From assembly GCA_965215125.1 (NCBI GenBank), contig OZ244052.1:1-64000 (forward strand): DNA of 64,000 nucleotides. Direction: 5' to 3'. The stretch's first letter is position 1. The number at the start of each line of letters is the position of its first letter. Shown here piece after piece: positions 1 through 64,000 of this stretch. The position numbers and the translations under genes are program-made. Under the pieces are notes generated by a model, which saw only the letters and a list, made by a program, of their open reading frames with translations, did no database searches and was not told the origin of the DNA. This DNA is from an uncultured candidatus Porisulfidus sp. Lineage in GTDB: Bacteria > Pseudomonadota > Gammaproteobacteria > Poriferisulfidales > Oxydemutatoraceae.

Positions 1-941
1 GCACTTTCTATGATGGTATCTAAGCTCTGGTAATGCGGTTGCCATCCTAATATTTTTTTTATTTTGTTGTTACTTGCAATCAACTCGGGAGGATCGCCTA
101 CCCTACGATCGCTTTCTACAATCTTAAAATCTACTCGGCTGATACGTTTTACCGCACTTAAAATCTCCTTAACGCTATAACCGAGACCATAACCACAATT
201 GAAAAAATCGGATTTTCCGCCTTTTGATAAATAATCTAAAACCTGTAGGTGTGCCTCCGATATGTCCAATACATGGATATAATCACGCACACAAGTGCCG
301 TCTACAGTATCGTAATCGGTTCCGTACAACTTAATATGTTCTACTCGGTTTACTGCTGCCATGCATGCCACCTTGATTAAATGGGTGGCTTCTCTACTAT
401 TTTGACCTATGCGAGCCTGCAAGTCTGCCCCGGCAACATTGAAATAGCGCAAAATAGCATACTTAAATCCTGCTTGATCGGCAACATCTATAACCATCCG
501 CTCTGCCATCAACTTAGAATGACCGTACGCATTAATCGGTATCGGTTCGGCTTCTTCATCTATAGGTATATTATTAGGCATGCCATAGACAGCTGCGGTA
601 GATGAAAAGATAAAATAAGCAATTTCATAGCGTGCGCATAAATCAAGTAATTTGAGCGTTGCAACCGTATTATTCGCATAATATTTATAAGGATTTTGTA
701 CCGATTCCGGCACACTAACCGATGCCGCAAAATGCATTACCGCGTCAAAGTGATACTGCTTGAATAACGCATCCATTTGTACATCGGCAATGTCAATCCG
801 ATGAAATTTCGCTCCGATGGCCGCCTCTTCACGACTATTGGATAAATCGTCGCATACGACCGTACGGTGTTCGGATTCGGATAGCTTTAATACGACATGA
901 CTGCCGACATAACCTGTCCCGCCGGTAACTAATATATTCAT
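1..941 (-). CDS. galE: UDP-glucose 4-epimerase (runs off the window start)
   Basis: Manual translation from ATG at 941: MNILVTGGTGYVGSH (GxxGxxG NAD motif), HFAASVSVPESV, FSSTAAVYG. Not in the ORF track because the stop lies outside the window. Confidence 0.9.
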   Translation of the reverse strand, partial: MNILVTGGTGYVGSHVVLKLSESEHRTVVCDDLSNSREEAAIGAKFHRIDIADVQMDALFKQYHFDAVMHFAASVSVPESVQNPYKYYANNTVATLKLLDLCARYEIAYFIFSSTAAVYGMPNNIPIDEEAEPIPINAYGHSKLMAERMVIDVADQAGFKYAILRYFNVAGADLQARIGQNSREATHLIKVACMAAVNRVEHIKLYGTDYDTVDGTCVRDYIHVLDISEAHLQVLDYLSKGGKSDFFNCGYGLGYSVKEILSAVKRISRVDFKIVESDRRVGDPPELIASNNKIKKILGWQPHYQSLDTIIES

Positions 942-944
942 TAT

Positions 945-2054
945 TTATATGGACTCATACAGTTGTATTAAACTTCTACACATACGCTCACGGCTAAACA
1001 TATCATGGAAACGCTGCCGACCCCGCTCACTCAGACGTCTGCGCAAATCGGGTTGCCGGTGTAGAACCGATATTGCGCGGGCGAGTGCTTGAGAATCTTT
1101 AGCTTGCACATTAATACCACTGATCCGGTCGGCGTTAACCCAGTTCACACCGGATTCGGGTATTACCGTTGACACGATTGCTTTGCCGAATTTCATTGCC
1201 TCTAATTGCACGATGCCGAAGGCCTCGGAATTTGCCACCGAACTCATACAAAATAAATCGCAAGCCCGATAATAGCACGCTAAATCCGCCTCGTCTAAAT
1301 AGCCGAGCAACTTTACCCGCTCTTGCATTTGCATTTTTTTGATTAATCCCTCCAATTTATTTCTATCTTTACCTTCACCGGCTATCAAAATCACAATTTG
1401 ATCGTCCAATAAGCGGGCTGCTTTGATCAGATATTCAAAACCTTTGTAGTATATCAATCGCCCGACTGCCAATACGATAAAGCGACCGGTGTACGTATCT
1501 CTAATCGCTCGTAGCCGCTCGGTATCTACCGGTAGAGTCTCATCTCCGATACCGATAGGAATTACGCGTACTTTATCACACCATTCTATCAAATAGCGTG
1601 TTTGCTTATAGCTCGGCGTTGTAACGATAATCGCATCGGCTCGCCGCAACAACCAATGTATCAGCGGTGCGACCAACAGGCGTCCTATCCTCTGCCTAAC
1701 GATATTGCAATGCCAATGAAGGACCAATTTCACCTTCGGTCTTAGTAAAAAGAATGCCAAAGCAGACATAGGGTCGGGATGATGTAAATGTATTACATCG
1801 TAATTACCGGCGAGTCGCTTGAGGTGCCAAGGTAATAATGGTGCTAACCAAGTTGACCTAAAACACCCCAAACTTGCGCTTCTATAGATTGTTCCCGCAG
1901 AAGTAGCTTCTATCGATGAGCTAAAAGTTTTGCTGTATGACAACACATCGCAGATGATACCGACGGCATTCAAGCCCTCAAAGATATTGCGTATAACTTG
2001 TTCTACACCGCCTACCGGTAAGGGATAAAATCTACCTACCTGTAGAACTTTCAT
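945..2054 (-). CDS. Glycosyltransferase family 4 (GT-B)
   Basis: GGVE N-terminal motif, VGRLIYYKG, EAFGIVQLEAM (ExFG...EA); directly upstream of galE. Confidence 0.9.
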   Translation of the reverse strand: MKVLQVGRFYPLPVGGVEQVIRNIFEGLNAVGIICDVLSYSKTFSSSIEATSAGTIYRSASLGCFRSTWLAPLLPWHLKRLAGNYDVIHLHHPDPMSALAFFLLRPKVKLVLHWHCNIVRQRIGRLLVAPLIHWLLRRADAIIVTTPSYKQTRYLIEWCDKVRVIPIGIGDETLPVDTERLRAIRDTYTGRFIVLAVGRLIYYKGFEYLIKAARLLDDQIVILIAGEGKDRNKLEGLIKKMQMQERVKLLGYLDEADLACYYRACDLFCMSSVANSEAFGIVQLEAMKFGKAIVSTVIPESGVNWVNADRISGINVQAKDSQALARAISVLHRQPDLRRRLSERGRQRFHDMFSRERMCRSLIQLYESI

Positions 2055-2079
2055 TCTCGGTACAAATGCTCAACTTTTA

Positions 2080-2553
2080 CTAAAAAGGTATCTCGTCGTC
2101 AATCCCGGCATTTGCGGAAGGTTTTGGATCCAAGGCATCTTCCACTCCTTTATCGGGTGCATTGGGTGGTTTATTGCCATGCGAAGTTTTATCGCTGTCG
2201 TACTCCGCAGTGTTGCTTCTGCTACCCAGGATCTGCATATCGGAGACGATAATCTCCGTTGTCGTCCGCTCTTCTCCGCTTTGCGTATTCCATTTTCTAG
2301 TCTGTATCTTACCCTCTACGTAAATTTGCGAACCCTTGTGCAGATATTCATGCACGATCTCCGCCAAGCGACCGAAAAATACCAGCCTATGCCACTCGGT
2401 TCGTTCATGTCGATCGCCGCTGTCCTTGTCTTTCCAACTCTCGTTGGTTGCGAGCGTCATATTACAAATCGCAGCACCACTAGGCGCATATCTGACTTCA
2501 GGATCTTGTCCTAAATTACCTATTAAAATTGCTTTGTTTATTCCTCTAGCCAT
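2080..2553 (-). CDS. ssb: Single-stranded DNA-binding protein
   Basis: [19 protein letters not shown]-fold start and acidic DDEIPF tail. Confidence 0.97.
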
Positions 2554-2595
2554 TAAATATTCTCCTATATGTTGGTTAAAAATCCCAATATTGCC

Positions 2596-3771
2596 TCAAA
2601 TTTGCCTTGCGGTGTCGGCTTTCATGCCGAATGCGCATAAAAACCAGACGAACAGCATTAATGCGGACGGGATTATTATACTCGCACCCTGCCAACCTAA
2701 TAAAAACCCGCCGCTGCTTGCACCTACAAATATCCCTAAAAACTGCGCAGTAGAAAAGACTCCCATGCAACTGCCTCTAGCCGACGGATGGCATTTACGA
2801 CTCAGCAGCGCGGGTAAATTCGCTTCTAGATAGTTGAATGCGGTAAAAAATAATAACATAAAGATAAACAATGCAGCACCGCTGTTGCTCAGATACCAAC
2901 ACAACTGACTCAGCACGAGTAGAAAAATTGCGGCAAGAAAGACTTCCCTGACGCGCTTATTCCTTTCGCCCCACCCCAACGCCGGCCACATCAACGATAC
3001 CGAACCGATCAGTATAAACAGGTAAAAAATCCAATGTTCGGCACTCGCTAAATCAAGACGATCGATAATTGCCTGCGGTAAGATTACGAAGTTTGTCGCC
3101 ATCGCCGCATGGAGTGCGAATACACCGAAGTAAAGACGCAATAATTCCTTATCGCGCAACGCATCCTTGATACGATTGCTCTGCCACTGCTCGGTAATCG
3201 AAGTTTTATTTCTGCCGGGAACCTTCGGTACGCCGTATACCACGATGAGTATCGCAAGCGGAGCGAGTAAAGCCGATAACCAAAATATACCCGATAATGC
3301 GATATACGCATGTAATACCGGTGCGCTCACCAGTGCCAACGCAAAAGCCAATACGATGCCGCCTCCGATCAATGCATTGATCTTGGATCGCTGTTCTTCG
3401 CGAGTCAAGTCGGCAGCCAGTGCCATCAAAGTAGATGCAACCGCACCGGCACCTTGCAATGCGCGACCTAAAATGACTCCGTATATCGTTTCGGCAAGTG
3501 CGGCAATGAGACTCCCTATGCAAAATAATACAAACCCGGCTATAATAACCGTCTTGCGGCCCACGCGATCGGATAGCAATCCCATAGGAATTTGCAAACA
3601 CGCTTGGGTCAGACCGTAAACCCCCAAAGCGATCCCCGCCAAGGAAGATGTTGCGAACTTAAACTCATGACTGTGTAATGCAAATACCGGTACAATTAGG
3701 AATAAACCGAACATACGAAGCGCGTAAACACTACTCAAACTTAGCGCAGTACGCTGTTCAATCTTATTCAT
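2596..3771 (-). CDS. MFS transporter (YajR-like)
   Basis: Many hydrophobic helices, motif A GLLSDRVGRK; usual uvrA-MFS-ssb arrangement. Confidence 0.88.
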   Translation of the reverse strand: MNKIEQRTALSLSSVYALRMFGLFLIVPVFALHSHEFKFATSSLAGIALGVYGLTQACLQIPMGLLSDRVGRKTVIIAGFVLFCIGSLIAALAETIYGVILGRALQGAGAVASTLMALAADLTREEQRSKINALIGGGIVLAFALALVSAPVLHAYIALSGIFWLSALLAPLAILIVVYGVPKVPGRNKTSITEQWQSNRIKDALRDKELLRLYFGVFALHAAMATNFVILPQAIIDRLDLASAEHWIFYLFILIGSVSLMWPALGWGERNKRVREVFLAAIFLLVLSQLCWYLSNSGAALFIFMLLFFTAFNYLEANLPALLSRKCHPSARGSCMGVFSTAQFLGIFVGASSGGFLLGWQGASIIIPSALMLFVWFLCAFGMKADTARQI

Positions 3772-3830
3772 GTCTCGTTATTTAATTTCTTATTTGTCGT
3801 AAGTGGGTTAACCGATAACAGAGTATTATA

Positions 3831-6650
3831 ATGCCTAAGAACATAATTCACATCAAAGGTGCCCGAACACACAACTTAAAGAATATAGATATAAAAATCC
3901 CCAGAAACAAGCTCGTCGTCATCACCGGGCTTTCCGGTTCCGGTAAATCCTCGCTGGCTTTTGATACGATTTTTGCCGAAGGTCAAAGACGCTATGTGGA
4001 ATCGCTTTCCGCCTATGCAAGACAATTTCTAACGCGTATGGAAAAACCCGATGTCGATCAAATAGAAGGATTGTCTCCGGCTATTTCCATAGATCAAAAA
4101 AGTACTTCGCACAACCCGCGTTCTACGGTCGGCACGGTGACCGAAATACACGATTACTTGCGGCTACTTTATGCCCGTATCGGTACACCCTACTGCCCCG
4201 AACATCATGTACCGCTGAAGAGTGAAACCGTGAGTCAAATGGTTGATCGTATTATGAGTTTTCCCGAAGATACCGCCTTGTTGATCCTCGCCCCTATCGT
4301 ACGCGAACGCAAAGGCGAATACAGTAAATTATTCAATGATCTGAAGTTGCAAGGATTTCTAAGAGTGCGCATCAACGACACGATATACGAAATAGGTGAA
4401 CAACCCAAATTGGCATTGCATAAAAAACACACTATAGAAGTTGTGGTAGATCGGTTAAAAGTTAGGGAGAATGCACAGCAACGTATTGCCGAGTCGCTGG
4501 AGGTCGCATTATCTATGGCGAACGACCTTGCCATCGCCTTGCCGGTGAACCATCCCGAAAAACAGATGCTTTTTTCGGCAAGTTTTTCCTGTCCACATTG
4601 CGGTTATACGCTAAGCGAATTGGAACCTCGCCTATTCTCATTCAATAATCCGGTCGGGGCGTGTCCCGAATGTGATGGTTTGGGGGTCATTGAATACTTC
4701 GACGAAGACAAAATCGTCAATCCCGAACTTAGCTTGTTGGGTGGTGCGATACGCGGTTGGGATCGCCGCAACGAGCATTATGCCGATACGATCAAATCAC
4801 TCGCCAAGCATTACGGCTTTGATGCCGAACAAAAATTCGCCTCACTCAAACATTCGCTGAGACAAGTGATACTTTACGGCGACAAGAAACAAAAGATAGA
4901 GTTCTGTTATCGCAACAGTGCCGGTAAATATACCAGCCATCGTCATACTTTTAAGGGGATCATTACCGGTATGCTAGAACGCTACGAGCAGACAACTTCA
5001 GAACAAGTCAAAGAAAAACTACGGAGCTTTTTATCGCTACAAAATTGCCATGTATGTGACGGTGAAAGGCTTAATTTGGCAGCACGCCATGTGTATATCA
5101 CAAAAACACGACTACCGGAAATCTCGGCGATGACCACAGCCGAAGTATTGGAATTTATCAAGCATTTGAAACTCGGCGAGAAACAGGCCAAAATTGCCGA
5201 TAAAATCCTAGCCGAAATACGCCATCGCCTGAAATTTTTAGTCAATGTGGGGCTTGATTATTTGTCGCTTAGCCGCAGTGCCGAAACGCTATCGGGCGGA
5301 GAGGCACAACGCATACGCCTTGCCAGCCAAGTCGGTTCGCAACTCGTCGGTGTGATGTATATTTTGGATGAACCCTCTATAGGTCTACATCAACGAGACA
5401 ATAAAAGGCTACTCAATACCCTAAACGAACTACGCGATTTGGGTAATAGCATACTCGTCGTAGAACACGACAAAGATGCAATCGAGTCGGCGGATTACAT
5501 TCTGGATATAGGTCCCGGTGCCGGTGAACACGGCGGTACCGTAGTCGCTTGTGGTAAGCCCGGTCAAATAGCTAAAAACGCAAAGTCGCTCACCGGACAA
5601 TATCTCTCCGGCAAACGCGTAATTGCAATTCCCGAGCGCGTAACGATGCAACCCAAGCGTGTGCTGAAAATCAAAAAAGCACGCGGCAATAATCTAAAAA
5701 ATATCGATGTCGGTATCCCTTTGGGTCTGATGACTTGTATTACCGGTGTATCCGGTTCGGGAAAATCCACTTTGATCAACGAAACCTTATATAAGCATAT
5801 TGCCAACACGCTACACCGCAGCAATCTACATCCGGCACCGTGCAAAGAAATCGTCGGTTTAGAACAGGTTGATAAAATCATCAACATAGACCAGAGCCCC
5901 ATAGGACGCACCCCGCGTTCCAATCCGGCAACTTATACCGGCATATTTACACCGGTGCGAGAATTATTTGCAAAAACACCCGAATCCCGTACCCGAGGCT
6001 ATCAACCCGGACGCTTTAGCTTCAATGTCAAAGGAGGGCGATGCGAAGCCTGTCAAGGCGACGGTGTAGTCAAAGTAGAAATGCACTTTCTGCCCGATAT
6101 CTATGTGCGTTGCGATATATGTAAAGGATTACGCTATAACCGGGAAACATTGGATATTCGTTACAAAGAAAAGAATATCCATCAGATATTGGAAATGACC
6201 GTAGAAGAAGCAATTGTTTTTTTCCATGCCATTCCGGTGATTCGCAATAAACTACAAACCTTAATGGATGTAGGTTTGTCTTATGTCAAACTTGGTCAAA
6301 ACTCCACCACATTATCGGGCGGAGAAGCACAACGTATTAAACTATCGCGTGAACTTGCCAAGCGAAGTACAGGAAAAACCTTGTATTTATTGGATGAACC
6401 TACCACCGGATTACATTTTCACGATATAGAGCAGTTACTGAAAGTCCTCTATCGCCTACGCGACGAAGGCAATACGATTATCGTTATAGAACATAATCTG
6501 GATGTTATCAAAACTGCCGATTGGATTATAGACTTAGGTCCCGAAGGTGGCGATAAGGGTGGACAAATTATTGCAACCGGTAGCCCCGAAACGGTTGCAG
6601 CCAATCCCGATTCATGGACCGGTCGCTACCTCAAACCTTATCTATCCTAA
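3831..6650 (+). CDS. uvrA: Excinuclease ABC subunit A
   Basis: Two ABC cassettes ([16 protein letters not shown]; LSGGEAQR twice) and CxxC zinc fingers. Confidence 0.98.
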
Positions 6651-7001
6651 AATATCGCTTTCAAGCATTGAAAACCGACGGGGTGGTTTTTACATTTTGC
6701 ATATAAACTTGAAATTATCGAAAAATCTTGCTTGTTTTTTCATATTCTATGATATAGTGCTGAATATTGTATAAAGCTATTTTGGGAGGATTGCAAGATC
6801 CTCCTCTTTCTTTATGCCGATACCCTTTCTTCCCGAAACTTCGTGCTGCTGAGTATCAAGCTCACAGCGTATTTGCAGAGACGATAGCATGAAAACCCAC
6901 TTTGGATGTAACCCTAAAAATCTATCAGGCTCATTACTGTTTTTTAATGCGGTAATAATGCCATAGTTTGACTCCAAAATACTCATGAGTAAAATGGAGT
7001 T

Positions 7002-8138
7002 ATGTCTATTTTACTCACAAGATATTTAGAGTGTTCGGTGCGTTCGGATTTGAAAAAAAGGATGGTTTTCTTGGGCGGTCCTCGGCAATCGGGCAAAACC
7101 ACATTGGCTCAATCTTTACTGGATAATTATAAAGACGGACACCCTGCCTATCTAAATTGGGATTTGGAACGCCACCGCCGAAAAATCAAAAATCACCAAT
7201 GGCCGGCTTCCGAAAAATTTATTATCTTTGACGAAATCCATAAATATAAAAATTGGAGGAATCTAATCAAAGGTATCTACGACACCTTGAAAAATACGCA
7301 TAGTTTTATTATTACCGGTTCGGCAAGGCTCGATCATTTCAGAAAAGGTGGAGATTCTCTATTGGGAAGATACTACTATTATAGGCTTCACCCCTTCTCT
7401 CTTCCCGAAGTCGGTATAAGCAAAGATAAGCTAAATAAACTTTTTACATACGGGAGCTTTCCTGAAGTTTTTCTGAGTGCCGACAAAAAGCATTTAAGAA
7501 AATGGCACCGAGAGAGATTAGCCAAAATCGTCAGAGATGATTTGCGTGATTTAGAGAGTGTCAAGGATATAGATAAAGTGGAACTGTTGGCGGAAGAACT
7601 TCCTAGACGAGTCGGCTCCCCGCTCTCAGTAAACTCTCTCTCGGAAGACGTTGAAGTTGACTCTAAAACAACCAAAAGATGGCTAGGTATTCTCGATGCA
7701 CTTTATTATTGCTTTCAAATTGCACCTTTGGGCTCGCCGCAAATACGCGCCGTCAAAAAAGAGCAGAAACTTTATCTATGGGATTGGAGTCAAATAGAGG
7801 ATCCGGAGATAAGATTTGAAAATATGGTAGCTTGTCAACTCTTAAAATACTGCCATTTTCATGCGGATGTGAATGGATACAAAATGGAATTGAGATATCT
7901 AAGAGATACCGATAAAAGAGAAATAGATTTCGTGGTTCTCAAGAATAAAAAGCCGTGCTTTGCCGTCGAATGTAAATTAAAAGCTACCTCAATCTCTCCG
8001 CACATCTTTTACTTTCGGCAAAGAACTCCTATCAAAACCTTTTACCAAATATCGTTGGAAGCCGACAACCGACAAATAGAGGAAAATATAAGCCTAACTT
8101 CTTTTGAAGATTTTTGCAAAAGAGAAAAGATGGTTTAA
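7002..8138 (+). CDS. AAA+ ATPase with C-terminal DUF4143-like and PD-(D/E)xK-like region
   Basis: Walker A GPRQSGKT, Walker B IIFDEIH, ITGS, KLYLWD, FENMVA, REIDFV..AVECK. Confidence 0.82.
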   Translation: MSILLTRYLECSVRSDLKKRMVFLGGPRQSGKTTLAQSLLDNYKDGHPAYLNWDLERHRRKIKNHQWPASEKFIIFDEIHKYKNWRNLIKGIYDTLKNTHSFIITGSARLDHFRKGGDSLLGRYYYYRLHPFSLPEVGISKDKLNKLFTYGSFPEVFLSADKKHLRKWHRERLAKIVRDDLRDLESVKDIDKVELLAEELPRRVGSPLSVNSLSEDVEVDSKTTKRWLGILDALYYCFQIAPLGSPQIRAVKKEQKLYLWDWSQIEDPEIRFENMVACQLLKYCHFHADVNGYKMELRYLRDTDKREIDFVVLKNKKPCFAVECKLKATSISPHIFYFRQRTPIKTFYQISLEADNRQIEENISLTSFEDFCKREKMV

Positions 8139-8349
8139 TTTCTACTGAGAAAACATTCGTAGATATATTTTGAAATCATCGAAACAATATGCAGTAGAAT
8201 TGCCACACAATGTGTTTGAAAATCTTTGTATAATAAACGACGCAGACACGCTTTGCCGATTACCGAGCATAATCAACAAATTATGAAAAAAACATGTAGC
8301 TGCATTATATATCGCCGATAAAACCTTGTTTGCAATAAGAGGACATAAA

Positions 8350-10074
8350 ATGCTTACAAAAATTACCATACGAAACTTTAAGTTATTTAAGACAGCAGAA
8401 ATACCTTTAGGTAATGGATTTCTGTTTGTCGGTCCGAACAACGGTGGTAAAACATCGGCTTTACAAGCCTTAACTTTATGGCATATAGGTCTACAGAAAT
8501 GGGCAGAAAAATATGCCTCAAAAGATCAAATTCCTGTTCAGCGTCCGGGTGTCACCATCAATAGATTAGATTTAATCCCATTACCGGTAGCAGAAGTAGA
8601 TTCTATTTGGTTCAATCGCAAAGTGCACAGAGGTTCTAAGAATATACGCATTGATTTGATAGTCGAAGGAATGAGTCAAGGAGAGGAATGGAAATGTGGG
8701 TTGGAATTCGACTATTCCAATTCGGAAGCATTTATTTGCCGTCCTTTACGAGTTGACTCCAAAGATAACCTCGCTCGTATGGAGGTGCCCTCAAAAGCAG
8801 TAGCGACAAAACTGGCCTTTTTGCCTCCGATGTCCGGTTTGGCTACCGAAGAGGCACTGATACGAGAGGGACGTATCAATGTTTTGTTGGGGCAAGGACA
8901 AACCGCAGAAGTTTTACGAAATTTATGCTACAAAGTTCATGAAGACGAAGACCGAGAAAAATGGCAGTCTTTAGTAGAACATATAAAGGATTTATTCGGT
9001 GTGCAACTTGATGTACCGGAATTCGTGCCATCTCGCGGCACCATAACCATGAGCTATACCGACAAAGACAGTAATACAAAATTGGATTTAGCCTCATCCG
9101 GTCGTGGGATGCAGCAAGTATTATTGTTATTAGCGTATCTTTACGATAGCCAAACCGATACGGTTTTCCTTCTGGACGAACCCGACGCACATTTAGAGAT
9201 TTTGCGTCAAAAGCAAATATACAACCTTATAAACGAAGTCGCAGAACAACAAAATTCCCAAATCATCTCCGCAAGTCATTCCGAGGCACTGCTACAAGAA
9301 GCAGTCCAAGGTCAATCCGCTGTCGCTTTTTTAGGTTCTCCGCACATACTAGGTCAAAATCAGCAGAAGCGTGTCATAGCATCTCTAAAAGAAATCGGCT
9401 TTGAATATTATTATGGAGCCGAACAGAAGGGTTGGATATTGTATCTTGAAGGAGAGACGGATTTGAGGATCTTGCGTGCATTCGCAAAAAAATTGCAACA
9501 TCCTTCTTTATCCCTCTTTGAGAAGCCACTAGTTAAATATGTTACCGACCTTCCACACCAAGCTCGCAGACACTTCGGTTGTTTGAAGGAGGCTAAAAAT
9601 GATTTGCAAGGATTTCTGTTACTTGATAGAAAAGCTAACACCACTCTAAACGAGATGCAAGATTTTACCGAATACATGTGGAAAAAAAATGAGATAGAAA
9701 ATTATCTTTGCAATCGTGAAGCCATCATTTCGTATATTAGCGAAGGACTTGAGAGAGGAAATCTTTTTGATAATTTTGAAATCTCACAACGCGAAGAGAA
9801 AATGAGCCAAGAAATAAGTAACCTGGAGAAAGCATGTAAAACTCTCAACGAACCAGAACCTTTTTCGGATGATATCAAGGCTTCCGATAAATTTCTTGTT
9901 CCTTTGTTTGAGAACTTTGCAAAATCTATGGAGAAGCCGATAGTAACGGTTCTGCAGAAAAAAGATTTGTATAAACTCGTAGAGTACATTCCATCCGAAA
10001 GTATAGACGGTGAAGTTACAAAAGTCTTGGACGCAATTTTAGAAGTAGCTGAAAAAAGGAAGCCTAAGTCATAA
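8350..10074 (+). CDS. ABC-type ATPase with C-terminal TOPRIM-like domain (OLD-like nuclease)
   Basis: ATG at 8350 (MLTKITIRNFKLF) preferred over TTG at 8326; GPNNGGKT, SSGRG signature, LLDEPD, SASHS; C-terminal YLEGETD, LLDR, EIENY. Confidence 0.75.
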   Translation: MLTKITIRNFKLFKTAEIPLGNGFLFVGPNNGGKTSALQALTLWHIGLQKWAEKYASKDQIPVQRPGVTINRLDLIPLPVAEVDSIWFNRKVHRGSKNIRIDLIVEGMSQGEEWKCGLEFDYSNSEAFICRPLRVDSKDNLARMEVPSKAVATKLAFLPPMSGLATEEALIREGRINVLLGQGQTAEVLRNLCYKVHEDEDREKWQSLVEHIKDLFGVQLDVPEFVPSRGTITMSYTDKDSNTKLDLASSGRGMQQVLLLLAYLYDSQTDTVFLLDEPDAHLEILRQKQIYNLINEVAEQQNSQIISASHSEALLQEAVQGQSAVAFLGSPHILGQNQQKRVIASLKEIGFEYYYGAEQKGWILYLEGETDLRILRAFAKKLQHPSLSLFEKPLVKYVTDLPHQARRHFGCLKEAKNDLQGFLLLDRKANTTLNEMQDFTEYMWKKNEIENYLCNREAIISYISEGLERGNLFDNFEISQREEKMSQEISNLEKACKTLNEPEPFSDDIKASDKFLVPLFENFAKSMEKPIVTVLQKKDLYKLVEYIPSESIDGEVTKVLDAILEVAEKRKPKS

Positions 10075-10150
10075 AAAAACATACAGAATCAGAAAGAAAA
10101 ACTACATAATGCATCGTTGATAAAACCTTATTTATATAGAGAATAGTTAT

Positions 10151-10924
10151 ATGTTGAGCGACACCAAAAAGCGATACTTGGGACACACCCATGATATGCG
10201 CGAAGTATCGGGCGCATCTATAGACGATATTGACAAGCAGAGGTTCGTACAAGAATACCTGCCTTATGCCGTATCAAGCGAAGTATTAGAAGAGAACAAG
10301 CGTAATCCGGAAGAACAAATGCAATCGTTGTGCCTACTTACACCGAAGGGTATACCTACGGTTACGGCACTTTTAATGTTAGGTGAGGACACTCGCTATT
10401 GGTTTCCCGGTGCCTATATTCAGTTTGTCCGCTATGAAGGGAACGAGGTCACAGATCCAATCAAAAATCAGGAGGAAATTAATGGTACTCTGCCTGACCA
10501 ACTGCGCCAATTAGATAGTATTTTGAAAGCAAATACATCTGTTTCACTCGATACCAGTGGAACTACTCATATTGAGTCGCCGGATTATCCCTATCAAGCA
10601 TTGCGGGAACTTGTCCGCAACGCAGTCATCCACAGAAACTACGAAAGTTATACGCCTGGGCGAGTCTACTGGTTTGCCGATAAGATTGAGATTAGTAGTC
10701 CGGGAGGTGTTTATGGCGAGGTAACCAAAGAGAATTTCGGTAAAGAAATCACGAGCTATCGCAACCCTACCATTACCGAAATGATGAAGAATATGGGTTT
10801 TATGCAAAAGTTTGGGAAAGGTCTGGTTACAGTTCGTGAATAATTGCAGAATAACGGTAATCCGCCAGCCGATTTTCGTATTGAGGAAAATTTTATCTTT
10901 GTTACAATAAAAAAAGCGTCGTAG
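10151..10924 (+). pseudogene. Degraded HATPase_c_4/RecG-C-like regulator (no N-terminal AlbA/Schlafen-like domain, internal stop)
   Basis: ALRELVRNAVIHRNY, IEISSPGG, YRNPTI, MQKFGKG. The TAA at 10841-10843 is followed in frame by LQNNGNPPADFRIEENFIFVTIKKAS to TAG at 10922-10924. Confidence 0.65.
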
Positions 10925-10942
10925 CCAGCGATAGAATGATAT

Positions 10943-11129
10943 TGTTGAAAAAGTATTGATAGCGCAAAAATCCAACCGCTTGCGCCAACAAATAATGGTT
11001 TCCATAAATTGGATGGATGAATGTATAAATCATGCAGACACGACGCAACCACCCCGTCAGGCTGCGCCTGCCACCCCTCCAAAGGAGGGGAATGTACCGT
11101 CCCTACGGTTCGTGGATACTTTTTCAACA
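10943..11129 (+). mobile_element. MITE-like element C, copy 1 (contains REP-A)
   Basis: Perfect 14-bp TIR TGTTGAAAAAGTAT (10943-10956) / ATACTTTTTCAACA (11116-11129); interior shared with copies at 22178 and 51633. Confidence 0.75.
11047..11093 (+). repeat. REP-A double-hairpin repeat ACCACCCCGTCAGGCTNCGCCTGCCACCCCTCCNNNGGAGGGGAAT
   Basis: Hairpins CAGGC/GCCTG and CCCCTCC/GGAGGGG; about ten full or partial copies across the window. Confidence 0.85.
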
Positions 11130-11142
11130 GCTCCACGACGCA

Positions 11143-11266
11143 ACCACCCTATGGAGAGGCTTTACATTTTGTATATATGCTAGGGTTCTGAATAATGTCA
11201 CGCCGATTAACCTACTGGCTTAATCGGCGGTTCTATTACGCCTGCCACCCCTCCAAAGAAAGGGAA
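11143..11266 (+). repeat. Repeat B copy 1 (REP-A head + ~90-nt hairpin insert + REP-A tail)
   Basis: ACCACCCT-ATGGAGAGGCTTTACATTTTG...GTCACGCCGATTAA-CCTACTGGC-TTAATCGGCGGTTCTATT-ACGCCTGCCACCCCTCC. Confidence 0.8.
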
Positions 11267-11276
11267 TGGACTACTC

Positions 11277-12680
11277 TTACCGATGGTTTCCGATAAAACG
11301 AGTCATTCTGGCTAGACACTCTTCTTTGCCGATCCACAGCATCACATGTCCCAATGCCGGGCTGGGTGCGCCGGCGGTTAGCACATAGCGCACCGGCTTA
11401 CCGATCATTCCCATTTTGATGTTGTGTTCGCCACTGAAATCGGATAATGCCGCTTTCAGTGTTTCTGCATCCCAATCTTCAATTTGCCGAATATGCGCCA
11501 GCAAGGCCTTTAATAACTCCACGGTATTCGGGTCTTGATATTGCTTTGCGGTCTCCATATCGTAATCGGGTGTTTTATAGATAAAGAGTAATCCGTCGGC
11601 AAGTGTAGACAGCGTCTTATAGCGAGGCCGCATCTCCATAACAATGTCGGCGAGTGGTGGTGTTTGTTTTATGCGTACGCCCTGCGCAATTAAAAGATTT
11701 TCTGTCGTCCGACCGAGTTCGGAAATCGGCATTTCGCAGAGATAGTGTGCGTTGAGCCAATCCAGCTTTTCGGTATTCAATGCGGCGGAGGATTTGTGGA
11801 TTGACGACAAGTCAAAATGCGTTACCAGTTCCTCCATGCTAAAGATTTCCTGATCGCCTTTGGACCAACCTAATCTCACCAGATAATTCAGCAGTGCATG
11901 CGGTAAATAACCTTGTTCTCTATAGTTGGCGATGCCTGCCGCACGGTCGCGCTTGGAAAGGCGATGCCCGTCTTCTCGCAATACCATCGGTAAATGTGCA
12001 TAAGTCGGTATCGTTGCGTTCAAGTGATTAAGCAGATTGATCTGCTGGAAGGTGTTATGCAAGTGATCGTCGCCGCGCAGTACATGGGTTATTTGCATAT
12101 CGGCATCGTCTACCACAACCGCAAAATTATAAGTCGGTGTACCGTCGGCGCGCATAATAACGATATCGCTTAGATATTCATTTTCAATTTCGGTATGACC
12201 ATGCACACGGTCATCAAAGCCGGTGGTTCCGGTATCCGGTGTTTTGATGCGTATCGTAGGTTCTACGTCCGGGCGTGGTTCGGTGCGATTACGACATTTA
12301 CCGTCGTAGCCCCAGGCGGCAAAACCTTTATCGGAAAAGCCTGCGGCGCGCTCGGCTAGTTCTTCTTTGGTACAGTAGCAATAATACGCTTTGCCTTCGT
12401 TAAGCAGCCGCTCGGCAGCTGCTTTATAATGTGCGTGTCGCGTGCTTTGAAGATAAGGTCCTTCGTCATAATTCAATCCTAACCATTCGAGTTCGGTAAG
12501 GATATTTTGTGCCGACTCTTCGGTGGAACGTTCGCGGTCGGTATCTTCGATGCGGAGAATGAATTGTCCTTGATGTTTGCGTGCATAAAGCCACGCAAAT
12601 AATGCGGTGCGTACATTGCCTATATGCAATGTTCCGGTGGGGCTCGGGGCAAAGCGTGTGCGTACATTCATAGTAGACAT
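11277..12680 (-). CDS. gltX: Glutamate--tRNA ligase
   Basis: RFAPSPTG, HIGN (HIGH motif), LRIEDTD, LSKR (KMSKS-like). Confidence 0.96.
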   Translation of the reverse strand: MSTMNVRTRFAPSPTGTLHIGNVRTALFAWLYARKHQGQFILRIEDTDRERSTEESAQNILTELEWLGLNYDEGPYLQSTRHAHYKAAAERLLNEGKAYYCYCTKEELAERAAGFSDKGFAAWGYDGKCRNRTEPRPDVEPTIRIKTPDTGTTGFDDRVHGHTEIENEYLSDIVIMRADGTPTYNFAVVVDDADMQITHVLRGDDHLHNTFQQINLLNHLNATIPTYAHLPMVLREDGHRLSKRDRAAGIANYREQGYLPHALLNYLVRLGWSKGDQEIFSMEELVTHFDLSSIHKSSAALNTEKLDWLNAHYLCEMPISELGRTTENLLIAQGVRIKQTPPLADIVMEMRPRYKTLSTLADGLLFIYKTPDYDMETAKQYQDPNTVELLKALLAHIRQIEDWDAETLKAALSDFSGEHNIKMGMIGKPVRYVLTAGAPSPALGHVMLWIGKEECLARMTRFIGNHR

Positions 12681-12741
12681 GATCTCTGAGGTTGCTTAAA
12701 AGTCCGCATTATTACAATTATTTATTCATCTGTTATGATAA

Positions 12742-13003
12742 TCACCCCATAAAAAGGTTTTACATTTTGCAATACATGTTAGAGTTCTGCACAATATCAC
12801 GCCGTTTGTGCTACTGCAACAAATGGCGGTTCTATTGCGCCTACCACCCCTCCACAGGAGGGGAATGAACCACCCCGTCAGGCTGAATAGAACCGCCGAT
12901 TGAACCAGTAGGTCAATCGGCGTGACTTTGTTCAGAACCTCAGCATGACTGCTAAACGCGTGCATTGCAAAATGCATAGGCCACCCCTCCACAGGAAGGG
13001 AAT
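12742..13003. repeat. Repeat cluster: B copy (+, 12742-12866), REP-A head, inverted B core (12886-12948), REP-A tail (12981-13003)
   Basis: Direct sequence similarity to 11143-11266 and to REP-A. Confidence 0.8.
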
Positions 13004-13017
13004 GGCTCATGTAGTGA

Positions 13018-13542
13018 TTAGAGAGCAAGGTATATATTCACAACGGATATTATAAGGGCTAATAACTGAATACAAAATAGCGTATACAACCCTGCCATTA
13101 AATCATCGCCGATAATTCCGACACCGCCTTTGATTCGCCGGTCTATGAAATCAATCGGCCACGGTTTTGCTATATCAAAAATGCGGAATAATACGAAGGC
13201 TAACAGCAAATAGACCCAATCCGACGGTAAGCTGATGCATGCTACCAAAAACCCTACGATTTCGTCGATGACAATGGTTCGATGATCGCTTCCCCCCAAG
13301 GCTTCGCTGGTATATTCGGCAGCTGCCGTTCCGATGCCGATTATTAAGAGTATGATCGATAAATAGAACAATATGTCAATATCCATGAGAAGCAAATAAA
13401 TCATCACACCCAATAAAGTGCCTACGGTGCCGGGAGCGAACGGCAACAAGCCACATCCAAAACCTAAGGATAAGCAATGTATCGGATTGATCAGCCATTT
13501 CCAATTCGGCTGTAGCGATTGCTGTTCAGATAAAGTGGTCAT
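13018..13542 (-). CDS. pgpA: Phosphatidylglycerophosphatase A
   Basis: APGTVGT, IVIDEIVG, FRIFDIAKPWPI, GIIGDD; follows thiL. Confidence 0.95.
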   Translation of the reverse strand: MTTLSEQQSLQPNWKWLINPIHCLSLGFGCGLLPFAPGTVGTLLGVMIYLLLMDIDILFYLSIILLIIGIGTAAAEYTSEALGGSDHRTIVIDEIVGFLVACISLPSDWVYLLLAFVLFRIFDIAKPWPIDFIDRRIKGGVGIIGDDLMAGLYTLFCIQLLALIISVVNIYLAL

Positions 13543-14491
13543 AACCCAAACGTTGCGGTAATTTCACTGGTTTTGAGTGCCAATAGCATCGCAAACCTTG
13601 TTCCTCTTCAATAGTGCCTATACGAGTGACAGGCGTTCCCAATTCACCGAATGCCGGCTTAAGTGCATCAAAGCGTGTGTCATTTAAGGTGAATAATAAT
13701 TCATAATCTTCTCCGTAAGTCAATACATTAAGAAGTAATTCTAAAGTAGAACAGCATTGCGCTGTTTCGGGGATCATCGGTATATCGTTAATATCTACCC
13801 TAGCCCCTACTTCGCTAGCGGATAATATGCGTGATAAATCCTGGAATATGCCGTCCGATATGTCAATCGCCGCCGTTGCATAGCGGGCTAATAAAAGACC
13901 TTCTGCTACTCTGGGAACAGGTTGCTGCATTCGCTTTAAGCATTGAATATAGCTTGACGGATATTCCTCCAAGGTATCTTCATGTAGCATTATCAGTGCC
14001 GTCTCTGCAATCCGACCGGTCACATAGATGCCATCGCCGACTTGTGCGATATTGCGATATAGACCGTGCGCCTCGTCTAAGGTACCGATTAATTGGACGG
14101 TTATCGTCAACGGGCCACGCGTCGTATCGCCTCCGATTAAACTCACACCATGCCGGTTTGCCAAGCGAAAAAAACCAGTACTAAAATCATCCAGCCAACC
14201 CGAACCGGCATTCGGTATCGTCAACGCGAGCAAAGCCCAGCGCGGTCTAGCCCCCATCGCCGCCATATCGCTCAAATTGACTGCCAATGCTTTATGTCCT
14301 AGGCAGCTTGCATCGCTATTCACCTTAAAATGCGTGCCTTCCACGAGTGTGTCGGTACTCACTGCCACACGCGCACCCGATATATCAATAACTGCAGCAT
14401 CGTCGCCTATACCCGAAGCGACATACGGGTCAGATTGCTGCTTGTTAAAATAACGAGCAATCAGCTGCTCTTCGCTCAGTGGTACTCCCAT
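13526..14491 (-). CDS. thiL: Thiamine-monophosphate kinase
   Basis: GIGDDAA, AVNLSDMAAMG, IGGDTT, IDISDG, GEDYELLFT. Confidence 0.95.
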   Translation of the reverse strand: MGVPLSEEQLIARYFNKQQSDPYVASGIGDDAAVIDISGARVAVSTDTLVEGTHFKVNSDASCLGHKALAVNLSDMAAMGARPRWALLALTIPNAGSGWLDDFSTGFFRLANRHGVSLIGGDTTRGPLTITVQLIGTLDEAHGLYRNIAQVGDGIYVTGRIAETALIMLHEDTLEEYPSSYIQCLKRMQQPVPRVAEGLLLARYATAAIDISDGIFQDLSRILSASEVGARVDINDIPMIPETAQCCSTLELLLNVLTYGEDYELLFTLNDTRFDALKPAFGELGTPVTRIGTIEEEQGLRCYWHSKPVKLPQRLGYDHFI

Positions 14492-14495
14492 TAGA

Positions 14496-14918
14496 TCAAT
14501 CGTTTAGTGTATATTTCTTAGCAAAGCAATCGAGCACTCCGTTGACAAAACGATAGCTCCCGGAACCGCAGAATTTCTTAGCAATCTGCACTGCCTCATT
14601 AATAGCCACTGCAGAGTCGATTTCGGCAATACAAGCTATCTCGTGTGCGGCGTTGCGCAGAATAAAACGTTCAATCGTATCGACCTCCTGCATACTTTTA
14701 GCCATGCAATCTTCTAGTTTTTTATCTAAAGATTTCGACATAGCTGCTTGTAATAAAGTCCTAAAATGTTCATCGTCAACATGCTCGTAGCCCTCTTCCG
14801 ATACAAATTGTTCTATAATTTCATTGATATCCTGACCAGCGATTTGCCATTGATACGCCGCCTGCATTGCAAGCCTGCGTGCCTTGCTACGCGCATAAAA
14901 ATTCTGCGATGCATCCAT
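14496..14918 (-). CDS. nusB: Transcription antitermination factor NusB
   Basis: RSKARRLAMQAAYQW, AINEAVQIAKKF, FVNGVLD. Confidence 0.95.
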   Translation of the reverse strand: MDASQNFYARSKARRLAMQAAYQWQIAGQDINEIIEQFVSEEGYEHVDDEHFRTLLQAAMSKSLDKKLEDCMAKSMQEVDTIERFILRNAAHEIACIAEIDSAVAINEAVQIAKKFCGSGSYRFVNGVLDCFAKKYTLND

Positions 14919-14920
14919 AG

Positions 14921-15463
14921 CTACTTATCACTCAATAAGCCCGCTTTTTTCAATAAATCCAACTGGTCAACAAGCCTATCTTCGGTGAATTCACCCATCA
15001 CGTAAAATATCTTTGCCATTTCCAATGCAGTCAGTGCATATAATCTACCTTGGTTCATTTTACTTCCCGGTTCGGTGCGCGCATCGGCCTGTGCGATATC
15101 GTCTACCGCCAAAATACCTAAGGCAATAGGTACTTTCGTTTCCAGCATGATTTGCATAATACCACGGCTACAGGTATCGGTGATTAAGTCAAAGTGTTTG
15201 GTCTCACCCCGTATCACACACCCGAGTGCCAGAAGTGCATCGTATCCACCGGTCAAAGCCATTTGCTGTGCGGCTACGGGAATCTCAAAAGCTCCCGGCA
15301 CATACCAAATATCTACCGCATCCGCGTGGTATATATCAAAAGTTTCGATAGCACTCGTTATCATAGAATCGACGGCTTTTTGATGATAATAGGGTGCAGC
15401 GACGATACCGTAACGTTCCCCTTCGGCATCCAATTCTTTAATTTGTAAATGATTTATTTGCAT
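14921..15463 (-). CDS. ribH: 6,7-dimethyl-8-ribityllumazine synthase
   Basis: VPGAFEIP, LGCVIRGETKHFD; position between ribB and nusB. Confidence 0.93.
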   Translation of the reverse strand: MQINHLQIKELDAEGERYGIVAAPYYHQKAVDSMITSAIETFDIYHADAVDIWYVPGAFEIPVAAQQMALTGGYDALLALGCVIRGETKHFDLITDTCSRGIMQIMLETKVPIALGILAVDDIAQADARTEPGSKMNQGRLYALTALEMAKIFYVMGEFTEDRLVDQLDLLKKAGLLSDK

Positions 15464-15465
15464 GG

Positions 15466-16077
15466 TTAAGTCCTCGAAAGTTGGTGTTTAACTAAATCGT
15501 CAACCGTTCCGATCTTTAAGCGATGCCGAGAGGCAAAGTGTTCCAAGTCGGATAAACGTGCCATAGAACCATCGTCGTTGAGTATCTCAACGATGACGGC
15601 AGCAGGTTCAAAACCTGCCAGCCGTGCAAGGTCACAACCACTTTCGGTATGACCGGCACGGGTTAGGACACCGTTCGGTTGTGCCATCAGCGGGAAGATA
15701 TGTCCCGGCCTGATTAAATCGTCGGCGGTGCTGTCGGGAGAGACTGCCACCCTAACCGTATGTGCGCGGTCGCGGGTTGAAATCCCGGTACTAACTCCCG
15801 CTCGTGCATCGACGGAAACCGTAAAATTAGTTGCCAATTTACTATTCGTATCGCTCACCATCAATGGTAATTGCAGATGCCGGCATCGCTCGGGGGTCAG
15901 AGTGATGCAAATCAACCCTCGCCCGTATTTAGCCATAAAATTGATATGCTCGGCAGTGACGACTTCCGCTGCGACCATCAAATCACCTTCGTTTTCACGT
16001 TTTTCATCGTCTACGATAATGACGATACGACCGTTTCGTAATTCATCTACAATCTCTGATATCGGTGAAATTGCCAT
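15466..16077 (-). CDS. ribB: 3,4-dihydroxy-2-butanone-4-phosphate synthase (stand-alone)
   Basis: [33 protein letters not shown]. Confidence 0.95.
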
Positions 16078-16087
16078 CTATCCGTAA

Positions 16088-17392
16088 TCAAGACAAGGCA
16101 CTAAAACGTTTGAATACGTCGGTCTTTGCATAAACAGCCCGCTCACCTAATGCTTCTTCTATGCGCATCAGTTGGTTATATTTGGCAACTCGGTCGGTAC
16201 GACATATAGAACCGGTTTTTATCTGCCCTACTCCGATACCGACCGCCAAATCGGCAATACTGGAATCTTCGGTTTCACCGGAGCGATGCGAGATAATACA
16301 GTTATAATTGGCTTTTTGAGCCATGTCAACTGCTGCCAATGTCTCGCTGAGCGTGCCGATTTGATTGAGTTTGATTAGTACACAATTTGCAATGCCTTGT
16401 TTTATGCCTTCGGTAATGATATCGACATTGGTGACGAATAAATCGTCTCCTACGATCTGTATTTTATCGCCGAGCTTTTCGGTCATCATACGCCAACCTG
16501 CCCAGTCGTCTTCGGCAATACCGTCTTCTATAGAAAGGATCGGATAGCGCACAACCCAATCGGATAAGTACTCGACGAAATCGGAACTATCGTACGCACG
16601 ATTTTCCGATGCCAAGTGATACTCGCCCGAGGAGTAAAACTCCGAACTTGCCACATCGAGTGCCAGATAAATATCCTTGCCTGCGGTATATTGTGTATTC
16701 TCTATCGCTTCCAGAATAATTTCTATGGCTGCTTCGTTTGACGGAAGATTCGGTGCAAATCCCCCTTCGTCGCCGACCGTGGTACTCAATTTGCGACGGC
16801 TTAACACCGCCTTTAAGGAATGAAATACCTCCGAACCTACTCGAATCGCCTCTTTGATGCTCTCAACGCCGGTCGGCACCAGCATAAACTCTTGTATATC
16901 CACATTATTATTCGCATGAGAACCACCGTTTAGGATATTGATCATCGGCGTGGGAAGCCGCACTAAGGTATTTTCTTGCAATCCGTTTAGGTACTCGTAT
17001 AAAAGACAAGCATTCGCTCGTGCTGCGGTAGCTACAGCCGCCAACGAAACCGCAAGGATTGCATTGGCACCCAAACGCGCCTTGTTTTGGGTTCCGTCTA
17101 GGTCAATCATGGCATGATCCAGCTGCTTCTGCTCGGTCACATCCATACCGAGCAATGCTTTTTGGATTTCGCCGTTGATATTGTTCACTGCATTCTGCAC
17201 GCCTTTGCCGTGAAAACGTGCAGCATCGTTATCGCGTAATTCAACAGCTTCCAAAGTACCGGTAGATGCGCCGGACGGCACCGATGCCCGCCCGTAGATA
17301 CCCGATTCAATTTTGACTTCCGCTTCCACGGTAGGATTACCGCGAGAATCTATAATCTCACGCCCGCGTATTTCTGTAATGTCGTTTTTCAT
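16088..17392 (-). CDS. eno: Enolase
   Basis: [34 protein letters not shown]. Confidence 0.98.
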
Positions 17393-17405
17393 ATATTCTA
17401 CCTAT

Positions 17406-18233
17406 CTATTTGTTATTTCTATTTTTTTCCTTTACGATCTCGTCTATGTACTTTAATTCTTGCAACAGCGAGTGCATCTTATCTAGTGGCCAAGCATTCG
17501 GTCCGTCGCTTAAGGCGTGGTCGGGATCCGGATGTGTCTCGGCAAATAAACCGGCAACGCCTACTGCAATCGCCGCCCGAGCAAGTGCCGGAACAAATTC
17601 TCGATTACCACCCGAAGCATCGCCCTGGCCACCGGGTAATTGCACCGAATGTGTGGCATCGAAGACTACCGGACATCGGGTTTCTCTCAAAATAATCAAA
17701 GCGCGCATATCCGACACCAGATTATTGTAGCCGAAACTAAACCCTCTTTCACACACCATCAGCTGCTCGTTGCCGGTTGCACGAGCTTTCTCTACGACAT
17801 GATGCATCTCCCAAGGCGATAGAAATTGCCCTTTTTTGATATTGACCGGCTTGCCTATTTTAGCAACATTCTGTATGAAATTGGTTTGCCTGCATAAAAA
17901 AGCGGGTGTTTGCAATACATCGACTATCGAGGCAACCTCGTCCAACGGTGTATCTTCATGCACATCGCTTAGTACCGGCACGCCGATATCGGCTTTAACT
18001 TTTTCCAAAATACGCAAACCTTCTGCAATACCCAAACCACGAAAACTGTGATGCGATGAGCGATTTGCCTTATCAAACGAAGATTTATAAATAAAAGGGA
18101 TTTTCAGTGCCTCGCTATATGTTTTGAGTGTTTGTGCGCTATGCAACGCCAAAGCCTCGCTTTCTATCACACAAGGTCCGGAGATCAACACAAAAGGTTG
18201 ATCGGGTGCCATCTCAAAACCGCAAACATTCAT
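17406..18233 (-). CDS. kdsA: KDO-8-phosphate synthase
   Basis: [31 protein letters not shown]. Confidence 0.97.
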
Positions 18234-18236
18234 TGC

Positions 18237-19862
18237 TTAAGATTCCGCTTGACGGCGATGGATTGCTGCTGCTATAAACCCTTTGTATATCGGGTTTGCT
18301 CGGCGCGGCGTAGAGGTAAACTCGGGATGGAATTGCGTGCCGACAAACCACGGATGGTCGAGTAATTCAACGATCTCCACTAATTCTTTATCGTCCGAAT
18401 GTCCTACAACCCGAAGTCCCGCTGCGAGTAGTCGATCTAAATAGCGATTGTTAAATTCGTAGCGGTGTCTATGTCGCTCCTCTATGACATCTTGTTGGTA
18501 TTGTTGATAGCTCTTGGAGTCTTTATCTAGCCGACATCTCTGTATCCCCAAGCGCATCGTGCCACCCATATCGGAGTCCGCATTGCGTTGCTGTATCGTG
18601 CCTTCTCTATCTTGCCATTCGGTAGCCAAAGCAATGACCGGATGGGGTGTGTCGGCATTGAATTCCGAACTATCCGCACCGGCGAGCTTTGCAACATTAC
18701 GGGCAAATTCAATCACCGCAACCTGCATGCCCAGACAAATTCCCAAATACGGGATCTTATGCTCACGCGCATAGCGCGCCGCAGAAATCTTGCTTTCTAT
18801 GCCCCGCTCACCGAAACCACCCGGAACCAAAACACCGTCCACATCGTCCAATAGCTTACAATCTTCTTGCATATCTTCGGTGTCTATATGGACTATTTCT
18901 ACATTGCATTGCAGTGCCAAACCGGCGTGGACCAAGGCTTCGTTGACCGACATATAAGCGTCTACCAAACTAACATATTTACCGACCAGGGCAATTTTAA
19001 CCGAATGTTTGGGTGCGTTGTAGTTTTTATCTATACGCTCCCACTCGCTCAAATCGGCAGGCGGTACATTGCTTAAACCCAGCTTTGAGACAATCAACTC
19101 GTCTATCTTTTGCCGATGAAACCACAGCGGAATACTGTAGATGCTATCAAAGTCTATAGCCGAAATCACATCCTCAACGCGCACATTGGTGAATAAAGCT
19201 ATTTTCTTTCTATGCTCCAAAGGTAGCTCGTGATGTGAACGGCATAATAAAATATCGGGTTGTATTCCGATGGAGCGTAATTCTTTAACCGAGTGTTGGG
19301 TCGGTTTGGTCTTGATCTCGGCACTCGTCTTCAAATGAGGAATCAACGTTAGGTGTACATATATTACCTGATTTTGTTCTTCTAAACCCATCTGTCTGAT
19401 CGCTTCCAAGAACGGCAAAGACTCTATATCACCTACGGTGCCACCTATTTCAATTATGGCAATATCGCATGCCTTCGAGCCTTCGCCGATCGCAGCTTTG
19501 ATCTCGTTGGTGATATGCGGGATGACCTGCACGGTCGCGCCTAGATACGCACCTTGCCGTTCCTTGCGAATAACGCGTTCGTAGATTTGACCGGTGGTGT
19601 AATTATGATGTTGCGTGGCACGAAAATTTACAAAACGTTCATAGTGACCTATATCCAAATCGGTTTCGCTGCCGTCTGCGGTCACATAAACCTCGCCGTG
19701 TTGAAACGGACTCATCGTACCGGGGTCTACGTTGATATAGGGGTCGAGCTTGATCAAACTCAAATTAAAACCTCGCGCCTCAAGTATCGTCCCTATACAA
19801 GCACTCGCAATACCCTTACCCAAAGACGAGACAACGCCACCGGTGACGAATATATAGTTCAT
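18237..19862 (-). CDS. pyrG: CTP synthase
   Basis: [36 protein letters not shown]. Confidence 0.98.
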
Positions 19863-19863
19863 T

Positions 19864-21171
19864 TTAATCGCACGCCGTGATGTTCCATATCAGCCGCAGT
19901 CTGCCTTGTGCGTATATCAAAGGTATACGGCTTCTTTGCCATGTAGGAATACGGTATTCCTGAAAAATTTTTTTCAGGCTTTTATGAAAGAGACGGTTGG
20001 ATGTATTTTGAAAAGCACAACGTTCACCGCCGCGGCGAAAATCGACGATGAGTGCTTGATCGAAGAGAACGGGGGCTTGTCGCATTAATTCGGTCCTGCG
20101 TAATATCAAGTTCAGTTGCGGTATTTCACAATCTCTATCGTCATGCCACTCTATAGATGAAACCGGGACATGCTTTAGCGGTTTGACTGCATACAATATA
20201 CCGTGGTAAAAACCTATGCCGATGTCCGAGTAAGTGCATATCATACCACTACCCGAAGCATTTCGCCTTAATATATGTTCGGAAATCATACCGCAAATAC
20301 GTACGAGCTGGCGTGTATCGGGTACCGATATCTCGTTCAGCTTGCACCATGCGCGCAACACCGCATGACGGTATGCAGTAGGTAAAGTCAGCAAAACTCT
20401 GATTAATAGATTCGAACCATTCGCTAACAAACAGCGATGCAAATATCGCTTTATCTCGTGAGTGATTATCGTATCCGCCTCGGTTTGGTGTTTTGCGGCC
20501 CTTGCGATAGTCTCATGCCATGTTGGCCAGCGTGCTTCCAATATAGGAGCAACACGATGTCTTATATAGTTGCGTGCATGTCGTAAGTCTTGATTGCCGG
20601 GATCATTCAGCCAAGTCAATCGATGTGCTTGCGCGTAGCGGCGGATGTCGGCACGAGGGATAGACAACATCGGTCGTGCCAACGAGCCTTCGGTCAAGGT
20701 GCGATACTCAGGAATCGCTTTAAGACCGGTAGTACCGGCACCGCGCAATAAGCGCAGTAACACGGTTTCGGCTTGGTCGTTTTGGTGATGTGCGGTCAGC
20801 AATAAATCACTCGCTTTCATCATGCGCTGCAATGCACGGTAGCGCAACTCGCGAGCTGCTGCTTCTACACCTTGCCGATGCGTATCGTTCATCCGCACCA
20901 CCTCGCATCGATATGCGATACCCATGCGCTCGGCCTGTTTTCGGCAGTGCACCTCCCAATCATCGGCTTCGGGATGTATGCGATGATTGATATGTATCGC
21001 CAATAACTCGCAATGCAGTTTTGCCGACAAGTGATGCGTTAGATGCAACAACACGGTGGAATCCAATCCACCACTATATGCAACGACGATACGCTCACCT
21101 TTGCCGTAGTCTAAAAATTGTTGAAGCTGCTTGTGTACTCTTGAAATTATGTCATGGTTGATATCAGACAT
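19864..21171 (-). CDS. tilS: tRNA(Ile)-lysidine synthetase
   Basis: [10 protein letters not shown]-loop, [17 protein letters not shown]; follows accA. Confidence 0.95.
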
Positions 21172-22120
21172 CTTTGAAATATCCGATATCAGCCCATTTT
21201 TTGTATCGTGCCGATAATAGTTGTTCGGTAGATAGACGGCTCAGCCGGTCAAGTTGTGATTTCAAAACCGATGCCAATTCGGTGTGCGTGCTATCAAAAC
21301 CGCGATGCGCACCGCCGTTCGCTTCGGCTACGATTTTGTCGATCAAACCTAACTTGTATAGTTCGTCGGCGGTTAGCTTTAATGCCTTAGCGGCGGTGTC
21401 GGCATGCTTGGCATCCTTCCACAATATAGAAGCGCAACCTTCCGGCGAGATCACCGAATATATACTATATTGCAACATAATTAGATAATCTCCGACACCT
21501 ATCGCCAATGCTCCACCCGAACCACCTTCGCCGATAATCGTACAGATGATCGGCACTTCCAACTGTGCCAAAGATTTCAAATTCGCAGCGATCGCCTCGC
21601 TTTGATTGCGCTCTTCGGCATCTATGCCGGGATAAGCACCGGGCGTATCTATAAAAGTCAATACCGGTAGTCTAAATCGTTCGGCAAGTTCAAACATACG
21701 CTTCGCTTTGCGATAACCTTCGGGTTTGCACATGCCGAAATTACGCTTGACTTTCTCTTGAGTATCCCGCCCCTTCTGATGACCTATGACAACCACTGGG
21801 TGATCATCAAAGTGTGCGATACCGGCAACGATAGCGGCATCGTCTGCATAATGCCGATCACCGTGTAATTCCTCAAAATCGGTGAATAATGCTTGTATAT
21901 AATCCAGGGTATAAGGACGTTGTGGGTGACGGGCGAGTTGGGTAATCTGCCACGGACTGAGCTGCGCATAAATGTTTTTAACCAGTTTATTACGTTTTTG
22001 TTCTAATTGCTTTATTTCCTGCGTAATATCCAACCGGTTACGACCGCTTACATTCTGCAGTTCTTCAATTTTAGACTCTAACTGAACAACGGGCTGTTCA
22101 AAATCAAGATGACCGTTCAT
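21164..22120 (-). CDS. accA: Acetyl-CoA carboxylase carboxyltransferase alpha subunit
   Basis: [35 protein letters not shown]. Start placed at ATG 22120 because the extra 27 aa in the ORF track are repeat-derived. Confidence 0.95.
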
Positions 22121-22123
22121 TCT

Positions 22124-22170
22124 ATTCCCCTCCTGTGGAGGGGTGGCAGGCTTCGCCTGACGGGGTGGTT
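22124..22170 (-). repeat. REP-A copy directly upstream of accA
   Basis: Reverse complement of REP-A; contains AGGAGG (22134-22129) 8 nt before the accA ATG. Confidence 0.85.
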
Positions 22171-22177
22171 GTAGCGT

Positions 22178-22430
22178 GGGGCTGTTGAAAAAGTATTTCA
22201 TACAATGTAGGGGCGGACTTGCATGTCCGCCGGTAACGCGTTACATCTGCACGATTTATACATTCATTCACTCGATTTATGGAAACCAAAACCATACGGC
22301 GCAAGCGGTTACGGCTGTGCAGAACGGCACTTAAGGGCAGACATATAAGTCTGCCTCTACAGGTGGGTTGGATAATTATACGGCGCATAGCGGTTGAGTT
22401 CGTGCAGAGCGGTACTTTTTTAACAGCCCC
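22178..22430 (-). mobile_element. MITE-like element C, copy 2, carrying an inverted pair of GTAG-type REPs
   Basis: TIR GGGGCTGTTGAAAAAGTA / TACTTTTTTAACAGCCCC (1 mismatch); internal GTAGGGGCGGACTTGCATGTCCGCC (22207-22231) and GGGCAGACATATAAGTCTGCCTCTAC (22335-22360). Confidence 0.75.
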
Positions 22431-22530
22431 AACTCTAATAAGTGTATCGATTGTTTTATTGTCATAGATCTATCCTATTCTAATAGCATTATATAGCATT
22501 ACGCCGTTATAATAGTCTTAGCTATTAGCT

Positions 22531-23331
22531 ATGACCATGAATATACGGCAACAAAACCAAACTTTCGCCAAACGGCTACGCAACGGCGACTTTCTAAATA
22601 GCACGATGGTAACCATCAACTCACCACAAGTCACGGAATTGTTATCCGAAGCCGGTTTGGATTGGTTGTTCATAGACGGCGAACACGGTGCTCTCGGCAT
22701 CGATGATCTGCAAAACCTCTTGCAAACAGCGAACATTCCCGCTTTAGTTAGAGTCTCGCATGCCGAGCGAATCGCAGTAAGAGATGCATTGGATATAGGA
22801 GCTGCCGGGATTATCGTACCGCAAGTAAATGATGCGCAAGTTGCACAAAACATCGTCTCGTGGTGTCGCTATCCACCTGCAGGCACACGCGGCGTAGGCA
22901 TTACACGTGCTCATCGCTACGGATTTGAGTTTAAGGATTATCTAAAATCCGCCGCCGAAGAGACTGTCATAATCGTACAAGCCGAACATAAAGATGCGGT
23001 TTCCGAGATTAAAGCCATTGCATTGGTAGAAGGCATTGACGGAATTTTAATAGGGCCTTACGATTTATCGGCCAGTTACGGCAAAGCAGGCATGATAGAC
23101 GATGCGGAAATACAAAATGCGATGGACACGATTTGCCGTGCCTGCTTATCAAACAATAAGGTTTTGGGATTTTTCGGTATGAATGTAGATGCAGTTATGC
23201 CGTGGATAAAGCGAGGTGCTACATTGATTACCGTCGGTGTAGACTGTGTGACTCTAGGAACTAATACCAAACACTATGTAAGTGATTTGCAGCAAAGACT
23301 TGCTAAGAATGTGAAGGACGGATTAGCATGA
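22531..23331 (+). CDS. HpcH/HpaI family aldolase
   Basis: DWLFIDGEHG, LDIGAAGIIVPQV, RYPPAGTRG, IGPYDLS. Confidence 0.9.
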   Translation: MTMNIRQQNQTFAKRLRNGDFLNSTMVTINSPQVTELLSEAGLDWLFIDGEHGALGIDDLQNLLQTANIPALVRVSHAERIAVRDALDIGAAGIIVPQVNDAQVAQNIVSWCRYPPAGTRGVGITRAHRYGFEFKDYLKSAAEETVIIVQAEHKDAVSEIKAIALVEGIDGILIGPYDLSASYGKAGMIDDAEIQNAMDTICRACLSNNKVLGFFGMNVDAVMPWIKRGATLITVGVDCVTLGTNTKHYVSDLQQRLAKNVKDGLA

Positions 23332-23340
23332 TAGTACAAA

Positions 23341-23563
23341 CCCACAGGGAAGGAATGAATTAGTGCAGACACGCTCACAACCACCCCGTCAGGCTACGCC
23401 TGCCACCCCTCCACAGGAGGGGAATGTACTAGTGCAGACACGCTCACAGCCACCCCGTCAGGCTACGCCTGCCACCCCTCCACAGGAGGGGAATGTACTA
23501 GTGCAGACACGCTCACAACCACCCCGTCAGGCAGAGCTTGCCACCCCGCCACAGGCGAGGAAT
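23341..23563 (+). repeat. Tandem array of 69-nt REP-A units (three full units plus a partial)
   Basis: Units begin GTGCAGACACGCTCAC at 23363, 23432 and 23501; the third is diverged. Confidence 0.9.
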
Positions 23564-24265
23564 AAAATCATCAAAGCATGGCTTGTGGGGATGCTGTCTT
23601 TATGTATGACCTTGCTCCATGCAGACGATGCCACAGAAGAAGGCGATTGTCCTATCGTGATGCCTAACTTTGACAATATGATGCTTCTTACCAGAGAAGA
23701 ACGCATACAGCTGATGGATCAAGCACTGAAAGATGCACTCGCTCAAGTACAGGATTGCCGACAAACGATCAGCGATGTACAAAAGCAGGATACTAGCAAT
23801 GCCGATAATTCTACAAGCATAAGTACCGATAACAATACAGACCAAGCAGATAATGCCGAATCCGAACAAAGCGATGCCCAAGATCAACAACCCGCCACAC
23901 CGAGCGGTGAGCTATCCGGTAGCGAAGTCTCCGATGATCCCAATGAACCGGTCAATATACAAACACCGGAAGTTGCAACACCGAGCGGCGAATTGTCGGG
24001 TACCGAACCACCGAAAAACCTGCAAACCGGCAACGAAGATGCCATACGCGCTTCACCCGAAGACGACCCCCCTACCCCGTCCACTACCGAAGATAATAAA
24101 AAGACATTAAGCAACGGTAAATTGCCCGAAGATATACCGCCGGCAGACAATGATGATATAATTGCTAAACAGATTAGAGAAGCTGCACTTGCAGAACCCG
24201 ACCCTGAGAAACAGGCAAAACTATGGAATGAATACCGCCGTTATAAGGGTATTTCAGAAAAATAG
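23363..24265 (+). CDS. Secreted acidic low-complexity protein (start uncertain: GTG at 23363, 23432 or 23501)
   Basis: Signal-like KIIKAWLVGMLSLCMTLLHA, Cys pair, D/E/S/T-rich linker with ATPSGELSG twice, helical C-terminus DDIIAKQIREAA..LWNEYRRYK; first gene of the envelope operon. Confidence 0.7.
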   Translation: MQTRSQPPRQATPATPPQEGNVLVQTRSQPPRQATPATPPQEGNVLVQTRSQPPRQAELATPPQARNKIIKAWLVGMLSLCMTLLHADDATEEGDCPIVMPNFDNMMLLTREERIQLMDQALKDALAQVQDCRQTISDVQKQDTSNADNSTSISTDNNTDQADNAESEQSDAQDQQPATPSGELSGSEVSDDPNEPVNIQTPEVATPSGELSGTEPPKNLQTGNEDAIRASPEDDPPTPSTTEDNKKTLSNGKLPEDIPPADNDDIIAKQIREAALAEPDPEKQAKLWNEYRRYKGISEK

Positions 24266-24285
24266 ACTTGAAAAGGAGACCTAAA

Positions 24286-25554
24286 ATGTGTTACCGCAGC
24301 AACAAAAACAGCCTTACTGCCTCACCGGCGATATTTTACCTATTGCTGAGTGTTACACTCTTATTAAGCGGATGTTATGCAACTACGGGTTCCTCGTTAT
24401 CAAGAGGCTCGGTGACCGAGGTAGGACCGGAAAGCTCGTCAAAGATAATGAGCACATCGAAAAAGCGGTCGTTGTCGGTGCGATCAATACAAAAAGAATT
24501 AGAAGTCATCGTACCCGTTTTTGATCCGAATATACCCGAGGATCCCGATACCTGGGAAAAAAAAGGTATATGGCCGGAACTACGCCGAGTAGAATCGATA
24601 AACTTTGCTCTGAAGATGAAAAAGGCTTTGGAGGATACCGAGCAACTCGGAGCGGTTCGAGTCACACCCGACCAAAAAGTGAGCGGCGACCTTTATGTCA
24701 TCGGCACAATCGACAAATCAAACGGTGAGGATGTTGCGATTAACATCAAAGTCGTCGGCATAGACGGTACAAGCTGGCTCAACAAAAACTACAAACATCA
24801 AGTGGACGAGTATTTTTACACCAGTATACGCAATCAGGGTAAAAATTCTTATGACCCGGTATTTGAACAAGCGGCAGCCGATATAGTCAAGCAACTGCGC
24901 AATAAAGATCAAAGCTATTTGAAGGAGCTCAATCGACTAACCGAAGTGCGCTTTGCCTATTCGATGTCCGACGAGAGTTTTGAGCAATTTTTAAAGTTCA
25001 GAGGTAGCCGCGTAGAGCTGATACAAGCTCCTGCCGACAACGACCCGATGTTTAAGCGTATCCATCAATATAGAGTGGAAGACCAACTCTTTACCGACAA
25101 GATGCAGCAATACTATTACGATTTCGACCAAAAGGTAGAAGTGTCGTATAAAGCCTGGCAAGAAGCCGCTTTTTCGGCATCCAAAGCGAGCCGTGAGGCT
25201 AAAAGCAAGGCAACATGGCAGGCTTTGGCAGGTATTCTTGCCATCGGTTTAGGTGCGGTTGCCGCCTCCAACAATAATAACTACTCAGTTGGAACGGTTG
25301 CATCGGTCGGGGCAATCACCACCGGTGCCGTATTGCTGTCGAGTAGTGTACAAAACTATAGAGAATCCAAATTTCATCATGAGACCTTGATGGAATTGGG
25401 AAAATCCGTAGATGTAGAAATCGCTCCTCAAGTCATCGAATTCGAGGAAAAAACCATAGAACTGACCGGGGATGCCACTGCGCAATTCAACCAATGGCGC
25501 GCCGCATTGAGGCGAATATACGCCGAGGAACAAACTCCCGACATACAACTCTGA
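24286..25554 (+). CDS. Uncharacterised lipoprotein with C-terminal glycine-zipper-like segment
   Basis: SD AAGGAG before ATG 24286, lipobox LLSGC, hydrophobic GILAIGLGAVAA...VGAITTGAVLL. Confidence 0.75.
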   Translation: MCYRSNKNSLTASPAIFYLLLSVTLLLSGCYATTGSSLSRGSVTEVGPESSSKIMSTSKKRSLSVRSIQKELEVIVPVFDPNIPEDPDTWEKKGIWPELRRVESINFALKMKKALEDTEQLGAVRVTPDQKVSGDLYVIGTIDKSNGEDVAINIKVVGIDGTSWLNKNYKHQVDEYFYTSIRNQGKNSYDPVFEQAAADIVKQLRNKDQSYLKELNRLTEVRFAYSMSDESFEQFLKFRGSRVELIQAPADNDPMFKRIHQYRVEDQLFTDKMQQYYYDFDQKVEVSYKAWQEAAFSASKASREAKSKATWQALAGILAIGLGAVAASNNNNYSVGTVASVGAITTGAVLLSSSVQNYRESKFHHETLMELGKSVDVEIAPQVIEFEEKTIELTGDATAQFNQWRAALRRIYAEEQTPDIQL

Positions 25555-25585
25555 GGATACCGACTCGTAGAACGATTTTGAGCCT

Positions 25586-27073
25586 TTGGATAACTATCAA
25601 CTCAAAAGCGGAAAAAGAACTCAACGACATTCTTTAATCGTCAACCTCATCGGCGGCGCGATATTACTTGTTATTGTCATTTTAGTCCTGTTGTACGGGC
25701 GTATTGAACCGATCTATATACCCGAAGCGGAGGAGCAAACTTCGGATGATGGTATCGATGAATTATTGCTTGACGACGAACAACGCAAAGAGAAAATCAC
25801 CGATGATACTATCGGTGAGTCGTCGAACGACGAACAACGCGAGGCATTGCGACAAAAATATATCGCACAAATGAACCGCTACGAAAATGAAATCAAACCT
25901 CGGATCAACGCACTTAATCTCGCCTTATGGTCACCTGAAAACGCATCGGAATTACAAGCAAAAGAACAGGCAGCAATCAGGGCATTTGCCGAAAACCAAT
26001 TCGCAGTAGCATTGACACACTTGGATAACTTATTTGAAAAAGTAGCTGAATTACAATTACTTCAAAAACAAAACTTTGAATCGGCTTTAAGTAATGCCGA
26101 GCAGGCATTTGTGGCAAATCAGATAGTGCAAGCGCAATCTGCAATCAACGAGGCATTACGCTATCTACCCGAGGCATCGAAAGCATTGCAATTAAAGGAA
26201 CGGATAAGTACGATGGAAGCGGTTGCCATACTCATCAAACAAGCCGATATCGCCCGTATTGAGAACAATACCGGCGAAGAGATTAATCTACTAGAGCAGG
26301 CAATCGAATTAGATCCTTATCGTGGCACTTTAATAGAGAGACATAAAACACTGATAGCCAAACAACGCCAACAAAAACTTGACGCTTTGCTACAACAAAC
26401 ATCGCAAGCACTGGACGATAAAAACATCAAAACAGCTCGGACATCGCTTATGCAAATCAAGCAGATGGATGCTAATCATCCGTCTCTAAACCCGCTCACC
26501 GCTAAACTTAAGCAAATCGAAACCGAACTATCCTACCAAAATCTGATTACACAAGCGAAGTCATCGGCAAATACGGACAACTGGCAATCTGCCGAAAACT
26601 ATTATCGGCAAGCACTGGAGATATATCCCGATAACAAAGACACCGAAGACAATTTGCAACGCGCGATGCAGATCAACCGCTACACCGGTATAATCAAACA
26701 AGTACTGGCAAAGCCCGAACGCCTGGCTGACGAGCAAATCGCAGCAGCGATGAAACAAATAGCCGATGACAGCACTCTATCCGCGAAGTACAGCGCACAA
26801 CTACAACAGCTTGTCGTGCGGCTAAACGATGCAATAGCAGAAATGTCTAAACCGGTTGCGGTTACCGTCTATTCCGATGAAAAAACCTATGTGTCGGTAC
26901 TCGGAGTCGGTGTCATCGGAAAAGTACGAGAATATAAATTAAAAGAAGGTTTGAAACCGGGACGCTATCGGTTCAAAGGAGAACGCAAAGGCTATCAAGA
27001 CAAACTCGTTGAAATAGAGATAAAGCCGAATCAGCCGGCAACCGTCAAGGTTATCTGCGATGAAACTATCTGA
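25586..27073 (+). CDS. Membrane-anchored helical/TPR-like protein with C-terminal PEGA-like domain
   Basis: One N-terminal TM helix, AENYYRQALEIYPDN TPR-like repeat, C-terminal LKPGRYRFKGERKGY. Confidence 0.7.
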   Translation: MDNYQLKSGKRTQRHSLIVNLIGGAILLVIVILVLLYGRIEPIYIPEAEEQTSDDGIDELLLDDEQRKEKITDDTIGESSNDEQREALRQKYIAQMNRYENEIKPRINALNLALWSPENASELQAKEQAAIRAFAENQFAVALTHLDNLFEKVAELQLLQKQNFESALSNAEQAFVANQIVQAQSAINEALRYLPEASKALQLKERISTMEAVAILIKQADIARIENNTGEEINLLEQAIELDPYRGTLIERHKTLIAKQRQQKLDALLQQTSQALDDKNIKTARTSLMQIKQMDANHPSLNPLTAKLKQIETELSYQNLITQAKSSANTDNWQSAENYYRQALEIYPDNKDTEDNLQRAMQINRYTGIIKQVLAKPERLADEQIAAAMKQIADDSTLSAKYSAQLQQLVVRLNDAIAEMSKPVAVTVYSDEKTYVSVLGVGVIGKVREYKLKEGLKPGRYRFKGERKGYQDKLVEIEIKPNQPATVKVICDETI

Positions 27074-29063
27074 GGCACATTTCCGTAGACAGAGAAGGTC
27101 TTTTTGGCAAAAGATTATCGCAACCGGTGGCGTGGCAATCATCGCAGTCGTTGCCCTATTCGTATTTATTTTTTGGGTCAAAGCGGTTGTTGTTGAAGTA
27201 TTACCCGAAGCAGCGGCAACCGATGCCGAGCGTGTATTAAGCGGTTGGGGATGGGTACAACAAGATAAAGTTTATTTATTATCGCCCGAAGCAAACTTGG
27301 AAGTTTCGGCATCGGGTTTTATCGGTGAAACGATTCGCTTGGAGCGTCGCACACTTGCGCGGCGCATCGTCGTTGAACTCAAAGAAGCACCGGCTCTGAT
27401 CAAAGCAACCGCAACACCTGCCGATCCTGACATACAATGGCGAATTGACTCGGAATATATTGCATCGGGACCCCAACTACAGGCACCCGTTGAACCCGGC
27501 ATGCATACCGTGGAAGTCGTGCATCCTTACTATCAACCGCAAGAAGCCTCGGTTGATTTGATGCGCGGCGACGAACGGATACTTGAATTTGTTTTAGTAC
27601 CGGTGCAAGGTTTACTTAGTATAAATTCCAAACCCAAAAGTGTGCCGATTTTATTGGACGATATATCGGTAGGACAAACCCCTCTCTCGTTGGACAGACC
27701 CGGTGGTAGCTATCGCTTGCGTATAGAGACATCCGACTTTGAAAGCATCGACGATACCGTTGAAATCACCTATGCGCAGCCGGTTGCCGAAAGAAATTAT
27801 AGGCTGATTTATAAAAAAGCCCTACTCACACTCACACTCCGACCACCCGGCGGACAGTTGCTGATTAACGGCAAAATATCGCCTACCGATACGATGCCGC
27901 TGGAATTGGAAGCGATGCGTGAAATCGTCATTACTTATACCAAGCCCGGCTACTTAGCAAAAACGATCAAACGTACCTTTGAGCCGGCGCAACAAGAGAA
28001 TATTTCCATATCACTACAAGCGGAATTCGGTGAAGTGATTATCAATGCAAGCCCTCAGGCAGACATCAAAATAGATGATGAGGCAATAGGGAAAACACCT
28101 CAAACCCTTACCCTAATTGCATTGCCTCATACGGTGCGCCTCTCTAGACCCGGCTATCGTGCAATTCAAAAAGTCATTCGCCCGAACAGCCGAAATCCGA
28201 TACGAATTGACGAAACATTGCTCACCGAGCAGCAAGCAATCTTAGCAGAAAGCCCGGCCATTGCCAAAAATTCTATAGAATTGGAACTGGTATTATTCAA
28301 ACCCGACGAAAATATCATATACGAATTGGGCGCACATCGTAGCGAACAAGGTCAGCGTGCCAACGAGATTCTGCGTAGCGTGAGCCTTGATAGACCTTTT
28401 TACATCAGCCGCAACGAAATATCCGCCAAACATTACCATACCTTTAACCGGCAAATTTCACCGTCGGAACTTGCGATCAACAATATCTCTTGGGGTGAAG
28501 CGGCACTTTTCTGCAACGATTTGAGCGCACAGGAAAACTTGCCGCCGTTTTATATCGCCGATAACAATATCGTCACAGGCTATAACCCGAGCAGTATCGG
28601 TTATCGTTTGCCTAGCGAGGCGGAATGGGAATGGCTCGCACGCTATGCAAACCGCAGTGCCTCAACCCTGTTTATCTGGGGTAATCAAACAACACTCCCT
28701 AAAAATGTCGGCAACCTCGCCGACGAAAGTGCTAAAAATAATGTCGCGTTCTACATTCCCAACTATAACGACGGTTATCCGAAGCTGGCACCGGTCGGTT
28801 CGTTCAAACAGGACCGCGCCGGTCTGCACGACCTAGTCGGCAACCTCAGCGAATGGGTTCACGATGTCTATTCGGTAGAGATACCTTCAAAACCGTTGCG
28901 CAACCCCTTGGGCATGGCAAATAATACCAGTCAGAGCGGTCATGTCGTCAAAGGTTCCAGCTGGCGTTCGGGGACTTTATCGGAACTACGCTCCGCCTAT
29001 CGCCAGCGAGCTGTCGGTAAATCCGACAGTATAGGCTTTCGCATCGCCCGCTACATCTATTGA
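27060..29063 (+). CDS. PEGA-repeat protein with C-terminal FGE-sulfatase (SUMF1-like) domain
   Basis: TM anchor; PEGA-like GQTPL and GKTPQ..RPGY; FGE motifs RLPSEAEWE, GLHDLVGNLSEW, KGSSW, IGFR. Confidence 0.85.
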   Translation: MKLSEAHFRRQRRSFWQKIIATGGVAIIAVVALFVFIFWVKAVVVEVLPEAAATDAERVLSGWGWVQQDKVYLLSPEANLEVSASGFIGETIRLERRTLARRIVVELKEAPALIKATATPADPDIQWRIDSEYIASGPQLQAPVEPGMHTVEVVHPYYQPQEASVDLMRGDERILEFVLVPVQGLLSINSKPKSVPILLDDISVGQTPLSLDRPGGSYRLRIETSDFESIDDTVEITYAQPVAERNYRLIYKKALLTLTLRPPGGQLLINGKISPTDTMPLELEAMREIVITYTKPGYLAKTIKRTFEPAQQENISISLQAEFGEVIINASPQADIKIDDEAIGKTPQTLTLIALPHTVRLSRPGYRAIQKVIRPNSRNPIRIDETLLTEQQAILAESPAIAKNSIELELVLFKPDENIIYELGAHRSEQGQRANEILRSVSLDRPFYISRNEISAKHYHTFNRQISPSELAINNISWGEAALFCNDLSAQENLPPFYIADNNIVTGYNPSSIGYRLPSEAEWEWLARYANRSASTLFIWGNQTTLPKNVGNLADESAKNNVAFYIPNYNDGYPKLAPVGSFKQDRAGLHDLVGNLSEWVHDVYSVEIPSKPLRNPLGMANNTSQSGHVVKGSSWRSGTLSELRSAYRQRAVGKSDSIGFRIARYIY

Positions 29064-29083
29064 ATATTTGATATACTGCAACT

Positions 29084-29224
29084 ATGAAATACAGCTTTAA
29101 GAAAAAGTACCGTGTAGCAATCATCGTAGCGATAGTCCTATTGCTCGCCGGCATCGCGATTGCCGGCATCGCCGGCTATTCCTTAAGCCTCAATTCGCCG
29201 GCGACCTTTCCCGTAGATATCTAA
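29084..29224 (+). CDS. Small single-pass membrane protein, 46 aa (absent from the ORF track)
   Basis: MKYSFKKKYRVAIIVAIVLLLAGIAIAGIAGYSLSLNSPATFPVDI*; fills the operon gap and ends 2 nt before the next start. Confidence 0.7.
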   Translation: MKYSFKKKYRVAIIVAIVLLLAGIAIAGIAGYSLSLNSPATFPVDI

Positions 29225-29226
29225 GC

Positions 29227-30006
29227 GTGCCGATGTCCAAGCTAATTAAAAGCCTTATTGCGTTGATAATATCGGTGCTGTTCGTGCATTTGATTTATAT
29301 CGGTTTCATTCTTCCCAATGCCGATATTGCGATTGAATTTGCAGAGCAGCAAGGGCAAGCGGTGCCTCGCAACCTTTTCGTAATCTTAAAGGATTTGGAG
29401 CAGGAAATCTGCCTTATTCTAATGTTATGGGGAACTTATTTGATAGTCGGAAAAATTATCGCAATCGGCAAAGATCGCTACTTATTTGACGAAAGTTTGG
29501 TGGATTTCTCCAAGATAGAAAACGGCAATAAAATTGAAATTGCCAAAGCAGCGCGCGATCAGTTGAACACGCTACCGACCGACATCGTCAAAACTTCTTT
29601 AGTACAAACATTACTCGTCGGTTTAGATCGTTTTCTAATTACCAAAGATGTGCATTACACTGCCGAAGCCATAGACGCAAAAATGGATGCACTGGTGCTA
29701 GGTATAGAGGCAGAAAACTCGATGATACGCTATTTGATTTGGGCAATTCCTTCAATCGGGTTCATCGGCACGGTGCGCGGCATCGGGCAAGCCTTATCGC
29801 AAGCCGACCAAGCCTTAGCGGGAAATATCGCCGGGATGACGAATAGCTTAGGCGTGGCATTCAATTCTACTCTGGTTGCGCTCGTTATTAGTATATTTCT
29901 GATGCTTTTGCTACACCAGTTACAAAGAATACAAGACGGCTTGATCGTCGATATCAGAGCTTATTGCGAAAAGCACATCATGAATCCGATAGGGCAAAGC
30001 GAATAG
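29227..30006 (+). CDS. MotA/TolQ/ExbB proton-channel family protein
   Basis: WAIPSIGFIGTVRGI and GVAFNSTLVAL TM motifs. Confidence 0.88.
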   Translation: MPMSKLIKSLIALIISVLFVHLIYIGFILPNADIAIEFAEQQGQAVPRNLFVILKDLEQEICLILMLWGTYLIVGKIIAIGKDRYLFDESLVDFSKIENGNKIEIAKAARDQLNTLPTDIVKTSLVQTLLVGLDRFLITKDVHYTAEAIDAKMDALVLGIEAENSMIRYLIWAIPSIGFIGTVRGIGQALSQADQALAGNIAGMTNSLGVAFNSTLVALVISIFLMLLLHQLQRIQDGLIVDIRAYCEKHIMNPIGQSE

Positions 30007-30023
30007 TTGGTGCAGATACGCTA

Positions 30024-30071
30024 TAACCACCCCGTCAGGCTTCGCCTGCCACCCCTCCACAGGAGGGGAAT
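30024..30071 (+). repeat. REP-A copy between the ExbB-like and first vWA gene
   Basis: AACCACCCCGTCAGGCTTCGCCTGCCACCCCTCCACAGGAGGGGAAT. Confidence 0.85.
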
Positions 30072-30082
30072 GGACTAGTGCA

Positions 30083-31153
30083 ATGCGACATCTAAAAAGA
30101 AAAACCGAAGGATTCAATATCGCCTTCTTGGATGTCATGTCGTGTGGCTTGGGGGCTGTCATATTAATACTGATGCTGGTCAAATATCAAACCGAATTAC
30201 CCGACCGGCAATCGTCCGCGTTGCAAGCCGATATCGCAACTTTGGAACAGCAAAACCGGCAATCTAAGCAAACCGTAGAGACACTGCAAACTCAAACCGA
30301 CGATACCCAAGCCGAACTTGCACAACTCAATGCACAACTAGTCGGTTTGGTGACAAACATCAATAACCAAAAAGACACGCAACAATCATTAAAAGCGCAA
30401 ATCGCAAAACTTCAATCACAAGCAGATACGCCTACACAAGCCCCCTCCGCCCCGGTGCCGGTGGTCAACAAAGGCTTGGAAGATTACCTGCTGGGATTAG
30501 AAGTAAAAGGGAGAAGGATCGTCATACTGGTAGACAGCAGTGCCTCGATGACCGAAGAGCGGCTAATAGATGTCATCAGATATAAAGTCGCATCCGCACA
30601 AGAGCGTCAGCAAAGCCCGAAATGGCAACGCACTTTGCGGATTGTAGAGTGGTTGGTTGCCAAAGTACCCGAAGGCAGCGACTATAAAGTGATCCGTTTT
30701 TCCGAAAATGCCTCGGTCGTCGGTGGGAGTGCTTGGAAAAAAGGAGCGGTTCCCAAAGATGCAGCAACGGTGTTGTCCGATTTTAAGCAAATCGTACCCG
30801 AAGGCGGCACAAATCTGCATGCGGCCGTTGCATTGATGCGTAGCAGTGCCGCAGGTTTCTCGAATGTCTATCTGCTAACCGACGGCTTGCCTACGCAAGG
30901 AAATACCGGAAGGATAAGAGCAGTCGCTTCGTTTTTCAGAGGCTGCGCTTCTATCACCGGCGGTGCTAAAAAAATCAGCGGTAAATGCAGGGTCAGGTTA
31001 CTCAACGATATAGTCGCATCGTATAAAGAACGCGCAGAAGTCAATGTTATCCTCCTCCCGTTGGAAGGCGATTCTTACGCAGCCGGTGCTTTTTGGCAAT
31101 GGACGGCTAGAAGCGACGGCTTACTCATATCCCCCGAACATTCGTGGCCATGA
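30083..31153 (+). CDS. vWA-domain protein with ExbD-like TM anchor and coiled coil (paralog 1)
   Basis: NIAFLDVMSCGLGAVILILML TM containing Asp; Q-rich coiled coil; MIDAS DSSAS, GGTNL, LLTDGLP. Confidence 0.82.
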   Translation: MRHLKRKTEGFNIAFLDVMSCGLGAVILILMLVKYQTELPDRQSSALQADIATLEQQNRQSKQTVETLQTQTDDTQAELAQLNAQLVGLVTNINNQKDTQQSLKAQIAKLQSQADTPTQAPSAPVPVVNKGLEDYLLGLEVKGRRIVILVDSSASMTEERLIDVIRYKVASAQERQQSPKWQRTLRIVEWLVAKVPEGSDYKVIRFSENASVVGGSAWKKGAVPKDAATVLSDFKQIVPEGGTNLHAAVALMRSSAAGFSNVYLLTDGLPTQGNTGRIRAVASFFRGCASITGGAKKISGKCRVRLLNDIVASYKERAEVNVILLPLEGDSYAAGAFWQWTARSDGLLISPEHSWP

Positions 31154-32094
31154 AAAGACGCTCGCGCAATTTCCAGATATTCAACCTATCCTTTTTGGAT
31201 GTTATCTCGTGTGGTTTCGGTGCCGTCGTGCTGTTGGTATTGCTTTCCAAATCGACGATCGGCGGTGGCACGATCGATATAGACCGTATCTCGGAACTGC
31301 TCAAAACATTTACTCAAACGCAAGCACAAAGTGCCGAGCTTGAATCCCAATCACAACAACTCTCGTCCACGATTGACGCACAAATAGATAAAGAGACGCA
31401 ACTTCAAAGTGCGATTGAAAAAGCAAGTCAAACGCTCGCAACGCTACAATCGGAGAACTCAACCTTGCAGACGGAGATTGCCACACTGCAACAAAAAACA
31501 AATCCGCCTTCGGCAACGATGAGCGTAGATAGAAATGTTGAAGACGAAGTCTACGCCGGCGGTATACCGGTAGATGCGAATTACATTGTTTTTATAGTAG
31601 ATACCTCGGGTTCTATGTTAGAGATTTGGGTTAAAGTAATGAAAGAAATGGAAAATATACTCAACATACATCCCAAAGTGGAGGGCTTCCAAATCCTCAA
31701 CGACAACGGCATACATTTGATTTCCGCTTATAAAAGAAAATGGATCAACGACACACCCAGCCTGCGCAGACGCGTACTGCAATTACTACGCTCGTGGCAG
31801 GCATTCTCTAATAGTAGTCCGGTAGAAGGTTTGCAAGAAGCCTTAAAACTCTATGTGAAGCCAAATATGAAAGTATCAATCTATATTTTAGGCGACGATT
31901 ATACCGGTTCATCTTACGACCCGGTATTGCAAACAATCACCGGACTCAATACCGATAGAGGAACGGGCAAGCCTATTGCTCGCATCCACGGTATCGGTTT
32001 TTATAACCAACAAGGCGGCGATATACTTCGTCTTTCCACTTTGTTGCGCGAGGTTGCCAGACAAAGCCGTGGTACTTTTATTGCGTTGGATTGA
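31150..32094 (+). CDS. vWA-domain protein with ExbD-like TM anchor and coiled coil (paralog 2)
   Basis: ATGA overlap with the previous gene; NLSFLDVISCGFGAVVLLVLL; MIDAS DTSGS, ILGDD. Confidence 0.82.
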   Translation: MKRRSRNFQIFNLSFLDVISCGFGAVVLLVLLSKSTIGGGTIDIDRISELLKTFTQTQAQSAELESQSQQLSSTIDAQIDKETQLQSAIEKASQTLATLQSENSTLQTEIATLQQKTNPPSATMSVDRNVEDEVYAGGIPVDANYIVFIVDTSGSMLEIWVKVMKEMENILNIHPKVEGFQILNDNGIHLISAYKRKWINDTPSLRRRVLQLLRSWQAFSNSSPVEGLQEALKLYVKPNMKVSIYILGDDYTGSSYDPVLQTITGLNTDRGTGKPIARIHGIGFYNQQGGDILRLSTLLREVARQSRGTFIALD

Positions 32095-32137
32095 TTATCG
32101 GGTGGTTTGCGTGGTTGACTTATGCAGAACCGTTGCA

Positions 32138-32318
32138 ACCACCTCATAAAAAGGCTTACATTTTGTATATATGCTGGGGTTCTGCACAATGTCACGCCGT
32201 TTGTCTTTGCTATTCGTATTATTTCTAATAGCCATAAATAGCTGAATCTTGTATAAGGTAGCGTTCCTTGTGCTACTGCAACAAGGAACGGTTATTTGCA
32301 ACAAACGGCGGTTCTATT
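32138..32318 (+). repeat. Repeat B copy with expanded, nested hairpin, between convergent genes
   Basis: Same B leader; outer stem CGCCGTTTGT/ACAAACGGCG encloses inner stem CGTTCCTTGT-GCTACTGCA-ACAAGGAACG. Confidence 0.75.
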
Positions 32319-32324
32319 TTGTCT

Positions 32325-35300
32325 TTATGGGTTCAGTAGGCCTTCGGGGAATAATCTGATTTGGGTACGGATAACTCTATGGATATCAACAACTCTCCTA
32401 TAGCTTATCAATTCATTAGTATTCTGATCTTGGAAGAGTAGTGTGATTGTGATTGTTCTAGCGGTGGAGGGTATCATTGCAGTAAAGGGTTGTCTGTTCT
32501 CAGTCATAGTCATCCGGTCCTCCTCATTATCTACTCTATATTGAAAGCGAATGGTAGCGTTTTCAATATTTGCATCTGGGATCAGCCTTACATTATCAGC
32601 GTTCAAGTCAACTCTCAGCATATAGTCGCTTGGCATTTCCGGTGTTTCAATTAGAGTTGCCGATTCTCCTTCTGCTACACGCAATGAAAAATCAGGTCTC
32701 ATAGCTTGACCTTGCAGTAACATGCCACATCGTTCGCAATCAACCGGGTCGGTTTCGCTTCTTAGATACTTAAGTGCCGGGTATTGCATGTTGGTGCCGA
32801 AATCCCAGTTGACAGCACGCCATCCGGAGATGGATGATCGTGATTGAAGATTCATATCATCAGTTAGAGTTTCACTGTTCCTTATCGTTCCAATAGGGAG
32901 ATTTTCACCGACTAAGTTATATCGACTGCTTTGATCGCCATAACTGTCAATAATGGAGCCACTGTTGATGCCGACCAAAGCACCGACCAGTCTGGTTCCT
33001 ACCACATTGCCGACGGCAGCATAACTTGAAGCTATCAAGTTTCTGTTATCACCAACCAAACCGCCGACTCGTTCACTTCCGTCTATGTTGCCGATTGAGT
33101 ATGTGTCTGCAATGACACCGACATTCAAACCGACCAAACCGCCGGCATAATAAAAGTTCCTATCTACCCTGGTCGCTCCGAAGGCTACAACCGTGATACT
33201 TGTTAAAGTGCCGCTTGCATAACTATTATTAATGTTGCCGGCATTGACACCGGCCAAGCCACCGGCAAAGGTTACCCCTAGCACATCGCTCTCGGCTATG
33301 CTATTGGTAATCCGCCCGGTATTGATACCGACCAAGCCCCCGATCTGATCTATTCCTGTCACATCGCTATGCGTATAGCTATCGTTGATGATTCCGGCGT
33401 TATCACCTACCAGACCGCCACCCCATGCATTCCTTAAGGTAACCGTGCTCGCGCTGGTTACACGGCTATTAATAATCGTGCCTTCGTTGCGACCGACCAA
33501 GCCACCGGTTAAGTATCTACCGCTTACATTCGCATCCGATAGTTCGATATTGACGATACGAGCATTGCGTCCGGTATAGCCGAATAATCCGGTATAATTT
33601 CTAATAAAGTCTCTATCAATCATAAGATTAGCAATGCTGTGGCTGGTGGTTGCGCTAAATTCCACATTAAAAGGATTACTGGGATTTCCTATCGGTCGCC
33701 AACCTCTATCGGTCTCTTTACCGGTCGTCCATATCGGCTTGTTCTCGGATGGATTGCGATAGCTTTCGTCCTTATCAAAGTCTAAATCTCTGACCAACTC
33801 ATAGCCTCTGCAAGCACTATCGTTCCTCTCTCCACAAGTCTTCGGCATGGCATCGGCATCCAATCGATAACGCATCGCATACAAGCCTTCCAAATCGCAA
33901 ATTTCTATCAAGCCGTCGCCGTCTCTATCTATGGTATCTGCGCGGCATGGCATTCGCGGTATGCCGCTTAATTTAGGCTGCGCAGGTATTACTATGGCAT
34001 AATCCCTTGCACTACCTCGCTCTATAGAAATAGTAGTGACCCTTCGAATATCATCTACCGGAATTGTACGCGAAATTGTACGCGAATTGTTTTCTCTAGT
34101 GGTAGAAGACATCACATTATCTTGCACTCTGACTCCTCGCACGTTGACAAACAAATTAGCATTTGGAATATTCGTTGTAGCCGTCACCGTTATTTTCGTC
34201 GTGTTCTCAGGGATGTCAAAAATCTCATAACCATTAAAACTAGAGAATGCGTTTATAACCGGGTCAAACTCAGGTTCCAATGTACCGACCGATAAAGTCA
34301 CACCGCTCAATGCCGGGGTGCCTATGCCGATTCTTGAGTCTTGTTCCGGAAGCAGTGTGTCGCAAGCCGGTAATGTGACCCGATAATCGGTTTGTCCGTC
34401 GGCAACGACACAACTTGAATAGCCGTTGCCGTCAAAATTCCCTGTGTATGTCAGGGTCGGCGTAGTAGACAGTGCGGTGACCGTGCCACCGGACTCGGGG
34501 GATACCAAATCGCCGACATTATTTGCTCCTGTTACGATATTACCGGCATAGCCGACAATCGTTCCGTTGCTATTGTAGCCGACCAAGCCGCCGACATTCG
34601 TGCCACCGACTACATGACCGAGCGCATAGCTGTTATCGATGGTGCCGGCATCGTTATAGCCGACCAAGCCACCGACATCGAAATCACCCAGCACGCTATT
34701 GGTGGCATAACTATTGGTGATGGAACCCCCTCCTTTGAACGGACTCTCGCTGTGGTTATAACCGACCAAGCCACCGACCGCATTTCCGGCTGTTATTATA
34801 TCGGTACCTTGAATACCGCTAGCAGCGGGTATGCTAAAGAAGCTGAGTGCGTAGCTATCGCTGATCGGACCGAAGCTGTAACCTGCCAAACCACCCACCG
34901 CAAAATCCCCGTTTAGCCTGACTTGGGTATAGCTATTGACGATTGAACCGTAATTAGAACCGACCAGCCCACCGAGCCACGCGCGAGTCGCGTTTAGTCC
35001 AACGCGAAACAATTGAGTGAAAACTACGGAGCTGTTGGCAATAAGAGAACTCTCGGTAACCGAACCTTCGCTATCGGTTAACCTACTCGTCACGCCGACT
35101 AAACCGCCGACCGCATACCGCCCACTAATGTTTGGATCTCGCACCTGAATATCCAAAATTTTGGCTCGGGGACCGATCACACCGAACAAACCGATATTGT
35201 CTTCCTCCGGTCTATTGATATACAAGCGATCAATGAATAGATTATCGGTAGCTGCCGTAAAAACGGTATTGAAAGGGGTTTCAATGCTCCCTATAGGTTG

Positions 35301-38300
35301 CCAACCTGGAGGCGATGATGTAAATGTAGATATCCATGCCCGATTCACTTCTCCGATATAAGAGTCATTAGAACTAAAGTTTAAGCTTCTTTGCAATTCA
35401 TAACCTTCACAAGGTTGATCGTTGTTTTGACCGCAAGTTGCCGGCATTTCGGTCAAATGCTCGCGTATTGCGTCCAAGTCGTCCAAATAGTAAATTTCTA
35501 TCAAGCCATCGTCGTCATCGTCTATACCTATATCTGTCCGCTTAATCGGTTCTAAAATGAACGACTCTCGGTCTGCATATTCGGTTGTAAAGCCTTGACC
35601 GTCGGTGTGGGTTACATTCACGAAATAGCGGGTGCTTCCGTTGTCTGTGTCGGGCAATCTATATTCGGGTGAAGTAGAAACCTCATTCCGCTCTTTTCTA
35701 CCATTTTCAACATGCAATCTTTCCCATGTATACATAAACTCACCTTCACCGTCCGAATCGGTGCCTTCGCCGACAACGATACTCAAGGTCGTCGAGCTTA
35801 CTTCCAAACTGATATCGGGAGGCATCCCGTTGTTTATCTTATTGACTCTCAGTGTTTCTCTCGGTGTATATGTTGTTGCCCCGTCAACTATATTCACTTC
35901 AAATACGAGGGTGGCCATGGTAGTCTCAATACCTCCCGGCACAAAATTATCGGGTATCTTCACCTGCAAAGTAGCGGTGCCCTGCCCCGATAAAATGTCA
36001 ACCGAGTCCGGCGGTATAAACGACCAGCTACGGCTATCGCCTATCGCACTAGTGTTTAAGGTGATTTCGTCTCCTTCATCTACGACCGTGCTTGTGGTCT
36101 CTATATCGTACCTGCGCATGACCAGCGTGTAAGTGGTATTTATATCGCCGTCGGTCACGACAATGGATACAGTCGTCGCAACATCTAAGTCTAATGGAAT
36201 CGAGTTGCTAGGCTGACCGCTGGATTTACCGGAAAAATAATTTCGGCTATCGCGGTCCCTTATGATTTTAATCTCGGCATCATCCCCACCGACGGCAAAA
36301 GGTCTTAACTGAACCTCGTCCCGGTTCAGAATACCTATACTATAATTCTCTCGCAAAACGGAGAAAGGTTGATTACCGAGGCGTAGATCGGGGTTCAATA
36401 CCTCGCCGTTTGATAGCAGAAACAGTGCGCCCAGACCGGTCTCATATTGCTGATTGGGCAATAGCCCGCAGCGTGCGGTATCGGAATCTAAGTTACATGA
36501 GGCCGGGTCGTAGCGAAGCATCGGATAAGTCGTCTCATCGCCGAAATCCCAGTTGTCGGTACTCCATTGTCGATAAATGCCGATTGCATCTATCGGTGAT
36601 TGCAGTTCCATCGTGGTTTTGCTTGTCTCATCGTCATCGGTGGGGCGTCTGTCGCCTTCGGTATAAACATCGCTATTCCAGTAGCTAGCAACTGTATCGT
36701 CGTTCTCGCCTAACAATACCTTATTACCTAGCAATCCTCCTATCCTTCTGTTGTTATTAGGATTAGGGATTACTTTAGAAATCGTATAGCTATTTTCGGC
36801 GGCTATAAAAGGAGTGAAGCCAATACTTCTATCGGGCAAACCGATCAATCCACCTAAATTGGGTGAGCCACTGCCTACATCGCCTTCGATAACATCCCCG
36901 GTTGAGTAACTGTTTATGACTACAATTCTTCTACCGAAACGATTTATACTTCGGCCTATCAAACCACCTATATGCCTATTTCCGGTGACAGAACCACGCG
37001 CAAAGCTATTACGAACCGCACCCTCGTTTCTACCTATTAAACCACCAACTCCTGCATTTCCGCGTACTTCTACATTCGTTCCGCTATTCCTTATCGTACC
37101 AACACTAAAATTGTAACCTACCAGTCCTCCTGTGTTGTCCCCAAGACCTACAATCGTGCCGCTCGTTGCGATCACATAGCTATCAGCAATGATACCTCCG
37201 TTTTGGCCAACTAATCCACCTGTATTCGCATTACCGCCGATTTTCACGGAACCGCCCACATAGCTGGAATTAATCATGCCTCCTGAGAAAGCGATCAATC
37301 CACTTACTGAATTGTTTCCTCTAATATCTACATTGATTAAACCTATATTGCTGATAATGCTACCGACGTTTACTTGTCGGAATAAAGCTATAGTGCTCGC
37401 TCTATTGATATAAAGATTAGAGATGGTATAACCATTTCCGTCAAAAGTATAAGAGGAAAAACCATTTACACGAGGAATAGGCTCCCATCCCGGATTGCTT
37501 CTATCGTCATTCGCACTCCATAGATTCATGTTTCTAGTATCGGCATAGCTCAGCGGGTCGTTGAAGTCTAAGTTTCTTCTCAATTCGTAACGGTTTCTTG
37601 ATTGAAGGGTACCGCTTTTTGTTGCGGCCAAATCTTCCAGCGTATAGATATCTATAAAGCCGTTGTCGTTATCGTCGTTATCGCCGGCTCTGTATAAATA
37701 ATTGCCTGCTACTTCGTCGGTGCGATACCCTTGCGCATCGGTGTATTGCACTGCCACTCGATAGCGGGTAGCGGTGGTCGTGTCCGCCGGTATTTGATAA
37801 TCAACCATCCTCAAGGCAGTCGTTGTCGAGGCTACAGGTGTCCATGAGTTTGAATCGGGGGCTCGGCTCTGCCACTGATATCGGTATTCGGTAGCATTGC
37901 CGTCGGGATCATCGCCTACGATAGCGGTTAGTTGCCTATTGCCGAATTCCCCCACAAAATCAATCTCGGCAGGCCCGTTGTCTATCTTCTTTATCGTCAA
38001 TATTCGGCTTATTGACCGGCTGTCTCCTTCTATGAGATCGGTAACCGTTAGTGTCAATACCGTGTTGCGAGTCGTTGCATCCGCTGCCACGAAATCGTCA
38101 AGCACCCGAACCGTGATTGTGGCAGCATTTTGTTCCAGTATCTCCAGCGCACGCACTCCCGGTTGTGTCCATCGATAGTCTCCTCCGACAATGTCGGATG
38201 TCAGTTCAATCGTGCTCCCTTCGTCCACAGTTCCGTCTTCGGAGGGCATAGGCTCCAGCGTGATTTCTCCTGTTCCGGCAATATCCGCTGTTTTGATAAT

Positions 38301-41300
38301 AGTGAGTGTATATGCCGTTGAGGCGGCATCGGCTACAATAATATTCTGTACCGAAGTGTCTTTAGGCAGTGCAACCGTAGTCATCGTACTACCGGTTGCC
38401 GTACCCACACCGTCAATCGTGATAATACCTCTAAAGTCATATCCGTTCAATTCTAATTGAGCACGCTCTTCAGTATCTCTAATCCATAAGGTGTATTCGG
38501 TTCTGTCGGAAACGAAGACGCTATCGGTTCTTGTTACTGTCGGCGCAAGTATATTCAGGTCTCTCAAACCGATCCCTTGATCCGGCAGAAATGTGACACA
38601 TTCTGGTTGGTCGGTGCTTTTCGTGGGTGCTTGATCAGAACACGCTTCGTAGTTATAGCTACCTGAGTTATATCTTAGAATTGGGTACTGTTCGGATGTG
38701 CCGAAATCCCAATTATCGGTAGTCCACTTCTCGTATAGTTCGGAATCGATATTACCGGGTGCGGTCGGTGATTTTAGTATAGATACAGTCTGCGTGGTGT
38801 AAGCGGTACGGACTAAAGAATTTGTTGTGATATCGGCAATCTCGGTACCCGTTGCATAGACATTAATAAGCGTGCCTGTTGTAGAAGCACTACCTAAGCT
38901 TCCCACTAGTGCACCTTCGTAGGTTTCTCGTTGATAACCTCTGGCATAAGCATTGTTAATGCGAACATCGGCATGACCCAGCAGATGCCCCGAATGCAAC
39001 GCATTCCCGGTTAAATCAACCCTCGCATAGACATTTTCATATTGAGGATTTGCATTGTTATCGGTCGTCGTGGCACGGCCTACCAAACCACCCAGCGTAT
39101 CAACCATTCCTTCAGACGACATAGTGCCGGTGACATAGCTGTTTGCTATAAGACAATTCCGGCACGCAGCGGCTAAGCCACCGTTATCGCCACCTCGGGT
39201 TTGAATATCTACATCAAGCAGACCGATATTGTAAATCGCGAGCGGATCCTCGCCGGTGTTGTCTATATTGCCGAATAAACCACTATAAGTAGCGGTACTT
39301 TGATACAGATTGGAGATTGCATAGCCGTTGCCTTCAAATATCATCGGCGCACTAACGGTCGTTTGACTATTGCTACCGATCGACACCCAGCCTTCGTTGC
39401 TTTTGCCGTCATTCGGCTGCCATATGACCTTATTAGCCGTCGAGCTATAGCTGTTATCTACGCCGAAGTCTAAATCTCTTATCAACTCGTAGCCTCTGCA
39501 CACCGTGCTACCATTGTCATCAAAACCACACCCTGAATTTATCACCCTCGCTTGAGTGCTTGTTCTATAGCCGCTGCCGTCTAATCGATAACGTACTGCA
39601 TCTAAATCTTCAAGGTAATAAATCTCTATCAAACCGTCGTTGTCTATGTCTATGTCGGGCCGATAATCCGTAGGTGTGGGTTCACTATAAGCGATATCGT
39701 TTAGATAGCCTTGCCTATCCGTGTAGCTTACACCGACGCGATAGTTAAAGGTGATGGGATATTCCGGCGGTGCCGTATAAGTTTCCATCGTCGCACCGGA
39801 AATATCCATCCATTCGTCGGCATCTATGGCTTTACGCTGCCACTGATAGCCGATATCATCCTCGTTGGGATTGCCGTCTGCGTCTTCAATATCCTCGATA
39901 GCATTCAATGAAATACCGTCCTCTACCCACCTTGGATTTCGTTGTGGAGTATCGTTATTTATTTTATTGACTTTTAGCACTACGCGACGGTCGGTACTGA
40001 AAGTACCATCTCCCACCGTTAAGGTGAACACCACGGTACTAGAAGTATAATCGCGCCCTATAAAATCGTCGGGTACGCGCACAGTCAAGACTGCTATAGA
40101 GGTACTCGATAACACCAAATTCGGATTTAGTAACTGTGATGAATCTTCCGGCATTATATTCCATCGATAATTATATGTTCTGGAACCTCCGCTAAGCCGA
40201 GGTGACTCCAAAGTGAAACTCCTGCCTTCGGTGGTGGATATCGCATTATCGGTAATCGTTCCATCTCCTGCGATGTCGATTTCTCCTGAAACTATCGGTG
40301 TCCTATTTATCAAAGTAAGCGTATATTCGGTCTCGGTGGCAGGAAAGACTTCTCTCACCGTAACTGTTACAGTTGTTTCCCCTACATTTTCCAGAGAAAT
40401 ATCGTCGCTGACATCGGTGGTATCACGCATACCGGCAAAATAATCCGTACTATTTCCCTGCTCGCGGACACTGATTTGCGAGTCGCCCTCGTAAGCCTTC
40501 AATCTGAGTCTTAAGTTCGGTGTTTCATTGCCAAAACTTACATCATAGCGGGTAATTTCAGAAGCAAAGGCTTTATCCAGCACGATGCCGTCGCTTATTA
40601 TCTCCAAATCTCTCAAACCGTCATTTTGATCCGGCAGGAATGTGCCGCATTGCGGTTGGTCGGTGCTTTGCATGCGCAACCCCAAGACCGACGAGCATGC
40701 AATATAGTTAGAATTACCGCTCTTATTATATTTTAGAATCGGAAACTGCTCGGATGTACCGAAATCCCAATTATCGGCAGCCCAATCCCTGTAGAGTTCG
40801 GAATCGGTATCACCGGGTGCGGTCGGCGATTTTAGTATAGATACAGTCCGCGTAGTGTAAGAAGTGCGGACTAAAGAGTCTCCCATGATATCGGCAATCT
40901 TGGTACCTGTTGCATAGACATTGATAAGCGTGCCTGTTGTAAAATCACTACCTAGGCTTCCTACGAGTGCACCTTCGTAGGTTTCTCGTTGATAGCCTCT
41001 GGCATAAGCATTGTTAACGCGAACATCGGCATGACCCAGCAAATGCCCCGAATGCAACGCATTCCCGGTTAAATCAACCCGCGCATAGACATTTTCATAT
41101 TGAGGATTTGCATTGTTATCGGTCGTCGTGGCACGGCCTACCAAACCACCCAGCGTATCAACCGTTCCTTCAGACGACATGGTGCCGGTAACATAGCTGT
41201 TTGTTATCAGGCAATTCCGGCACGCAGCGGCTAAGCCGCCGTTATCGCCACCTCGGGTTTGAATATCTAGATCGAGTAAACCGATATTGTAAATCGCAAG

Positions 41301-44300
41301 CGGATCCTTGCCGGTGTTGTCTATATTGCCGAATAAACCACTATAAGTAGCGGTACTTTGATACAGATTGGAGATTGCATAGCCGTTGCCTTCAAATAGC
41401 ATCGGCGCACTAACGGTCGTTTGGCTATTGCTACCGATCGATACCCAGCCTTCGTTGCTTTTTCTGCCATTCGGCTGCCATATGACCTTATTAGCCGTTG
41501 AGCTATAGCTACTATCTACGCTGAAGTCTAAATCTCTTATCAACTCGTAGCCTCTGCACACCGTGCTTCCATTATCGTTATAGCCACAACCTGCTTTTAT
41601 CACCGTTGCTTGAGTGCTTGTTCTATAGCCGCTACCATCTAATTGATAACGCACTGCATCCAAATCCTCAAGGTAATAAATCTCTATCAAACCGTCGTTG
41701 TCTGTGTCTATGTCCGGCCTATAATCTGCAGGTGTAGAGTCGCTATAGGCAATATCGCTTAAATAGCCTTGCGCATCCGTGTAGCGCACACCGACGCGAT
41801 AGTTAAAGGCAATGGGATACTCCGGCTGTAGTATCGTATAAGTTTCAGACGATGCGCCGGAAATATCCATCCATTCGTCGGCATCTATGGCTTTACGCTG
41901 CCACTGATAGCCGATATCACTATCGCCGGGATTGCCGTCCGGGTCTTCAATATCCTCGATAGCATTCAATGAAATACCGTCTTCTACCCACCTTGGATTT
42001 CGTTGCGAGGTATCGTTATTTATCTTATTGACCTTTAGCACTACACTACGAACAGTACTGGAAGTACCGTCTCCCACCGTTAAGTTGAATACCACGGTGC
42101 TAGATGTATCATTGCGCCCTATAAAATTCTCGGGTATGGTCACAGTCAAAGTTCGGTTGGTGGTATCCCGCAGTTGCAATTTGGAATTTAGTAACTGCGA
42201 AGGATTTTCCGGCATTGCCGCCCAATTATAGCGATAGGCACCAAAACCTCCCTCAATCCGAGGTGGCTCTAAAGTGAAACTTCTGCCTTCGGTGGTGGAT
42301 ACTACATTCTCGGCAATCATTACATCTCCTGTAATGCCGATTTGTTGCGAAACTATCAGTGTCCTATTCATCAAAGTAAGCGTATATTCGGTCTCGGTGA
42401 TAGGAAAGACTTCTCTCACCGTGATCGTCACGGCTGTTTGCTCTATGCCCGTCAGAGGAATACCGTCGCTGACATCGGCGGTATCACGCATGCCGGCGAA
42501 GTAATCCGTACTATCTCCTTGTTCGCGCACACTGATTTGCGAGTCGCCCTCGTAAGCCTTTAATCTTAATGTTAAGTTCGGTGTATCATTGCTAAAACCT
42601 ACACTATAGTTGGTAATTTCGGAAGCAAAAACTTCATCCAGCACGATGCCGTCGCTTATTATTTCCAAGTCTCTCAAACCGTCATTTTGATCCGGCAGGA
42701 ATGTGTCGCATTGTGGTTGGTCGGTGTTTTGCGTGGGTGCTTGATCGGAACACGCTTCGTAGTCATAGCTACCCGAGTTATATCTTAGAATTGGGTACTG
42801 TTCGGATGTGCCGAAATCCCAATTATCGGTAGTCCACTTCTCGTATAGTTCGGAGTCGGTATTACCGGGTGCGGTCGGCGATTTTAGTATAGATACAGTC
42901 CGCGTAGTATAAGAAGTGCGGACTAAAGAGTCTCCCATGATATCGGCAATCTTGGTACCTGTTGCATAGACATTGATAAGCGTGCCTGTTGTAAAATCAC
43001 TGCCTAGGCTTCCTACGAGTGCACCTTCGTAGGTTTCTTGTTGATAGCCTCTGGCATAAGCATTGTTAACGCGAACATCGGCATGACCCAGCAAATGCCC
43101 TGAATGCAACGCATTCCCGGTTAAATCAACCCTTGCATAGACATTTTCATATTGAGGATTTGTATTGTTATCGGTCGTCGTGGCACGGCCTACCAAACCA
43201 CCCAGCGTATCAACCGTTCCTTCAGACGACATGGTGCCGGTGACATAGCTGTTCGCTATCAGACAATTCCGGCACGCAGCGGCTAAGCCGCCGTTATCGC
43301 CACCTCGGGTTTGAATATCTAGATCGAGTAAACCGATATTGTAAATCGCAAGCGGATCCTTGCCGGTGTTGTCTATATTGCCGAATAAACCACTATAAGT
43401 AGCGGTGCTTTGATACAGATTGGAGATTGCATAGCCGTTGCCTTCAAATAGCATCGGCGCACTAACAGTCGTCTGGTTATTGCTACCGATCGGCACCCAG
43501 CCTTCGTTGCTTTTGCCGTCATTCGGCTGCCATATGACCTTATTAGCCGTTGAGCTATAGCTGTTATCTATGCCGAAGTCTAAATCTCTTATCAACTCGT
43601 AGCCTCTGCACACCGTGCTACCATTATCGTTATAGCCACAACCCGCTTTTATCACCGTTGCTTGAGTGCTTGTTCTATAGCCGCTACCATCTAATCGATA
43701 ACGCACTGCATCCAAATCCTCAAGGTAATAAATCTCTATCAAACCGTCGTTGTCTGTGTCTATGTCCGGCCTATAATCTGCAGGTGTAGAGTCGCTATAG
43801 GCGATATCGCTTAAATAGCCTTGCGCATCCGTGTAGCGCACACCGACGCGATAGTTAAAGGTAATGGGATACTCCGGCTGTAATATCGTATAAGTTTCAG
43901 ACGATGCACCGGAAATATCCATCCATTCGTCGGCATCTATGGCTTTACGCTGCCACTGATAGCCGATATCACTATCGCCGGGATTGCCGTCCGGGTCTTC
44001 AATATCCTCGATAGCATTCAATGAAATACCGTCTTCTACCCACCTTGGATCTCGTTGTGGAGTATCGTTATTTATTTTATTGACTTTTAGCACTACGCGG
44101 CGGTCGGTACTGAAAGTACCGTCTCCTACCGTTAAGGTGAACACCACAGTACTAGAAGTATAATCGCGCCCTATAAAATTCGCGGGTACGCGCACAGTCA
44201 AGACTGCTACAGAGGTACTCGATAACACCAAATTCGGCTTTAGTAACTGTGATGAATCTTCCGGCGTCACCGTCCATTCGTAGTCAGGCATGCCGCTACC

Positions 44301-47300
44301 ACCACTAGCTTGAGGTGCCGTCAAAGTGAAACTTCTGCCTTCGGTGGTGGCTATCACATTATCGGTAATCGTTTCATCTCCTGCAATGCCGATTTCTCCC
44401 GAAACTACCAGTGTCCTATTTCTCAAACTCAGTGTATATTCGGTCTCGGTGGCAGGAAAGACTTCTCTCACCGTGATTGTTACAGTTGTTTCCCCTACAT
44501 TTTCCAGAGGAATACCGTCGCTGACATCGGCGGTATCACGCATGCCGGCGAAGTAATCCGTACTATCTCCTTGTTCGCGCACACTGATTTGCGAGTCGCC
44601 CTCGTAAGCCTTTAATCTTAATGTTAAGTTCGGTGTCTCATTGCCAAAACTTACATCATAACGGGTAATTTCGGAGGCAAAAACTTTATCCAATTCAATG
44701 CCGTCGCTTATTATTTCCAAGTCTCTCAAACCGTCATTTTGATCCGGCAGGAATGTGCCGCATTGCGGTAGATTGGTTCTTTGGGTTTGTAGGTCGTTCG
44801 AACAATCCTCCACATATTTTAGAATCGGGAATTGCTCGGATGTGCCGAAATCCCAAATGTCGGTACTCCAATCGTTATATAACTCGGAGCCGGCGGTGCC
44901 GGGTGCGGTCGGCAATTTTAGTATAGATACAGTCTGCGTAGTGTAAGAAGTGCGGATTAAAAAGTCTCCCATGATATCGGCAATCTTGGTACCCGTTGCA
45001 TAGACATTGATAAGCGTGCCTGTTGTAGAAGCACTACCTAGGCTTCCCACGAGTGCGCCCTCGTAGTCTTCTCGTTGATAGCCTCTGGTATAAGCATTGT
45101 TAATATGAATGTCGGCATGACCCAGCAAATGCCCCGAATGCAACGCATTCCCTATCAAATCAACCCTCGCATAGACATTTTCATATTGAGGATTTTCATT
45201 GTTATCGGTCGTCGTGGCACGGCCTACCAAACCACCCAGCGTATCAACCGTTCCTTCAGACGACAAGGTGCCGGTGACATAGCTGTTCGCTATCAGACAA
45301 TTCCGGCACGCAGCGGCTAAGCCACCGTTATCACCGCCTCGGGTTTGAATATCTACATCAAGTAAACCGATATTGTAAATCGCAAGCGGATCCTTGCCGG
45401 TGTTGTCTATATTGCCGAATAAACCACTATAAGTAGCGGTGCTTTGATACAGATTGGAGATTGTATAGCCGTTGCCTTCAAATAGCATCGGCGCACTAAC
45501 GGTCGTTTGGCTATTGCTACCGATCGGCACCCAGCCTTCGTTGCTTTTGCTTTCATTCGGCTGCCATAGAACCTGATTAGCCGTTGAGCTATAGCTGTTA
45601 TCTATGCCGAAGTCTAAATCTCTTATCAACTCGTAGCCTCTGCACACCGTGCTACCATTATCGTTATAGCCACAACCCGCTTTTATCACCCTCGCTTGAG
45701 TGCTTGTTCTATAGCCGCTACCATCTAATTGATAACGGATTGCATCCAAGTCCTCAAGGTAATAAACCTCTATCAACCCGTCGTCGTCTGTGTCTATGTC
45801 CGGTCGATAATCTGCAGGTGTGGGGTCGCTATAAGCGATATCGCTTACATAGCCTTGCCGGTCGGTGTAGCGCACACCGACGCGATAGTTAAAGGTAATG
45901 GGATACTCCAGCTGTAGTATCGTATAAGTTTTCGTTGTTGCACCGTCAATATCCACCCATTCGTCGGCATCTACGGCTTTACGCTGCCACTGATAGCCGA
46001 TATCATTCTCGCCGGGATTGCCGTCCGAATCTTCGATATCCTCCGTAGCGTTTAATTTAGTACCGTCTGCCGTCAACTCAGGTGTTCGTTCCCAAGTATC
46101 GTTATTTGTCTTACCGACCTTTAGCACTACGCTGCGGACAGTACTGGAAGTACCGTCCCCCACCGTTAGGGTGAACACCACCGTGCTAGATGTATAATTG
46201 CGCCCTATAAAATCCGCGGGTATGGTCACGGTCAAAGTTTGAGTGGTGGTATCCGACAGTTGCAAATTTGGGTTTAGTAACTGCGAGGAATTTTCCGGCG
46301 TCACCGTCCATTCGTAGCTAGGCGTGCGGATACCACCACTCACTTGAGGTGCCGTCAAAGTAAAACTTCTGCCTTCGGTGGTGGATATCACATTATCGGT
46401 AATCGTTCCATCTCCTTTAATGCCGATTTCTCCCGAAACTACCAGTGTCCTATTTATCAAAGTAAGTGTATATCGAGTCTCGGTGACAGGAAAGATTTCT
46501 CTCACCGTGATCGTCACGGTTGTTTGCTCTGTGCCCGTCAGGGAAATATCGTCGCCGACATCGGGGGTACTACGCATGCCGGCAAAGTAATCCGTACTAT
46601 CTCCGTGTCTGCGGACACTGATTTGCGAGTCGCTCTCGTAGGCCTTTAATCTTAATGTTAAGTTCGGTGTATCATCGTTAAAACTTACATCATAGTTGGT
46701 GATTTCGGAGGCAAAAACTTTATCCAGTTCAATGACCTCGCTTATTATTTCCAGGTCTCTCAAACCGTTGTTTTGGTCCGGCAGGAATGTGCCGCATTGC
46801 GGTGGGTCGGTTCTTTCGGTTTGTAGATCGTTCGAGCAATCCTCCACATATTTTAGAATCGGGAATTGCTCGGATGTGCCGAAATCCCATCTGTCGGTAC
46901 GCCATCCTATATATAATTCAGGGTCGGAAGTACCGGGTCCGGTGGGTTCTTTAAGTTCATTGTGCCGGGATGGTACTCGGGCGTAACTATTGGAAATACC
47001 GGTTTGATTATTATCTTTTATATTTCCTAGATTATTTGCTGCGTAGCTATTCTCAATAAAGCTATTACTCTCCGACAGTATCGCACCTACCGACAGTCCG
47101 GTGACAGATCCTGTTACATAGCTGGAAGCAATCCGAGCATCACCTCGACCATATAATCCACCACTTAATCTCCCTTGAATATTTACATTCGCATAGCTAT
47201 TTATTATTTGACCTAAGTCATTGCCTGCAAAACCGCCTATCTCTTGGTTTCCTACTATAGTACCTTTGACATAACTATTTCTTATAATCCCGATACCCAG

Positions 47301-48497
47301 GCTGCCGGCAAACCCACCTGCTATACCACTACTCATAATATTGATATTCACTCCGAGCAAACCAAGATTGCGGATTATTCCCGATGATCCTCTCAACTGC
47401 CTAAATAAACCCTGACCTCCCTGATTACGCACGATACGCAAACCAGAAATTGTGTTGCCGTTACCCTCCAATGCCGTAGCTAAACTATCTATCGGGGACC
47501 ACCCTGCTCCTTCAGTCCAAGTCGCTTTATTGCTTAAGTCTTGATAGTGTGCATCGTTGCCGAAATCCAGATGCCTGGCGATTTCATATCCGTCGCAGGT
47601 GCGGCGAGTGCCATCTTCGTCGCAACCCGAACTATTAAGGTCTATATCATCGGAGAGGGTCGGTTGATAGCCGCTGCCGTCCGTTCGGTAGCGAATTGCA
47701 TCCAAATCCTCAAGGTAGTAAATCTCTATCAATCGGTCGTCGTCTATGTCTACATCGGTTCTGTATGTTCCGAATTGTTCCGTAACCGTATACCCCTGCG
47801 CATCGGTATAGCTCAATTCCACGCGATAGCGAATGGTTGGGGTGGTGCCTTCCGGTACCGTGTAAGCGGACAGTGTTCTCGTGGTGGTTTCCGTTTTGAC
47901 ATCACGCCATTGCGTGTCGCTTAAAGCCAGAGATTGCCACGAGTATGTGAACTCGCCGTCGCCGTCTGCATCCGAGATACTATTTACAACGGCGGTTATG
48001 GAAGCGGTCGTACCCGATATATTTGAATTCAATTTCAGATTTACATCGAGGGTGGGAACAAAGTTGGGCTGCTTGATAATCGTCACTATGCTCTCGGTGC
48101 TTGCCGTAGAGCCGGCTTCGCCGACCGTCATCGTGAACACTACGGTGCTAGAAGTATAATCGCGCCCTATAAAATTCGCGGGGATGGTGACAGTCAAAGT
48201 TCGGGTGGTGGGATCCGACAGTTGCAAATTCGGATTCAACAGCTGCGACCGGTCGCGCGGTCGATATTCCCACCGATAAGAATAGTTTTCGCTATTCCCG
48301 CTGCCACCGGCAATTGCATCGCCGGGGAGGCTTAAAGTCAATTCCTCGCCTTCGTTTGCCGAACCTTCAATCGTAATCCCCTTTTGCAGAGTGATATCGG
48401 GATTCTCCGAGGGTACTTGCCCAAGCGCAGACTGACACGGCAGAACTGCAAGTAGAATAAATCGTGCTACGAATATAGGTTTTAATTTCATTTGCAT
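32325..48497 (-). CDS. Giant (5390 aa) secreted repetitive surface protein / putative adhesin with GLUG-like, cadherin-like and Ig-like domains
   Basis: Sec-type signal peptide, many VGGLVG motifs, DxDxDGLIEI Ca-binding-like motifs, YxWQ Ig-like modules, four near-identical ~680-aa units. Confidence 0.85.
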   Translation of the reverse strand: MQMKLKPIFVARFILLAVLPCQSALGQVPSENPDITLQKGITIEGSANEGEELTLSLPGDAIAGGSGNSENYSYRWEYRPRDRSQLLNPNLQLSDPTTRTLTVTIPANFIGRDYTSSTVVFTMTVGEAGSTASTESIVTIIKQPNFVPTLDVNLKLNSNISGTTASITAVVNSISDADGDGEFTYSWQSLALSDTQWRDVKTETTTRTLSAYTVPEGTTPTIRYRVELSYTDAQGYTVTEQFGTYRTDVDIDDDRLIEIYYLEDLDAIRYRTDGSGYQPTLSDDIDLNSSGCDEDGTRRTCDGYEIARHLDFGNDAHYQDLSNKATWTEGAGWSPIDSLATALEGNGNTISGLRIVRNQGGQGLFRQLRGSSGIIRNLGLLGVNINIMSSGIAGGFAGSLGIGIIRNSYVKGTIVGNQEIGGFAGNDLGQIINSYANVNIQGRLSGGLYGRGDARIASSYVTGSVTGLSVGAILSESNSFIENSYAANNLGNIKDNNQTGISNSYARVPSRHNELKEPTGPGTSDPELYIGWRTDRWDFGTSEQFPILKYVEDCSNDLQTERTDPPQCGTFLPDQNNGLRDLEIISEVIELDKVFASEITNYDVSFNDDTPNLTLRLKAYESDSQISVRRHGDSTDYFAGMRSTPDVGDDISLTGTEQTTVTITVREIFPVTETRYTLTLINRTLVVSGEIGIKGDGTITDNVISTTEGRSFTLTAPQVSGGIRTPSYEWTVTPENSSQLLNPNLQLSDTTTQTLTVTIPADFIGRNYTSSTVVFTLTVGDGTSSTVRSVVLKVGKTNNDTWERTPELTADGTKLNATEDIEDSDGNPGENDIGYQWQRKAVDADEWVDIDGATTKTYTILQLEYPITFNYRVGVRYTDRQGYVSDIAYSDPTPADYRPDIDTDDDGLIEVYYLEDLDAIRYQLDGSGYRTSTQARVIKAGCGYNDNGSTVCRGYELIRDLDFGIDNSYSSTANQVLWQPNESKSNEGWVPIGSNSQTTVSAPMLFEGNGYTISNLYQSTATYSGLFGNIDNTGKDPLAIYNIGLLDVDIQTRGGDNGGLAAACRNCLIANSYVTGTLSSEGTVDTLGGLVGRATTTDNNENPQYENVYARVDLIGNALHSGHLLGHADIHINNAYTRGYQREDYEGALVGSLGSASTTGTLINVYATGTKIADIMGDFLIRTSYTTQTVSILKLPTAPGTAGSELYNDWSTDIWDFGTSEQFPILKYVEDCSNDLQTQRTNLPQCGTFLPDQNDGLRDLEIISDGIELDKVFASEITRYDVSFGNETPNLTLRLKAYEGDSQISVREQGDSTDYFAGMRDTADVSDGIPLENVGETTVTITVREVFPATETEYTLSLRNRTLVVSGEIGIAGDETITDNVIATTEGRSFTLTAPQASGGSGMPDYEWTVTPEDSSQLLKPNLVLSSTSVAVLTVRVPANFIGRDYTSSTVVFTLTVGDGTFSTDRRVVLKVNKINNDTPQRDPRWVEDGISLNAIEDIEDPDGNPGDSDIGYQWQRKAIDADEWMDISGASSETYTILQPEYPITFNYRVGVRYTDAQGYLSDIAYSDSTPADYRPDIDTDNDGLIEIYYLEDLDAVRYRLDGSGYRTSTQATVIKAGCGYNDNGSTVCRGYELIRDLDFGIDNSYSSTANKVIWQPNDGKSNEGWVPIGSNNQTTVSAPMLFEGNGYAISNLYQSTATYSGLFGNIDNTGKDPLAIYNIGLLDLDIQTRGGDNGGLAAACRNCLIANSYVTGTMSSEGTVDTLGGLVGRATTTDNNTNPQYENVYARVDLTGNALHSGHLLGHADVRVNNAYARGYQQETYEGALVGSLGSDFTTGTLINVYATGTKIADIMGDSLVRTSYTTRTVSILKSPTAPGNTDSELYEKWTTDNWDFGTSEQYPILRYNSGSYDYEACSDQAPTQNTDQPQCDTFLPDQNDGLRDLEIISDGIVLDEVFASEITNYSVGFSNDTPNLTLRLKAYEGDSQISVREQGDSTDYFAGMRDTADVSDGIPLTGIEQTAVTITVREVFPITETEYTLTLMNRTLIVSQQIGITGDVMIAENVVSTTEGRSFTLEPPRIEGGFGAYRYNWAAMPENPSQLLNSKLQLRDTTNRTLTVTIPENFIGRNDTSSTVVFNLTVGDGTSSTVRSVVLKVNKINNDTSQRNPRWVEDGISLNAIEDIEDPDGNPGDSDIGYQWQRKAIDADEWMDISGASSETYTILQPEYPIAFNYRVGVRYTDAQGYLSDIAYSDSTPADYRPDIDTDNDGLIEIYYLEDLDAVRYQLDGSGYRTSTQATVIKAGCGYNDNGSTVCRGYELIRDLDFSVDSSYSSTANKVIWQPNGRKSNEGWVSIGSNSQTTVSAPMLFEGNGYAISNLYQSTATYSGLFGNIDNTGKDPLAIYNIGLLDLDIQTRGGDNGGLAAACRNCLITNSYVTGTMSSEGTVDTLGGLVGRATTTDNNANPQYENVYARVDLTGNALHSGHLLGHADVRVNNAYARGYQRETYEGALVGSLGSDFTTGTLINVYATGTKIADIMGDSLVRTSYTTRTVSILKSPTAPGDTDSELYRDWAADNWDFGTSEQFPILKYNKSGNSNYIACSSVLGLRMQSTDQPQCGTFLPDQNDGLRDLEIISDGIVLDKAFASEITRYDVSFGNETPNLRLRLKAYEGDSQISVREQGNSTDYFAGMRDTTDVSDDISLENVGETTVTVTVREVFPATETEYTLTLINRTPIVSGEIDIAGDGTITDNAISTTEGRSFTLESPRLSGGSRTYNYRWNIMPEDSSQLLNPNLVLSSTSIAVLTVRVPDDFIGRDYTSSTVVFTLTVGDGTFSTDRRVVLKVNKINNDTPQRNPRWVEDGISLNAIEDIEDADGNPNEDDIGYQWQRKAIDADEWMDISGATMETYTAPPEYPITFNYRVGVSYTDRQGYLNDIAYSEPTPTDYRPDIDIDNDGLIEIYYLEDLDAVRYRLDGSGYRTSTQARVINSGCGFDDNGSTVCRGYELIRDLDFGVDNSYSSTANKVIWQPNDGKSNEGWVSIGSNSQTTVSAPMIFEGNGYAISNLYQSTATYSGLFGNIDNTGEDPLAIYNIGLLDVDIQTRGGDNGGLAAACRNCLIANSYVTGTMSSEGMVDTLGGLVGRATTTDNNANPQYENVYARVDLTGNALHSGHLLGHADVRINNAYARGYQRETYEGALVGSLGSASTTGTLINVYATGTEIADITTNSLVRTAYTTQTVSILKSPTAPGNIDSELYEKWTTDNWDFGTSEQYPILRYNSGSYNYEACSDQAPTKSTDQPECVTFLPDQGIGLRDLNILAPTVTRTDSVFVSDRTEYTLWIRDTEERAQLELNGYDFRGIITIDGVGTATGSTMTTVALPKDTSVQNIIVADAASTAYTLTIIKTADIAGTGEITLEPMPSEDGTVDEGSTIELTSDIVGGDYRWTQPGVRALEILEQNAATITVRVLDDFVAADATTRNTVLTLTVTDLIEGDSRSISRILTIKKIDNGPAEIDFVGEFGNRQLTAIVGDDPDGNATEYRYQWQSRAPDSNSWTPVASTTTALRMVDYQIPADTTTATRYRVAVQYTDAQGYRTDEVAGNYLYRAGDNDDNDNGFIDIYTLEDLAATKSGTLQSRNRYELRRNLDFNDPLSYADTRNMNLWSANDDRSNPGWEPIPRVNGFSSYTFDGNGYTISNLYINRASTIALFRQVNVGSIISNIGLINVDIRGNNSVSGLIAFSGGMINSSYVGGSVKIGGNANTGGLVGQNGGIIADSYVIATSGTIVGLGDNTGGLVGYNFSVGTIRNSGTNVEVRGNAGVGGLIGRNEGAVRNSFARGSVTGNRHIGGLIGRSINRFGRRIVVINSYSTGDVIEGDVGSGSPNLGGLIGLPDRSIGFTPFIAAENSYTISKVIPNPNNNRRIGGLLGNKVLLGENDDTVASYWNSDVYTEGDRRPTDDDETSKTTMELQSPIDAIGIYRQWSTDNWDFGDETTYPMLRYDPASCNLDSDTARCGLLPNQQYETGLGALFLLSNGEVLNPDLRLGNQPFSVLRENYSIGILNRDEVQLRPFAVGGDDAEIKIIRDRDSRNYFSGKSSGQPSNSIPLDLDVATTVSIVVTDGDINTTYTLVMRRYDIETTSTVVDEGDEITLNTSAIGDSRSWSFIPPDSVDILSGQGTATLQVKIPDNFVPGGIETTMATLVFEVNIVDGATTYTPRETLRVNKINNGMPPDISLEVSSTTLSIVVGEGTDSDGEGEFMYTWERLHVENGRKERNEVSTSPEYRLPDTDNGSTRYFVNVTHTDGQGFTTEYADRESFILEPIKRTDIGIDDDDDGLIEIYYLDDLDAIREHLTEMPATCGQNNDQPCEGYELQRSLNFSSNDSYIGEVNRAWISTFTSSPPGWQPIGSIETPFNTVFTAATDNLFIDRLYINRPEEDNIGLFGVIGPRAKILDIQVRDPNISGRYAVGGLVGVTSRLTDSEGSVTESSLIANSSVVFTQLFRVGLNATRAWLGGLVGSNYGSIVNSYTQVRLNGDFAVGGLAGYSFGPISDSYALSFFSIPAASGIQGTDIITAGNAVGGLVGYNHSESPFKGGGSITNSYATNSVLGDFDVGGLVGYNDAGTIDNSYALGHVVGGTNVGGLVGYNSNGTIVGYAGNIVTGANNVGDLVSPESGGTVTALSTTPTLTYTGNFDGNGYSSCVVADGQTDYRVTLPACDTLLPEQDSRIGIGTPALSGVTLSVGTLEPEFDPVINAFSSFNGYEIFDIPENTTKITVTATTNIPNANLFVNVRGVRVQDNVMSSTTRENNSRTISRTIPVDDIRRVTTISIERGSARDYAIVIPAQPKLSGIPRMPCRADTIDRDGDGLIEICDLEGLYAMRYRLDADAMPKTCGERNDSACRGYELVRDLDFDKDESYRNPSENKPIWTTGKETDRGWRPIGNPSNPFNVEFSATTSHSIANLMIDRDFIRNYTGLFGYTGRNARIVNIELSDANVSGRYLTGGLVGRNEGTIINSRVTSASTVTLRNAWGGGLVGDNAGIINDSYTHSDVTGIDQIGGLVGINTGRITNSIAESDVLGVTFAGGLAGVNAGNINNSYASGTLTSITVVAFGATRVDRNFYYAGGLVGLNVGVIADTYSIGNIDGSERVGGLVGDNRNLIASSYAAVGNVVGTRLVGALVGINSGSIIDSYGDQSSRYNLVGENLPIGTIRNSETLTDDMNLQSRSSISGWRAVNWDFGTNMQYPALKYLRSETDPVDCERCGMLLQGQAMRPDFSLRVAEGESATLIETPEMPSDYMLRVDLNADNVRLIPDANIENATIRFQYRVDNEEDRMTMTENRQPFTAMIPSTARTITITLLFQDQNTNELISYRRVVDIHRVIRTQIRLFPEGLLNP
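38565..46761 (-). repeat. Four intragenic tandem units of about 2.05 kb
   Basis: Anchor (GLRDL coding, caaacc on +) at 46761, 44727, 42675, 40614 and 38565 gives periods of 2034, 2052, 2061 and 2049 nt, all multiples of 3. Confidence 0.92.
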
Positions 48498-48646
48498 AGA
48501 GAGTATTATTCTATAAATATTTCCAGCTTAATATTAGGTGGAATTATACCACCGGGCTAACCAAATACCCTAAAACAATAACGCAAACTATTGTAGAGAG
48601 TGCTGATATGCTTTCTTTGAAGTAATATTCCGAACAAACCGCATCA

Positions 48647-49879
48647 TTAAGGTTTATCCGTTTGATGTCGCAATCTGAACAAACCTTCGATGATTCCGCC
48701 GTCGCTGGTGAAATAAAGCGCACCGTCCGATGCAAAAGCAACACCCATAGGACGCATCAGACGATCCCCTGCGTCATCTTGCAAGTCTTCAATCAACGGC
48801 ATAACTTCGGACGCTTCACCTTTTCTAAAATGTACCAATACAACACGCGGCGGTCTGCGGGTTGCCCTGCTTCCGAAATAGCCGCCTCTCGGTTTTGTTG
48901 CCCAGGAACCGTGTATCGCAACAACGGCACTGCCGACCATTTCCGGTTGCAATGCACCTTGTGGAACAAAAGCGACACCCATCGGTGCGCTACGCGCCGG
49001 GAAAGTCGCAACCGGCGGCCGTGCATCGTTGCGCGGTGGTGGACTATTTATACAATTATCCGCCAGCAACTCATTGCGCTCGTTCAACCAAAACCACGGC
49101 ATCCCATGAAAAGAACCGGAGTCGATGCGACTAAAGTATTCGGGGGGCAGTTCATAGCCGTGATGGTCGGGACCGTTATTGCTCGCATAAAGTACACCAC
49201 TGCCCGGATGCCAATCAAAACCCATCGGATTGCGCAGACCGGTTGCATAAGGTTTCCATTGTGCGGATCCGTTCTTTGATTCGGAAAGTATCAAAATGCC
49301 ACCGCGCTGATCGGCAAAGCTATACCCTTCACCTATATATTGATCGCTACAATTACCGCTGATACCCAGCCCCAAATAGATCTTGCCGTCGGGACCTACG
49401 GCTACCGTTCTGCTTGCATGCCCACCACCGGACGGCAATGCTGCGACCCGTTCAAAATCGCTATCGTCCAACGGCTTGTTGCTGTTAGCTTCATGCAACG
49501 GCGCACGATAGACACCGTCGGTCATGCCGACCAACAATTCATCATTGCGTACCGCAACACTGTGCGGGAAACCTCCCGGCTCGGCAATGATCTCAACTTT
49601 GTCATAAGGTGGCTTGATGCGGTAGATATCACCTACCGACGAACCTGCCAACAACACATCGCCCGCCGTCCTGGTCAACATACGCGGCTTCTCCATCTCA
49701 ACCAATAGTTCCAGCGTATAACCCGACGGCACAATCAAACGCCAGGATAAATCGTTCGTCTCAAAAAGCTGTTCGTCGTAACCGAACATCTGCGTATGCG
49801 CACTTGAATTCGGGTTCAGCAGAACCCATATCAAAATCGTTGTGGCAAACAGATACGATGTTTTCAAAAATTTTCTCAT
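48647..49879 (-). CDS. PQQ-dependent sugar/sorbosone dehydrogenase family beta-propeller
   Basis: Signal peptide, GGHASRT, GPDGKIY, ATGLRNPMGFDWHP, SAPMGVAF, HGSW, RPMGVA..DGALYFTSD. Confidence 0.85.
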   Translation of the reverse strand: MRKFLKTSYLFATTILIWVLLNPNSSAHTQMFGYDEQLFETNDLSWRLIVPSGYTLELLVEMEKPRMLTRTAGDVLLAGSSVGDIYRIKPPYDKVEIIAEPGGFPHSVAVRNDELLVGMTDGVYRAPLHEANSNKPLDDSDFERVAALPSGGGHASRTVAVGPDGKIYLGLGISGNCSDQYIGEGYSFADQRGGILILSESKNGSAQWKPYATGLRNPMGFDWHPGSGVLYASNNGPDHHGYELPPEYFSRIDSGSFHGMPWFWLNERNELLADNCINSPPPRNDARPPVATFPARSAPMGVAFVPQGALQPEMVGSAVVAIHGSWATKPRGGYFGSRATRRPPRVVLVHFRKGEASEVMPLIEDLQDDAGDRLMRPMGVAFASDGALYFTSDGGIIEGLFRLRHQTDKP

Positions 49880-49928
49880 GACTAAATACTATATAATTGG
49901 ATTGCTTATAGAAGCATTGTACATATTT

Positions 49929-49960
49929 TGATATAATTCACATAATCTAACTATCGGAGG
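49929..49960 (+). promoter_or_regulatory. Putative extended -10 promoter and SD for yccA
   Basis: TGaTATAAT at 49929-49937; GGAGG at 49956-49960, 8 nt before the ATG. Confidence 0.4.
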
Positions 49961-49968
49961 CTTTTATT

Positions 49969-50631
49969 ATGGAACAAGTTGTTATTTCTCAATCTAGGCG
50001 GGCAGGTCTTGCGAATAGCCGAATTATTAGCAATACCTACCTGCTACTTACCCTAACCCTGCTCACCAGCACAATCACCGCTGCGGTTGCAATGAATATC
50101 GGTGCCCGCCCGGTGAATTGGCTACTGATGCTGGCAATATTCATCGGCATGCCGTTTGTCATCAACCGCTTTCGCAATAGCGTTTGGGGGTTGGTGCTGA
50201 CTTTTGCGTTCACGGCATTCATGGGCTATGTGCTCGGGCCTATACTGAGTCTTTATTTGAGCCTAAGCAACGGACCGCAAATAGTAATGATGTCGTTCGG
50301 CACCACCGCGGCGGTTTTTGTCGGGCTTTCCGCCTATACCCTGGCAACCAGAAAAGACTTCAGCTACATGCGTAGTTTCCTGTTCACCGGCTTGATTGTG
50401 CTACTCGTTGCAATCATCGCCAATCTATTTTTAGCGATACCGCTGCTATCGCTGACTATATCGTCGGTTGCGGTATTCATCATGTCGGGACTCATACTCT
50501 ACGACACCAGCCGCATGATACACGGCGGCGAGACCAACTATGTGATGATGACCGTATCGCTCTACGCCAACATCTATGTGCTATTCGTGCATCTGCTAAA
50601 CCTGTTCTCGTTTATGCACGGAAACGAATAA
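49969..50631 (+). CDS. yccA: Bax inhibitor-1/YccA family membrane protein
   Basis: About seven TM helices, NTYLLL, GYVLGPIL, KDFS, ILYDTS, GETNYV. Confidence 0.9.
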   Translation: MEQVVISQSRRAGLANSRIISNTYLLLTLTLLTSTITAAVAMNIGARPVNWLLMLAIFIGMPFVINRFRNSVWGLVLTFAFTAFMGYVLGPILSLYLSLSNGPQIVMMSFGTTAAVFVGLSAYTLATRKDFSYMRSFLFTGLIVLLVAIIANLFLAIPLLSLTISSVAVFIMSGLILYDTSRMIHGGETNYVMMTVSLYANIYVLFVHLLNLFSFMHGNE

Positions 50632-50912
50632 TGGAACCGCCACTTGCTCCAGTTGGGCAAGTGGCGTGACATTGTGCTGAATCTTGACGTCATTCCCCTC
50701 CTTCGGAGGGGTGGCAGGCGTATAGAACCATCACTTGTTGCAGTAGCACAAGTGGCGTGACATTGTCCAGAACCCTAGCATATATAAAAAATGTAAAGCT
50801 TTTCCATGGGGTGGTCGCTAAGAATCTGCACCAGCTAATTCCCTTCCTTCGGAGGGGTGGCAGGCGAAGCCTGACGGGGTGGTCGCTAAGGATCTGCACC
50901 AGTCAATTCCCC
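50632..50912 (-). repeat. Repeat cluster between convergent yccA and dnaQ: B core (50632-50690), full B (50692-50815), REP-A (50838-50884)
   Basis: Reverse complements of B and REP-A. The hairpin GCCACTTGC/GCAAGTGGC follows the yccA stop and may act as a terminator. Confidence 0.8.
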
Positions 50913-50913
50913 T

Positions 50914-51603
50914 TTACGACTGTTTCGCAAACTTTGCCGTTAAAAACTGCTCGTGGCGACGCAATTCATCCTCGGTCGCCTTAATCACTATCAAGCCCTC
51001 GTCGGACAAAACTACCTCCTCCTCGTCGGCAGCAACAACTTCATGCTTGTCAACCTGCGGTTCACCGGCGAAGGATATACTCGTCTGCCCACTCGTCATA
51101 GCTAAATAAACCTGCGCCAATAAATCCGCATCTATCAATGCACCATGCAACTCGCGATGACTTCGATCAATCTGATAATGATCGCTAAGCGCATTCAAGG
51201 CATAAGACGAACCGACATGTACTTTCTTAGCAAGTTCCAATGTGTCAACGATGGTGCAACCCGTCTCTTGTATAAAAGTGCCACGATTTAGACGCGCCAA
51301 CTCGGCATCCAGAAAACCCAAATCAAACGGCGCATTATGTATCAGCACCTCGCTACCCTGAGCGAATTCCAAAAACTCGTCGCACACACTGCCGAACAAC
51401 GGACTCCCCTTGAGCATCTCCCAAGTATAACCGTGCACCCGCCGAGCACCTTCGCTCACCTCACGCTTGGGATTCACCTTAGAATAAAAAGTCCGCTCGC
51501 TAATACCGCGGTCTATAATCTCAACACACCCTATCTCCAAAATCCGATGCCCGTCACCGACCTCAAGCCCGGTCGTCTCGGTGTCCAATGCAATCTGTCT
51601 CAT
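50914..51603 (-). CDS. dnaQ: DNA polymerase III epsilon subunit
   Basis: LDTETTG (ExoI), HNAPFD (ExoII), HGALIDA (ExoIII), YLAMTSGQ. Confidence 0.96.
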   Translation of the reverse strand: MRQIALDTETTGLEVGDGHRILEIGCVEIIDRGISERTFYSKVNPKREVSEGARRVHGYTWEMLKGSPLFGSVCDEFLEFAQGSEVLIHNAPFDLGFLDAELARLNRGTFIQETGCTIVDTLELAKKVHVGSSYALNALSDHYQIDRSHRELHGALIDADLLAQVYLAMTSGQTSISFAGEPQVDKHEVVAADEEEVVLSDEGLIVIKATEDELRRHEQFLTAKFAKQS

Positions 51604-51632
51604 TATCGCCTCCTGTGTATCAATGCTGGCTC

Positions 51633-51838
51633 TGTTGAAAAAGTATCCACGAGCTGCAGGAACGGTACATTCCCCTCCTTCGGAGGGGTGGCAGGCGAAG
51701 CCTGACGGGGTGGTTGTGCCGTATCCGTACTATGTTTATATTCATCCATCCAATTTATGGAAACCATTATTTGTTGGCGCAGGGCGGTTGATGTTATGCG
51801 ATGTTCGCATTTTTTCAACACCCCATACTTTTTCAACA
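51633..51838 (-). mobile_element. MITE-like element C, copy 3 (contains REP-A at 51669-51714), at the left border of the defence island
   Basis: TIR TGTTGAAAAAGTAT / ATACTTTTTCAACA plus an extra partial TIR at 51810-51824; interior matches copy 1. Confidence 0.75.
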
Positions 51839-51848
51839 ACTTCATATC

Positions 51849-52766
51849 TTACAAATGCCGGATGATTATTTTGTGTTTGTCGGCTATTGCCTCTGCCATA
51901 TGATGGCGGTGACAGCATGTGTGATCTTGCTCAAAGCAAGTGATGGCTACTCTTCGGTGCTGCCGAATGATTTTCACTACATCCTGCAATGCTTGCTTTT
52001 TATCGGTTTGGCTTAAGGTTTTTCGGTATTGATCGAACAGTTGATTATACTCAATGCGAGATTTAATATTCTTTCGCAGATCTCCCTTAATGCCTAATTC
52101 CGGGATATGGATATAAGCTATTCCGAACCTGCCGGTTATATCTTGTAGTTGTTTTTTAGAAAAGCCTTTTTTAATGCTAAAAGGATTATACCTAACATCT
52201 ATCAGTGCAGAGATGCCGTTATCGATTAAGCCTCTCAGATATTGTTCTATACTTTTTCCTTCGTAGCCTATGGTGTAAAGCGTTAAATACTTGTTCTTTA
52301 TCTGTGGTTTTTCTTTAGATATATAACGGCGCAACGGTTTAAATTTCGGTTTGTCCAGAAGCTCGCTATTGATTGCGTAGTACGGATACTTTTTATATAC
52401 CTCGTAGATAAGGGCATCATTGGAAAGTTTTCCATACTCATCAAAGATAGTGTCTAGATACTCTTCATCCTCCGGTTTCAAGTTGATCACCCCTTTAATT
52501 TTCTTATTATTTACAATGTATGCTTTGTCGTTTTTCGTTATCGTCAACAACCGATAATAATCGGCGAGTATCCGAGCATCTTCGTTAGCTTGAAATGAAT
52601 AACACCCATACTTATACGGTAAGAAATGATAAATCGGCTTCTCTTGCCGTTGGGTAAATAGAAAGAGCAACTTTTGCAAGCGGATTTTCTCCGTGCAATC
52701 TTTCCCGCGAGTCAGAATTGCCAGCAACACACGCCTGCGGTAATACAAAGTCTTGGGGAAATTCAT
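51849..52766 (-). CDS. DUF488-family protein with N-terminal winged-helix/antitoxin-like domain
   Basis: C-terminal TIGYEG, DVRYNPFSIKKGFSK, PELG, CFEQDHTCCHR; N-terminal LQKLLF..FLPYKYGCYS. Confidence 0.75.
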   Translation of the reverse strand: MNFPKTLYYRRRVLLAILTRGKDCTEKIRLQKLLFLFTQRQEKPIYHFLPYKYGCYSFQANEDARILADYYRLLTITKNDKAYIVNNKKIKGVINLKPEDEEYLDTIFDEYGKLSNDALIYEVYKKYPYYAINSELLDKPKFKPLRRYISKEKPQIKNKYLTLYTIGYEGKSIEQYLRGLIDNGISALIDVRYNPFSIKKGFSKKQLQDITGRFGIAYIHIPELGIKGDLRKNIKSRIEYNQLFDQYRKTLSQTDKKQALQDVVKIIRQHRRVAITCFEQDHTCCHRHHMAEAIADKHKIIIRHL

Positions 52767-52794
52767 TGCTTGAAAGCCTTCAGATAAAAGAAAT

Positions 52795-53358
52795 TTATGA
52801 TGCGGGAATCGGACATTTTAGAGATTTAAATGAAACCGTTCCCGGAGAGTAGACAAGTGTGAAACCTTTATTTTTATATTCATGGTACTCATACTGATGC
52901 TGATCCTTGATTGGTTTCTTATTCCTCGTTTCTGATAATCCTTTTGTAATAACTATATAATGCTCTTTAATTTCTATTTCTTCGGAAAAGTATATAGCCA
53001 CCATTGAAACCAGATATTTCCAAGCAGGGATAGTATAAAGTATCTGGTTACATGCTTTTTCAAAAGTACGGCTTTCTGCGCTACTTATAGTTTTCTTCAA
53101 TTCTATAAAATAAACATCTGTGGTACTAGTGTTGGGTACTATAATTAAATAATCGCATGACTTTGTATAATTCTTTATATTAGCTATTATCGCTGGATGA
53201 AGTTGGTTCGTTCCCGTTAGATTGATAGCAAGCCCTTCACTTGGTAGTCCTAATATATTGATTTCCATATCGTTACTTTTCTCTTCCAATTTAACACGAT
53301 TTTTAACAATCCTTTTATATCTCTCTGCTTTTAGCAGCTTTTCCATAAACTTAATCAT
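52795..53358 (-). CDS. Hypothetical protein, possible PD-(D/E)xK nuclease partner of the upstream ATPase
   Basis: SCDYLII...VYFIELKK...NQI pattern; 8-nt overlap with the ATPase gene. Confidence 0.5.
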   Translation of the reverse strand: MIKFMEKLLKAERYKRIVKNRVKLEEKSNDMEINILGLPSEGLAINLTGTNQLHPAIIANIKNYTKSCDYLIIVPNTSTTDVYFIELKKTISSAESRTFEKACNQILYTIPAWKYLVSMVAIYFSEEIEIKEHYIVITKGLSETRNKKPIKDQHQYEYHEYKNKGFTLVYSPGTVSFKSLKCPIPAS

Positions 53359-54745
53359 CTTCCAGCGTCTCTATATCTATATAGGTATTCAGTTCTCCGC
53401 ATATCAGGTTGATATTATCAATCGCATTATCAAAAACTGACATCTCTTTAATGCCTCTTTCGTCTATATTACATGGACTTAACTTCCCATCTTCACAGAT
53501 ATATGCTTTAACAGAATTAGGGTTCAAGCAATCATTCTCCGTATATTCTTTTTTATGCTTTTCAAGAAATTCTTTCTTCCCTTCAAAATTTCGATGCAAC
53601 ATAATCAAGTTATCAATTTCCTTGATTATATAATCACTGTGGGTTGTTATCAGTACCTTTATCCCATTGTTAACACAAAATGCCAAAAGCCGAGCCATTA
53701 AAACTTGATTGCTCGGGCTCAAATGGCTCTCGGGTTCATCAATAATAAGAATTTGCCCTGATATCGCAAGATGTTTTAAGTAAAAATATAAGCTCAAAAT
53801 CCCGCGAGCAGATGACGAAGCAAGATGTAAAGGTATCTCAAATCTATTTTTTCCTCTTTTATTGGAGATAAATTTAATTACATCTTTTTCTACTTTATAG
53901 TAGCCACCTATCATATTCTTTACTAAACTCACTGCATCCGTTGTCAATCCATTTTTCTGTTTTGCAACATACAATAAATCCCTAATGAAATCTACGTTGT
54001 GCTGTATAGATATCGCATAGCGTGCACTCGCTTTTTCAATAAACTCAATTGGGTCAAAATCTTCGGTATCTGATAATCTTTGTAGCTCCTGAACCAGTCT
54101 ATTTCTAGTAAAATCTAATTCTTTATAAAAAAGCGAGATGCCAAACCTTTCGGCAGGTAGAATAAATGGTTCAACACTATCCTCTCGGACCATTTTTTCA
54201 AAGAAAATATGTGGTTTTTTAAGTTGACTTGGGAATGTAGCATATTCTGGATTATCAATCTTAAATTTTAGATTTTCACTTTGAGAGAAGTATTTTATTA
54301 ATGCTTTTGCACCCTCGGTATTCCGTATTGGAATTTCTCCTTTTATTAGTTCATTTTCTTCTTCAAACCGAAAGCTAGCTTTTTCAAATTCGTTTTTCGG
54401 ACAACTAAAAACCTGATGAATAATTCTTTGTGAAAAAAGTTTGGATGCTGCCTTCATCAACCAATTACTCATATTCCGGTATTCAGCAAGAGTTATTTCT
54501 GCCGACCCTGTCGCTTCTATTTGCTGAGCAGTTTCTTTAATTTTTACAAAATATTCCTCAGGGTATTTTCCGAGCCTATAGAAAAGATTAAATCCACTAT
54601 CTTTCCAAAAATCTAAAAAGCCATAGAGTGTATAAACCAAATAGGTTTTACCGGTGTTATTTTGCCCGGCAATAATGGTTAAATCCCCCAGTTCCAATTC
54701 GGCATCTTTAATCGGACCGATATTTTGAAATCTTGCTTTAATCAT
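53351..54745 (-). CDS. ABC-type (AAA_15/AAA_21-like) ATPase
   Basis: NIGPI, GQNNTGKT, PAERFG, ASSSAR, LIIDEPESHL, TTHSDY. Confidence 0.85.
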   Translation of the reverse strand: MIKARFQNIGPIKDAELELGDLTIIAGQNNTGKTYLVYTLYGFLDFWKDSGFNLFYRLGKYPEEYFVKIKETAQQIEATGSAEITLAEYRNMSNWLMKAASKLFSQRIIHQVFSCPKNEFEKASFRFEEENELIKGEIPIRNTEGAKALIKYFSQSENLKFKIDNPEYATFPSQLKKPHIFFEKMVREDSVEPFILPAERFGISLFYKELDFTRNRLVQELQRLSDTEDFDPIEFIEKASARYAISIQHNVDFIRDLLYVAKQKNGLTTDAVSLVKNMIGGYYKVEKDVIKFISNKRGKNRFEIPLHLASSSARGILSLYFYLKHLAISGQILIIDEPESHLSPSNQVLMARLLAFCVNNGIKVLITTHSDYIIKEIDNLIMLHRNFEGKKEFLEKHKKEYTENDCLNPNSVKAYICEDGKLSPCNIDERGIKEMSVFDNAIDNINLICGELNTYIDIETLEDD

Positions 54746-54792
54746 TTTACTAACACGAAGTTCTATGAAAAATCACTGCTCAACCTCGACAA

Positions 54793-57603
54793 TCAACCGG
54801 TGATTTGCTCTTGGTTCTGTTGATTATTAGCATATTCTGCTAGAACATCTATTATCTCGGCAGGCTCTTTTGCGATCTCAAAAGCCCACACCCCGTATTT
54901 GCCATCTTCGTTGACCGCTTGAACCCACTCCTTCATATATCTATGCTTTTCGTCGTTCCTAGCTATGTCCGGTTGCCATCCCTTTACTTCAAGTACGAGA
55001 TGCTGTCCGGATTTCAACCGAATGATAAAGTCGGGATAATATCTTCTAAGCACACCATTGTGAACATAAAGTACACTGAAACCAATGTGGTCGTTTTTGA
55101 CCCATGCGTCTATCATTGCATCTCTATCTAATTGGAATGTACTAAAGCCTTCCCACCTACTATCAAAAACGCACCGATTGATATGGCTTTTTTTGGTTAT
55201 CTTGGTCGGCTTCCCGGTGCGCCACGGACGCATATCCCCGGTTGAGCAGATAGGATGGTTGCTATCAAGCACCAACGATGTTTTTTCGGTGTTGTCCTGC
55301 TTGATTGCATCCCCAAAATGGCGTATGACCGATGTCATCTTAAGTGCTATCACAAGTTTTCTTCTTAATTCATTGTTATTATAGGATTTAGGCTTCACTT
55401 CGATAAGATCCGAGTTGATAAATTGTTCGGCTAGCCGCACGAGCTCGGCTATCAGTATCGGTTCGGGGATTTTCCAGTCGAGTTTGATTTCTTCGTACAC
55501 CGACTGGGCTGCCTTGAAAATCAATGTCTGCTTTCTATTTGTTCGCATAAACTCTTCAAGATCTATATCTCGTATTCTAGAAATATCGGGTTTACCGCCT
55601 ACAGTCTCAGCCATCTCTACTATTTCTATAATTTCGGTTGCATCGATCGGCAGTGGATCAACTTTTTCCCAATCTACCGAAAGCCTATGCTTATAAGCTC
55701 TATCTATTCTGATAACATTCGGCCATTGAATAGCAAATTTTTGCTTTGAATCTAGCGGTTGAACGGTAATTTTATTACCCTTACCCCCACCTCCGCCATC
55801 ATTTGTTCTTTCGTGTGGTAAAAAAGTAAACGGCACACCGAATACTTCAACATATTCCGGCTCGAACAAACCGGTGTCTTCGTTAACATCGTAACATGAA
55901 CGACGCAACCCTCTGCCTACAACCTGCTCGCATAATAACTGGCTGGTAAATGCCCGCAATCCCATGATATGTGTGACCGTATGCGCATCCCACCCTTCGG
56001 ATAGCATATCTACCGAGATAACATTTTGTATCTTTTCTCCCGGCTTACCCTCTTGTCCGACAGTATTTACTTTTTCTCTGAGCGTTTCCACTTTTGCCTT
56101 TTTCGTAGCCCTCGCTTTTGGTGTTTTGTCTCCTTCGTCGGTTTCCGTAGGACTCGATTCCATCGCTTCCTCTTTTTTCAGCACCTTTGAATCTATATGC
56201 AAAATACCGTCTTGGTTACAAAACAACTCCGAATCCGTTATGTGCTTATGCCTAAACGCATGCGCAATGCGCTCCGCCGTTTCCGTTCTATTGGTAACCG
56301 TAATCATTACCGGAGGGGTTGGCGCATCAGCCCATTCTTTCTTTACTTTATCCCAATCCGCTCCGAGTAAAAAATAGGCATTCTTAATCAGTTGAGGCAA
56401 CGGTTCATGAGATCTAGCTTTACGATTTAAGTCGGCTTTAACATCGGGGTCGCTATATATATGGTAGAGCCGAGATTTGTTAGTTCCTGAATCCGATAAT
56501 GTATCATCGTCAATAGCGATGTGCGGTGTTTTAACCAAACCGGCTTCAATCGCATCGTTCAACCCGAAATCACTGACAATCCATCTAAACAAAGACTCCT
56601 CGGTTGTTCTATTGCTACCGGGTGCAAACGGTGTTGCGGAAAAATCAAAGCAAGTCAAAATACCTTGTGCTTCGTGCAGTCGGTCAAGCCCACCCACCCA
56701 GATAGTTGCCTCCTCTTCTTCATCCTTTTTGATACCTTTCATCGACGAACCTGCAGGAATACGCCATGCGTGGTGTGCTTCGTCGTTGATAACGATAATG
56801 TTTTTGGCTTTTGCCATATCACCGAGCACATCTCGAGCATAGGCATTGTCGCTTTTGACACTGCGTTTATCTACGCTCTTTTTCTTGTTAATTTTCTCTT
56901 CGCTGTCCCACTGGAGTGCGTGCCAGTTGCGTATCAATACCTTTGCCTGTGCAAGTTTCTCTCTTAAAGACACCGGCACAACATCAAATTCCTCATAATA
57001 GTTTTTAGGCTCGGAAGGCATGAGTACCGAAAGACGCTCTCTAACCGTCAAGTTCGGGGCAACAACGAAGATATTCTTAGAGAAGCGACCGTCATTGGGA
57101 TAAGTTGCCTTGTTGATTACTTGCCAAGCAATCAACATTGCCATCACGACCGTCTTGCCGGTGCCGGTAGCGAGTTTGGAACACAAACGGCGAAACGATC
57201 CACCGTCACCCTCAACATCAATACCGGTTTTTTCCGAATCGGGTGTTTCAATCAGCCATATTAAGGTTTCAATCGCCTCAATCTGACAAAAGAAAAACCG
57301 ACGCTCTCGTCGCTCTTCGTCTTGCCAATGCTCAAGTAGTGCTTTGGTGACACCGGTAATGCCCGGGCGACCGGCATCACGCCATTTATCTACACGCTGC
57401 CGAATCTTATTAACTAAAGGCAACTCTATGAATACCCCCATATCTTGATAAGGTTTCGTTGCCCTAGGGTCGGAGACTAAATAGCCCGCCGAGCGACGCT
57501 TGTCTACGAGTTCGGGAGGAGAATCGCTATCGGAAAATTTCCAGTGTTTTGACGGGTATTTATACGGTGAATTGATGATAAGACTAGATTTCATACTTTG
57601 CAT
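54793..57603 (-). CDS. res: Type III restriction endonuclease Res subunit (SF2 helicase + PD-(D/E)xK)
   Basis: FFCQIEA, LATGTGKT, NDEAHH, DFSATP, MLSEGWD, EQVVGRGLRR, YYPDFI..LEVKG. Confidence 0.9.
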   Translation of the reverse strand: MQSMKSSLIINSPYKYPSKHWKFSDSDSPPELVDKRRSAGYLVSDPRATKPYQDMGVFIELPLVNKIRQRVDKWRDAGRPGITGVTKALLEHWQDEERRERRFFFCQIEAIETLIWLIETPDSEKTGIDVEGDGGSFRRLCSKLATGTGKTVVMAMLIAWQVINKATYPNDGRFSKNIFVVAPNLTVRERLSVLMPSEPKNYYEEFDVVPVSLREKLAQAKVLIRNWHALQWDSEEKINKKKSVDKRSVKSDNAYARDVLGDMAKAKNIIVINDEAHHAWRIPAGSSMKGIKKDEEEEATIWVGGLDRLHEAQGILTCFDFSATPFAPGSNRTTEESLFRWIVSDFGLNDAIEAGLVKTPHIAIDDDTLSDSGTNKSRLYHIYSDPDVKADLNRKARSHEPLPQLIKNAYFLLGADWDKVKKEWADAPTPPVMITVTNRTETAERIAHAFRHKHITDSELFCNQDGILHIDSKVLKKEEAMESSPTETDEGDKTPKARATKKAKVETLREKVNTVGQEGKPGEKIQNVISVDMLSEGWDAHTVTHIMGLRAFTSQLLCEQVVGRGLRRSCYDVNEDTGLFEPEYVEVFGVPFTFLPHERTNDGGGGGKGNKITVQPLDSKQKFAIQWPNVIRIDRAYKHRLSVDWEKVDPLPIDATEIIEIVEMAETVGGKPDISRIRDIDLEEFMRTNRKQTLIFKAAQSVYEEIKLDWKIPEPILIAELVRLAEQFINSDLIEVKPKSYNNNELRRKLVIALKMTSVIRHFGDAIKQDNTEKTSLVLDSNHPICSTGDMRPWRTGKPTKITKKSHINRCVFDSRWEGFSTFQLDRDAMIDAWVKNDHIGFSVLYVHNGVLRRYYPDFIIRLKSGQHLVLEVKGWQPDIARNDEKHRYMKEWVQAVNEDGKYGVWAFEIAKEPAEIIDVLAEYANNQQNQEQITG

Positions 57604-57609
57604 TATAGG

Positions 57610-57981
57610 TTAAGGGATTAAATTTTCCTTCGGTACGAAAAAAGGCGGCATCTCACACCATACAACATGTCCCTTTCTAATCCAATAATGACATCTACAC
57701 GAATGTCTGGTAACAAATATGGAAGGATTGAGAGTCAATGTGCCGTTTTTATGTTCCTGAACCTTCCATCTCCTAACAGAGTCCGCAGAGACTTCCAAGT
57801 GAATGATTTTCTTGCATTTTTTCTTAGGACAGGTAATCGCAGCATAAAAAGGATATTTCCGCCCCCCTATGATATAGATTGTATTTTTCTCTATATTGTC
57901 GGGTAGATCCTCAACCCATTTTGTCCTATATCGCTTTTTGAGCCTTTGAGTGTAGTTGAATATCTTAAGTAAGTATCTTAT
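57610..57981 (-). CDS. DUF6527-like protein, 123 aa from a non-canonical ATA start
   Basis: Frame is open from ATA at 57981: VEDLPD..IYIIGG..ITCPKKKCKKIIHL..W..TLNPSI..CRCHYWIRKGHVVWC. SD AAGGAGG lies upstream. The ORF track caught only the last 62 aa. Confidence 0.7.
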   Translation of the reverse strand: MRYLLKIFNYTQRLKKRYRTKWVEDLPDNIEKNTIYIIGGRKYPFYAAITCPKKKCKKIIHLEVSADSVRRWKVQEHKNGTLTLNPSIFVTRHSCRCHYWIRKGHVVWCEMPPFFVPKENLIP

Positions 57982-59378
57982 GATTTTTTCCTCCTTTTTA
58001 AGTTTTGAATTAGCATACTCCCTTCTCCCGTACCTAGATATTTCTTAAAGACAGAACCGTCGTCGCTTTCATTCTCTTGATTCAAATAACACCCTTGAAC
58101 CAACTGGAATGTTTGAGTGCCAAATTTTGAATTATCGTCTAATCTAAAATTATGGAGCCGCGCCAAAAAATCGTTAAATGCCAAACAAGCCGCCTGCATA
58201 TTAACGGACATTACGGCAGGTTGATCTTCCACAACACCTTTCAAGTACCCTTCTTGTATCCGTTTTTTGTAATGTTTCACATCATCACGCTTTAACCTCT
58301 CTGCCGTAACCTGCTCGCTCGTATAAACCCCTCTATCTAATAAGCTACAACTATCGGGATGTATATATCGGGAAACGGCATTCGCCTGAGAAATACCACC
58401 TTTGCCATCGGACTCTAAATAAACACCGACATCAAAATAAGGAATCAAATATGCCTTAGAGATACACTCCAGATGATAGCGCCCTGCTGCAGAATCCACA
58501 CAACCAAAAACAATATCGCAATCAACCAAAGACTCTATGGAGCCTTTATCGTAAGTATCCAATTTATGTATTTCCACATTTACATTCATATCCATTTTTT
58601 CAATCGCTCGCCGCAAAACTTCAACTTTGAATACACCTTTTTTTGCATCGCTTTTTTGGGAGTTCATAATGCGGTTAAGGTTTTTTTCTTCTACGACATC
58701 CGGGTCTATCAATACTAAACTGCCTATACAGTTACGCGCTAAAAGTTCAACTATGATGCTGCCGGTTCCCGAACACCCCACCACACCGACTTTCAATAAG
58801 CGAAGTAAATCAAAAGTTCCTTTACCGAAAGTCTGCGATATTCTGGTTGCATAACCGGGAATTTTACTTTTTGATTTGGTCTGCTTCCATATCTTAATAT
58901 TTTCACCGACAACCGATACACTTTCTACAAGAGTAAACTCTCCGTGCTCATTGTATGTTCTAGCTTTGATGCTACCGTCCGGAAGCATAATCGCCGAACC
59001 GTTGAGTCGATTATCGTCAAACCACGCGGATATTGAATGAAACAAAGCTCTATCATTTTCATCGTCGGTTATCGAGAAATCATTGCAACCCTTCGGATGA
59101 CTATGGATAGTAAATACCGAGAGTTTCTTTTTATCTATTTGATCTATCTTTTGAGGTGGCATATATTGGGAAAACGGCCAAGATACATAAATCGGAGTTT
59201 GTTTCTCGTATTCGGACGGTGGAATTAGTATCGCCTCTCCGACTATCAGTCTAGTGCTTTGCAATCCTATCCCCGATGCGCAAAGCATAACTGCAGCGGC
59301 TTCCAACTTATCCCCCGAATGTAGATGATCTTTTAAGGTTTTATGGGTAGCTTCGCCGAGTACTAGAGATGTATACAT
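57978..59378 (-). CDS. JAB/MPN peptidase-ThiF/E1 fusion (BubCD-like)
   Basis: JAB E..HSHP..FSITDD; E1 VVGCSGTGS, DPDVVEEKNLNR, GCVDS..R, FDVGV, EGYL..PAV. Confidence 0.88.
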   Translation of the reverse strand: MYTSLVLGEATHKTLKDHLHSGDKLEAAAVMLCASGIGLQSTRLIVGEAILIPPSEYEKQTPIYVSWPFSQYMPPQKIDQIDKKKLSVFTIHSHPKGCNDFSITDDENDRALFHSISAWFDDNRLNGSAIMLPDGSIKARTYNEHGEFTLVESVSVVGENIKIWKQTKSKSKIPGYATRISQTFGKGTFDLLRLLKVGVVGCSGTGSIIVELLARNCIGSLVLIDPDVVEEKNLNRIMNSQKSDAKKGVFKVEVLRRAIEKMDMNVNVEIHKLDTYDKGSIESLVDCDIVFGCVDSAAGRYHLECISKAYLIPYFDVGVYLESDGKGGISQANAVSRYIHPDSCSLLDRGVYTSEQVTAERLKRDDVKHYKKRIQEGYLKGVVEDQPAVMSVNMQAACLAFNDFLARLHNFRLDDNSKFGTQTFQLVQGCYLNQENESDDGSVFKKYLGTGEGSMLIQNLKRRKKS

Positions 59379-59390
59379 TTATAAACCCTA

Positions 59391-59783
59391 TTAAGCCTCA
59401 TTTTTTAATGTGTCCTCTACCCAAGACAAATGATATACAACATTATGGTGGTTAGGATTCCATTCATAGTGCCTAGACCATCTCTGCCAATTTTTATTAA
59501 AATGATTTTCATCGGCAAGACAAGCGATTGCTTCCCCGTCCGTGCGAACTATAGCGGGAGAAAAATAAAACATATCTATTTCAACGACCGGGTAGTCAGT
59601 TGGAATGATTATCATCAGGTCGGATTTTTCAGGCGTGTATTTTGAAGAGGGTAATGGATAATCGCAAATAATTATGCCATACTCGCCGCCTTCGGAGACC
59701 GGTTTCCAACAACTAAAATTTGCATTTAGATATTCTATGTCTTCTTCAGACAACCTCTCTTTAAGTAAATCATGTTCTGCCAC
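59391..59783 (-). CDS. Prokaryotic E2-like (E2/UBC fold) protein, BubB-like
   Basis: DYPLP..Y, IPTDYP..IDMFYFSP, WQRWSRH..W; lies between the Ubl and E1 genes. Confidence 0.82.
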   Translation of the reverse strand: MAEHDLLKERLSEEDIEYLNANFSCWKPVSEGGEYGIIICDYPLPSSKYTPEKSDLMIIIPTDYPVVEIDMFYFSPAIVRTDGEAIACLADENHFNKNWQRWSRHYEWNPNHHNVVYHLSWVEDTLKNEA

Positions 59784-59785
59784 CT

Positions 59786-60523
59786 CTAACCTTGTTGTGC
59801 TTGTTTCATAACCGTCTCAAAACGTTCAACTCCTTCCTCAGCAAAATCCACAATCTCTTCCGGTTCTATAGATTTTCTAAGTCCGCCACTAAATTTTCGA
59901 TTAAGCGACCATTCGCTATAATTTTTTCCTGCTAGGCTTAAAATTTCACGACCTTCCCTCTCTCGCTTATCCACTATGTACTTTTTTTTATCAATCTTGA
60001 TTTCATATTTGTCAAATTTCGGAGGTATGCGTCCCTTTTTTGCACACTCTTCCAAATCAACTGAATCATCGTCGCCGGAAGGCACCGTAAAATACACATC
60101 GGTCTCTTGAACAACGAGAGTCATATCATCTTGTATCAAATCGTCGGTTTTGCCTGCTACATCTGCAAACAGTTTAGGTGATTCCAATTCCTCGTCTCTG
60201 CACGAAATATCATTGCCGATTAACTTTACTTTCTCTAATCCTTGTTCAATCTTCTTGCCGTTGAACTCAAAACGTACAGGGTTTCGGACCGAAGGGTTAT
60301 CTCCTATATCCTCGTTAATGTTATCAACAAATATATCCTCGCCACCGTGAATAATGATGTAGTCATCGGGTAATAACGGAATATCTATATCTCCGGATTT
60401 ATTGAGATAAAGACATTTCTCATCGGACTTGATGCCCGAATTTTCGTATAATTTACCTACTTGTGTAAGCCCTTTTTCTCTTTCTGTTTGCTCACCGGCT
60501 AACATTATTGTAACTTTGCTCAT
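59786..60523 (-). CDS. Multi-ubiquitin-domain protein (about three Ubl domains, C-terminal Gly)
   Basis: Three beta-grasp-like repeats; last unit YEIKIDKKKY..GREILSLAGK..GVERFET ends QAQQG. Confidence 0.82.
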   Translation of the reverse strand: MSKVTIMLAGEQTEREKGLTQVGKLYENSGIKSDEKCLYLNKSGDIDIPLLPDDYIIIHGGEDIFVDNINEDIGDNPSVRNPVRFEFNGKKIEQGLEKVKLIGNDISCRDEELESPKLFADVAGKTDDLIQDDMTLVVQETDVYFTVPSGDDDSVDLEECAKKGRIPPKFDKYEIKIDKKKYIVDKREREGREILSLAGKNYSEWSLNRKFSGGLRKSIEPEEIVDFAEEGVERFETVMKQAQQG

Positions 60524-60524
60524 C

Positions 60525-61100
60525 TTAATTTCTCCGACTATGATTAGCTTGTGATTTTATCATATCCCCTCGGAGCCTGTTATATGCTTGTTGAGAAGTT
60601 AGAATATCCGCACCTTTCCTGCGTCCACTGCTCGTAGGAATTCTCAGCAGCTTTTGGCGACGCACTCCTATTTGGGTTCCTTCGTCAATCATGTCCCTTC
60701 GGTCATTCGTAATCAAAATACGACCTTGCTTGAACGCTACATAAACAAAAAATTTATCGGTTCCCGGTTTGCCTTGAGGTTCGGAAATGATTCCTTTAAT
60801 ACCCACCATCAATTTATCATTAAGATAAACTGTTATACATTTATGGTTTTCAGGTTTCACCCAATAACGGAGCAAGCGTCTCTTTTTAGAGTCATCATTA
60901 ATCTGCTGAATCCTTTTGGTTAAGCGCTTATGATATTCATCGGTGATTCTTCTTTTATCATCTACCAACAGCTTTATTTTGTCATTACATAGCTGCTTTA
61001 ATAATTGGTCAATATGCCTGTTTGTATTTTCCCGAGGGTTTAATAAATGCTCAAAAATATTGGTATCTATTGCAATAGAATCCTTTGTTAGGTTATCCAT
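60525..61100 (-). CDS. PIN-like domain protein
   Basis: IAIDTNIF, EY, DKFFVYVA, ILITNDRRD acidic PIN pattern. Confidence 0.65.
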   Translation of the reverse strand: MDNLTKDSIAIDTNIFEHLLNPRENTNRHIDQLLKQLCNDKIKLLVDDKRRITDEYHKRLTKRIQQINDDSKKRRLLRYWVKPENHKCITVYLNDKLMVGIKGIISEPQGKPGTDKFFVYVAFKQGRILITNDRRDMIDEGTQIGVRRQKLLRIPTSSGRRKGADILTSQQAYNRLRGDMIKSQANHSRRN

Positions 61101-62370
61101 CTCGATCGTCGGACGCCCCCATATTTAGCTCCTCTATCAAATCGGCACCGAAAAACTCCATAGGTAATCCCTTTTGCATAGTTCCATCATCTTTGATAGT
61201 AAGATTGGTGACCGTAGGTATTTTTTCGTCATAATTAAAATAAGCGATTGAAACATCCTTGGGCGATATATGTCCTTTGACAACATGGTTACGAATTCTC
61301 AACAGAATATTCTCGCTATGGGTCTCAATAATTGACCCGACCTTGCGTTCTTTCCATAAATCAACAAAGAAACTTCCCATTTCAATTTGGGCGGTCGGAT
61401 GAATTTGTGCTTCGGGTTGTTCAACGATCAACTGCGAATAAGAGTTCATCAAAAGCCCTTGAACAAATACCGGCATACATTGGCTAACACCGAAACCAAA
61501 ACAAGATAGATTAACTTTGGCTTTGCCCATTTCGTGTATTGCTGAACATGCGGCGAATTGATTTTCCAGCTCCTTTATAGTGATGTAATCTATGTTTAAT
61601 ACCTTTTTAGCATGCTTAATTAAAAGCTCTCTCTTCTTTTTATTCTCGAGAATTTTCTCTCTCCATAATTGAAAAACCGTATCCTCTCCCATTTTTCCTA
61701 CATATCTATTAGGATGTGGATGGTATATCGGAGCAAATCCTTCCAGCTCTTCTCTAGCAGCTGCTAAATGTTCTAAAGATTGAATATCTCCTGTAAGTTT
61801 TTCTACACATCTTCTCATAACAGAGTCTAATACCAATTCATCTATCGGTTCATTTTTAGAAATTGACTCATTTATTTCTATTGGTTCGTCTGTGGAATAA
61901 AGAAATGTAGAATTTGATGAAATATCCGATGACCCTTCTAAAAAGCGTTTACCTTTCCCTAATAAATTTATTTTTTGCTTACCCGAAAATATACCATTTT
62001 TGTTATATGGGGTTATTACCTTAACCTCGTATTCTCTTATTATGTCGCTTATCTTATGTTCTTTGAGAAAGTTAAAAAAATAGCCGCTAGGGCTATCATA
62101 TTCATCATCAACCTTCAAAGAAAAAGTAAGATTAGGTAATCTTCTATTTTTGTTTTTTAGTTCATAAAATACGCCGAGATCAGTTTCTTCACCACTGGTA
62201 GTCAAGAAACTTCTAGTGTTTGTGGTTGATTGCTTAAGCATCATCAAAAACTTAATAATAGAGGATTTTCCCGAATTGTTTTTCCCTATCAGAATAGTAA
62301 TAGGACGAAATCTCACGGTGACTTTATCTCCGAATAAACGAAAATTAGACAATTTAAGCTCTTTGATCAT
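61093..62370 (-). CDS. ABC-type ATPase with DUF3696-like C-terminus
   Basis: LSNFRLF, GKNNSGKSS, GFGVSQ, VEQPEAQIHP, ETHSE, IKDDG..PMEFF. Confidence 0.85.
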   Translation of the reverse strand: MIKELKLSNFRLFGDKVTVRFRPITILIGKNNSGKSSIIKFLMMLKQSTTNTRSFLTTSGEETDLGVFYELKNKNRRLPNLTFSLKVDDEYDSPSGYFFNFLKEHKISDIIREYEVKVITPYNKNGIFSGKQKINLLGKGKRFLEGSSDISSNSTFLYSTDEPIEINESISKNEPIDELVLDSVMRRCVEKLTGDIQSLEHLAAAREELEGFAPIYHPHPNRYVGKMGEDTVFQLWREKILENKKKRELLIKHAKKVLNIDYITIKELENQFAACSAIHEMGKAKVNLSCFGFGVSQCMPVFVQGLLMNSYSQLIVEQPEAQIHPTAQIEMGSFFVDLWKERKVGSIIETHSENILLRIRNHVVKGHISPKDVSIAYFNYDEKIPTVTNLTIKDDGTMQKGLPMEFFGADLIEELNMGASDDRDG

Positions 62371-64000
62371 TTCCTTTTCTCCGGTATCACATCGATGACT
62401 TTTAGGCTTTCAATGCCGCGATCGTCTACGACTTTGACGGCAATGCGGCTATGTTCGCCGAGTTCAAACGGTAAAGATAGCGTGCCTTTATATGATTCTA
62501 TCAAACCCTCGTCTATTTCGGCTCTCAGGTTTTTTGCGAGCTTTGTCCATCCGTCTTTGTCCGCTGCCATCGGGAAAAATACTTGTTTGGGGTATAGGCT
62601 TCTGCCGTCATAGTCGGTATCCAGCATCCAAACGGCTATTCTTCCCTCGTCGCCGGATTCTATCTCGCCGGTTTTCGTGTTGAAATAATCAAAACCTTTG
62701 AGCTTTACTTGCCACTGCCCTATCAGATCGCCTTTGCGTATCGGCTCTATAACAACTTCGGGTTGCCCTATCAACCAGAAGCAATCGCTGGTGCGGTCAC
62801 CTCTCTTTAAGTCTTCGGTTTGTAAATCGGCATTCATTTGAACTTTCAAAATTGAAACATTAGGCCAATTGAACTTGTCTATGTCTTTGGCGGCCTCGGG
62901 GTCAAACTGAAAAGCGACAAAAATAACCATCTGTGGCGTAGGTCTGATTTTATCGGCTTCTTGTAATGCCGCTTCTACTTGGCGAGATTCCAATAATCCG
63001 TGTTCGGGACCGAAGGATAAGACCGCTCGTACGGGTGTATACGCCGGTGCCGGTTCGCTCACGCCCGTACCGGAGTCATCGGGTCTAGTTTCGGCATCGG
63101 CATGAATCCAGCGACCCGGCCACGACTCAATACGAGAGAATGAAATGCGTTGTCCGCCTTTGCCTCTGATACTGGTCTTCAATAGTTCGTTACACCATTC
63201 GCTGTGGCGCAAGGTTGCGCCGCTGCGGGCAACCGTCTCATCCACCGGCGCAGGCTCGGACGCTATGACATCGTCAATCGGCTGGACAATAAGCGACGAT
63301 ACGGCTTCAACCGTAAAAGGACCGGTTACACGCGCTTTTTTGCTATCTTTAGCCGGTTGGTCGTAAAGATAAATTTCTTGAGCCGGCATTGTGCCTGCCA
63401 AAATACCTGCAGATACTTTTTTCAAGGAAGGATAATCAAATCCGCCGCCGATACCTTCGCTGGGATAGGCAAGTTGGTAATAGTCAAAAATAGCAGTCAT
63501 CAATCGCTGCTTGGCAAGCGTGGTTGCTATACGCGAAGTATCGCAAGTAATCCATCGTCTGCCCCATTGCTCGGCAACATAAGCGGTCGCACCCGAACCG
63601 CAAGTTGGATCGAGCACTAAATCACCCGGATCGGTAGTCATTAAAATACAACGCGCAATCACCTTGACCGAAGTTTCAACTACATAGTGTTTATCAGAAG
63701 GATACATTTGTACTGGCCAAAGATTGCTGATTTTTTTACCCGGTACTTCATCCTCATATCTTTTCCATCTCAGTGAATTTTGTCCCTCTAATGCTTCCAG
63801 CCGCCCCAACTCATTTAACTTATCTATACCCTTTTTAGAGATTCTCCACTGTTGATTGGAGGTACAGCGAAAAATTCTACCATTCCAGTGATACGGTTTG
63901 GAGCGTTCAGTATTGGATGTGCCTTGTGATGCAAGGCTAGATCGCTGGTAGATTCGAGCATCTTTGGGTAAAAATTTATCGGGATCAAAGCGTTCTTCGT
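62367..64000 (-). CDS. mod: Type III restriction-modification DNA methyltransferase Mod (5' part outside the window)
   Basis: VIARCILMTTDPGDLVLDPTCGSGAT..AEQWGRRWITCD, IAVKVVDDRGIES. Manual translation shows the frame stays open from 63809 to the window edge. Confidence 0.9.
   Translation of the reverse strand, partial: EERFDPDKFLPKDARIYQRSSLASQGTSNTERSKPYHWNGRIFRCTSNQQWRISKKGIDKLNELGRLEALEGQNSLRWKRYEDEVPGKKISNLWPVQMYPSDKHYVVETSVKVIARCILMTTDPGDLVLDPTCGSGATAYVAEQWGRRWITCDTSRIATTLAKQRLMTAIFDYYQLAYPSEGIGGGFDYPSLKKVSAGILAGTMPAQEIYLYDQPAKDSKKARVTGPFTVEAVSSLIVQPIDDVIASEPAPVDETVARSGATLRHSEWCNELLKTSIRGKGGQRISFSRIESWPGRWIHADAETRPDDSGTGVSEPAPAYTPVRAVLSFGPEHGLLESRQVEAALQEADKIRPTPQMVIFVAFQFDPEAAKDIDKFNWPNVSILKVQMNADLQTEDLKRGDRTSDCFWLIGQPEVVIEPIRKGDLIGQWQVKLKGFDYFNTKTGEIESGDEGRIAVWMLDTDYDGRSLYPKQVFFPMAADKDGWTKLAKNLRAEIDEGLIESYKGTLSLPFELGEHSRIAVKVVDDRGIESLKVIDVIPEKRK

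What the first reader, a model, noticed from the sequence alone, without database searches (positions are those of the whole stretch)
54793..64000. Bacterial ubiquitination-like module and ATPase-PIN pair embedded between mod and res of a type III R-M system
Seen: the order on the minus strand is mod > ABC ATPase > PIN > multi-Ubl > E2 > JAB-E1 > DUF6527-like > res. Junctions are -4, -8, +1, +2, +12, -4 and +6 nt, so a res transcript starting at mod must pass through the Ubl machinery. Established: Ubl/E2/JAB-E1/DUF6527 operons are Bub-type conjugation systems with suspected anti-phage roles, and type III mod-res intervals can host accessory defence genes. Inference: this may be a layered system in which conjugation or the ATPase-PIN toxin backs up restriction, possibly with Res, Mod or PIN as the conjugation target. 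I do not recognise this exact combination as described.
Basis: partly seen in the sequence, partly recalled or inferred. Interest (0 to 1): 0.78.

Follow-up and report, generated by a model that had tools for sequence, protein, structure and literature searches.

The report
Defence genes nested inside a restriction operon
A restriction-modification gene pair carries two other putative anti-phage modules (an ATPase plus PIN nuclease, and a ubiquitin-like "Bub" tagging operon) wedged between its two genes, and this package recurs in many bacteria, which hints at what the still-mysterious Bub systems work with.

Summary
bubE has no ATG, GTG or TTG start. The Bub genes are a Type I Bub operon with all published catalytic residues. 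Res belongs to the NCBIfam BPTD_3080 family.

The same eight-gene order occurs in 11 other diverged loci (35-70% protein identity). This R-M subfamily's mod-res interval is a general cargo slot. Of 12 loci chosen by Res alone, 11 carry defence cargo (HEC-01, IetAS, PD-T4-4, TIR, Bub) and 1 is empty. Trees show both co-diversification and cargo swapping.

ATPase-PIN-Bub also occurs without R-M (2 loci). This PIN family was found only beside Bub. The sister Bub clade carries an OLD-type ATPase-nuclease after bubE in 36-39 of 42 loci.

Best reading: a six-gene Bub/ATPase-nuclease cassette embedded in a type III-like R-M carrier. Direct coupling to restriction is not required.

Embedding is published for type I RM, Hma, BREX and DISARM. 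This scan had already reported the same package on another genome (e1-2141672). I class it as a new variant of a known kind.

The parts
62367..64000 (-). mod, type III-like beta-class m6A DNA methyltransferase. Only the C-terminal 543 aa lie in the window; the gene runs to 64973 (868 aa).
   Evidence: PADLOC MTase_III PDLC03632 7e-76 and Pfam N6_N4_Mtase 1.5e-14. DPPY at residue 160 of the full protein. Full ORF seen in L001/L019.
61093..62370 (-). ABC-type ATPase (425 aa). Walker A is GKNNSGKS; Walker B is unusual (LIVEQPE).
   Evidence: AAA_15 1.4e-20, AAA_21 3.3e-9. PADLOC NsnB 1e-49, PDC-M55A 2e-38, HEC-03B 6e-33. Walker B is EQPE in 14 of 16 orthologues and EEPE in 2 of 16.
60525..61100 (-). 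PIN-fold (VapC-like) nuclease, 191 aa
   Evidence: Model pLDDT 87.7. Foldseek top rows are VapC/PIN at E 3e-3. VIA Z 9.3, rmsd 3.8 A over 136 residues. D12, T13, N14, D47, D115, N132, D133 invariant in 15 of 15. No PADLOC or NCBIfam hit.
59786..60523 (-). BubA, multi-domain ubiquitin-like protein that ends exactly at ...KQAQQG
   Evidence: Multi_ubiq 8.4e-10. C-terminus seen. The QQG motif is conserved in 15 orthologues.
59391..59783 (-). BubB, cysteine-independent E2 (D70, S103, H105)
   Evidence: Prok-E2_E 9e-30. Citrobacter BubB 9eae_C 7.7e-17, with 'wsrh' and 'dmfy' aligned. D70, S103, H105 invariant in 15 of 15.
57978..59378 (-). BubCD, JAB/JAMM peptidase fused to an E1 adenylation domain
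   Evidence: ThiF 9.3e-24, Prok-JAB 2.4e-5. Citrobacter BubCD 9ea4 7.6e-67. E26, H92, H94, S102, D105, R236, Y370 invariant in 5 of 5.
57610..57984 (-). BubE, DUF6527 serine protease; non-canonical start (ATC 57984 or ATA 57981) just after an AGGAGG
   Evidence: DUF6527 1.3e-14. C52, C57, C96, S88, H99 invariant and C98 in over 90% of 16 sequences. Start region read; the same junction occurs in L071. dN/dS 0.116 against L071.
54793..57603 (-). res, SF2 helicase-type ATPase with a C-terminal PD-(D/E)xK endonuclease (936 aa)
   Evidence: NCBIfam NF046055 BPTD_3080 restriction endonuclease 1047.8 bits, cut-off 800. ResIII 1.7e-10. GTGKT at 147, DEAH at 274, PD...EVK at 857-872.
53351..54745 (-). 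PD-T4-4 A (ABC ATPase), 47 nt downstream of res on the same strand
   Evidence: PADLOC PD-T4-4_A 3.2e-106
52795..53358 (-). PD-T4-4 B-like / PDC-M47B-like partner (187 aa)
   Evidence: PADLOC PDC-M47B 3.5e-7, PD-T4-4_B 9.8e-5; no Pfam hit
51849..52766 (-). DUF488-domain protein (305 aa), last gene of the low-GC block
   Evidence: DUF488 3.6e-26. GC falls from about 0.49 to 0.33-0.42 at about 51.6 kb.

Best explanation
The locus is a nested defence operon with three modules.

1. An intact type III-like R-M pair: Mod, plus a Res of the BPTD_3080 family.
2. Between them, a six-gene cassette made of an ABC ATPase with a VapC-like PIN nuclease (HEC-03-like architecture) and a Type I Bub ubiquitin-like conjugation operon (BubA, BubB, BubCD, BubE).
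3. A PD-T4-4 pair and a DUF488 gene directly after res.

Shown here:
- Gene identities and intact catalytic motifs.
- Recurrence of the eight-gene order.
- The mod-res interval of this R-M subfamily is an exchangeable cargo slot that holds different defence systems in different lineages.

Inferred:
- Cargo is swapped by recombination in the conserved mod 3' and res 5' flanks; leftover res' and mod' stubs are seen.
- The whole unit is transcribed from the mod promoter, so cargo and res are expressed after mod.
- The six cargo genes form one system. In it, Bub tags a protein (BubA adenylated by BubCD, passed via Tyr370 to BubB Ser103, removed by BubE), and the ATPase-PIN pair is the sensor/nuclease arm.
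- R-M and the cassette act in parallel as layers, not as obligate partners.
For: Gene identities.

Catalytic residues.

Recurrence:
- The full order occurs in 5 of 8 loci picked by Res homology in relatives, the window's own included.
- It occurs in 11 of 74 loci picked by BubCD, 4 of which are the same loci as in the first set. Another 4 truncated contigs are consistent with it.

Cargo slot:
- Of 12 subfamily-B loci with mod and res both in view, 11 hold cargo and 1 (L135) is empty.
- Cargo seen: HEC-01 2e-153/6e-56; IetA/IetS 1e-133/1e-253; PD-T4-4; a TIR protein 4e-37; Ppl-like, SLFN and PDC-S37.

Swapping:
- The Res tree needs at least 5 changes of cargo state.
- L021 (Bub cargo) is sister to L138 (PD-T4-4 cargo) at 97*.
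- L029 is placed differently in the Res and BubCD trees.
- res' stubs occur in L016, L018 and L138, and a mod' stub in L026.

Co-diversification:
- A clade of 8 Bub-carrying Res (100*) shares three sister pairs with the BubCD tree.
- Identity correlations: mod-BubCD 0.86, res-BubCD 0.71.

Cassette as one unit:
- This PIN family was found in 4 of 400 genomes of the class sample, all 4 beside Bub.
- ATPase-PIN-Bub stands alone in L022 and L084.
- The sister BubCD clade has an ABC ATPase-TOPRIM gene right after bubE in 36 (+3) of 42 loci. It resembles an OLD nuclease (6p74, E 6.9e-15).

Literature:
- HEC-03 (ATPase+PIN) is an experimentally validated defence system that needs both genes.
Against: - No transcript data exist: no RNA run was listed. 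Promoter-like and terminator-like sites are no more frequent than in shuffles (48 vs 48.5; 20 vs 16.8). Internal promoters are therefore not excluded.
- Bub operons have never been shown to protect against phage, so 'defence' remains inference by context.
- The ATPase-PIN pair could be a separate system. HEC-03 works alone, and Bub conjugation works in vitro without any ATPase.
- The PIN protein has no PADLOC hit, and the ATPase matches the HEC-03 model over only its C-terminal part.
- bubE lacks a canonical start codon.
- The Walker B of the ATPase is EQPE rather than DEPE, so both may work atypically.
- Loci are related to each other and mostly come from similar metagenome-assembled genomes, so the counts are not independent events.
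Confidence: 0.7

Rival explanations
1. Guardian model. The cassette is functionally wired to the R-M. Like PrrC in a type Ic system, ATPase-PIN and/or Bub sense inhibition or failure of Mod/Res (for example by phage anti-restriction proteins). They then trigger nuclease-mediated abortive infection, or tag Res, Mod or the inhibitor.
For: - The eight genes are packed with overlaps of 4-8 nt or gaps of 1-12 nt.
- The package persisted through divergence down to 35-70% protein identity, with correlated identities (mod-BubCD r=0.86) and a congruent 8-locus clade.
- ATPase-PIN-Bub is the commonest cargo: 5 of 12 Res-selected loci.
- Precedents in print: PrrC embedded in a type Ic R-M, and PARIS, are described as guardians of restriction. 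CapK/CapS-regulated Bub or CBASS operons lie immediately downstream of an R-M in 88 of 443 cases.
Against: - The cassette exists without mod/res in L022 and L084.
- The same R-M backbones carry HEC-01, IetAS, PD-T4-4 or TIR instead, or nothing.
- Closely related Res proteins carry different cargo (L021 against L138, 97*).
- Seven Bub-only loci sit inside the same BubCD clade.
- No physical link was tested successfully.
Confidence: 0.15
2. Three independent tenants. ATPase-PIN (a HEC-03-like two-gene system) and Bub are separate systems that merely share the same cargo slot, with no functional link to each other or to the R-M.
For: - HEC-03 ATPase+PIN is sufficient for defence on its own.
- Citrobacter Bub proteins conjugate in vitro and in E. 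coli without an ATPase.
- Slots often hold several unrelated systems side by side, for example IetAS plus Bub in L016 and L018, or four systems in L013.
- An A545-type ATPase occurs without Bub as cargo in L141.
Against: - Every one of the 16 ATPase-PIN pairs of this family seen in the BubCD-selected loci is directly upstream of bubA, or in the rearranged L037 in the same locus.
- In a search that did not depend on Bub, the PIN family was found in 4 of 400 genomes, all beside Bub.
- An ABC ATPase-nuclease of a different family follows bubE in 36-39 of 42 loci of the sister clade, often overlapping bubE.
Confidence: 0.15

Closest known systems
Type I Bub (6E.1/DUF6527) operon, e.g. Citrobacter sp. 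RHBSTW-00271 BubAB-BubCD-BubE (PMC11601596; PDB 9ea4, 9eae)
   Same: - Ubl, E2, JAB-E1 fusion and DUF6527 protease in the same order.
- BubCD matches 9ea4 at 7.6e-67 and BubB matches 9eae_C at 7.7e-17.
- The Tyr, Ser-x-His plus Asp, JAMM and C4 plus Ser/His residues are conserved.
   Different: - BubA and BubB are separate genes, and BubA ends exactly at the Gly.
- There is no CapW, CapH/CapP or CapK/CapS regulator.
- The operon sits inside an R-M operon and is preceded by an ATPase-PIN pair.
- bubE lacks a canonical start codon.
- The main texts of both Bub preprints contain no mention of ATPase, nuclease or effector. Their supplementary tables could not be seen.
Embedded defence systems ('guilt-by-embedding'; Payne et al., bioRxiv 10.1101/2024.01.29.577857) and DarTG2 between hsdS and hsdR of a type I RM (PMC12255303)
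   Same: Defence genes are nested, co-oriented, between genes of another multi-gene defence system. The site behaves as a recombination hotspot with varied cargo, including HEC-01, PD-T4-4-type ABC ATPase systems and an ATPase+PIN pair.
   Different: [quoted passage not shown] Here the host is a two-gene type III-like Mod/Res pair (BPTD_3080 family).
- The cargo includes a Bub operon, which those texts do not mention: 'ubiquitin' has 0 occurrences in the Payne preprint.
- Their supplementary figures and tables could not be seen.
HEC-03 (ABC ATPase + VapC-like PIN two-gene defence system)
   Same: An ABC ATPase followed by a small VapC-like PIN protein, found embedded in a methylation-based defence system. 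Both genes are needed for defence in HEC-03.
   Different: - The ATPase matches the PADLOC HEC-03 model over residues 244-413 only (6e-33), and matches NsnB (1e-49) and PDC-M55A (2e-38) better.
- The PIN protein has no PADLOC hit.
- Walker B is EQPE.
- Wherever context is visible, the pair is fused to a Bub operon.
Classical type III R-M (EcoP15I-type Mod/Res; comparison partly from recall)
   Same: - mod precedes res on one strand.
- Mod has DPPY ahead of the SAM-binding motif (beta-class order).
- Res has Walker A, DEAH and a C-terminal PD-(D/E)xK motif.
   Different: - Res matches PADLOC REase_III models only weakly (3.3e-12 over 44 residues) and belongs to the separate NCBIfam BPTD_3080 family.
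- mod and res are separated by 4.76 kb of cargo. They are adjacent only in L135.
PrrC / EcoprrI (anticodon nuclease embedded in a type Ic R-M)
   Same: An ABC-ATPase-type nuclease system nested in an R-M operon.
   Different: PrrC is a single protein whose activation by R-M inhibition is shown experimentally. No such coupling is shown here, and the cassette also occurs without R-M.

Membership tests
Type I Bub operon | Ubl (BubA) with beta-grasp domain(s) and a C-terminal glycine exposed for adenylation | tested here: met
   Multi_ubiq 8.4e-10 at residues 173-237. The ORF ends ...KQAQQG. The QQG motif is conserved in 15 orthologues, which have 0-7 trailing residues.
Type I Bub operon | E2 (BubB) without a catalytic Cys; invariant Ser with nearby His and Asp (Citrobacter S333, H335, D299) | tested here: met
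   Prok-E2_E 9e-30. Aligns to 9eae_C with 'wsrh' and 'dmfy' matched. D70, S103, H105 invariant in 15 of 15.
Type I Bub operon | JAB/JAMM peptidase fused to E1 (BubCD), with an invariant Tyr in a Cys-free crossover loop | tested here: met
   Citrobacter BubCD 9ea4 at 7.6e-67; the Tyr of 'khy' aligns to the 'eey' Tyr. E26, H92, H94, S102, D105, R236, Y370 invariant in 5 of 5. No Cys in residues 347-377 of the sequence read.
Type I Bub operon | DUF6527 protein (BubE) with a C4 zinc site and a Ser-His dyad | tested here: met
   DUF6527 1.3e-14. C52, C57, C96, S88, H99 invariant and C98 in over 90% of 16 sequences. The start codon is non-canonical.
Type I Bub operon | Actual Ubl-target conjugation through oxyester intermediates | not testable with these tools
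   Needs biochemistry.
Type III R-M system | Mod: beta-class N6-adenine methyltransferase with DPPY and a SAM-binding motif, encoded upstream of res | tested here: met
   PADLOC MTase_III 7e-76 and N6_N4_Mtase 1.5e-14. DPPY at 160. The 'PTCGSGAT' motif is read from the translation.
Type III R-M system | Res: SF2 helicase-like ATPase plus a PD-(D/E)xK endonuclease | tested here: met
   ResIII 1.7e-10. GTGKT at 147, DEAH at 274, PD...EVK at 857-872. NF046055 at 1047.8 bits against a cut-off of 800. Only weak matches to PADLOC REase_III models.
Type III R-M system | Res acts only in complex with Mod; ATP-dependent cleavage at unmethylated sites | not testable with these tools
   Needs enzymology and methylome data.
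HEC-03 (ABC ATPase + PIN) | Both proteins match the HEC-03 profile models | tested here: not met
   The ATPase matches PDLC04148 only over residues 244-413 (5.9e-33) and matches NsnB and PDC-M55A better. The PIN protein has 0 PADLOC families at E<=0.01. The architecture and PIN fold are shared.
Embedded defence cargo (Payne et al.) | Genes nested between genes of one multi-gene defence system, with varied defence cargo at the same site in relatives | tested here: met
   11 of 12 Res-selected loci carry cargo between mod and res, and the cargo families differ.
PD-T4-4 | PD-T4-4_A ATPase followed by the PD-T4-4_B partner | tested here: inconclusive
   A scores 3.2e-106. B is weak: PD-T4-4_B 9.8e-5, PDC-M47B 3.5e-7.

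The most novel reading that the evidence does not exclude
Bub conjugation machinery is the regulatory arm of an ABC-ATPase/nuclease abortive-infection effector. In one lineage the partner is an ATPase + PIN pair placed upstream. In the sister lineage it is an OLD-type ATPase-TOPRIM protein placed after bubE. Bub operons have so far failed to show phage protection because this partner was left out of the constructs tested. Type III-like R-M operons act as vehicles that carry such cassettes between genomes and express them behind mod.
Probability: 0.3. Interest if true: 0.75.

Novelty: new variant of a known kind. Interest (0 to 1): 0.55.

Why it matters
Bub systems are biochemically characterised, but their biological role is open: no phage protection had been shown as of the 2026 paper read. 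This locus contributes three things.

1. Embedding evidence. A Bub operon repeatedly sits in a slot that otherwise holds validated or candidate defence systems (IetAS, PD-T4-4, HEC-01, TIR). This argues that Bub is an immune module.

2. A candidate missing partner. In both sister clades of this Bub lineage an ABC ATPase with a nuclease (PIN or TOPRIM) is an almost constant operon member. That gives a concrete, testable construct for phage and toxicity assays.

3. A wider 'embedding' concept. It extends embedding to a two-gene type III-like R-M family (BPTD_3080). Its mod-res interval could be mined for new defence genes in the way Hma and type I RM intervals were.

Tried and rejected
- Complex prediction with ATPase + PIN + BubB (BubB as partner) returned 'no answer', score 0.00. 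It is not evidence either way.
- The look-up of sequencing runs for RNA: no RNA holder was listed.
- The promoter/terminator scan was not above shuffles. The only thing of note is a TAGAAA-17-TATAAT site just 5' of the mod start.
- Foldseek on the PIN model gave no match at E<=0.001. The PIN call rests on consistent VapC/PIN rows, the VIA Z scores and the conserved acidic residues.
- PADLOC has no model hit for PIN, BubA, BubB or BubE. NCBIfam has none for PIN, BubA, BubB, BubE or the DUF488 protein.
- The metagenome scan with the PIN alignment used one peptide pattern and returned only 7 loci. Three of these are one sequence seen three times, so it adds little.
- tblastn with the 249-aa pentapeptide-repeat protein upstream of mod found nothing in any fetched locus. 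The genes upstream of mod in the other 11 packages are unrelated to it, so I dropped the idea that it is part of the package.
- The C-terminal 245 aa of the A545 ATPase gave no Pfam hit. Its TOPRIM assignment comes from the fold match and the conserved EG..D and DxD motifs.
- Literature searches that found nothing: 'guilt by embedding' as an unhyphenated phrase and 'BPTD_3080'.
- I considered that the low GC of the cargo means a recent insertion and rejected it. ATPase and PIN have the lowest GC in all 12 packages, and cargo GC tracks each host's GC. Cargo proteins are as diverged as Mod and Res.

Full report
**1. Observation**

The minus strand of 54793-64000 holds eight tightly packed ORFs:
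- mod, 62367 to beyond the window. In the genome it runs to 64973 and encodes 868 aa.
- an ABC ATPase, 61093-62370
- a 191-aa protein, 60525-61100
- BubA, 59786-60523
- BubB, 59391-59783
- BubCD, 57978-59378
- BubE, 57610-57984
- res, 54793-57603

Family searches confirm the names:
- mod: PADLOC MTase_III 7e-76
- ATPase: AAA_15 1.4e-20
- BubA: Multi_ubiq 8.4e-10
- BubB: Prok-E2_E 9e-30
- BubCD: ThiF 9.3e-24 plus Prok-JAB 2.4e-5
- BubE: DUF6527 1.3e-14
- res: ResIII 1.7e-10, and NCBIfam 'BPTD_3080 family restriction endonuclease' at 1047.8 bits (cut-off 800)

The 'PIN' protein reaches only E 0.007 on PIN_12. Its fold supports the call. A model built from 15 orthologues has pLDDT 87.7. Its best Foldseek rows are VapC/PIN proteins at E 3e-3 and weaker. 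VIA-align gives Z 9.3, rmsd 3.8 A over 136 residues, with PIN/VapC/HARP rows filling the top of the list. D12, T13, N14, D47, D115, N132 and D133 are invariant in 15 of 15 sequences.

Motifs are intact:
- Mod has DPPY. Res has GTGKT, DEAH and PD...EVK. The ATPase has Walker A GKNNSGKS.
- Directly after res come PD-T4-4 A (3.2e-106), a weak PD-T4-4 B/PDC-M47B match, and a DUF488 protein.
- The whole block from 51.6 to 62.4 kb has low GC: 0.33-0.40, against 0.45-0.46 for mod and res.

**2. The Bub module is a known kind**

BubCD matches the solved Citrobacter BubCD (9ea4, 7.6e-67). BubB matches Citrobacter BubB (9eae_C, 7.7e-17).

I read passages and named sections of PMC11601596. It defines Type I Bub as BubA(B), BubCD and BubE. 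Conjugation runs through an E1 tyrosine (Y370) and an E2 serine (S333, with H335 and D299). BubE is a Ser-His protease with a C4 zinc site. The equivalents here are conserved:
- BubCD: E26, H92, H94, S102, D105, R236 and Y370, in 5 of 5 sequences
- BubB: D70, S103 and H105, in 15 of 15
- BubE: C52, C57, C96, S88 and H99 invariant, and C98 in over 90% of 16 sequences
- BubA ends exactly at ...KQAQQG

The same paper, and a 2026 EMBO J paper of which I read passages (PMC13373217), state that no Bub operon has yet been shown to protect against phage.

**3. Recurrence**

A search with Res in 40 relatives plus the window's own genome gave matches in 14 of 41 genomes. Full-length homologues at 51-65% identity lie at 7 places in 6 genomes. 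I fetched 20 kb around each and ran tblastn with the window's 11 proteins.
- The complete order mod-ATPase-PIN-BubA-BubB-BubCD-BubE-res is present in 5 of 8 loci, the window's own included. Cargo identities are 35-59%.
- The other 3 of 8 have other genes between mod and res.

A scan of one genome per species with a BubCD alignment returned 74 loci. By tblastn:
- 11 have the full eight-gene order. Four of these are the loci already seen.
- 4 lie on truncated contigs but are consistent (L021, L071, L090, L092).
- 2 have ATPase-PIN-Bub without mod or res (L022, L084). Their flanks look like housekeeping genes.
- 1 is rearranged (L037).
- 56 have Bub without ATPase-PIN or this R-M.

The record titles of the 11 full packages name several gammaproteobacterial lineages.

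**4. The mod-res interval is a cargo slot**

Cargo in the non-Bub loci was scanned against Pfam and PADLOC:
- L012: HEC-01 A and B (2e-153, 6e-56)
- L013: a Ppl-like ATPase, a Schlafen/AlbA_2 protein, a PDC-S37/Hhe-like helicase-nuclease, and PD-T4-4
- L014: a CAP12/Pycsar-type TIR protein (4e-37)
- L016 and L018: IetA/IetS (1e-133, 1e-253) in addition to the Bub cassette

A class-level sample found the NF046055 Res over its cut-off in 27 of 401 genomes. That tally includes three genomes flagged unpublished, which I did not analyse further. I fetched 20 of those places, and tblastn splits them into two groups. Subfamily A is about 31% identical to the window's Res (14 loci). Subfamily B is 45-64% identical (6 loci). 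In subfamily B:
- L135 has mod and res adjacent, with no cargo.
- L136 has a 331-aa plus 850-aa pair that looks like IetA/IetS by eye (not scanned).
- L137 has a PD-T4-4-like pair.
- L138 has PD-T4-4, a res fragment and two more ORFs.
- L139 has ATPase-PIN-Bub-res at a contig end.
- L140 is too short upstream to judge.

Counting all subfamily-B loci chosen by Res alone in which both mod and res are in view, 11 of 12 carry cargo and 5 of 12 carry ATPase-PIN-Bub. The loci are related to each other, so these are not independent events.

Short duplicated res 5' stubs flank cargo in L016, L018 and L138. A mod stub precedes PD-T4-4 in L026. These fit cargo gain by recombination in the conserved flanks.

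**5. Trees**

*BubCD tree.* It has 64 rows. Eleven of the 74 loci were dropped for partial or interrupted BubCD matches. Two sides are each supported at 99*.
- A 22-row side holds all R-M-embedded cassettes, plus L022 and seven Bub-only loci.
- A 42-row side holds no R-M-embedded locus.

*Res tree.* It has 25 rows and is rooted on subfamily A.
- Bub-carrying loci are interspersed with loci that carry other cargo. Starred branches force at least 5 changes of state.
- L021 (Bub) is sister to L138 (PD-T4-4) at 97*.
- The window's Res is nearest L012 (HEC-01).
- L029 groups with that set by Res but with L025/L027/L031 by BubCD.
- A clade of 8 Bub-carrying Res (100*) shares three sister pairs with the BubCD tree (L033+L080, L028+L030, L027+L031).

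Across the 12 full packages, pairwise identities are correlated: mod-BubCD 0.86, res-BubCD 0.71, mod-res 0.69.

Both processes therefore occur: long co-inheritance of the package, and occasional replacement of the whole cargo.

**6. ATPase-PIN belongs with Bub**

- All 16 ATPase-PIN pairs of this family seen in the BubCD-selected loci stand next to bubA, or in the same locus in L037.
- In a search that did not depend on Bub, the PIN profile matched 4 of 400 genomes of the class sample. All 4 matches are in Bub cassettes.
- The metagenome scan gave 7 loci and nothing contradictory, but it was shallow.

In the 42-row sister clade, BubAB is fused. CapH/CapP-like regulators (HTH_3 plus Peptidase_M78) lie upstream in the examples scanned. 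A roughly 545-aa ABC ATPase ORF begins 200-800 nt after the end of the BubCD match in 36 of 42 loci. Of the remaining six loci:
- three (L046, L055, L057) have the ORF nearer;
- one (L070) has it farther away;
- one (L036) has none;
- one (L059) is on a contig too short to tell.
None of the 21 other loci of the 22-row clade has it.

This protein conserves EG..D and DxD motifs. Its model (pLDDT 90.0) matches the Thermus OLD nuclease best (6p74, 6.9e-15), then PtuA and GajA. Both Bub lineages therefore travel with an ABC ATPase plus a nuclease.

The main texts of the two Bub preprints contain no occurrence of 'ATPase', 'nuclease' or 'effector'.

**7. What is known**

[quoted passage not shown] I read passages and section 10 of bioRxiv 10.1101/2024.01.29.577857. 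That work includes HEC-03, an ABC ATPase plus VapC-like PIN pair that needs both genes for defence.

DarTG2 between hsdS and hsdR is another case, with the site called a potential recombination hotspot (passages of PMC12255303). PrrC in a type Ic locus is the classical guardian example (passages of PMC12707154).

CapK/CapS-regulated Bub or CBASS operons often lie just downstream of an R-M: 88 of 443 cases.

I found no text describing a type III-like mod-res interval as host, or a Bub operon as embedded cargo. The supplements were not seen. This scan itself had already reported the same eight-gene package on another genome (e1-2141672).

**8. Mechanism**

*Shown:* gene identities, intact motifs, recurrence, and variable cargo.

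*Inferred:*
- The operon is read from a promoter upstream of mod. A TAGAAA-17-TATAAT site lies just 5' of the start, but such sites are no commoner than in shuffles.
- In the one empty locus mod and res abut, so res presumably depends on read-through from mod. With cargo inserted, that read-through must cross it.
- Bub tags a still unknown target, and the ATPase-PIN pair senses and cuts.
- The R-M acts independently as a first layer and as the vehicle.

The guardian model, and the model of fully independent tenants, remain possible. I give each about 0.15.

**9. Side observations**

*bubE start.* bubE has no canonical start codon. Orthologues have ATG where the window has ATC/ATA, directly after AGGAGG and a run of six A. 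L071, 88% identical in DNA, shares this junction. BubE's dN/dS against L071 is 0.116 (27 synonymous and 16 non-synonymous differences). That is similar to BubCD (0.147) and res (0.108). The gene is therefore still under selection and must be translated in some unusual way.

*ATPase Walker B.* It reads EQPE in 14 of 16 orthologues and EEPE in 2 of 16, against DEPE/DEPD in PD-T4-4 A and the OLD-like protein.

**10. Verdict**

- It is a new variant of known kinds (embedded defence cargo; Type I Bub).
- Interest is moderate. It rises if the Bub/ATPase-nuclease partnership proves functional.

Noticed in passing
window 57976-57995 (bubCD/bubE junction): bubE has no ATG/GTG/TTG start. The junction reads AGGAGG-AAAAAA-TCATAAGA, so either ATC/ATA initiation or a -1 slip on the A run (giving a BubCD-BubE fusion) would be needed. 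The 88%-identical locus L071 shares the junction. BubE's dN/dS against L071 is 0.116, so the gene is still under purifying selection.
   Followed up: partly
window 61420-61440 (ATPase residues about 314-320): In this ATPase family the Walker B motif is hhhEQPE (14 of 16 orthologues) or EEPE (2 of 16), instead of the DEPE/DEPD seen in PD-T4-4 A and the OLD-like ATPase. This suggests ATP binding with slow or no hydrolysis.
   Followed up: partly
L040:11725-13362 and homologues in 36-39 of 42 loci of the sister BubCD clade: A roughly 545-aa OLD-family ABC ATPase-TOPRIM gene follows, and often overlaps, bubE in the fused-BubAB clade. Its best fold match is the Thermus OLD nuclease 6p74 (6.9e-15). 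It is not mentioned in the main text of the Bub papers. A homologue also occurs alone as cargo in a subfamily-A R-M (L141:3127-4779).
   Followed up: yes
genome 65014-65763, just outside the window (L019:15014-15763, minus strand); also L051:7778-8905, L076:7808-8878, L079:7864-9240: A membrane-anchored pentapeptide-repeat protein (Pentapeptide 1.8e-16) lies 41 nt upstream of mod, co-oriented. In three Bub-only loci of the same BubCD clade, a membrane-anchored pentapeptide-repeat gene sits directly upstream of bubA, as an earlier scan note (e1-3222087) reported. It is not upstream of mod in the other 11 packages.
   Followed up: partly
L016:9780-10157, L018:11078-11332, L138:4058-4333, L026:2028-2201: Short duplicated stubs of the res 5' end (and one mod stub) lie at cargo boundaries, next to IetAS or PD-T4-4 cassettes. 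They are likely scars of cargo exchange by recombination.
   Followed up: partly
window 51849-54745: PD-T4-4 A/B and a DUF488 gene follow res on the same strand (47-nt gap after res). In relatives PD-T4-4 lies inside the mod-res interval (L013, L138) or upstream of mod (L026). A DUF488 homologue (42% identity) directly follows bubE in L051.
   Followed up: partly
genome 66718-69928 (L019:16718-19928): Three paralogous genes (318, 262 and 307 aa) share a repeated ...ALNMLQKG..S.ISE.TGLS..EI.QLK. C-terminus. From recall they look like Rpn/PD-(D/E)xK transposase-like proteins. They lie just beyond the island and were not scanned.
   Followed up: no
all 12 full packages (window and L025-L035, L080): The ATPase and PIN genes have the lowest GC in every package (3-18 points below mod), while overall cargo GC tracks the host's GC.
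   Followed up: yes
G000:C1:561451-563958: The window's genome holds a second, distant Res-like gene (an 897-aa frame, 32-40% identity over three segments to this Res).
   Followed up: no
L020:6459-8653, L023:6470-8666, L024:976-3157: In three Bdellovibrionales loci the Bub operon is preceded by a conserved pair of about 400-aa and 335-aa proteins with no Pfam or PADLOC hit. Their role (regulators?) is unknown.
   Followed up: partly

Follow-up and report, generated by a model that had tools for sequence, protein, structure and literature searches.

The closest described counterpart of the locus studied here is the Bub system of Citrobacter sp. RHBSTW-00271. As described in the Bub preprint (10.1101/2024.11.21.623953), BubE carries a Ser-His dyad and a C4 zinc finger, and its expression erased the conjugates between BubA and its targets; deconjugase activity on BubA is documented there for the Citrobacter BubE only. 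The word "restriction" has 0 occurrences in the main text of that preprint. A second point of comparison is the choice of start codon. Confirmed bacterial genes starting outside AUG, GUG and UUG are very few: for E. coli, the preprint of Hecht et al. (10.1101/063800) names two, infC and pcnB, and no others. In the same work initiation from AUA, AUC or AUU reached 1-2% of the AUG level, a figure that comes from E. coli reporters and may not be that of the organism considered here, and an N-terminal Met was confirmed for the AUC start (Hecht et al., 10.1101/063800).

We analysed a window of 64,000 nucleotides (contig OZ244052.1) from an uncultured candidatus Porisulfidus sp., which carries on its minus strand a cassette of restriction and Bub genes (table 1). 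The upstream part of this cassette (mod, ATPase and PIN) is conserved in related genomes. In BubCD, Y378 aligns with the chain tyrosine in the GY[IL]xGV motif of 9ea4, the crossover-loop Tyr that replaces a catalytic Cys in this E1; it corresponds to Y370 if a 2-residue offset is assumed (458 vs. 456 aa). The S103-R-H105 of the window's BubB falls on QRWSRH in the Citrobacter protein, where the Ser-x-His pair that an E2 of this type has in lieu of a catalytic Cys is named S333/H335 in the Bub preprint (10.1101/2024.11.21.623953). BubA, a beta-grasp Ubl, combines a Multi_ubiq match with a C-terminal Gly and adjoins the E2 as a separate ORF. These sequence tests identify bubA, bubB, bubCD and bubE as a type I Bub operon, which here is enclosed by the mod and res genes of a type III restriction-modification system.

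Table 1. Features of the Bub cassette and of the bubE start region (positions in the window).
Feature	Positions	Strand	Basis
type III mod	62367 to beyond window end	-	upstream part of cassette (60525..64000)
AAA_15/NsnB-like ATPase	61093-62370	-	upstream part of cassette
PIN-like gene	60525-61100	-	upstream part of cassette
bubA (multi-ubiquitin Ubl)	59786..60523	-	Pfam Multi_ubiq, E 8.4e-10; ends ...QAQQG
bubB (E2, family E)	59391..59783	-	Pfam Prok-E2_E, 9e-30; Citrobacter BubB 9eae_C, E 7.7e-17
bubCD (JAB peptidase fused to E1)	57978..59378	-	Pfam Prok-JAB + ThiF; Citrobacter BubCD PDB 9ea4, E 7.6e-67
Shine-Dalgarno AAGGAGG, inside last bubCD codons	57990..57996	-	anti-SD duplex -11.6 kcal/mol
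ATC, near-cognate start candidate, positional homologue of family ATG	57982..57984	-	junction register in relatives
ATA, near-cognate start candidate overlapping E1 stop	57979..57981	-	ATT/ATA here in 9/9 near-cognate loci
bubCD stop TAA	57978..57980	-	sequence and ORF list
TTA (Leu4), TTG in L010 and taken there as start by gene callers	57970..57972	-	comparison with relatives
bubE (predicted DUF6527 Ser-His protease)	57610..57984	-	Pfam PF20137, homologues, dN/dS
TTG codon 62, first canonical start codon of frame	57796..57798	-	behind Zn ligands C51, C56
predicted catalytic and Zn-binding core: S87 (57723-21), C95, C97, H98 (57690-88)	57688..57723	-	invariant or near-invariant alignment columns
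type III res	54793..57603	-	Pfam ResIII; PADLOC REase_III

An earlier note on this DNA had proposed a hidden, intact DUF6527-like gene between bubCD and res, and the 123-codon frame read from ATA indeed matches Pfam PF20137 (DUF6527; residues 47-109, E 1.3e-14, with a score of 54.3 bits where the gathering threshold is 23.6). On the minus strand the frame follows an in-frame TAA (58047-45) and stays open from 58044 to a stop TAA at 57612-57610, which makes 124 codons if counted from ATC and 123 if counted from ATA. The Pfam match, together with 20 protein relatives of 105-140 aa (top identity 89%), shows that we are dealing with a real gene, not a chance open frame. The N-terminal CPxxxC was rightly placed inside the frame; it reads CPKKKC (C51 and C56) and lies upstream of the TTG at 57798. 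Alignments of 21 and 11 sequences show no variation at S87, H98, C51, C56 and C97, and C95 is kept in at least 90%; S87/H98 would be the Citrobacter S92/H102, a correspondence drawn via the common Pfam domain rather than from a direct alignment. The product thus has the predicted Ser-His dyad of the DUF6527/BubE protease as well as four cysteines for a predicted zinc site. In comparison with its nearest relative, locus L010 (88% amino acid identity), bubE has a dN/dS of 0.115 at a dS of 0.49, with 5, 11 and 27 differences at codon positions 1, 2 and 3, and in the same comparison the flanking E1 and res give 0.147 and 0.108, respectively. The substitution pattern points firmly to purifying selection, which, like the sequence features and the comparative pattern, belongs to the observed part of this study. 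We identify the frame as bubE, a predicted zinc-binding Ser-His deconjugating protease of the type I Bub operon.

The minus strand across the junction of bubCD and bubE reads TTAAAAAGGAGGAAAAAATCATAAGATACTTACTTAAG. As the earlier note had described, ATA (57981-57979) shares two bases with the E1 stop TAA (57980-57978), and no ATG, GTG or TTG precedes the TTG at 57798, the sole canonical ORF in the frame being 57610..57798; an AGA codon (57978-57976) directly follows ATA. The TTG at 57798 was rejected as a start, given that it would cost two Zn ligands and half the domain, and the relatives offer no help to the idea that homologues begin near it, as 20 of 20 start upstream of CPxxxC. On its upstream side ATA adjoins a second in-frame near-cognate codon, ATC, which the earlier note had not included. 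The Shine-Dalgarno (SD) sequence AAGGAGG stands 5 nt from ATC, 8 nt from ATA and 17 nt from TTA, in RNA that is unstructured (fold z 0.08). ATA remains a valid start candidate and ATC seems equally well placed, the sequence alone not separating the two. Two observations weigh against near-cognate initiation served by this SD. The same bases code for the conserved Lys/Arg tail of E1, and AAGGAGG does not mark starts specifically in this genome: only 60 of its 288 copies precede a canonical start (frames of at least 60 codons), and many lie in a repeat family, for which reason the motif count was discarded as evidence. A cruder survey of its spacing gave 5-8 nt as the common distance. The genome's own infC was likewise set aside as an internal control for AUH use, its frame starting TTG-ATA, with a canonical codon on hand.

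A single wrong base at the bubE start codon would suffice to restore ATG or TTG, and a sequencing or assembly error was accordingly considered; we regard it as extremely improbable. The window's ATA recurs in contigs of three sequencing runs that belong to two studies, X1 and X4 (one study) and X5 (the second) all showing 0 differences from it; these are contigs rather than raw reads, and X1 and X4 may be the window's own source. X5 (record 4) covers 57713-58046 at a depth of 109. Moreover, L010, an independent MAG, carries the same ATCATAA.

The origin of the junction can be traced among relatives. A comparison set of 73 distinct related loci was assembled, L066, L080, L008 and L009 being dropped before the counts for want of a WVEDLP-type anchor. 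The earlier note had suggested that a G->A change turned ATGA into ATAA, but the altered ATGA sits one codon upstream. Where the window has AAAATCATAAGA, L084 reads AAAATGATAAC and L093 reads ATGATAAGA: both have ATG-ATA, with ATG occupying the place of the window's ATC. A junction [AG]TG-ATT with an overlapping E1 stop occurs in 32 of the 73 loci and ATC-ATT in the same register in 4 of 73; L010 has the window's ATCATAA, and sister loci have ATT at that codon. The alignable register argues strongly that the window's junction is homologous to those of its relatives and that a single G->C at 57982 explains both the loss of ATG and the extension of E1 by one codon. This substitution would have converted the family start ATGA to ATCA in the window's lineage, and the same base would have turned the E1 stop TGA into TCA (Ser), so that E1 ends at the next codon, TAA.

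Nine of the 73 loci have AUC, AUU or AUA at the junction (near-cognate loci) and the other 64 have ATG, GTG or TTG. In all nine the junction codon is preceded by a favourable anti-SD duplex (-5.6 to -12.0 kcal/mol). For the 64 canonical-start loci the median is +0.1 and no value falls below -5.9; the seven AT-rich loci among them stay between -0.9 and +1.7. L025, which the tree nests among the near-cognate loci, carries ATG and lacks a strong SD; the TTG codons further downstream in near-cognate loci have none either (-3.8 to +2.0), and the remaining operon genes have weak SDs. ATT or ATA is the only SD-served near-cognate codon present in all nine. Three loci of the 73, namely the window, L014 and L020, have no ATG, GTG or TTG at all before the WVEDLP anchor, and they keep all catalytic residues. 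The window gene thus yields no complete protein from a canonical start, conserves its junction codon in relatives and has an SD at working distance. We suggest that the strong SD compensates for the near-cognate start codon, although the tree (a quick version of poor resolution, with L073 and L078 left out as too short) divides the nine loci among two or three lineages, so the association rests on few independent events. Wider searches gave 5 loci in a metagenome scan (3 identical to L005), none in a viral scan for related loci, and 22 records in a plasmid collection, each below 60% identity. Among 301 genomes of G066's order, matches were found in 8 genomes at 10 places. Sequence checks showed L088 to be a repeat of L044, L095 a repeat of L051 and L093 a new locus with the canonical ATG-ATA; L094 has 2 stops within the match, and the six further places correspond by coordinates and identities to L023, L068, L039, L025, L014 and L020.

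The codon 4 position deserves attention, because it offers another account of the missing start: a working TTG, as in L010, would have become TTA by a G-to-A change at 57970 that looks synonymous, leaving bubE silenced or nearly so, either as a young, undecayed pseudogene or as a negative regulator deliberately switched off, the conjugation arm staying active without its deconjugase. The TTG of L010 lies 18 codons before the Trp anchor, a place where 52 of 73 loci have ATG, GTG or TTG; in the MAFFT alignment it falls in the column of the Met with which typical homologues begin, and the proteins P0002 (89% identity) and P0003 (70%) were called from that codon. The loss could also be too recent for dN/dS to detect. 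Yet the L010 TTG is 17 nt from the SD and has an anti-SD duplex of only -3.8, and TTG and TTA both encode Leu at a site where, with 27 of 123 third positions differing between the window and L010, a change is what an internal codon would be expected to show. L014 and L020, also without a canonical start, are intact after long independent branches (0.16 and 0.42). The terminal branch of the window measures a short 0.022 and is free of decay, and both studies have contigs with this allele. A recent start loss therefore strikes us as unlikely, if by no means negligible.

A third account dispenses with initiation altogether: BubE would exist solely as a stretch added to the C-terminus of BubCD, owing to -1 ribosomal frameshifting or to slippage during transcription at the A6 run (GGAAAAAATC) just before the E1 stop. 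It is true that bubE sits in the -1 frame of bubCD and that two AAA Lys codons precede the stop. The canonical slippery heptamer follows the rule X XXY YYZ; the heptamer here does not, and neither is a downstream structure present (z 0.08). The A run is not conserved, and the frame offset varies among close relatives, from 2 (window and L010) to 1 (L023, L039, L044 and L068) and 0 (L014 and L020). The run was accordingly rejected as a programmed -1 frameshift site, on its variable frame relation, lack of conservation and fold score. A search for a fused or longer BubE homologue among proteins of 217-2000 aa returned none, which is weak evidence. Taken together, such recoding appears very improbable.

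We thus favour, with moderate confidence, weak near-cognate initiation of bubE, offset by a strong SD and coupled to E1 termination. The codon used, the expression level and the coupling to res are inferred. Translation of bubE most likely begins at AUC (57984-82), AUA (57981-79) or both, via the initiator tRNA, and ribosomes terminating bubCD at the overlapping stop would add to it. BubE would then be produced at a low, constant level compared with the enzymes of conjugation; a role of BubE as negative regulator fits the erasure of BubA-target conjugates reported for Citrobacter. As the earlier note had it, res follows at a gap of 6 nt (bubE stop 57612-10, res ATG 57603); it has no SD (anti-SD dG +1.9), and with no ribosome-binding site of its own its output would probably be low too. 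Rather more daring, and in our judgement quite improbable, is the idea that the AUH start has evolved for the sake of regulation instead of being left as a scar: in a Bub-cassette clade spread among sponge-associated bacteria of several phyla, the shift from AUG to AUC, AUU or AUA with a strong SD would hold BubE and the coupled Res at about one percent in resting cells and let them rise when start-codon fidelity falls. Were this true, fidelity could drop when IF3 is depleted, under stress or when a phage takes over translation, for instance, and the state of the translation machinery would be tied to the balance of ubiquitin-like conjugation versus restriction.

The locus provides a comparative case of apparent near-cognate initiation that spans nine loci, can be traced back to a change of one base and includes a putatively compensating SD. 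In such genomes gene finders will miss or truncate bubE (the start assigned to P0005, for example, is a Met only two residues ahead of the Trp anchor), and consequently a Bub operon can seem to be without its defining DUF6527 gene. Since BubE counteracts conjugation, a throttled start suggests how the operon may set its writer:eraser ratio, and coupling to res would tie this ratio to the restriction enzyme in a conserved mod-ATPase-PIN-Bub-res cassette.

In relation to the Citrobacter system, the predicted window BubE shares the Pfam domain, the invariant Ser and His, four Cys, a hydrophobic N-terminal extension and the same operon partners, but bubE is without a canonical start codon. The cysteines are spaced C-x4-C ... 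C-x-C, as against C57/C59/C61/C99 in Citrobacter, the BubE pair not having been aligned directly. In the window bubA and bubB are separate ORFs, whereas in the type I form described by the Bub preprint (10.1101/2024.11.21.623953) they are fused as BubAB. A further difference is the position of the window's operon between the type III genes mod and res. Like infC and pcnB of E. coli (AUU), bubE presents a near-cognate AUH candidate start in front of a protein to be kept scarce, with initiation presumably limited by IF3 discrimination; it differs from them in that the candidate, proposed from sequence, is AUC and/or AUA, overlaps an upstream stop and is served by a full 7-nt SD. Finally, the start region overlaps the upstream stop as in ATGA stop-start coupling, of which L084 and L093 have the true form; the window has C for G, giving an AUC-AUA-A overlap in which TAA is the stop, and it has gained a strong SD that is missing in its canonical relatives.

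On the minus strand the bubCD-bubE junction reads TTAAAAAGGAGGAAAAAATCATAAGATACTTACTTAAG. From 58044 down to its stop codon (57612-57610) the frame that includes ATA is uninterrupted, and its first ATG, GTG or TTG is the TTG at 57798-57796 (codon 62), downstream of C51 and C56, which form the first Cys pair. The intact frame without a canonical start upstream of 57798, as described in the earlier note, is thus borne out; beyond what was described there, a second near-cognate candidate, ATC, immediately precedes ATA in the same frame (see table).

Features of the bubE start region and of the surrounding cassette
Feature	Position	Strand	Source or remark
AAGGAGG (Shine-Dalgarno, SD)	57996-57990	minus	sequence
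ATC	57984-82	minus	second near-cognate codon, in frame, directly 5' of ATA
ATA	57981-79	minus	near-cognate codon
TAA stop of upstream 466-aa ORF	57980-78	minus	ORF listing
8-gene mod-to-res cassette	54793-64000	minus	Bub operon nested between mod and res

The bubE frame matches Pfam DUF6527 (E 1.3e-14; 54.3 bits, cut-off 23.6), and its same-strand neighbours encode a Multi_ubiq protein with a C-terminal Gly, a Prok-E2_E protein and a Prok-JAB plus ThiF fusion. For the fusion the match is Citrobacter BubCD (PDB 9ea4, E 7.6e-67), and for the E2 it is Citrobacter BubB (9eae_C, E 7.7e-17); the alignments pair the S-R-H of BubB, and a Tyr from the E1 crossover region, with residues termed catalytic in the preprint from which the operon name Bub is taken (10.1101/2024.11.21.623953). 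This operon belongs to Bub type I, and its bubA and bubB genes are separate. The same preprint describes BubE (DUF6527) as a protease of the Ser-His type that carries a C4 zinc site and, at its N-terminus, a hydrophobic extension whose truncation renders the protein insoluble; BubE expression there erased BubA-target conjugates, in keeping with a negative regulator. In homologue alignments S87, H98, C51, C56 and C97 of the window BubE are invariant and C95 nearly so. No solved BubE structure was found, and literature searches on DUF6527 and BubE/BubCD yielded nothing beyond this preprint and its companion.

Related loci were drawn from species-representative genomes (71) and metagenomes (5), plus the window's own kin; a WVEDLP-type anchor occurs in 80 loci, 73 of them distinct, and four anchor-less loci were left out. 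The codon 18 positions upstream of the anchor Trp is ATG in 37/73, GTG in 12/73 and TTG in 3/73, and in 32/73 the junction is [AG]TG-ATT and its second codon overlaps the E1 stop. In three of the 73 (the window, L014 and L020), no canonical start at all lies between the anchor and the in-frame stop upstream of it. The earlier note had allowed that homologues might begin near the TTG at 57798; none of 20 homologous proteins does, all 20 starting 5' of the Cys pair. The closest relative, L010 (88% amino-acid identity), shares AGGAGGAAAAAATCATAAGA with the window; thus, ATA is not recently derived from ATG. Four Bdellovibrionota-type loci (L023, L039, L044, L068) read ATC-ATT-AAC in the exact register of the family ATG-ATT, and L020 retains ATC-ATT (AAAATCATTAAA), its E1 stop lying 6 nt 5' of ATC with no overlap with ATT. 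An ATGA overlap is seen in L084 (AAAATGATAAC) and L093 (ATGATAAGA), as against ATCA in the window (AAAATCATAAGA); therefore, one G-to-C change at 57982 accounts for both the bubE and the bubCD differences. This change converts ATG to ATC in bubE and TGA to TCA in bubCD, extending E1 by one codon to TAA. The damaged ATGA proposed earlier, a G-to-A change at ATA, holds in kind, yet the comparison with L084, L093 and L010 places it one codon further upstream and makes it a different base change.

Against L010, bubE shows a dN/dS of 0.115 (dS 0.49), with 0.147 in the C-terminal half of E1 and 0.108 in the res N-terminus, and differences at codon positions 1/2/3 of 5/11/27. Compared as contigs rather than raw reads, X1 and X4 (two sequencing runs of one study, which may be the source of the window) span the stretch and X5 (a second study) covers 57300-58046, junction included, and 58168-58700, all with 0 differences. 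With this agreement at the junction, the sequencing or assembly error at the start codon that was raised earlier is extremely improbable. Both bubE and the absence of a canonical start are real. A recent silencing, by loss of a working TTG in the window's lineage, seems unlikely, though a very recent loss is worth weighing: the TTA of the window (57972-70) is TTG in L010, and gene callers begin the homologous proteins P0002 and P0003 (89% and 70% identical to BubE) at that position. However, the L010 TTG lacks an SD and lies 17 nt from AAGGAGG, the change is a synonymous third-position one where third positions differ at 27/123 codons, and in L014 and L020 bubE persists without any canonical start.

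SD strength was taken as the best duplex that the anti-SD forms with the bases from -20 to -4 relative to a candidate start. In the nine near-cognate loci, those with AUC, AUU or AUA at the junction (window, L010, L014, L020, L023, L039, L044, L051 and L068), the duplex before that codon reaches -5.6 to -12.0 kcal/mol (window -11.6); the other 64 loci, scored before their canonical starts, have a median of +0.1 and go no lower than -5.9. Base composition is not the cause of this difference, since seven AT-rich loci among the 64 span only -0.9 to +1.7. The Mann-Whitney p of 7e-7 overstates the evidence, because the loci are related to one another and represent two or three lineages; L025, nested within the near-cognate group in a quick, poorly resolved tree, has ATG without a strong SD. 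Downstream TTG codons that a gene finder would pick (L010, L023, L039, L044, L068) have duplexes of -3.8 to +2.0, the sole canonical codon of L051 is a GTG inside the SD itself, and no SD comparable to that of bubE precedes other genes of the window's operon. The ATC, homologue of the family ATG, lies 5 nt from GGAGG in the window and is in frame in 7/9 near-cognate loci; the next codon, ATT or ATA, is in frame and SD-served in 9/9 and lies 8 nt from GGAGG in the window, both spacings being within the range common in its genome. In E. coli reporters described in preprint 10.1101/063800, output from AUA, from AUC and from AUU was in each case 1-2% of the AUG level, and protein started at AUC carried an N-terminal Met.

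From these sequence comparisons, bubE is most likely translated by weak initiation at AUC and/or AUA. The strong SD would help, ribosomes terminating at the overlapping E1 stop would add to initiation, and weak initiation would hold the eraser enzyme at a low level. That BubE is instead made as a frameshift fusion with BubCD is very improbable: the E1-bubE frame offset varies (2, 1 or 0 in close relatives), the A run before the E1 stop is not conserved, junction RNA shows no structure above shuffled controls (z 0.08) and, as weak evidence, no fused BubCD-BubE homologue was found.

A short repeat, CTCC[GA]AAGGAGGGGAATGTACC, occurs in many copies genome-wide on both strands (e.g. G000:C1, a contig, near 11081, 66677 and 68011), supplies a large share of the genome's 288 AAGGAGG copies and resembles an element of REP or MITE type. 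At L011:3040-3140 the bubE N-terminus carries a direct tandem duplication of ~33 nt (GTGATTAAA...AACTTT twice); the bubE start region is prone to small duplications.

The tightly packed, single-strand cassette runs type III mod, AAA_15/NsnB-like ATPase, PIN-like gene, bubA, bubB, bubCD, bubE and type III res. In 10/72 other distinct loci (L003, L004, L005, L007, L010, L011, L013, L017, L019, L032) res lies directly 3' of bubE; in 5/5 genomes checked the same strand carries mod (54-69% identity) and the ATPase (42-56%) directly upstream, the cassette of one being divided between two contig ends. Among bubE-res loci res starts -32 to +31 nt from the bubE stop, with no SD before it (dG -3.3 to +2.0); this proximity and missing SD make it plausible that res translation is coupled to bubE. 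The word "restriction" is absent from the main text of the Bub preprint (10.1101/2024.11.21.623953). Adjoining the cassette (51849-54745, minus) are PD-T4-4_A (E 3e-106), a 187-aa PDC-M47B-like protein and a DUF488/PDC-M19A protein (E 3e-96), and GC is 35-40% versus 46% for the genome; by gene content and low GC, the whole looks like an acquired defence island. Further along (32325-48497, minus), an ORF of 5390 aa has long repeats within it and an N-terminus resembling a signal peptide; it probably encodes a giant protein of the surface or adhesin-like kind. Nearly all close bubE relatives are found in MAGs from many phyla, with record titles including sponge-symbiont names (Poriferihabitans, Porisulfidus, Tethybacter), which suggests that the cassette has spread horizontally within one habitat type. 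Plasmid records H2, H3, H10 and H11, 4 of the 15 BubE matches listed, have no annotated feature beneath the match; the PLSDB gene table may be incomplete there, or gene callers may have missed bubE.

Overall, bubE would represent a natural near-cognate start, of a kind already known, in a known operon family and with a clear comparative signature.
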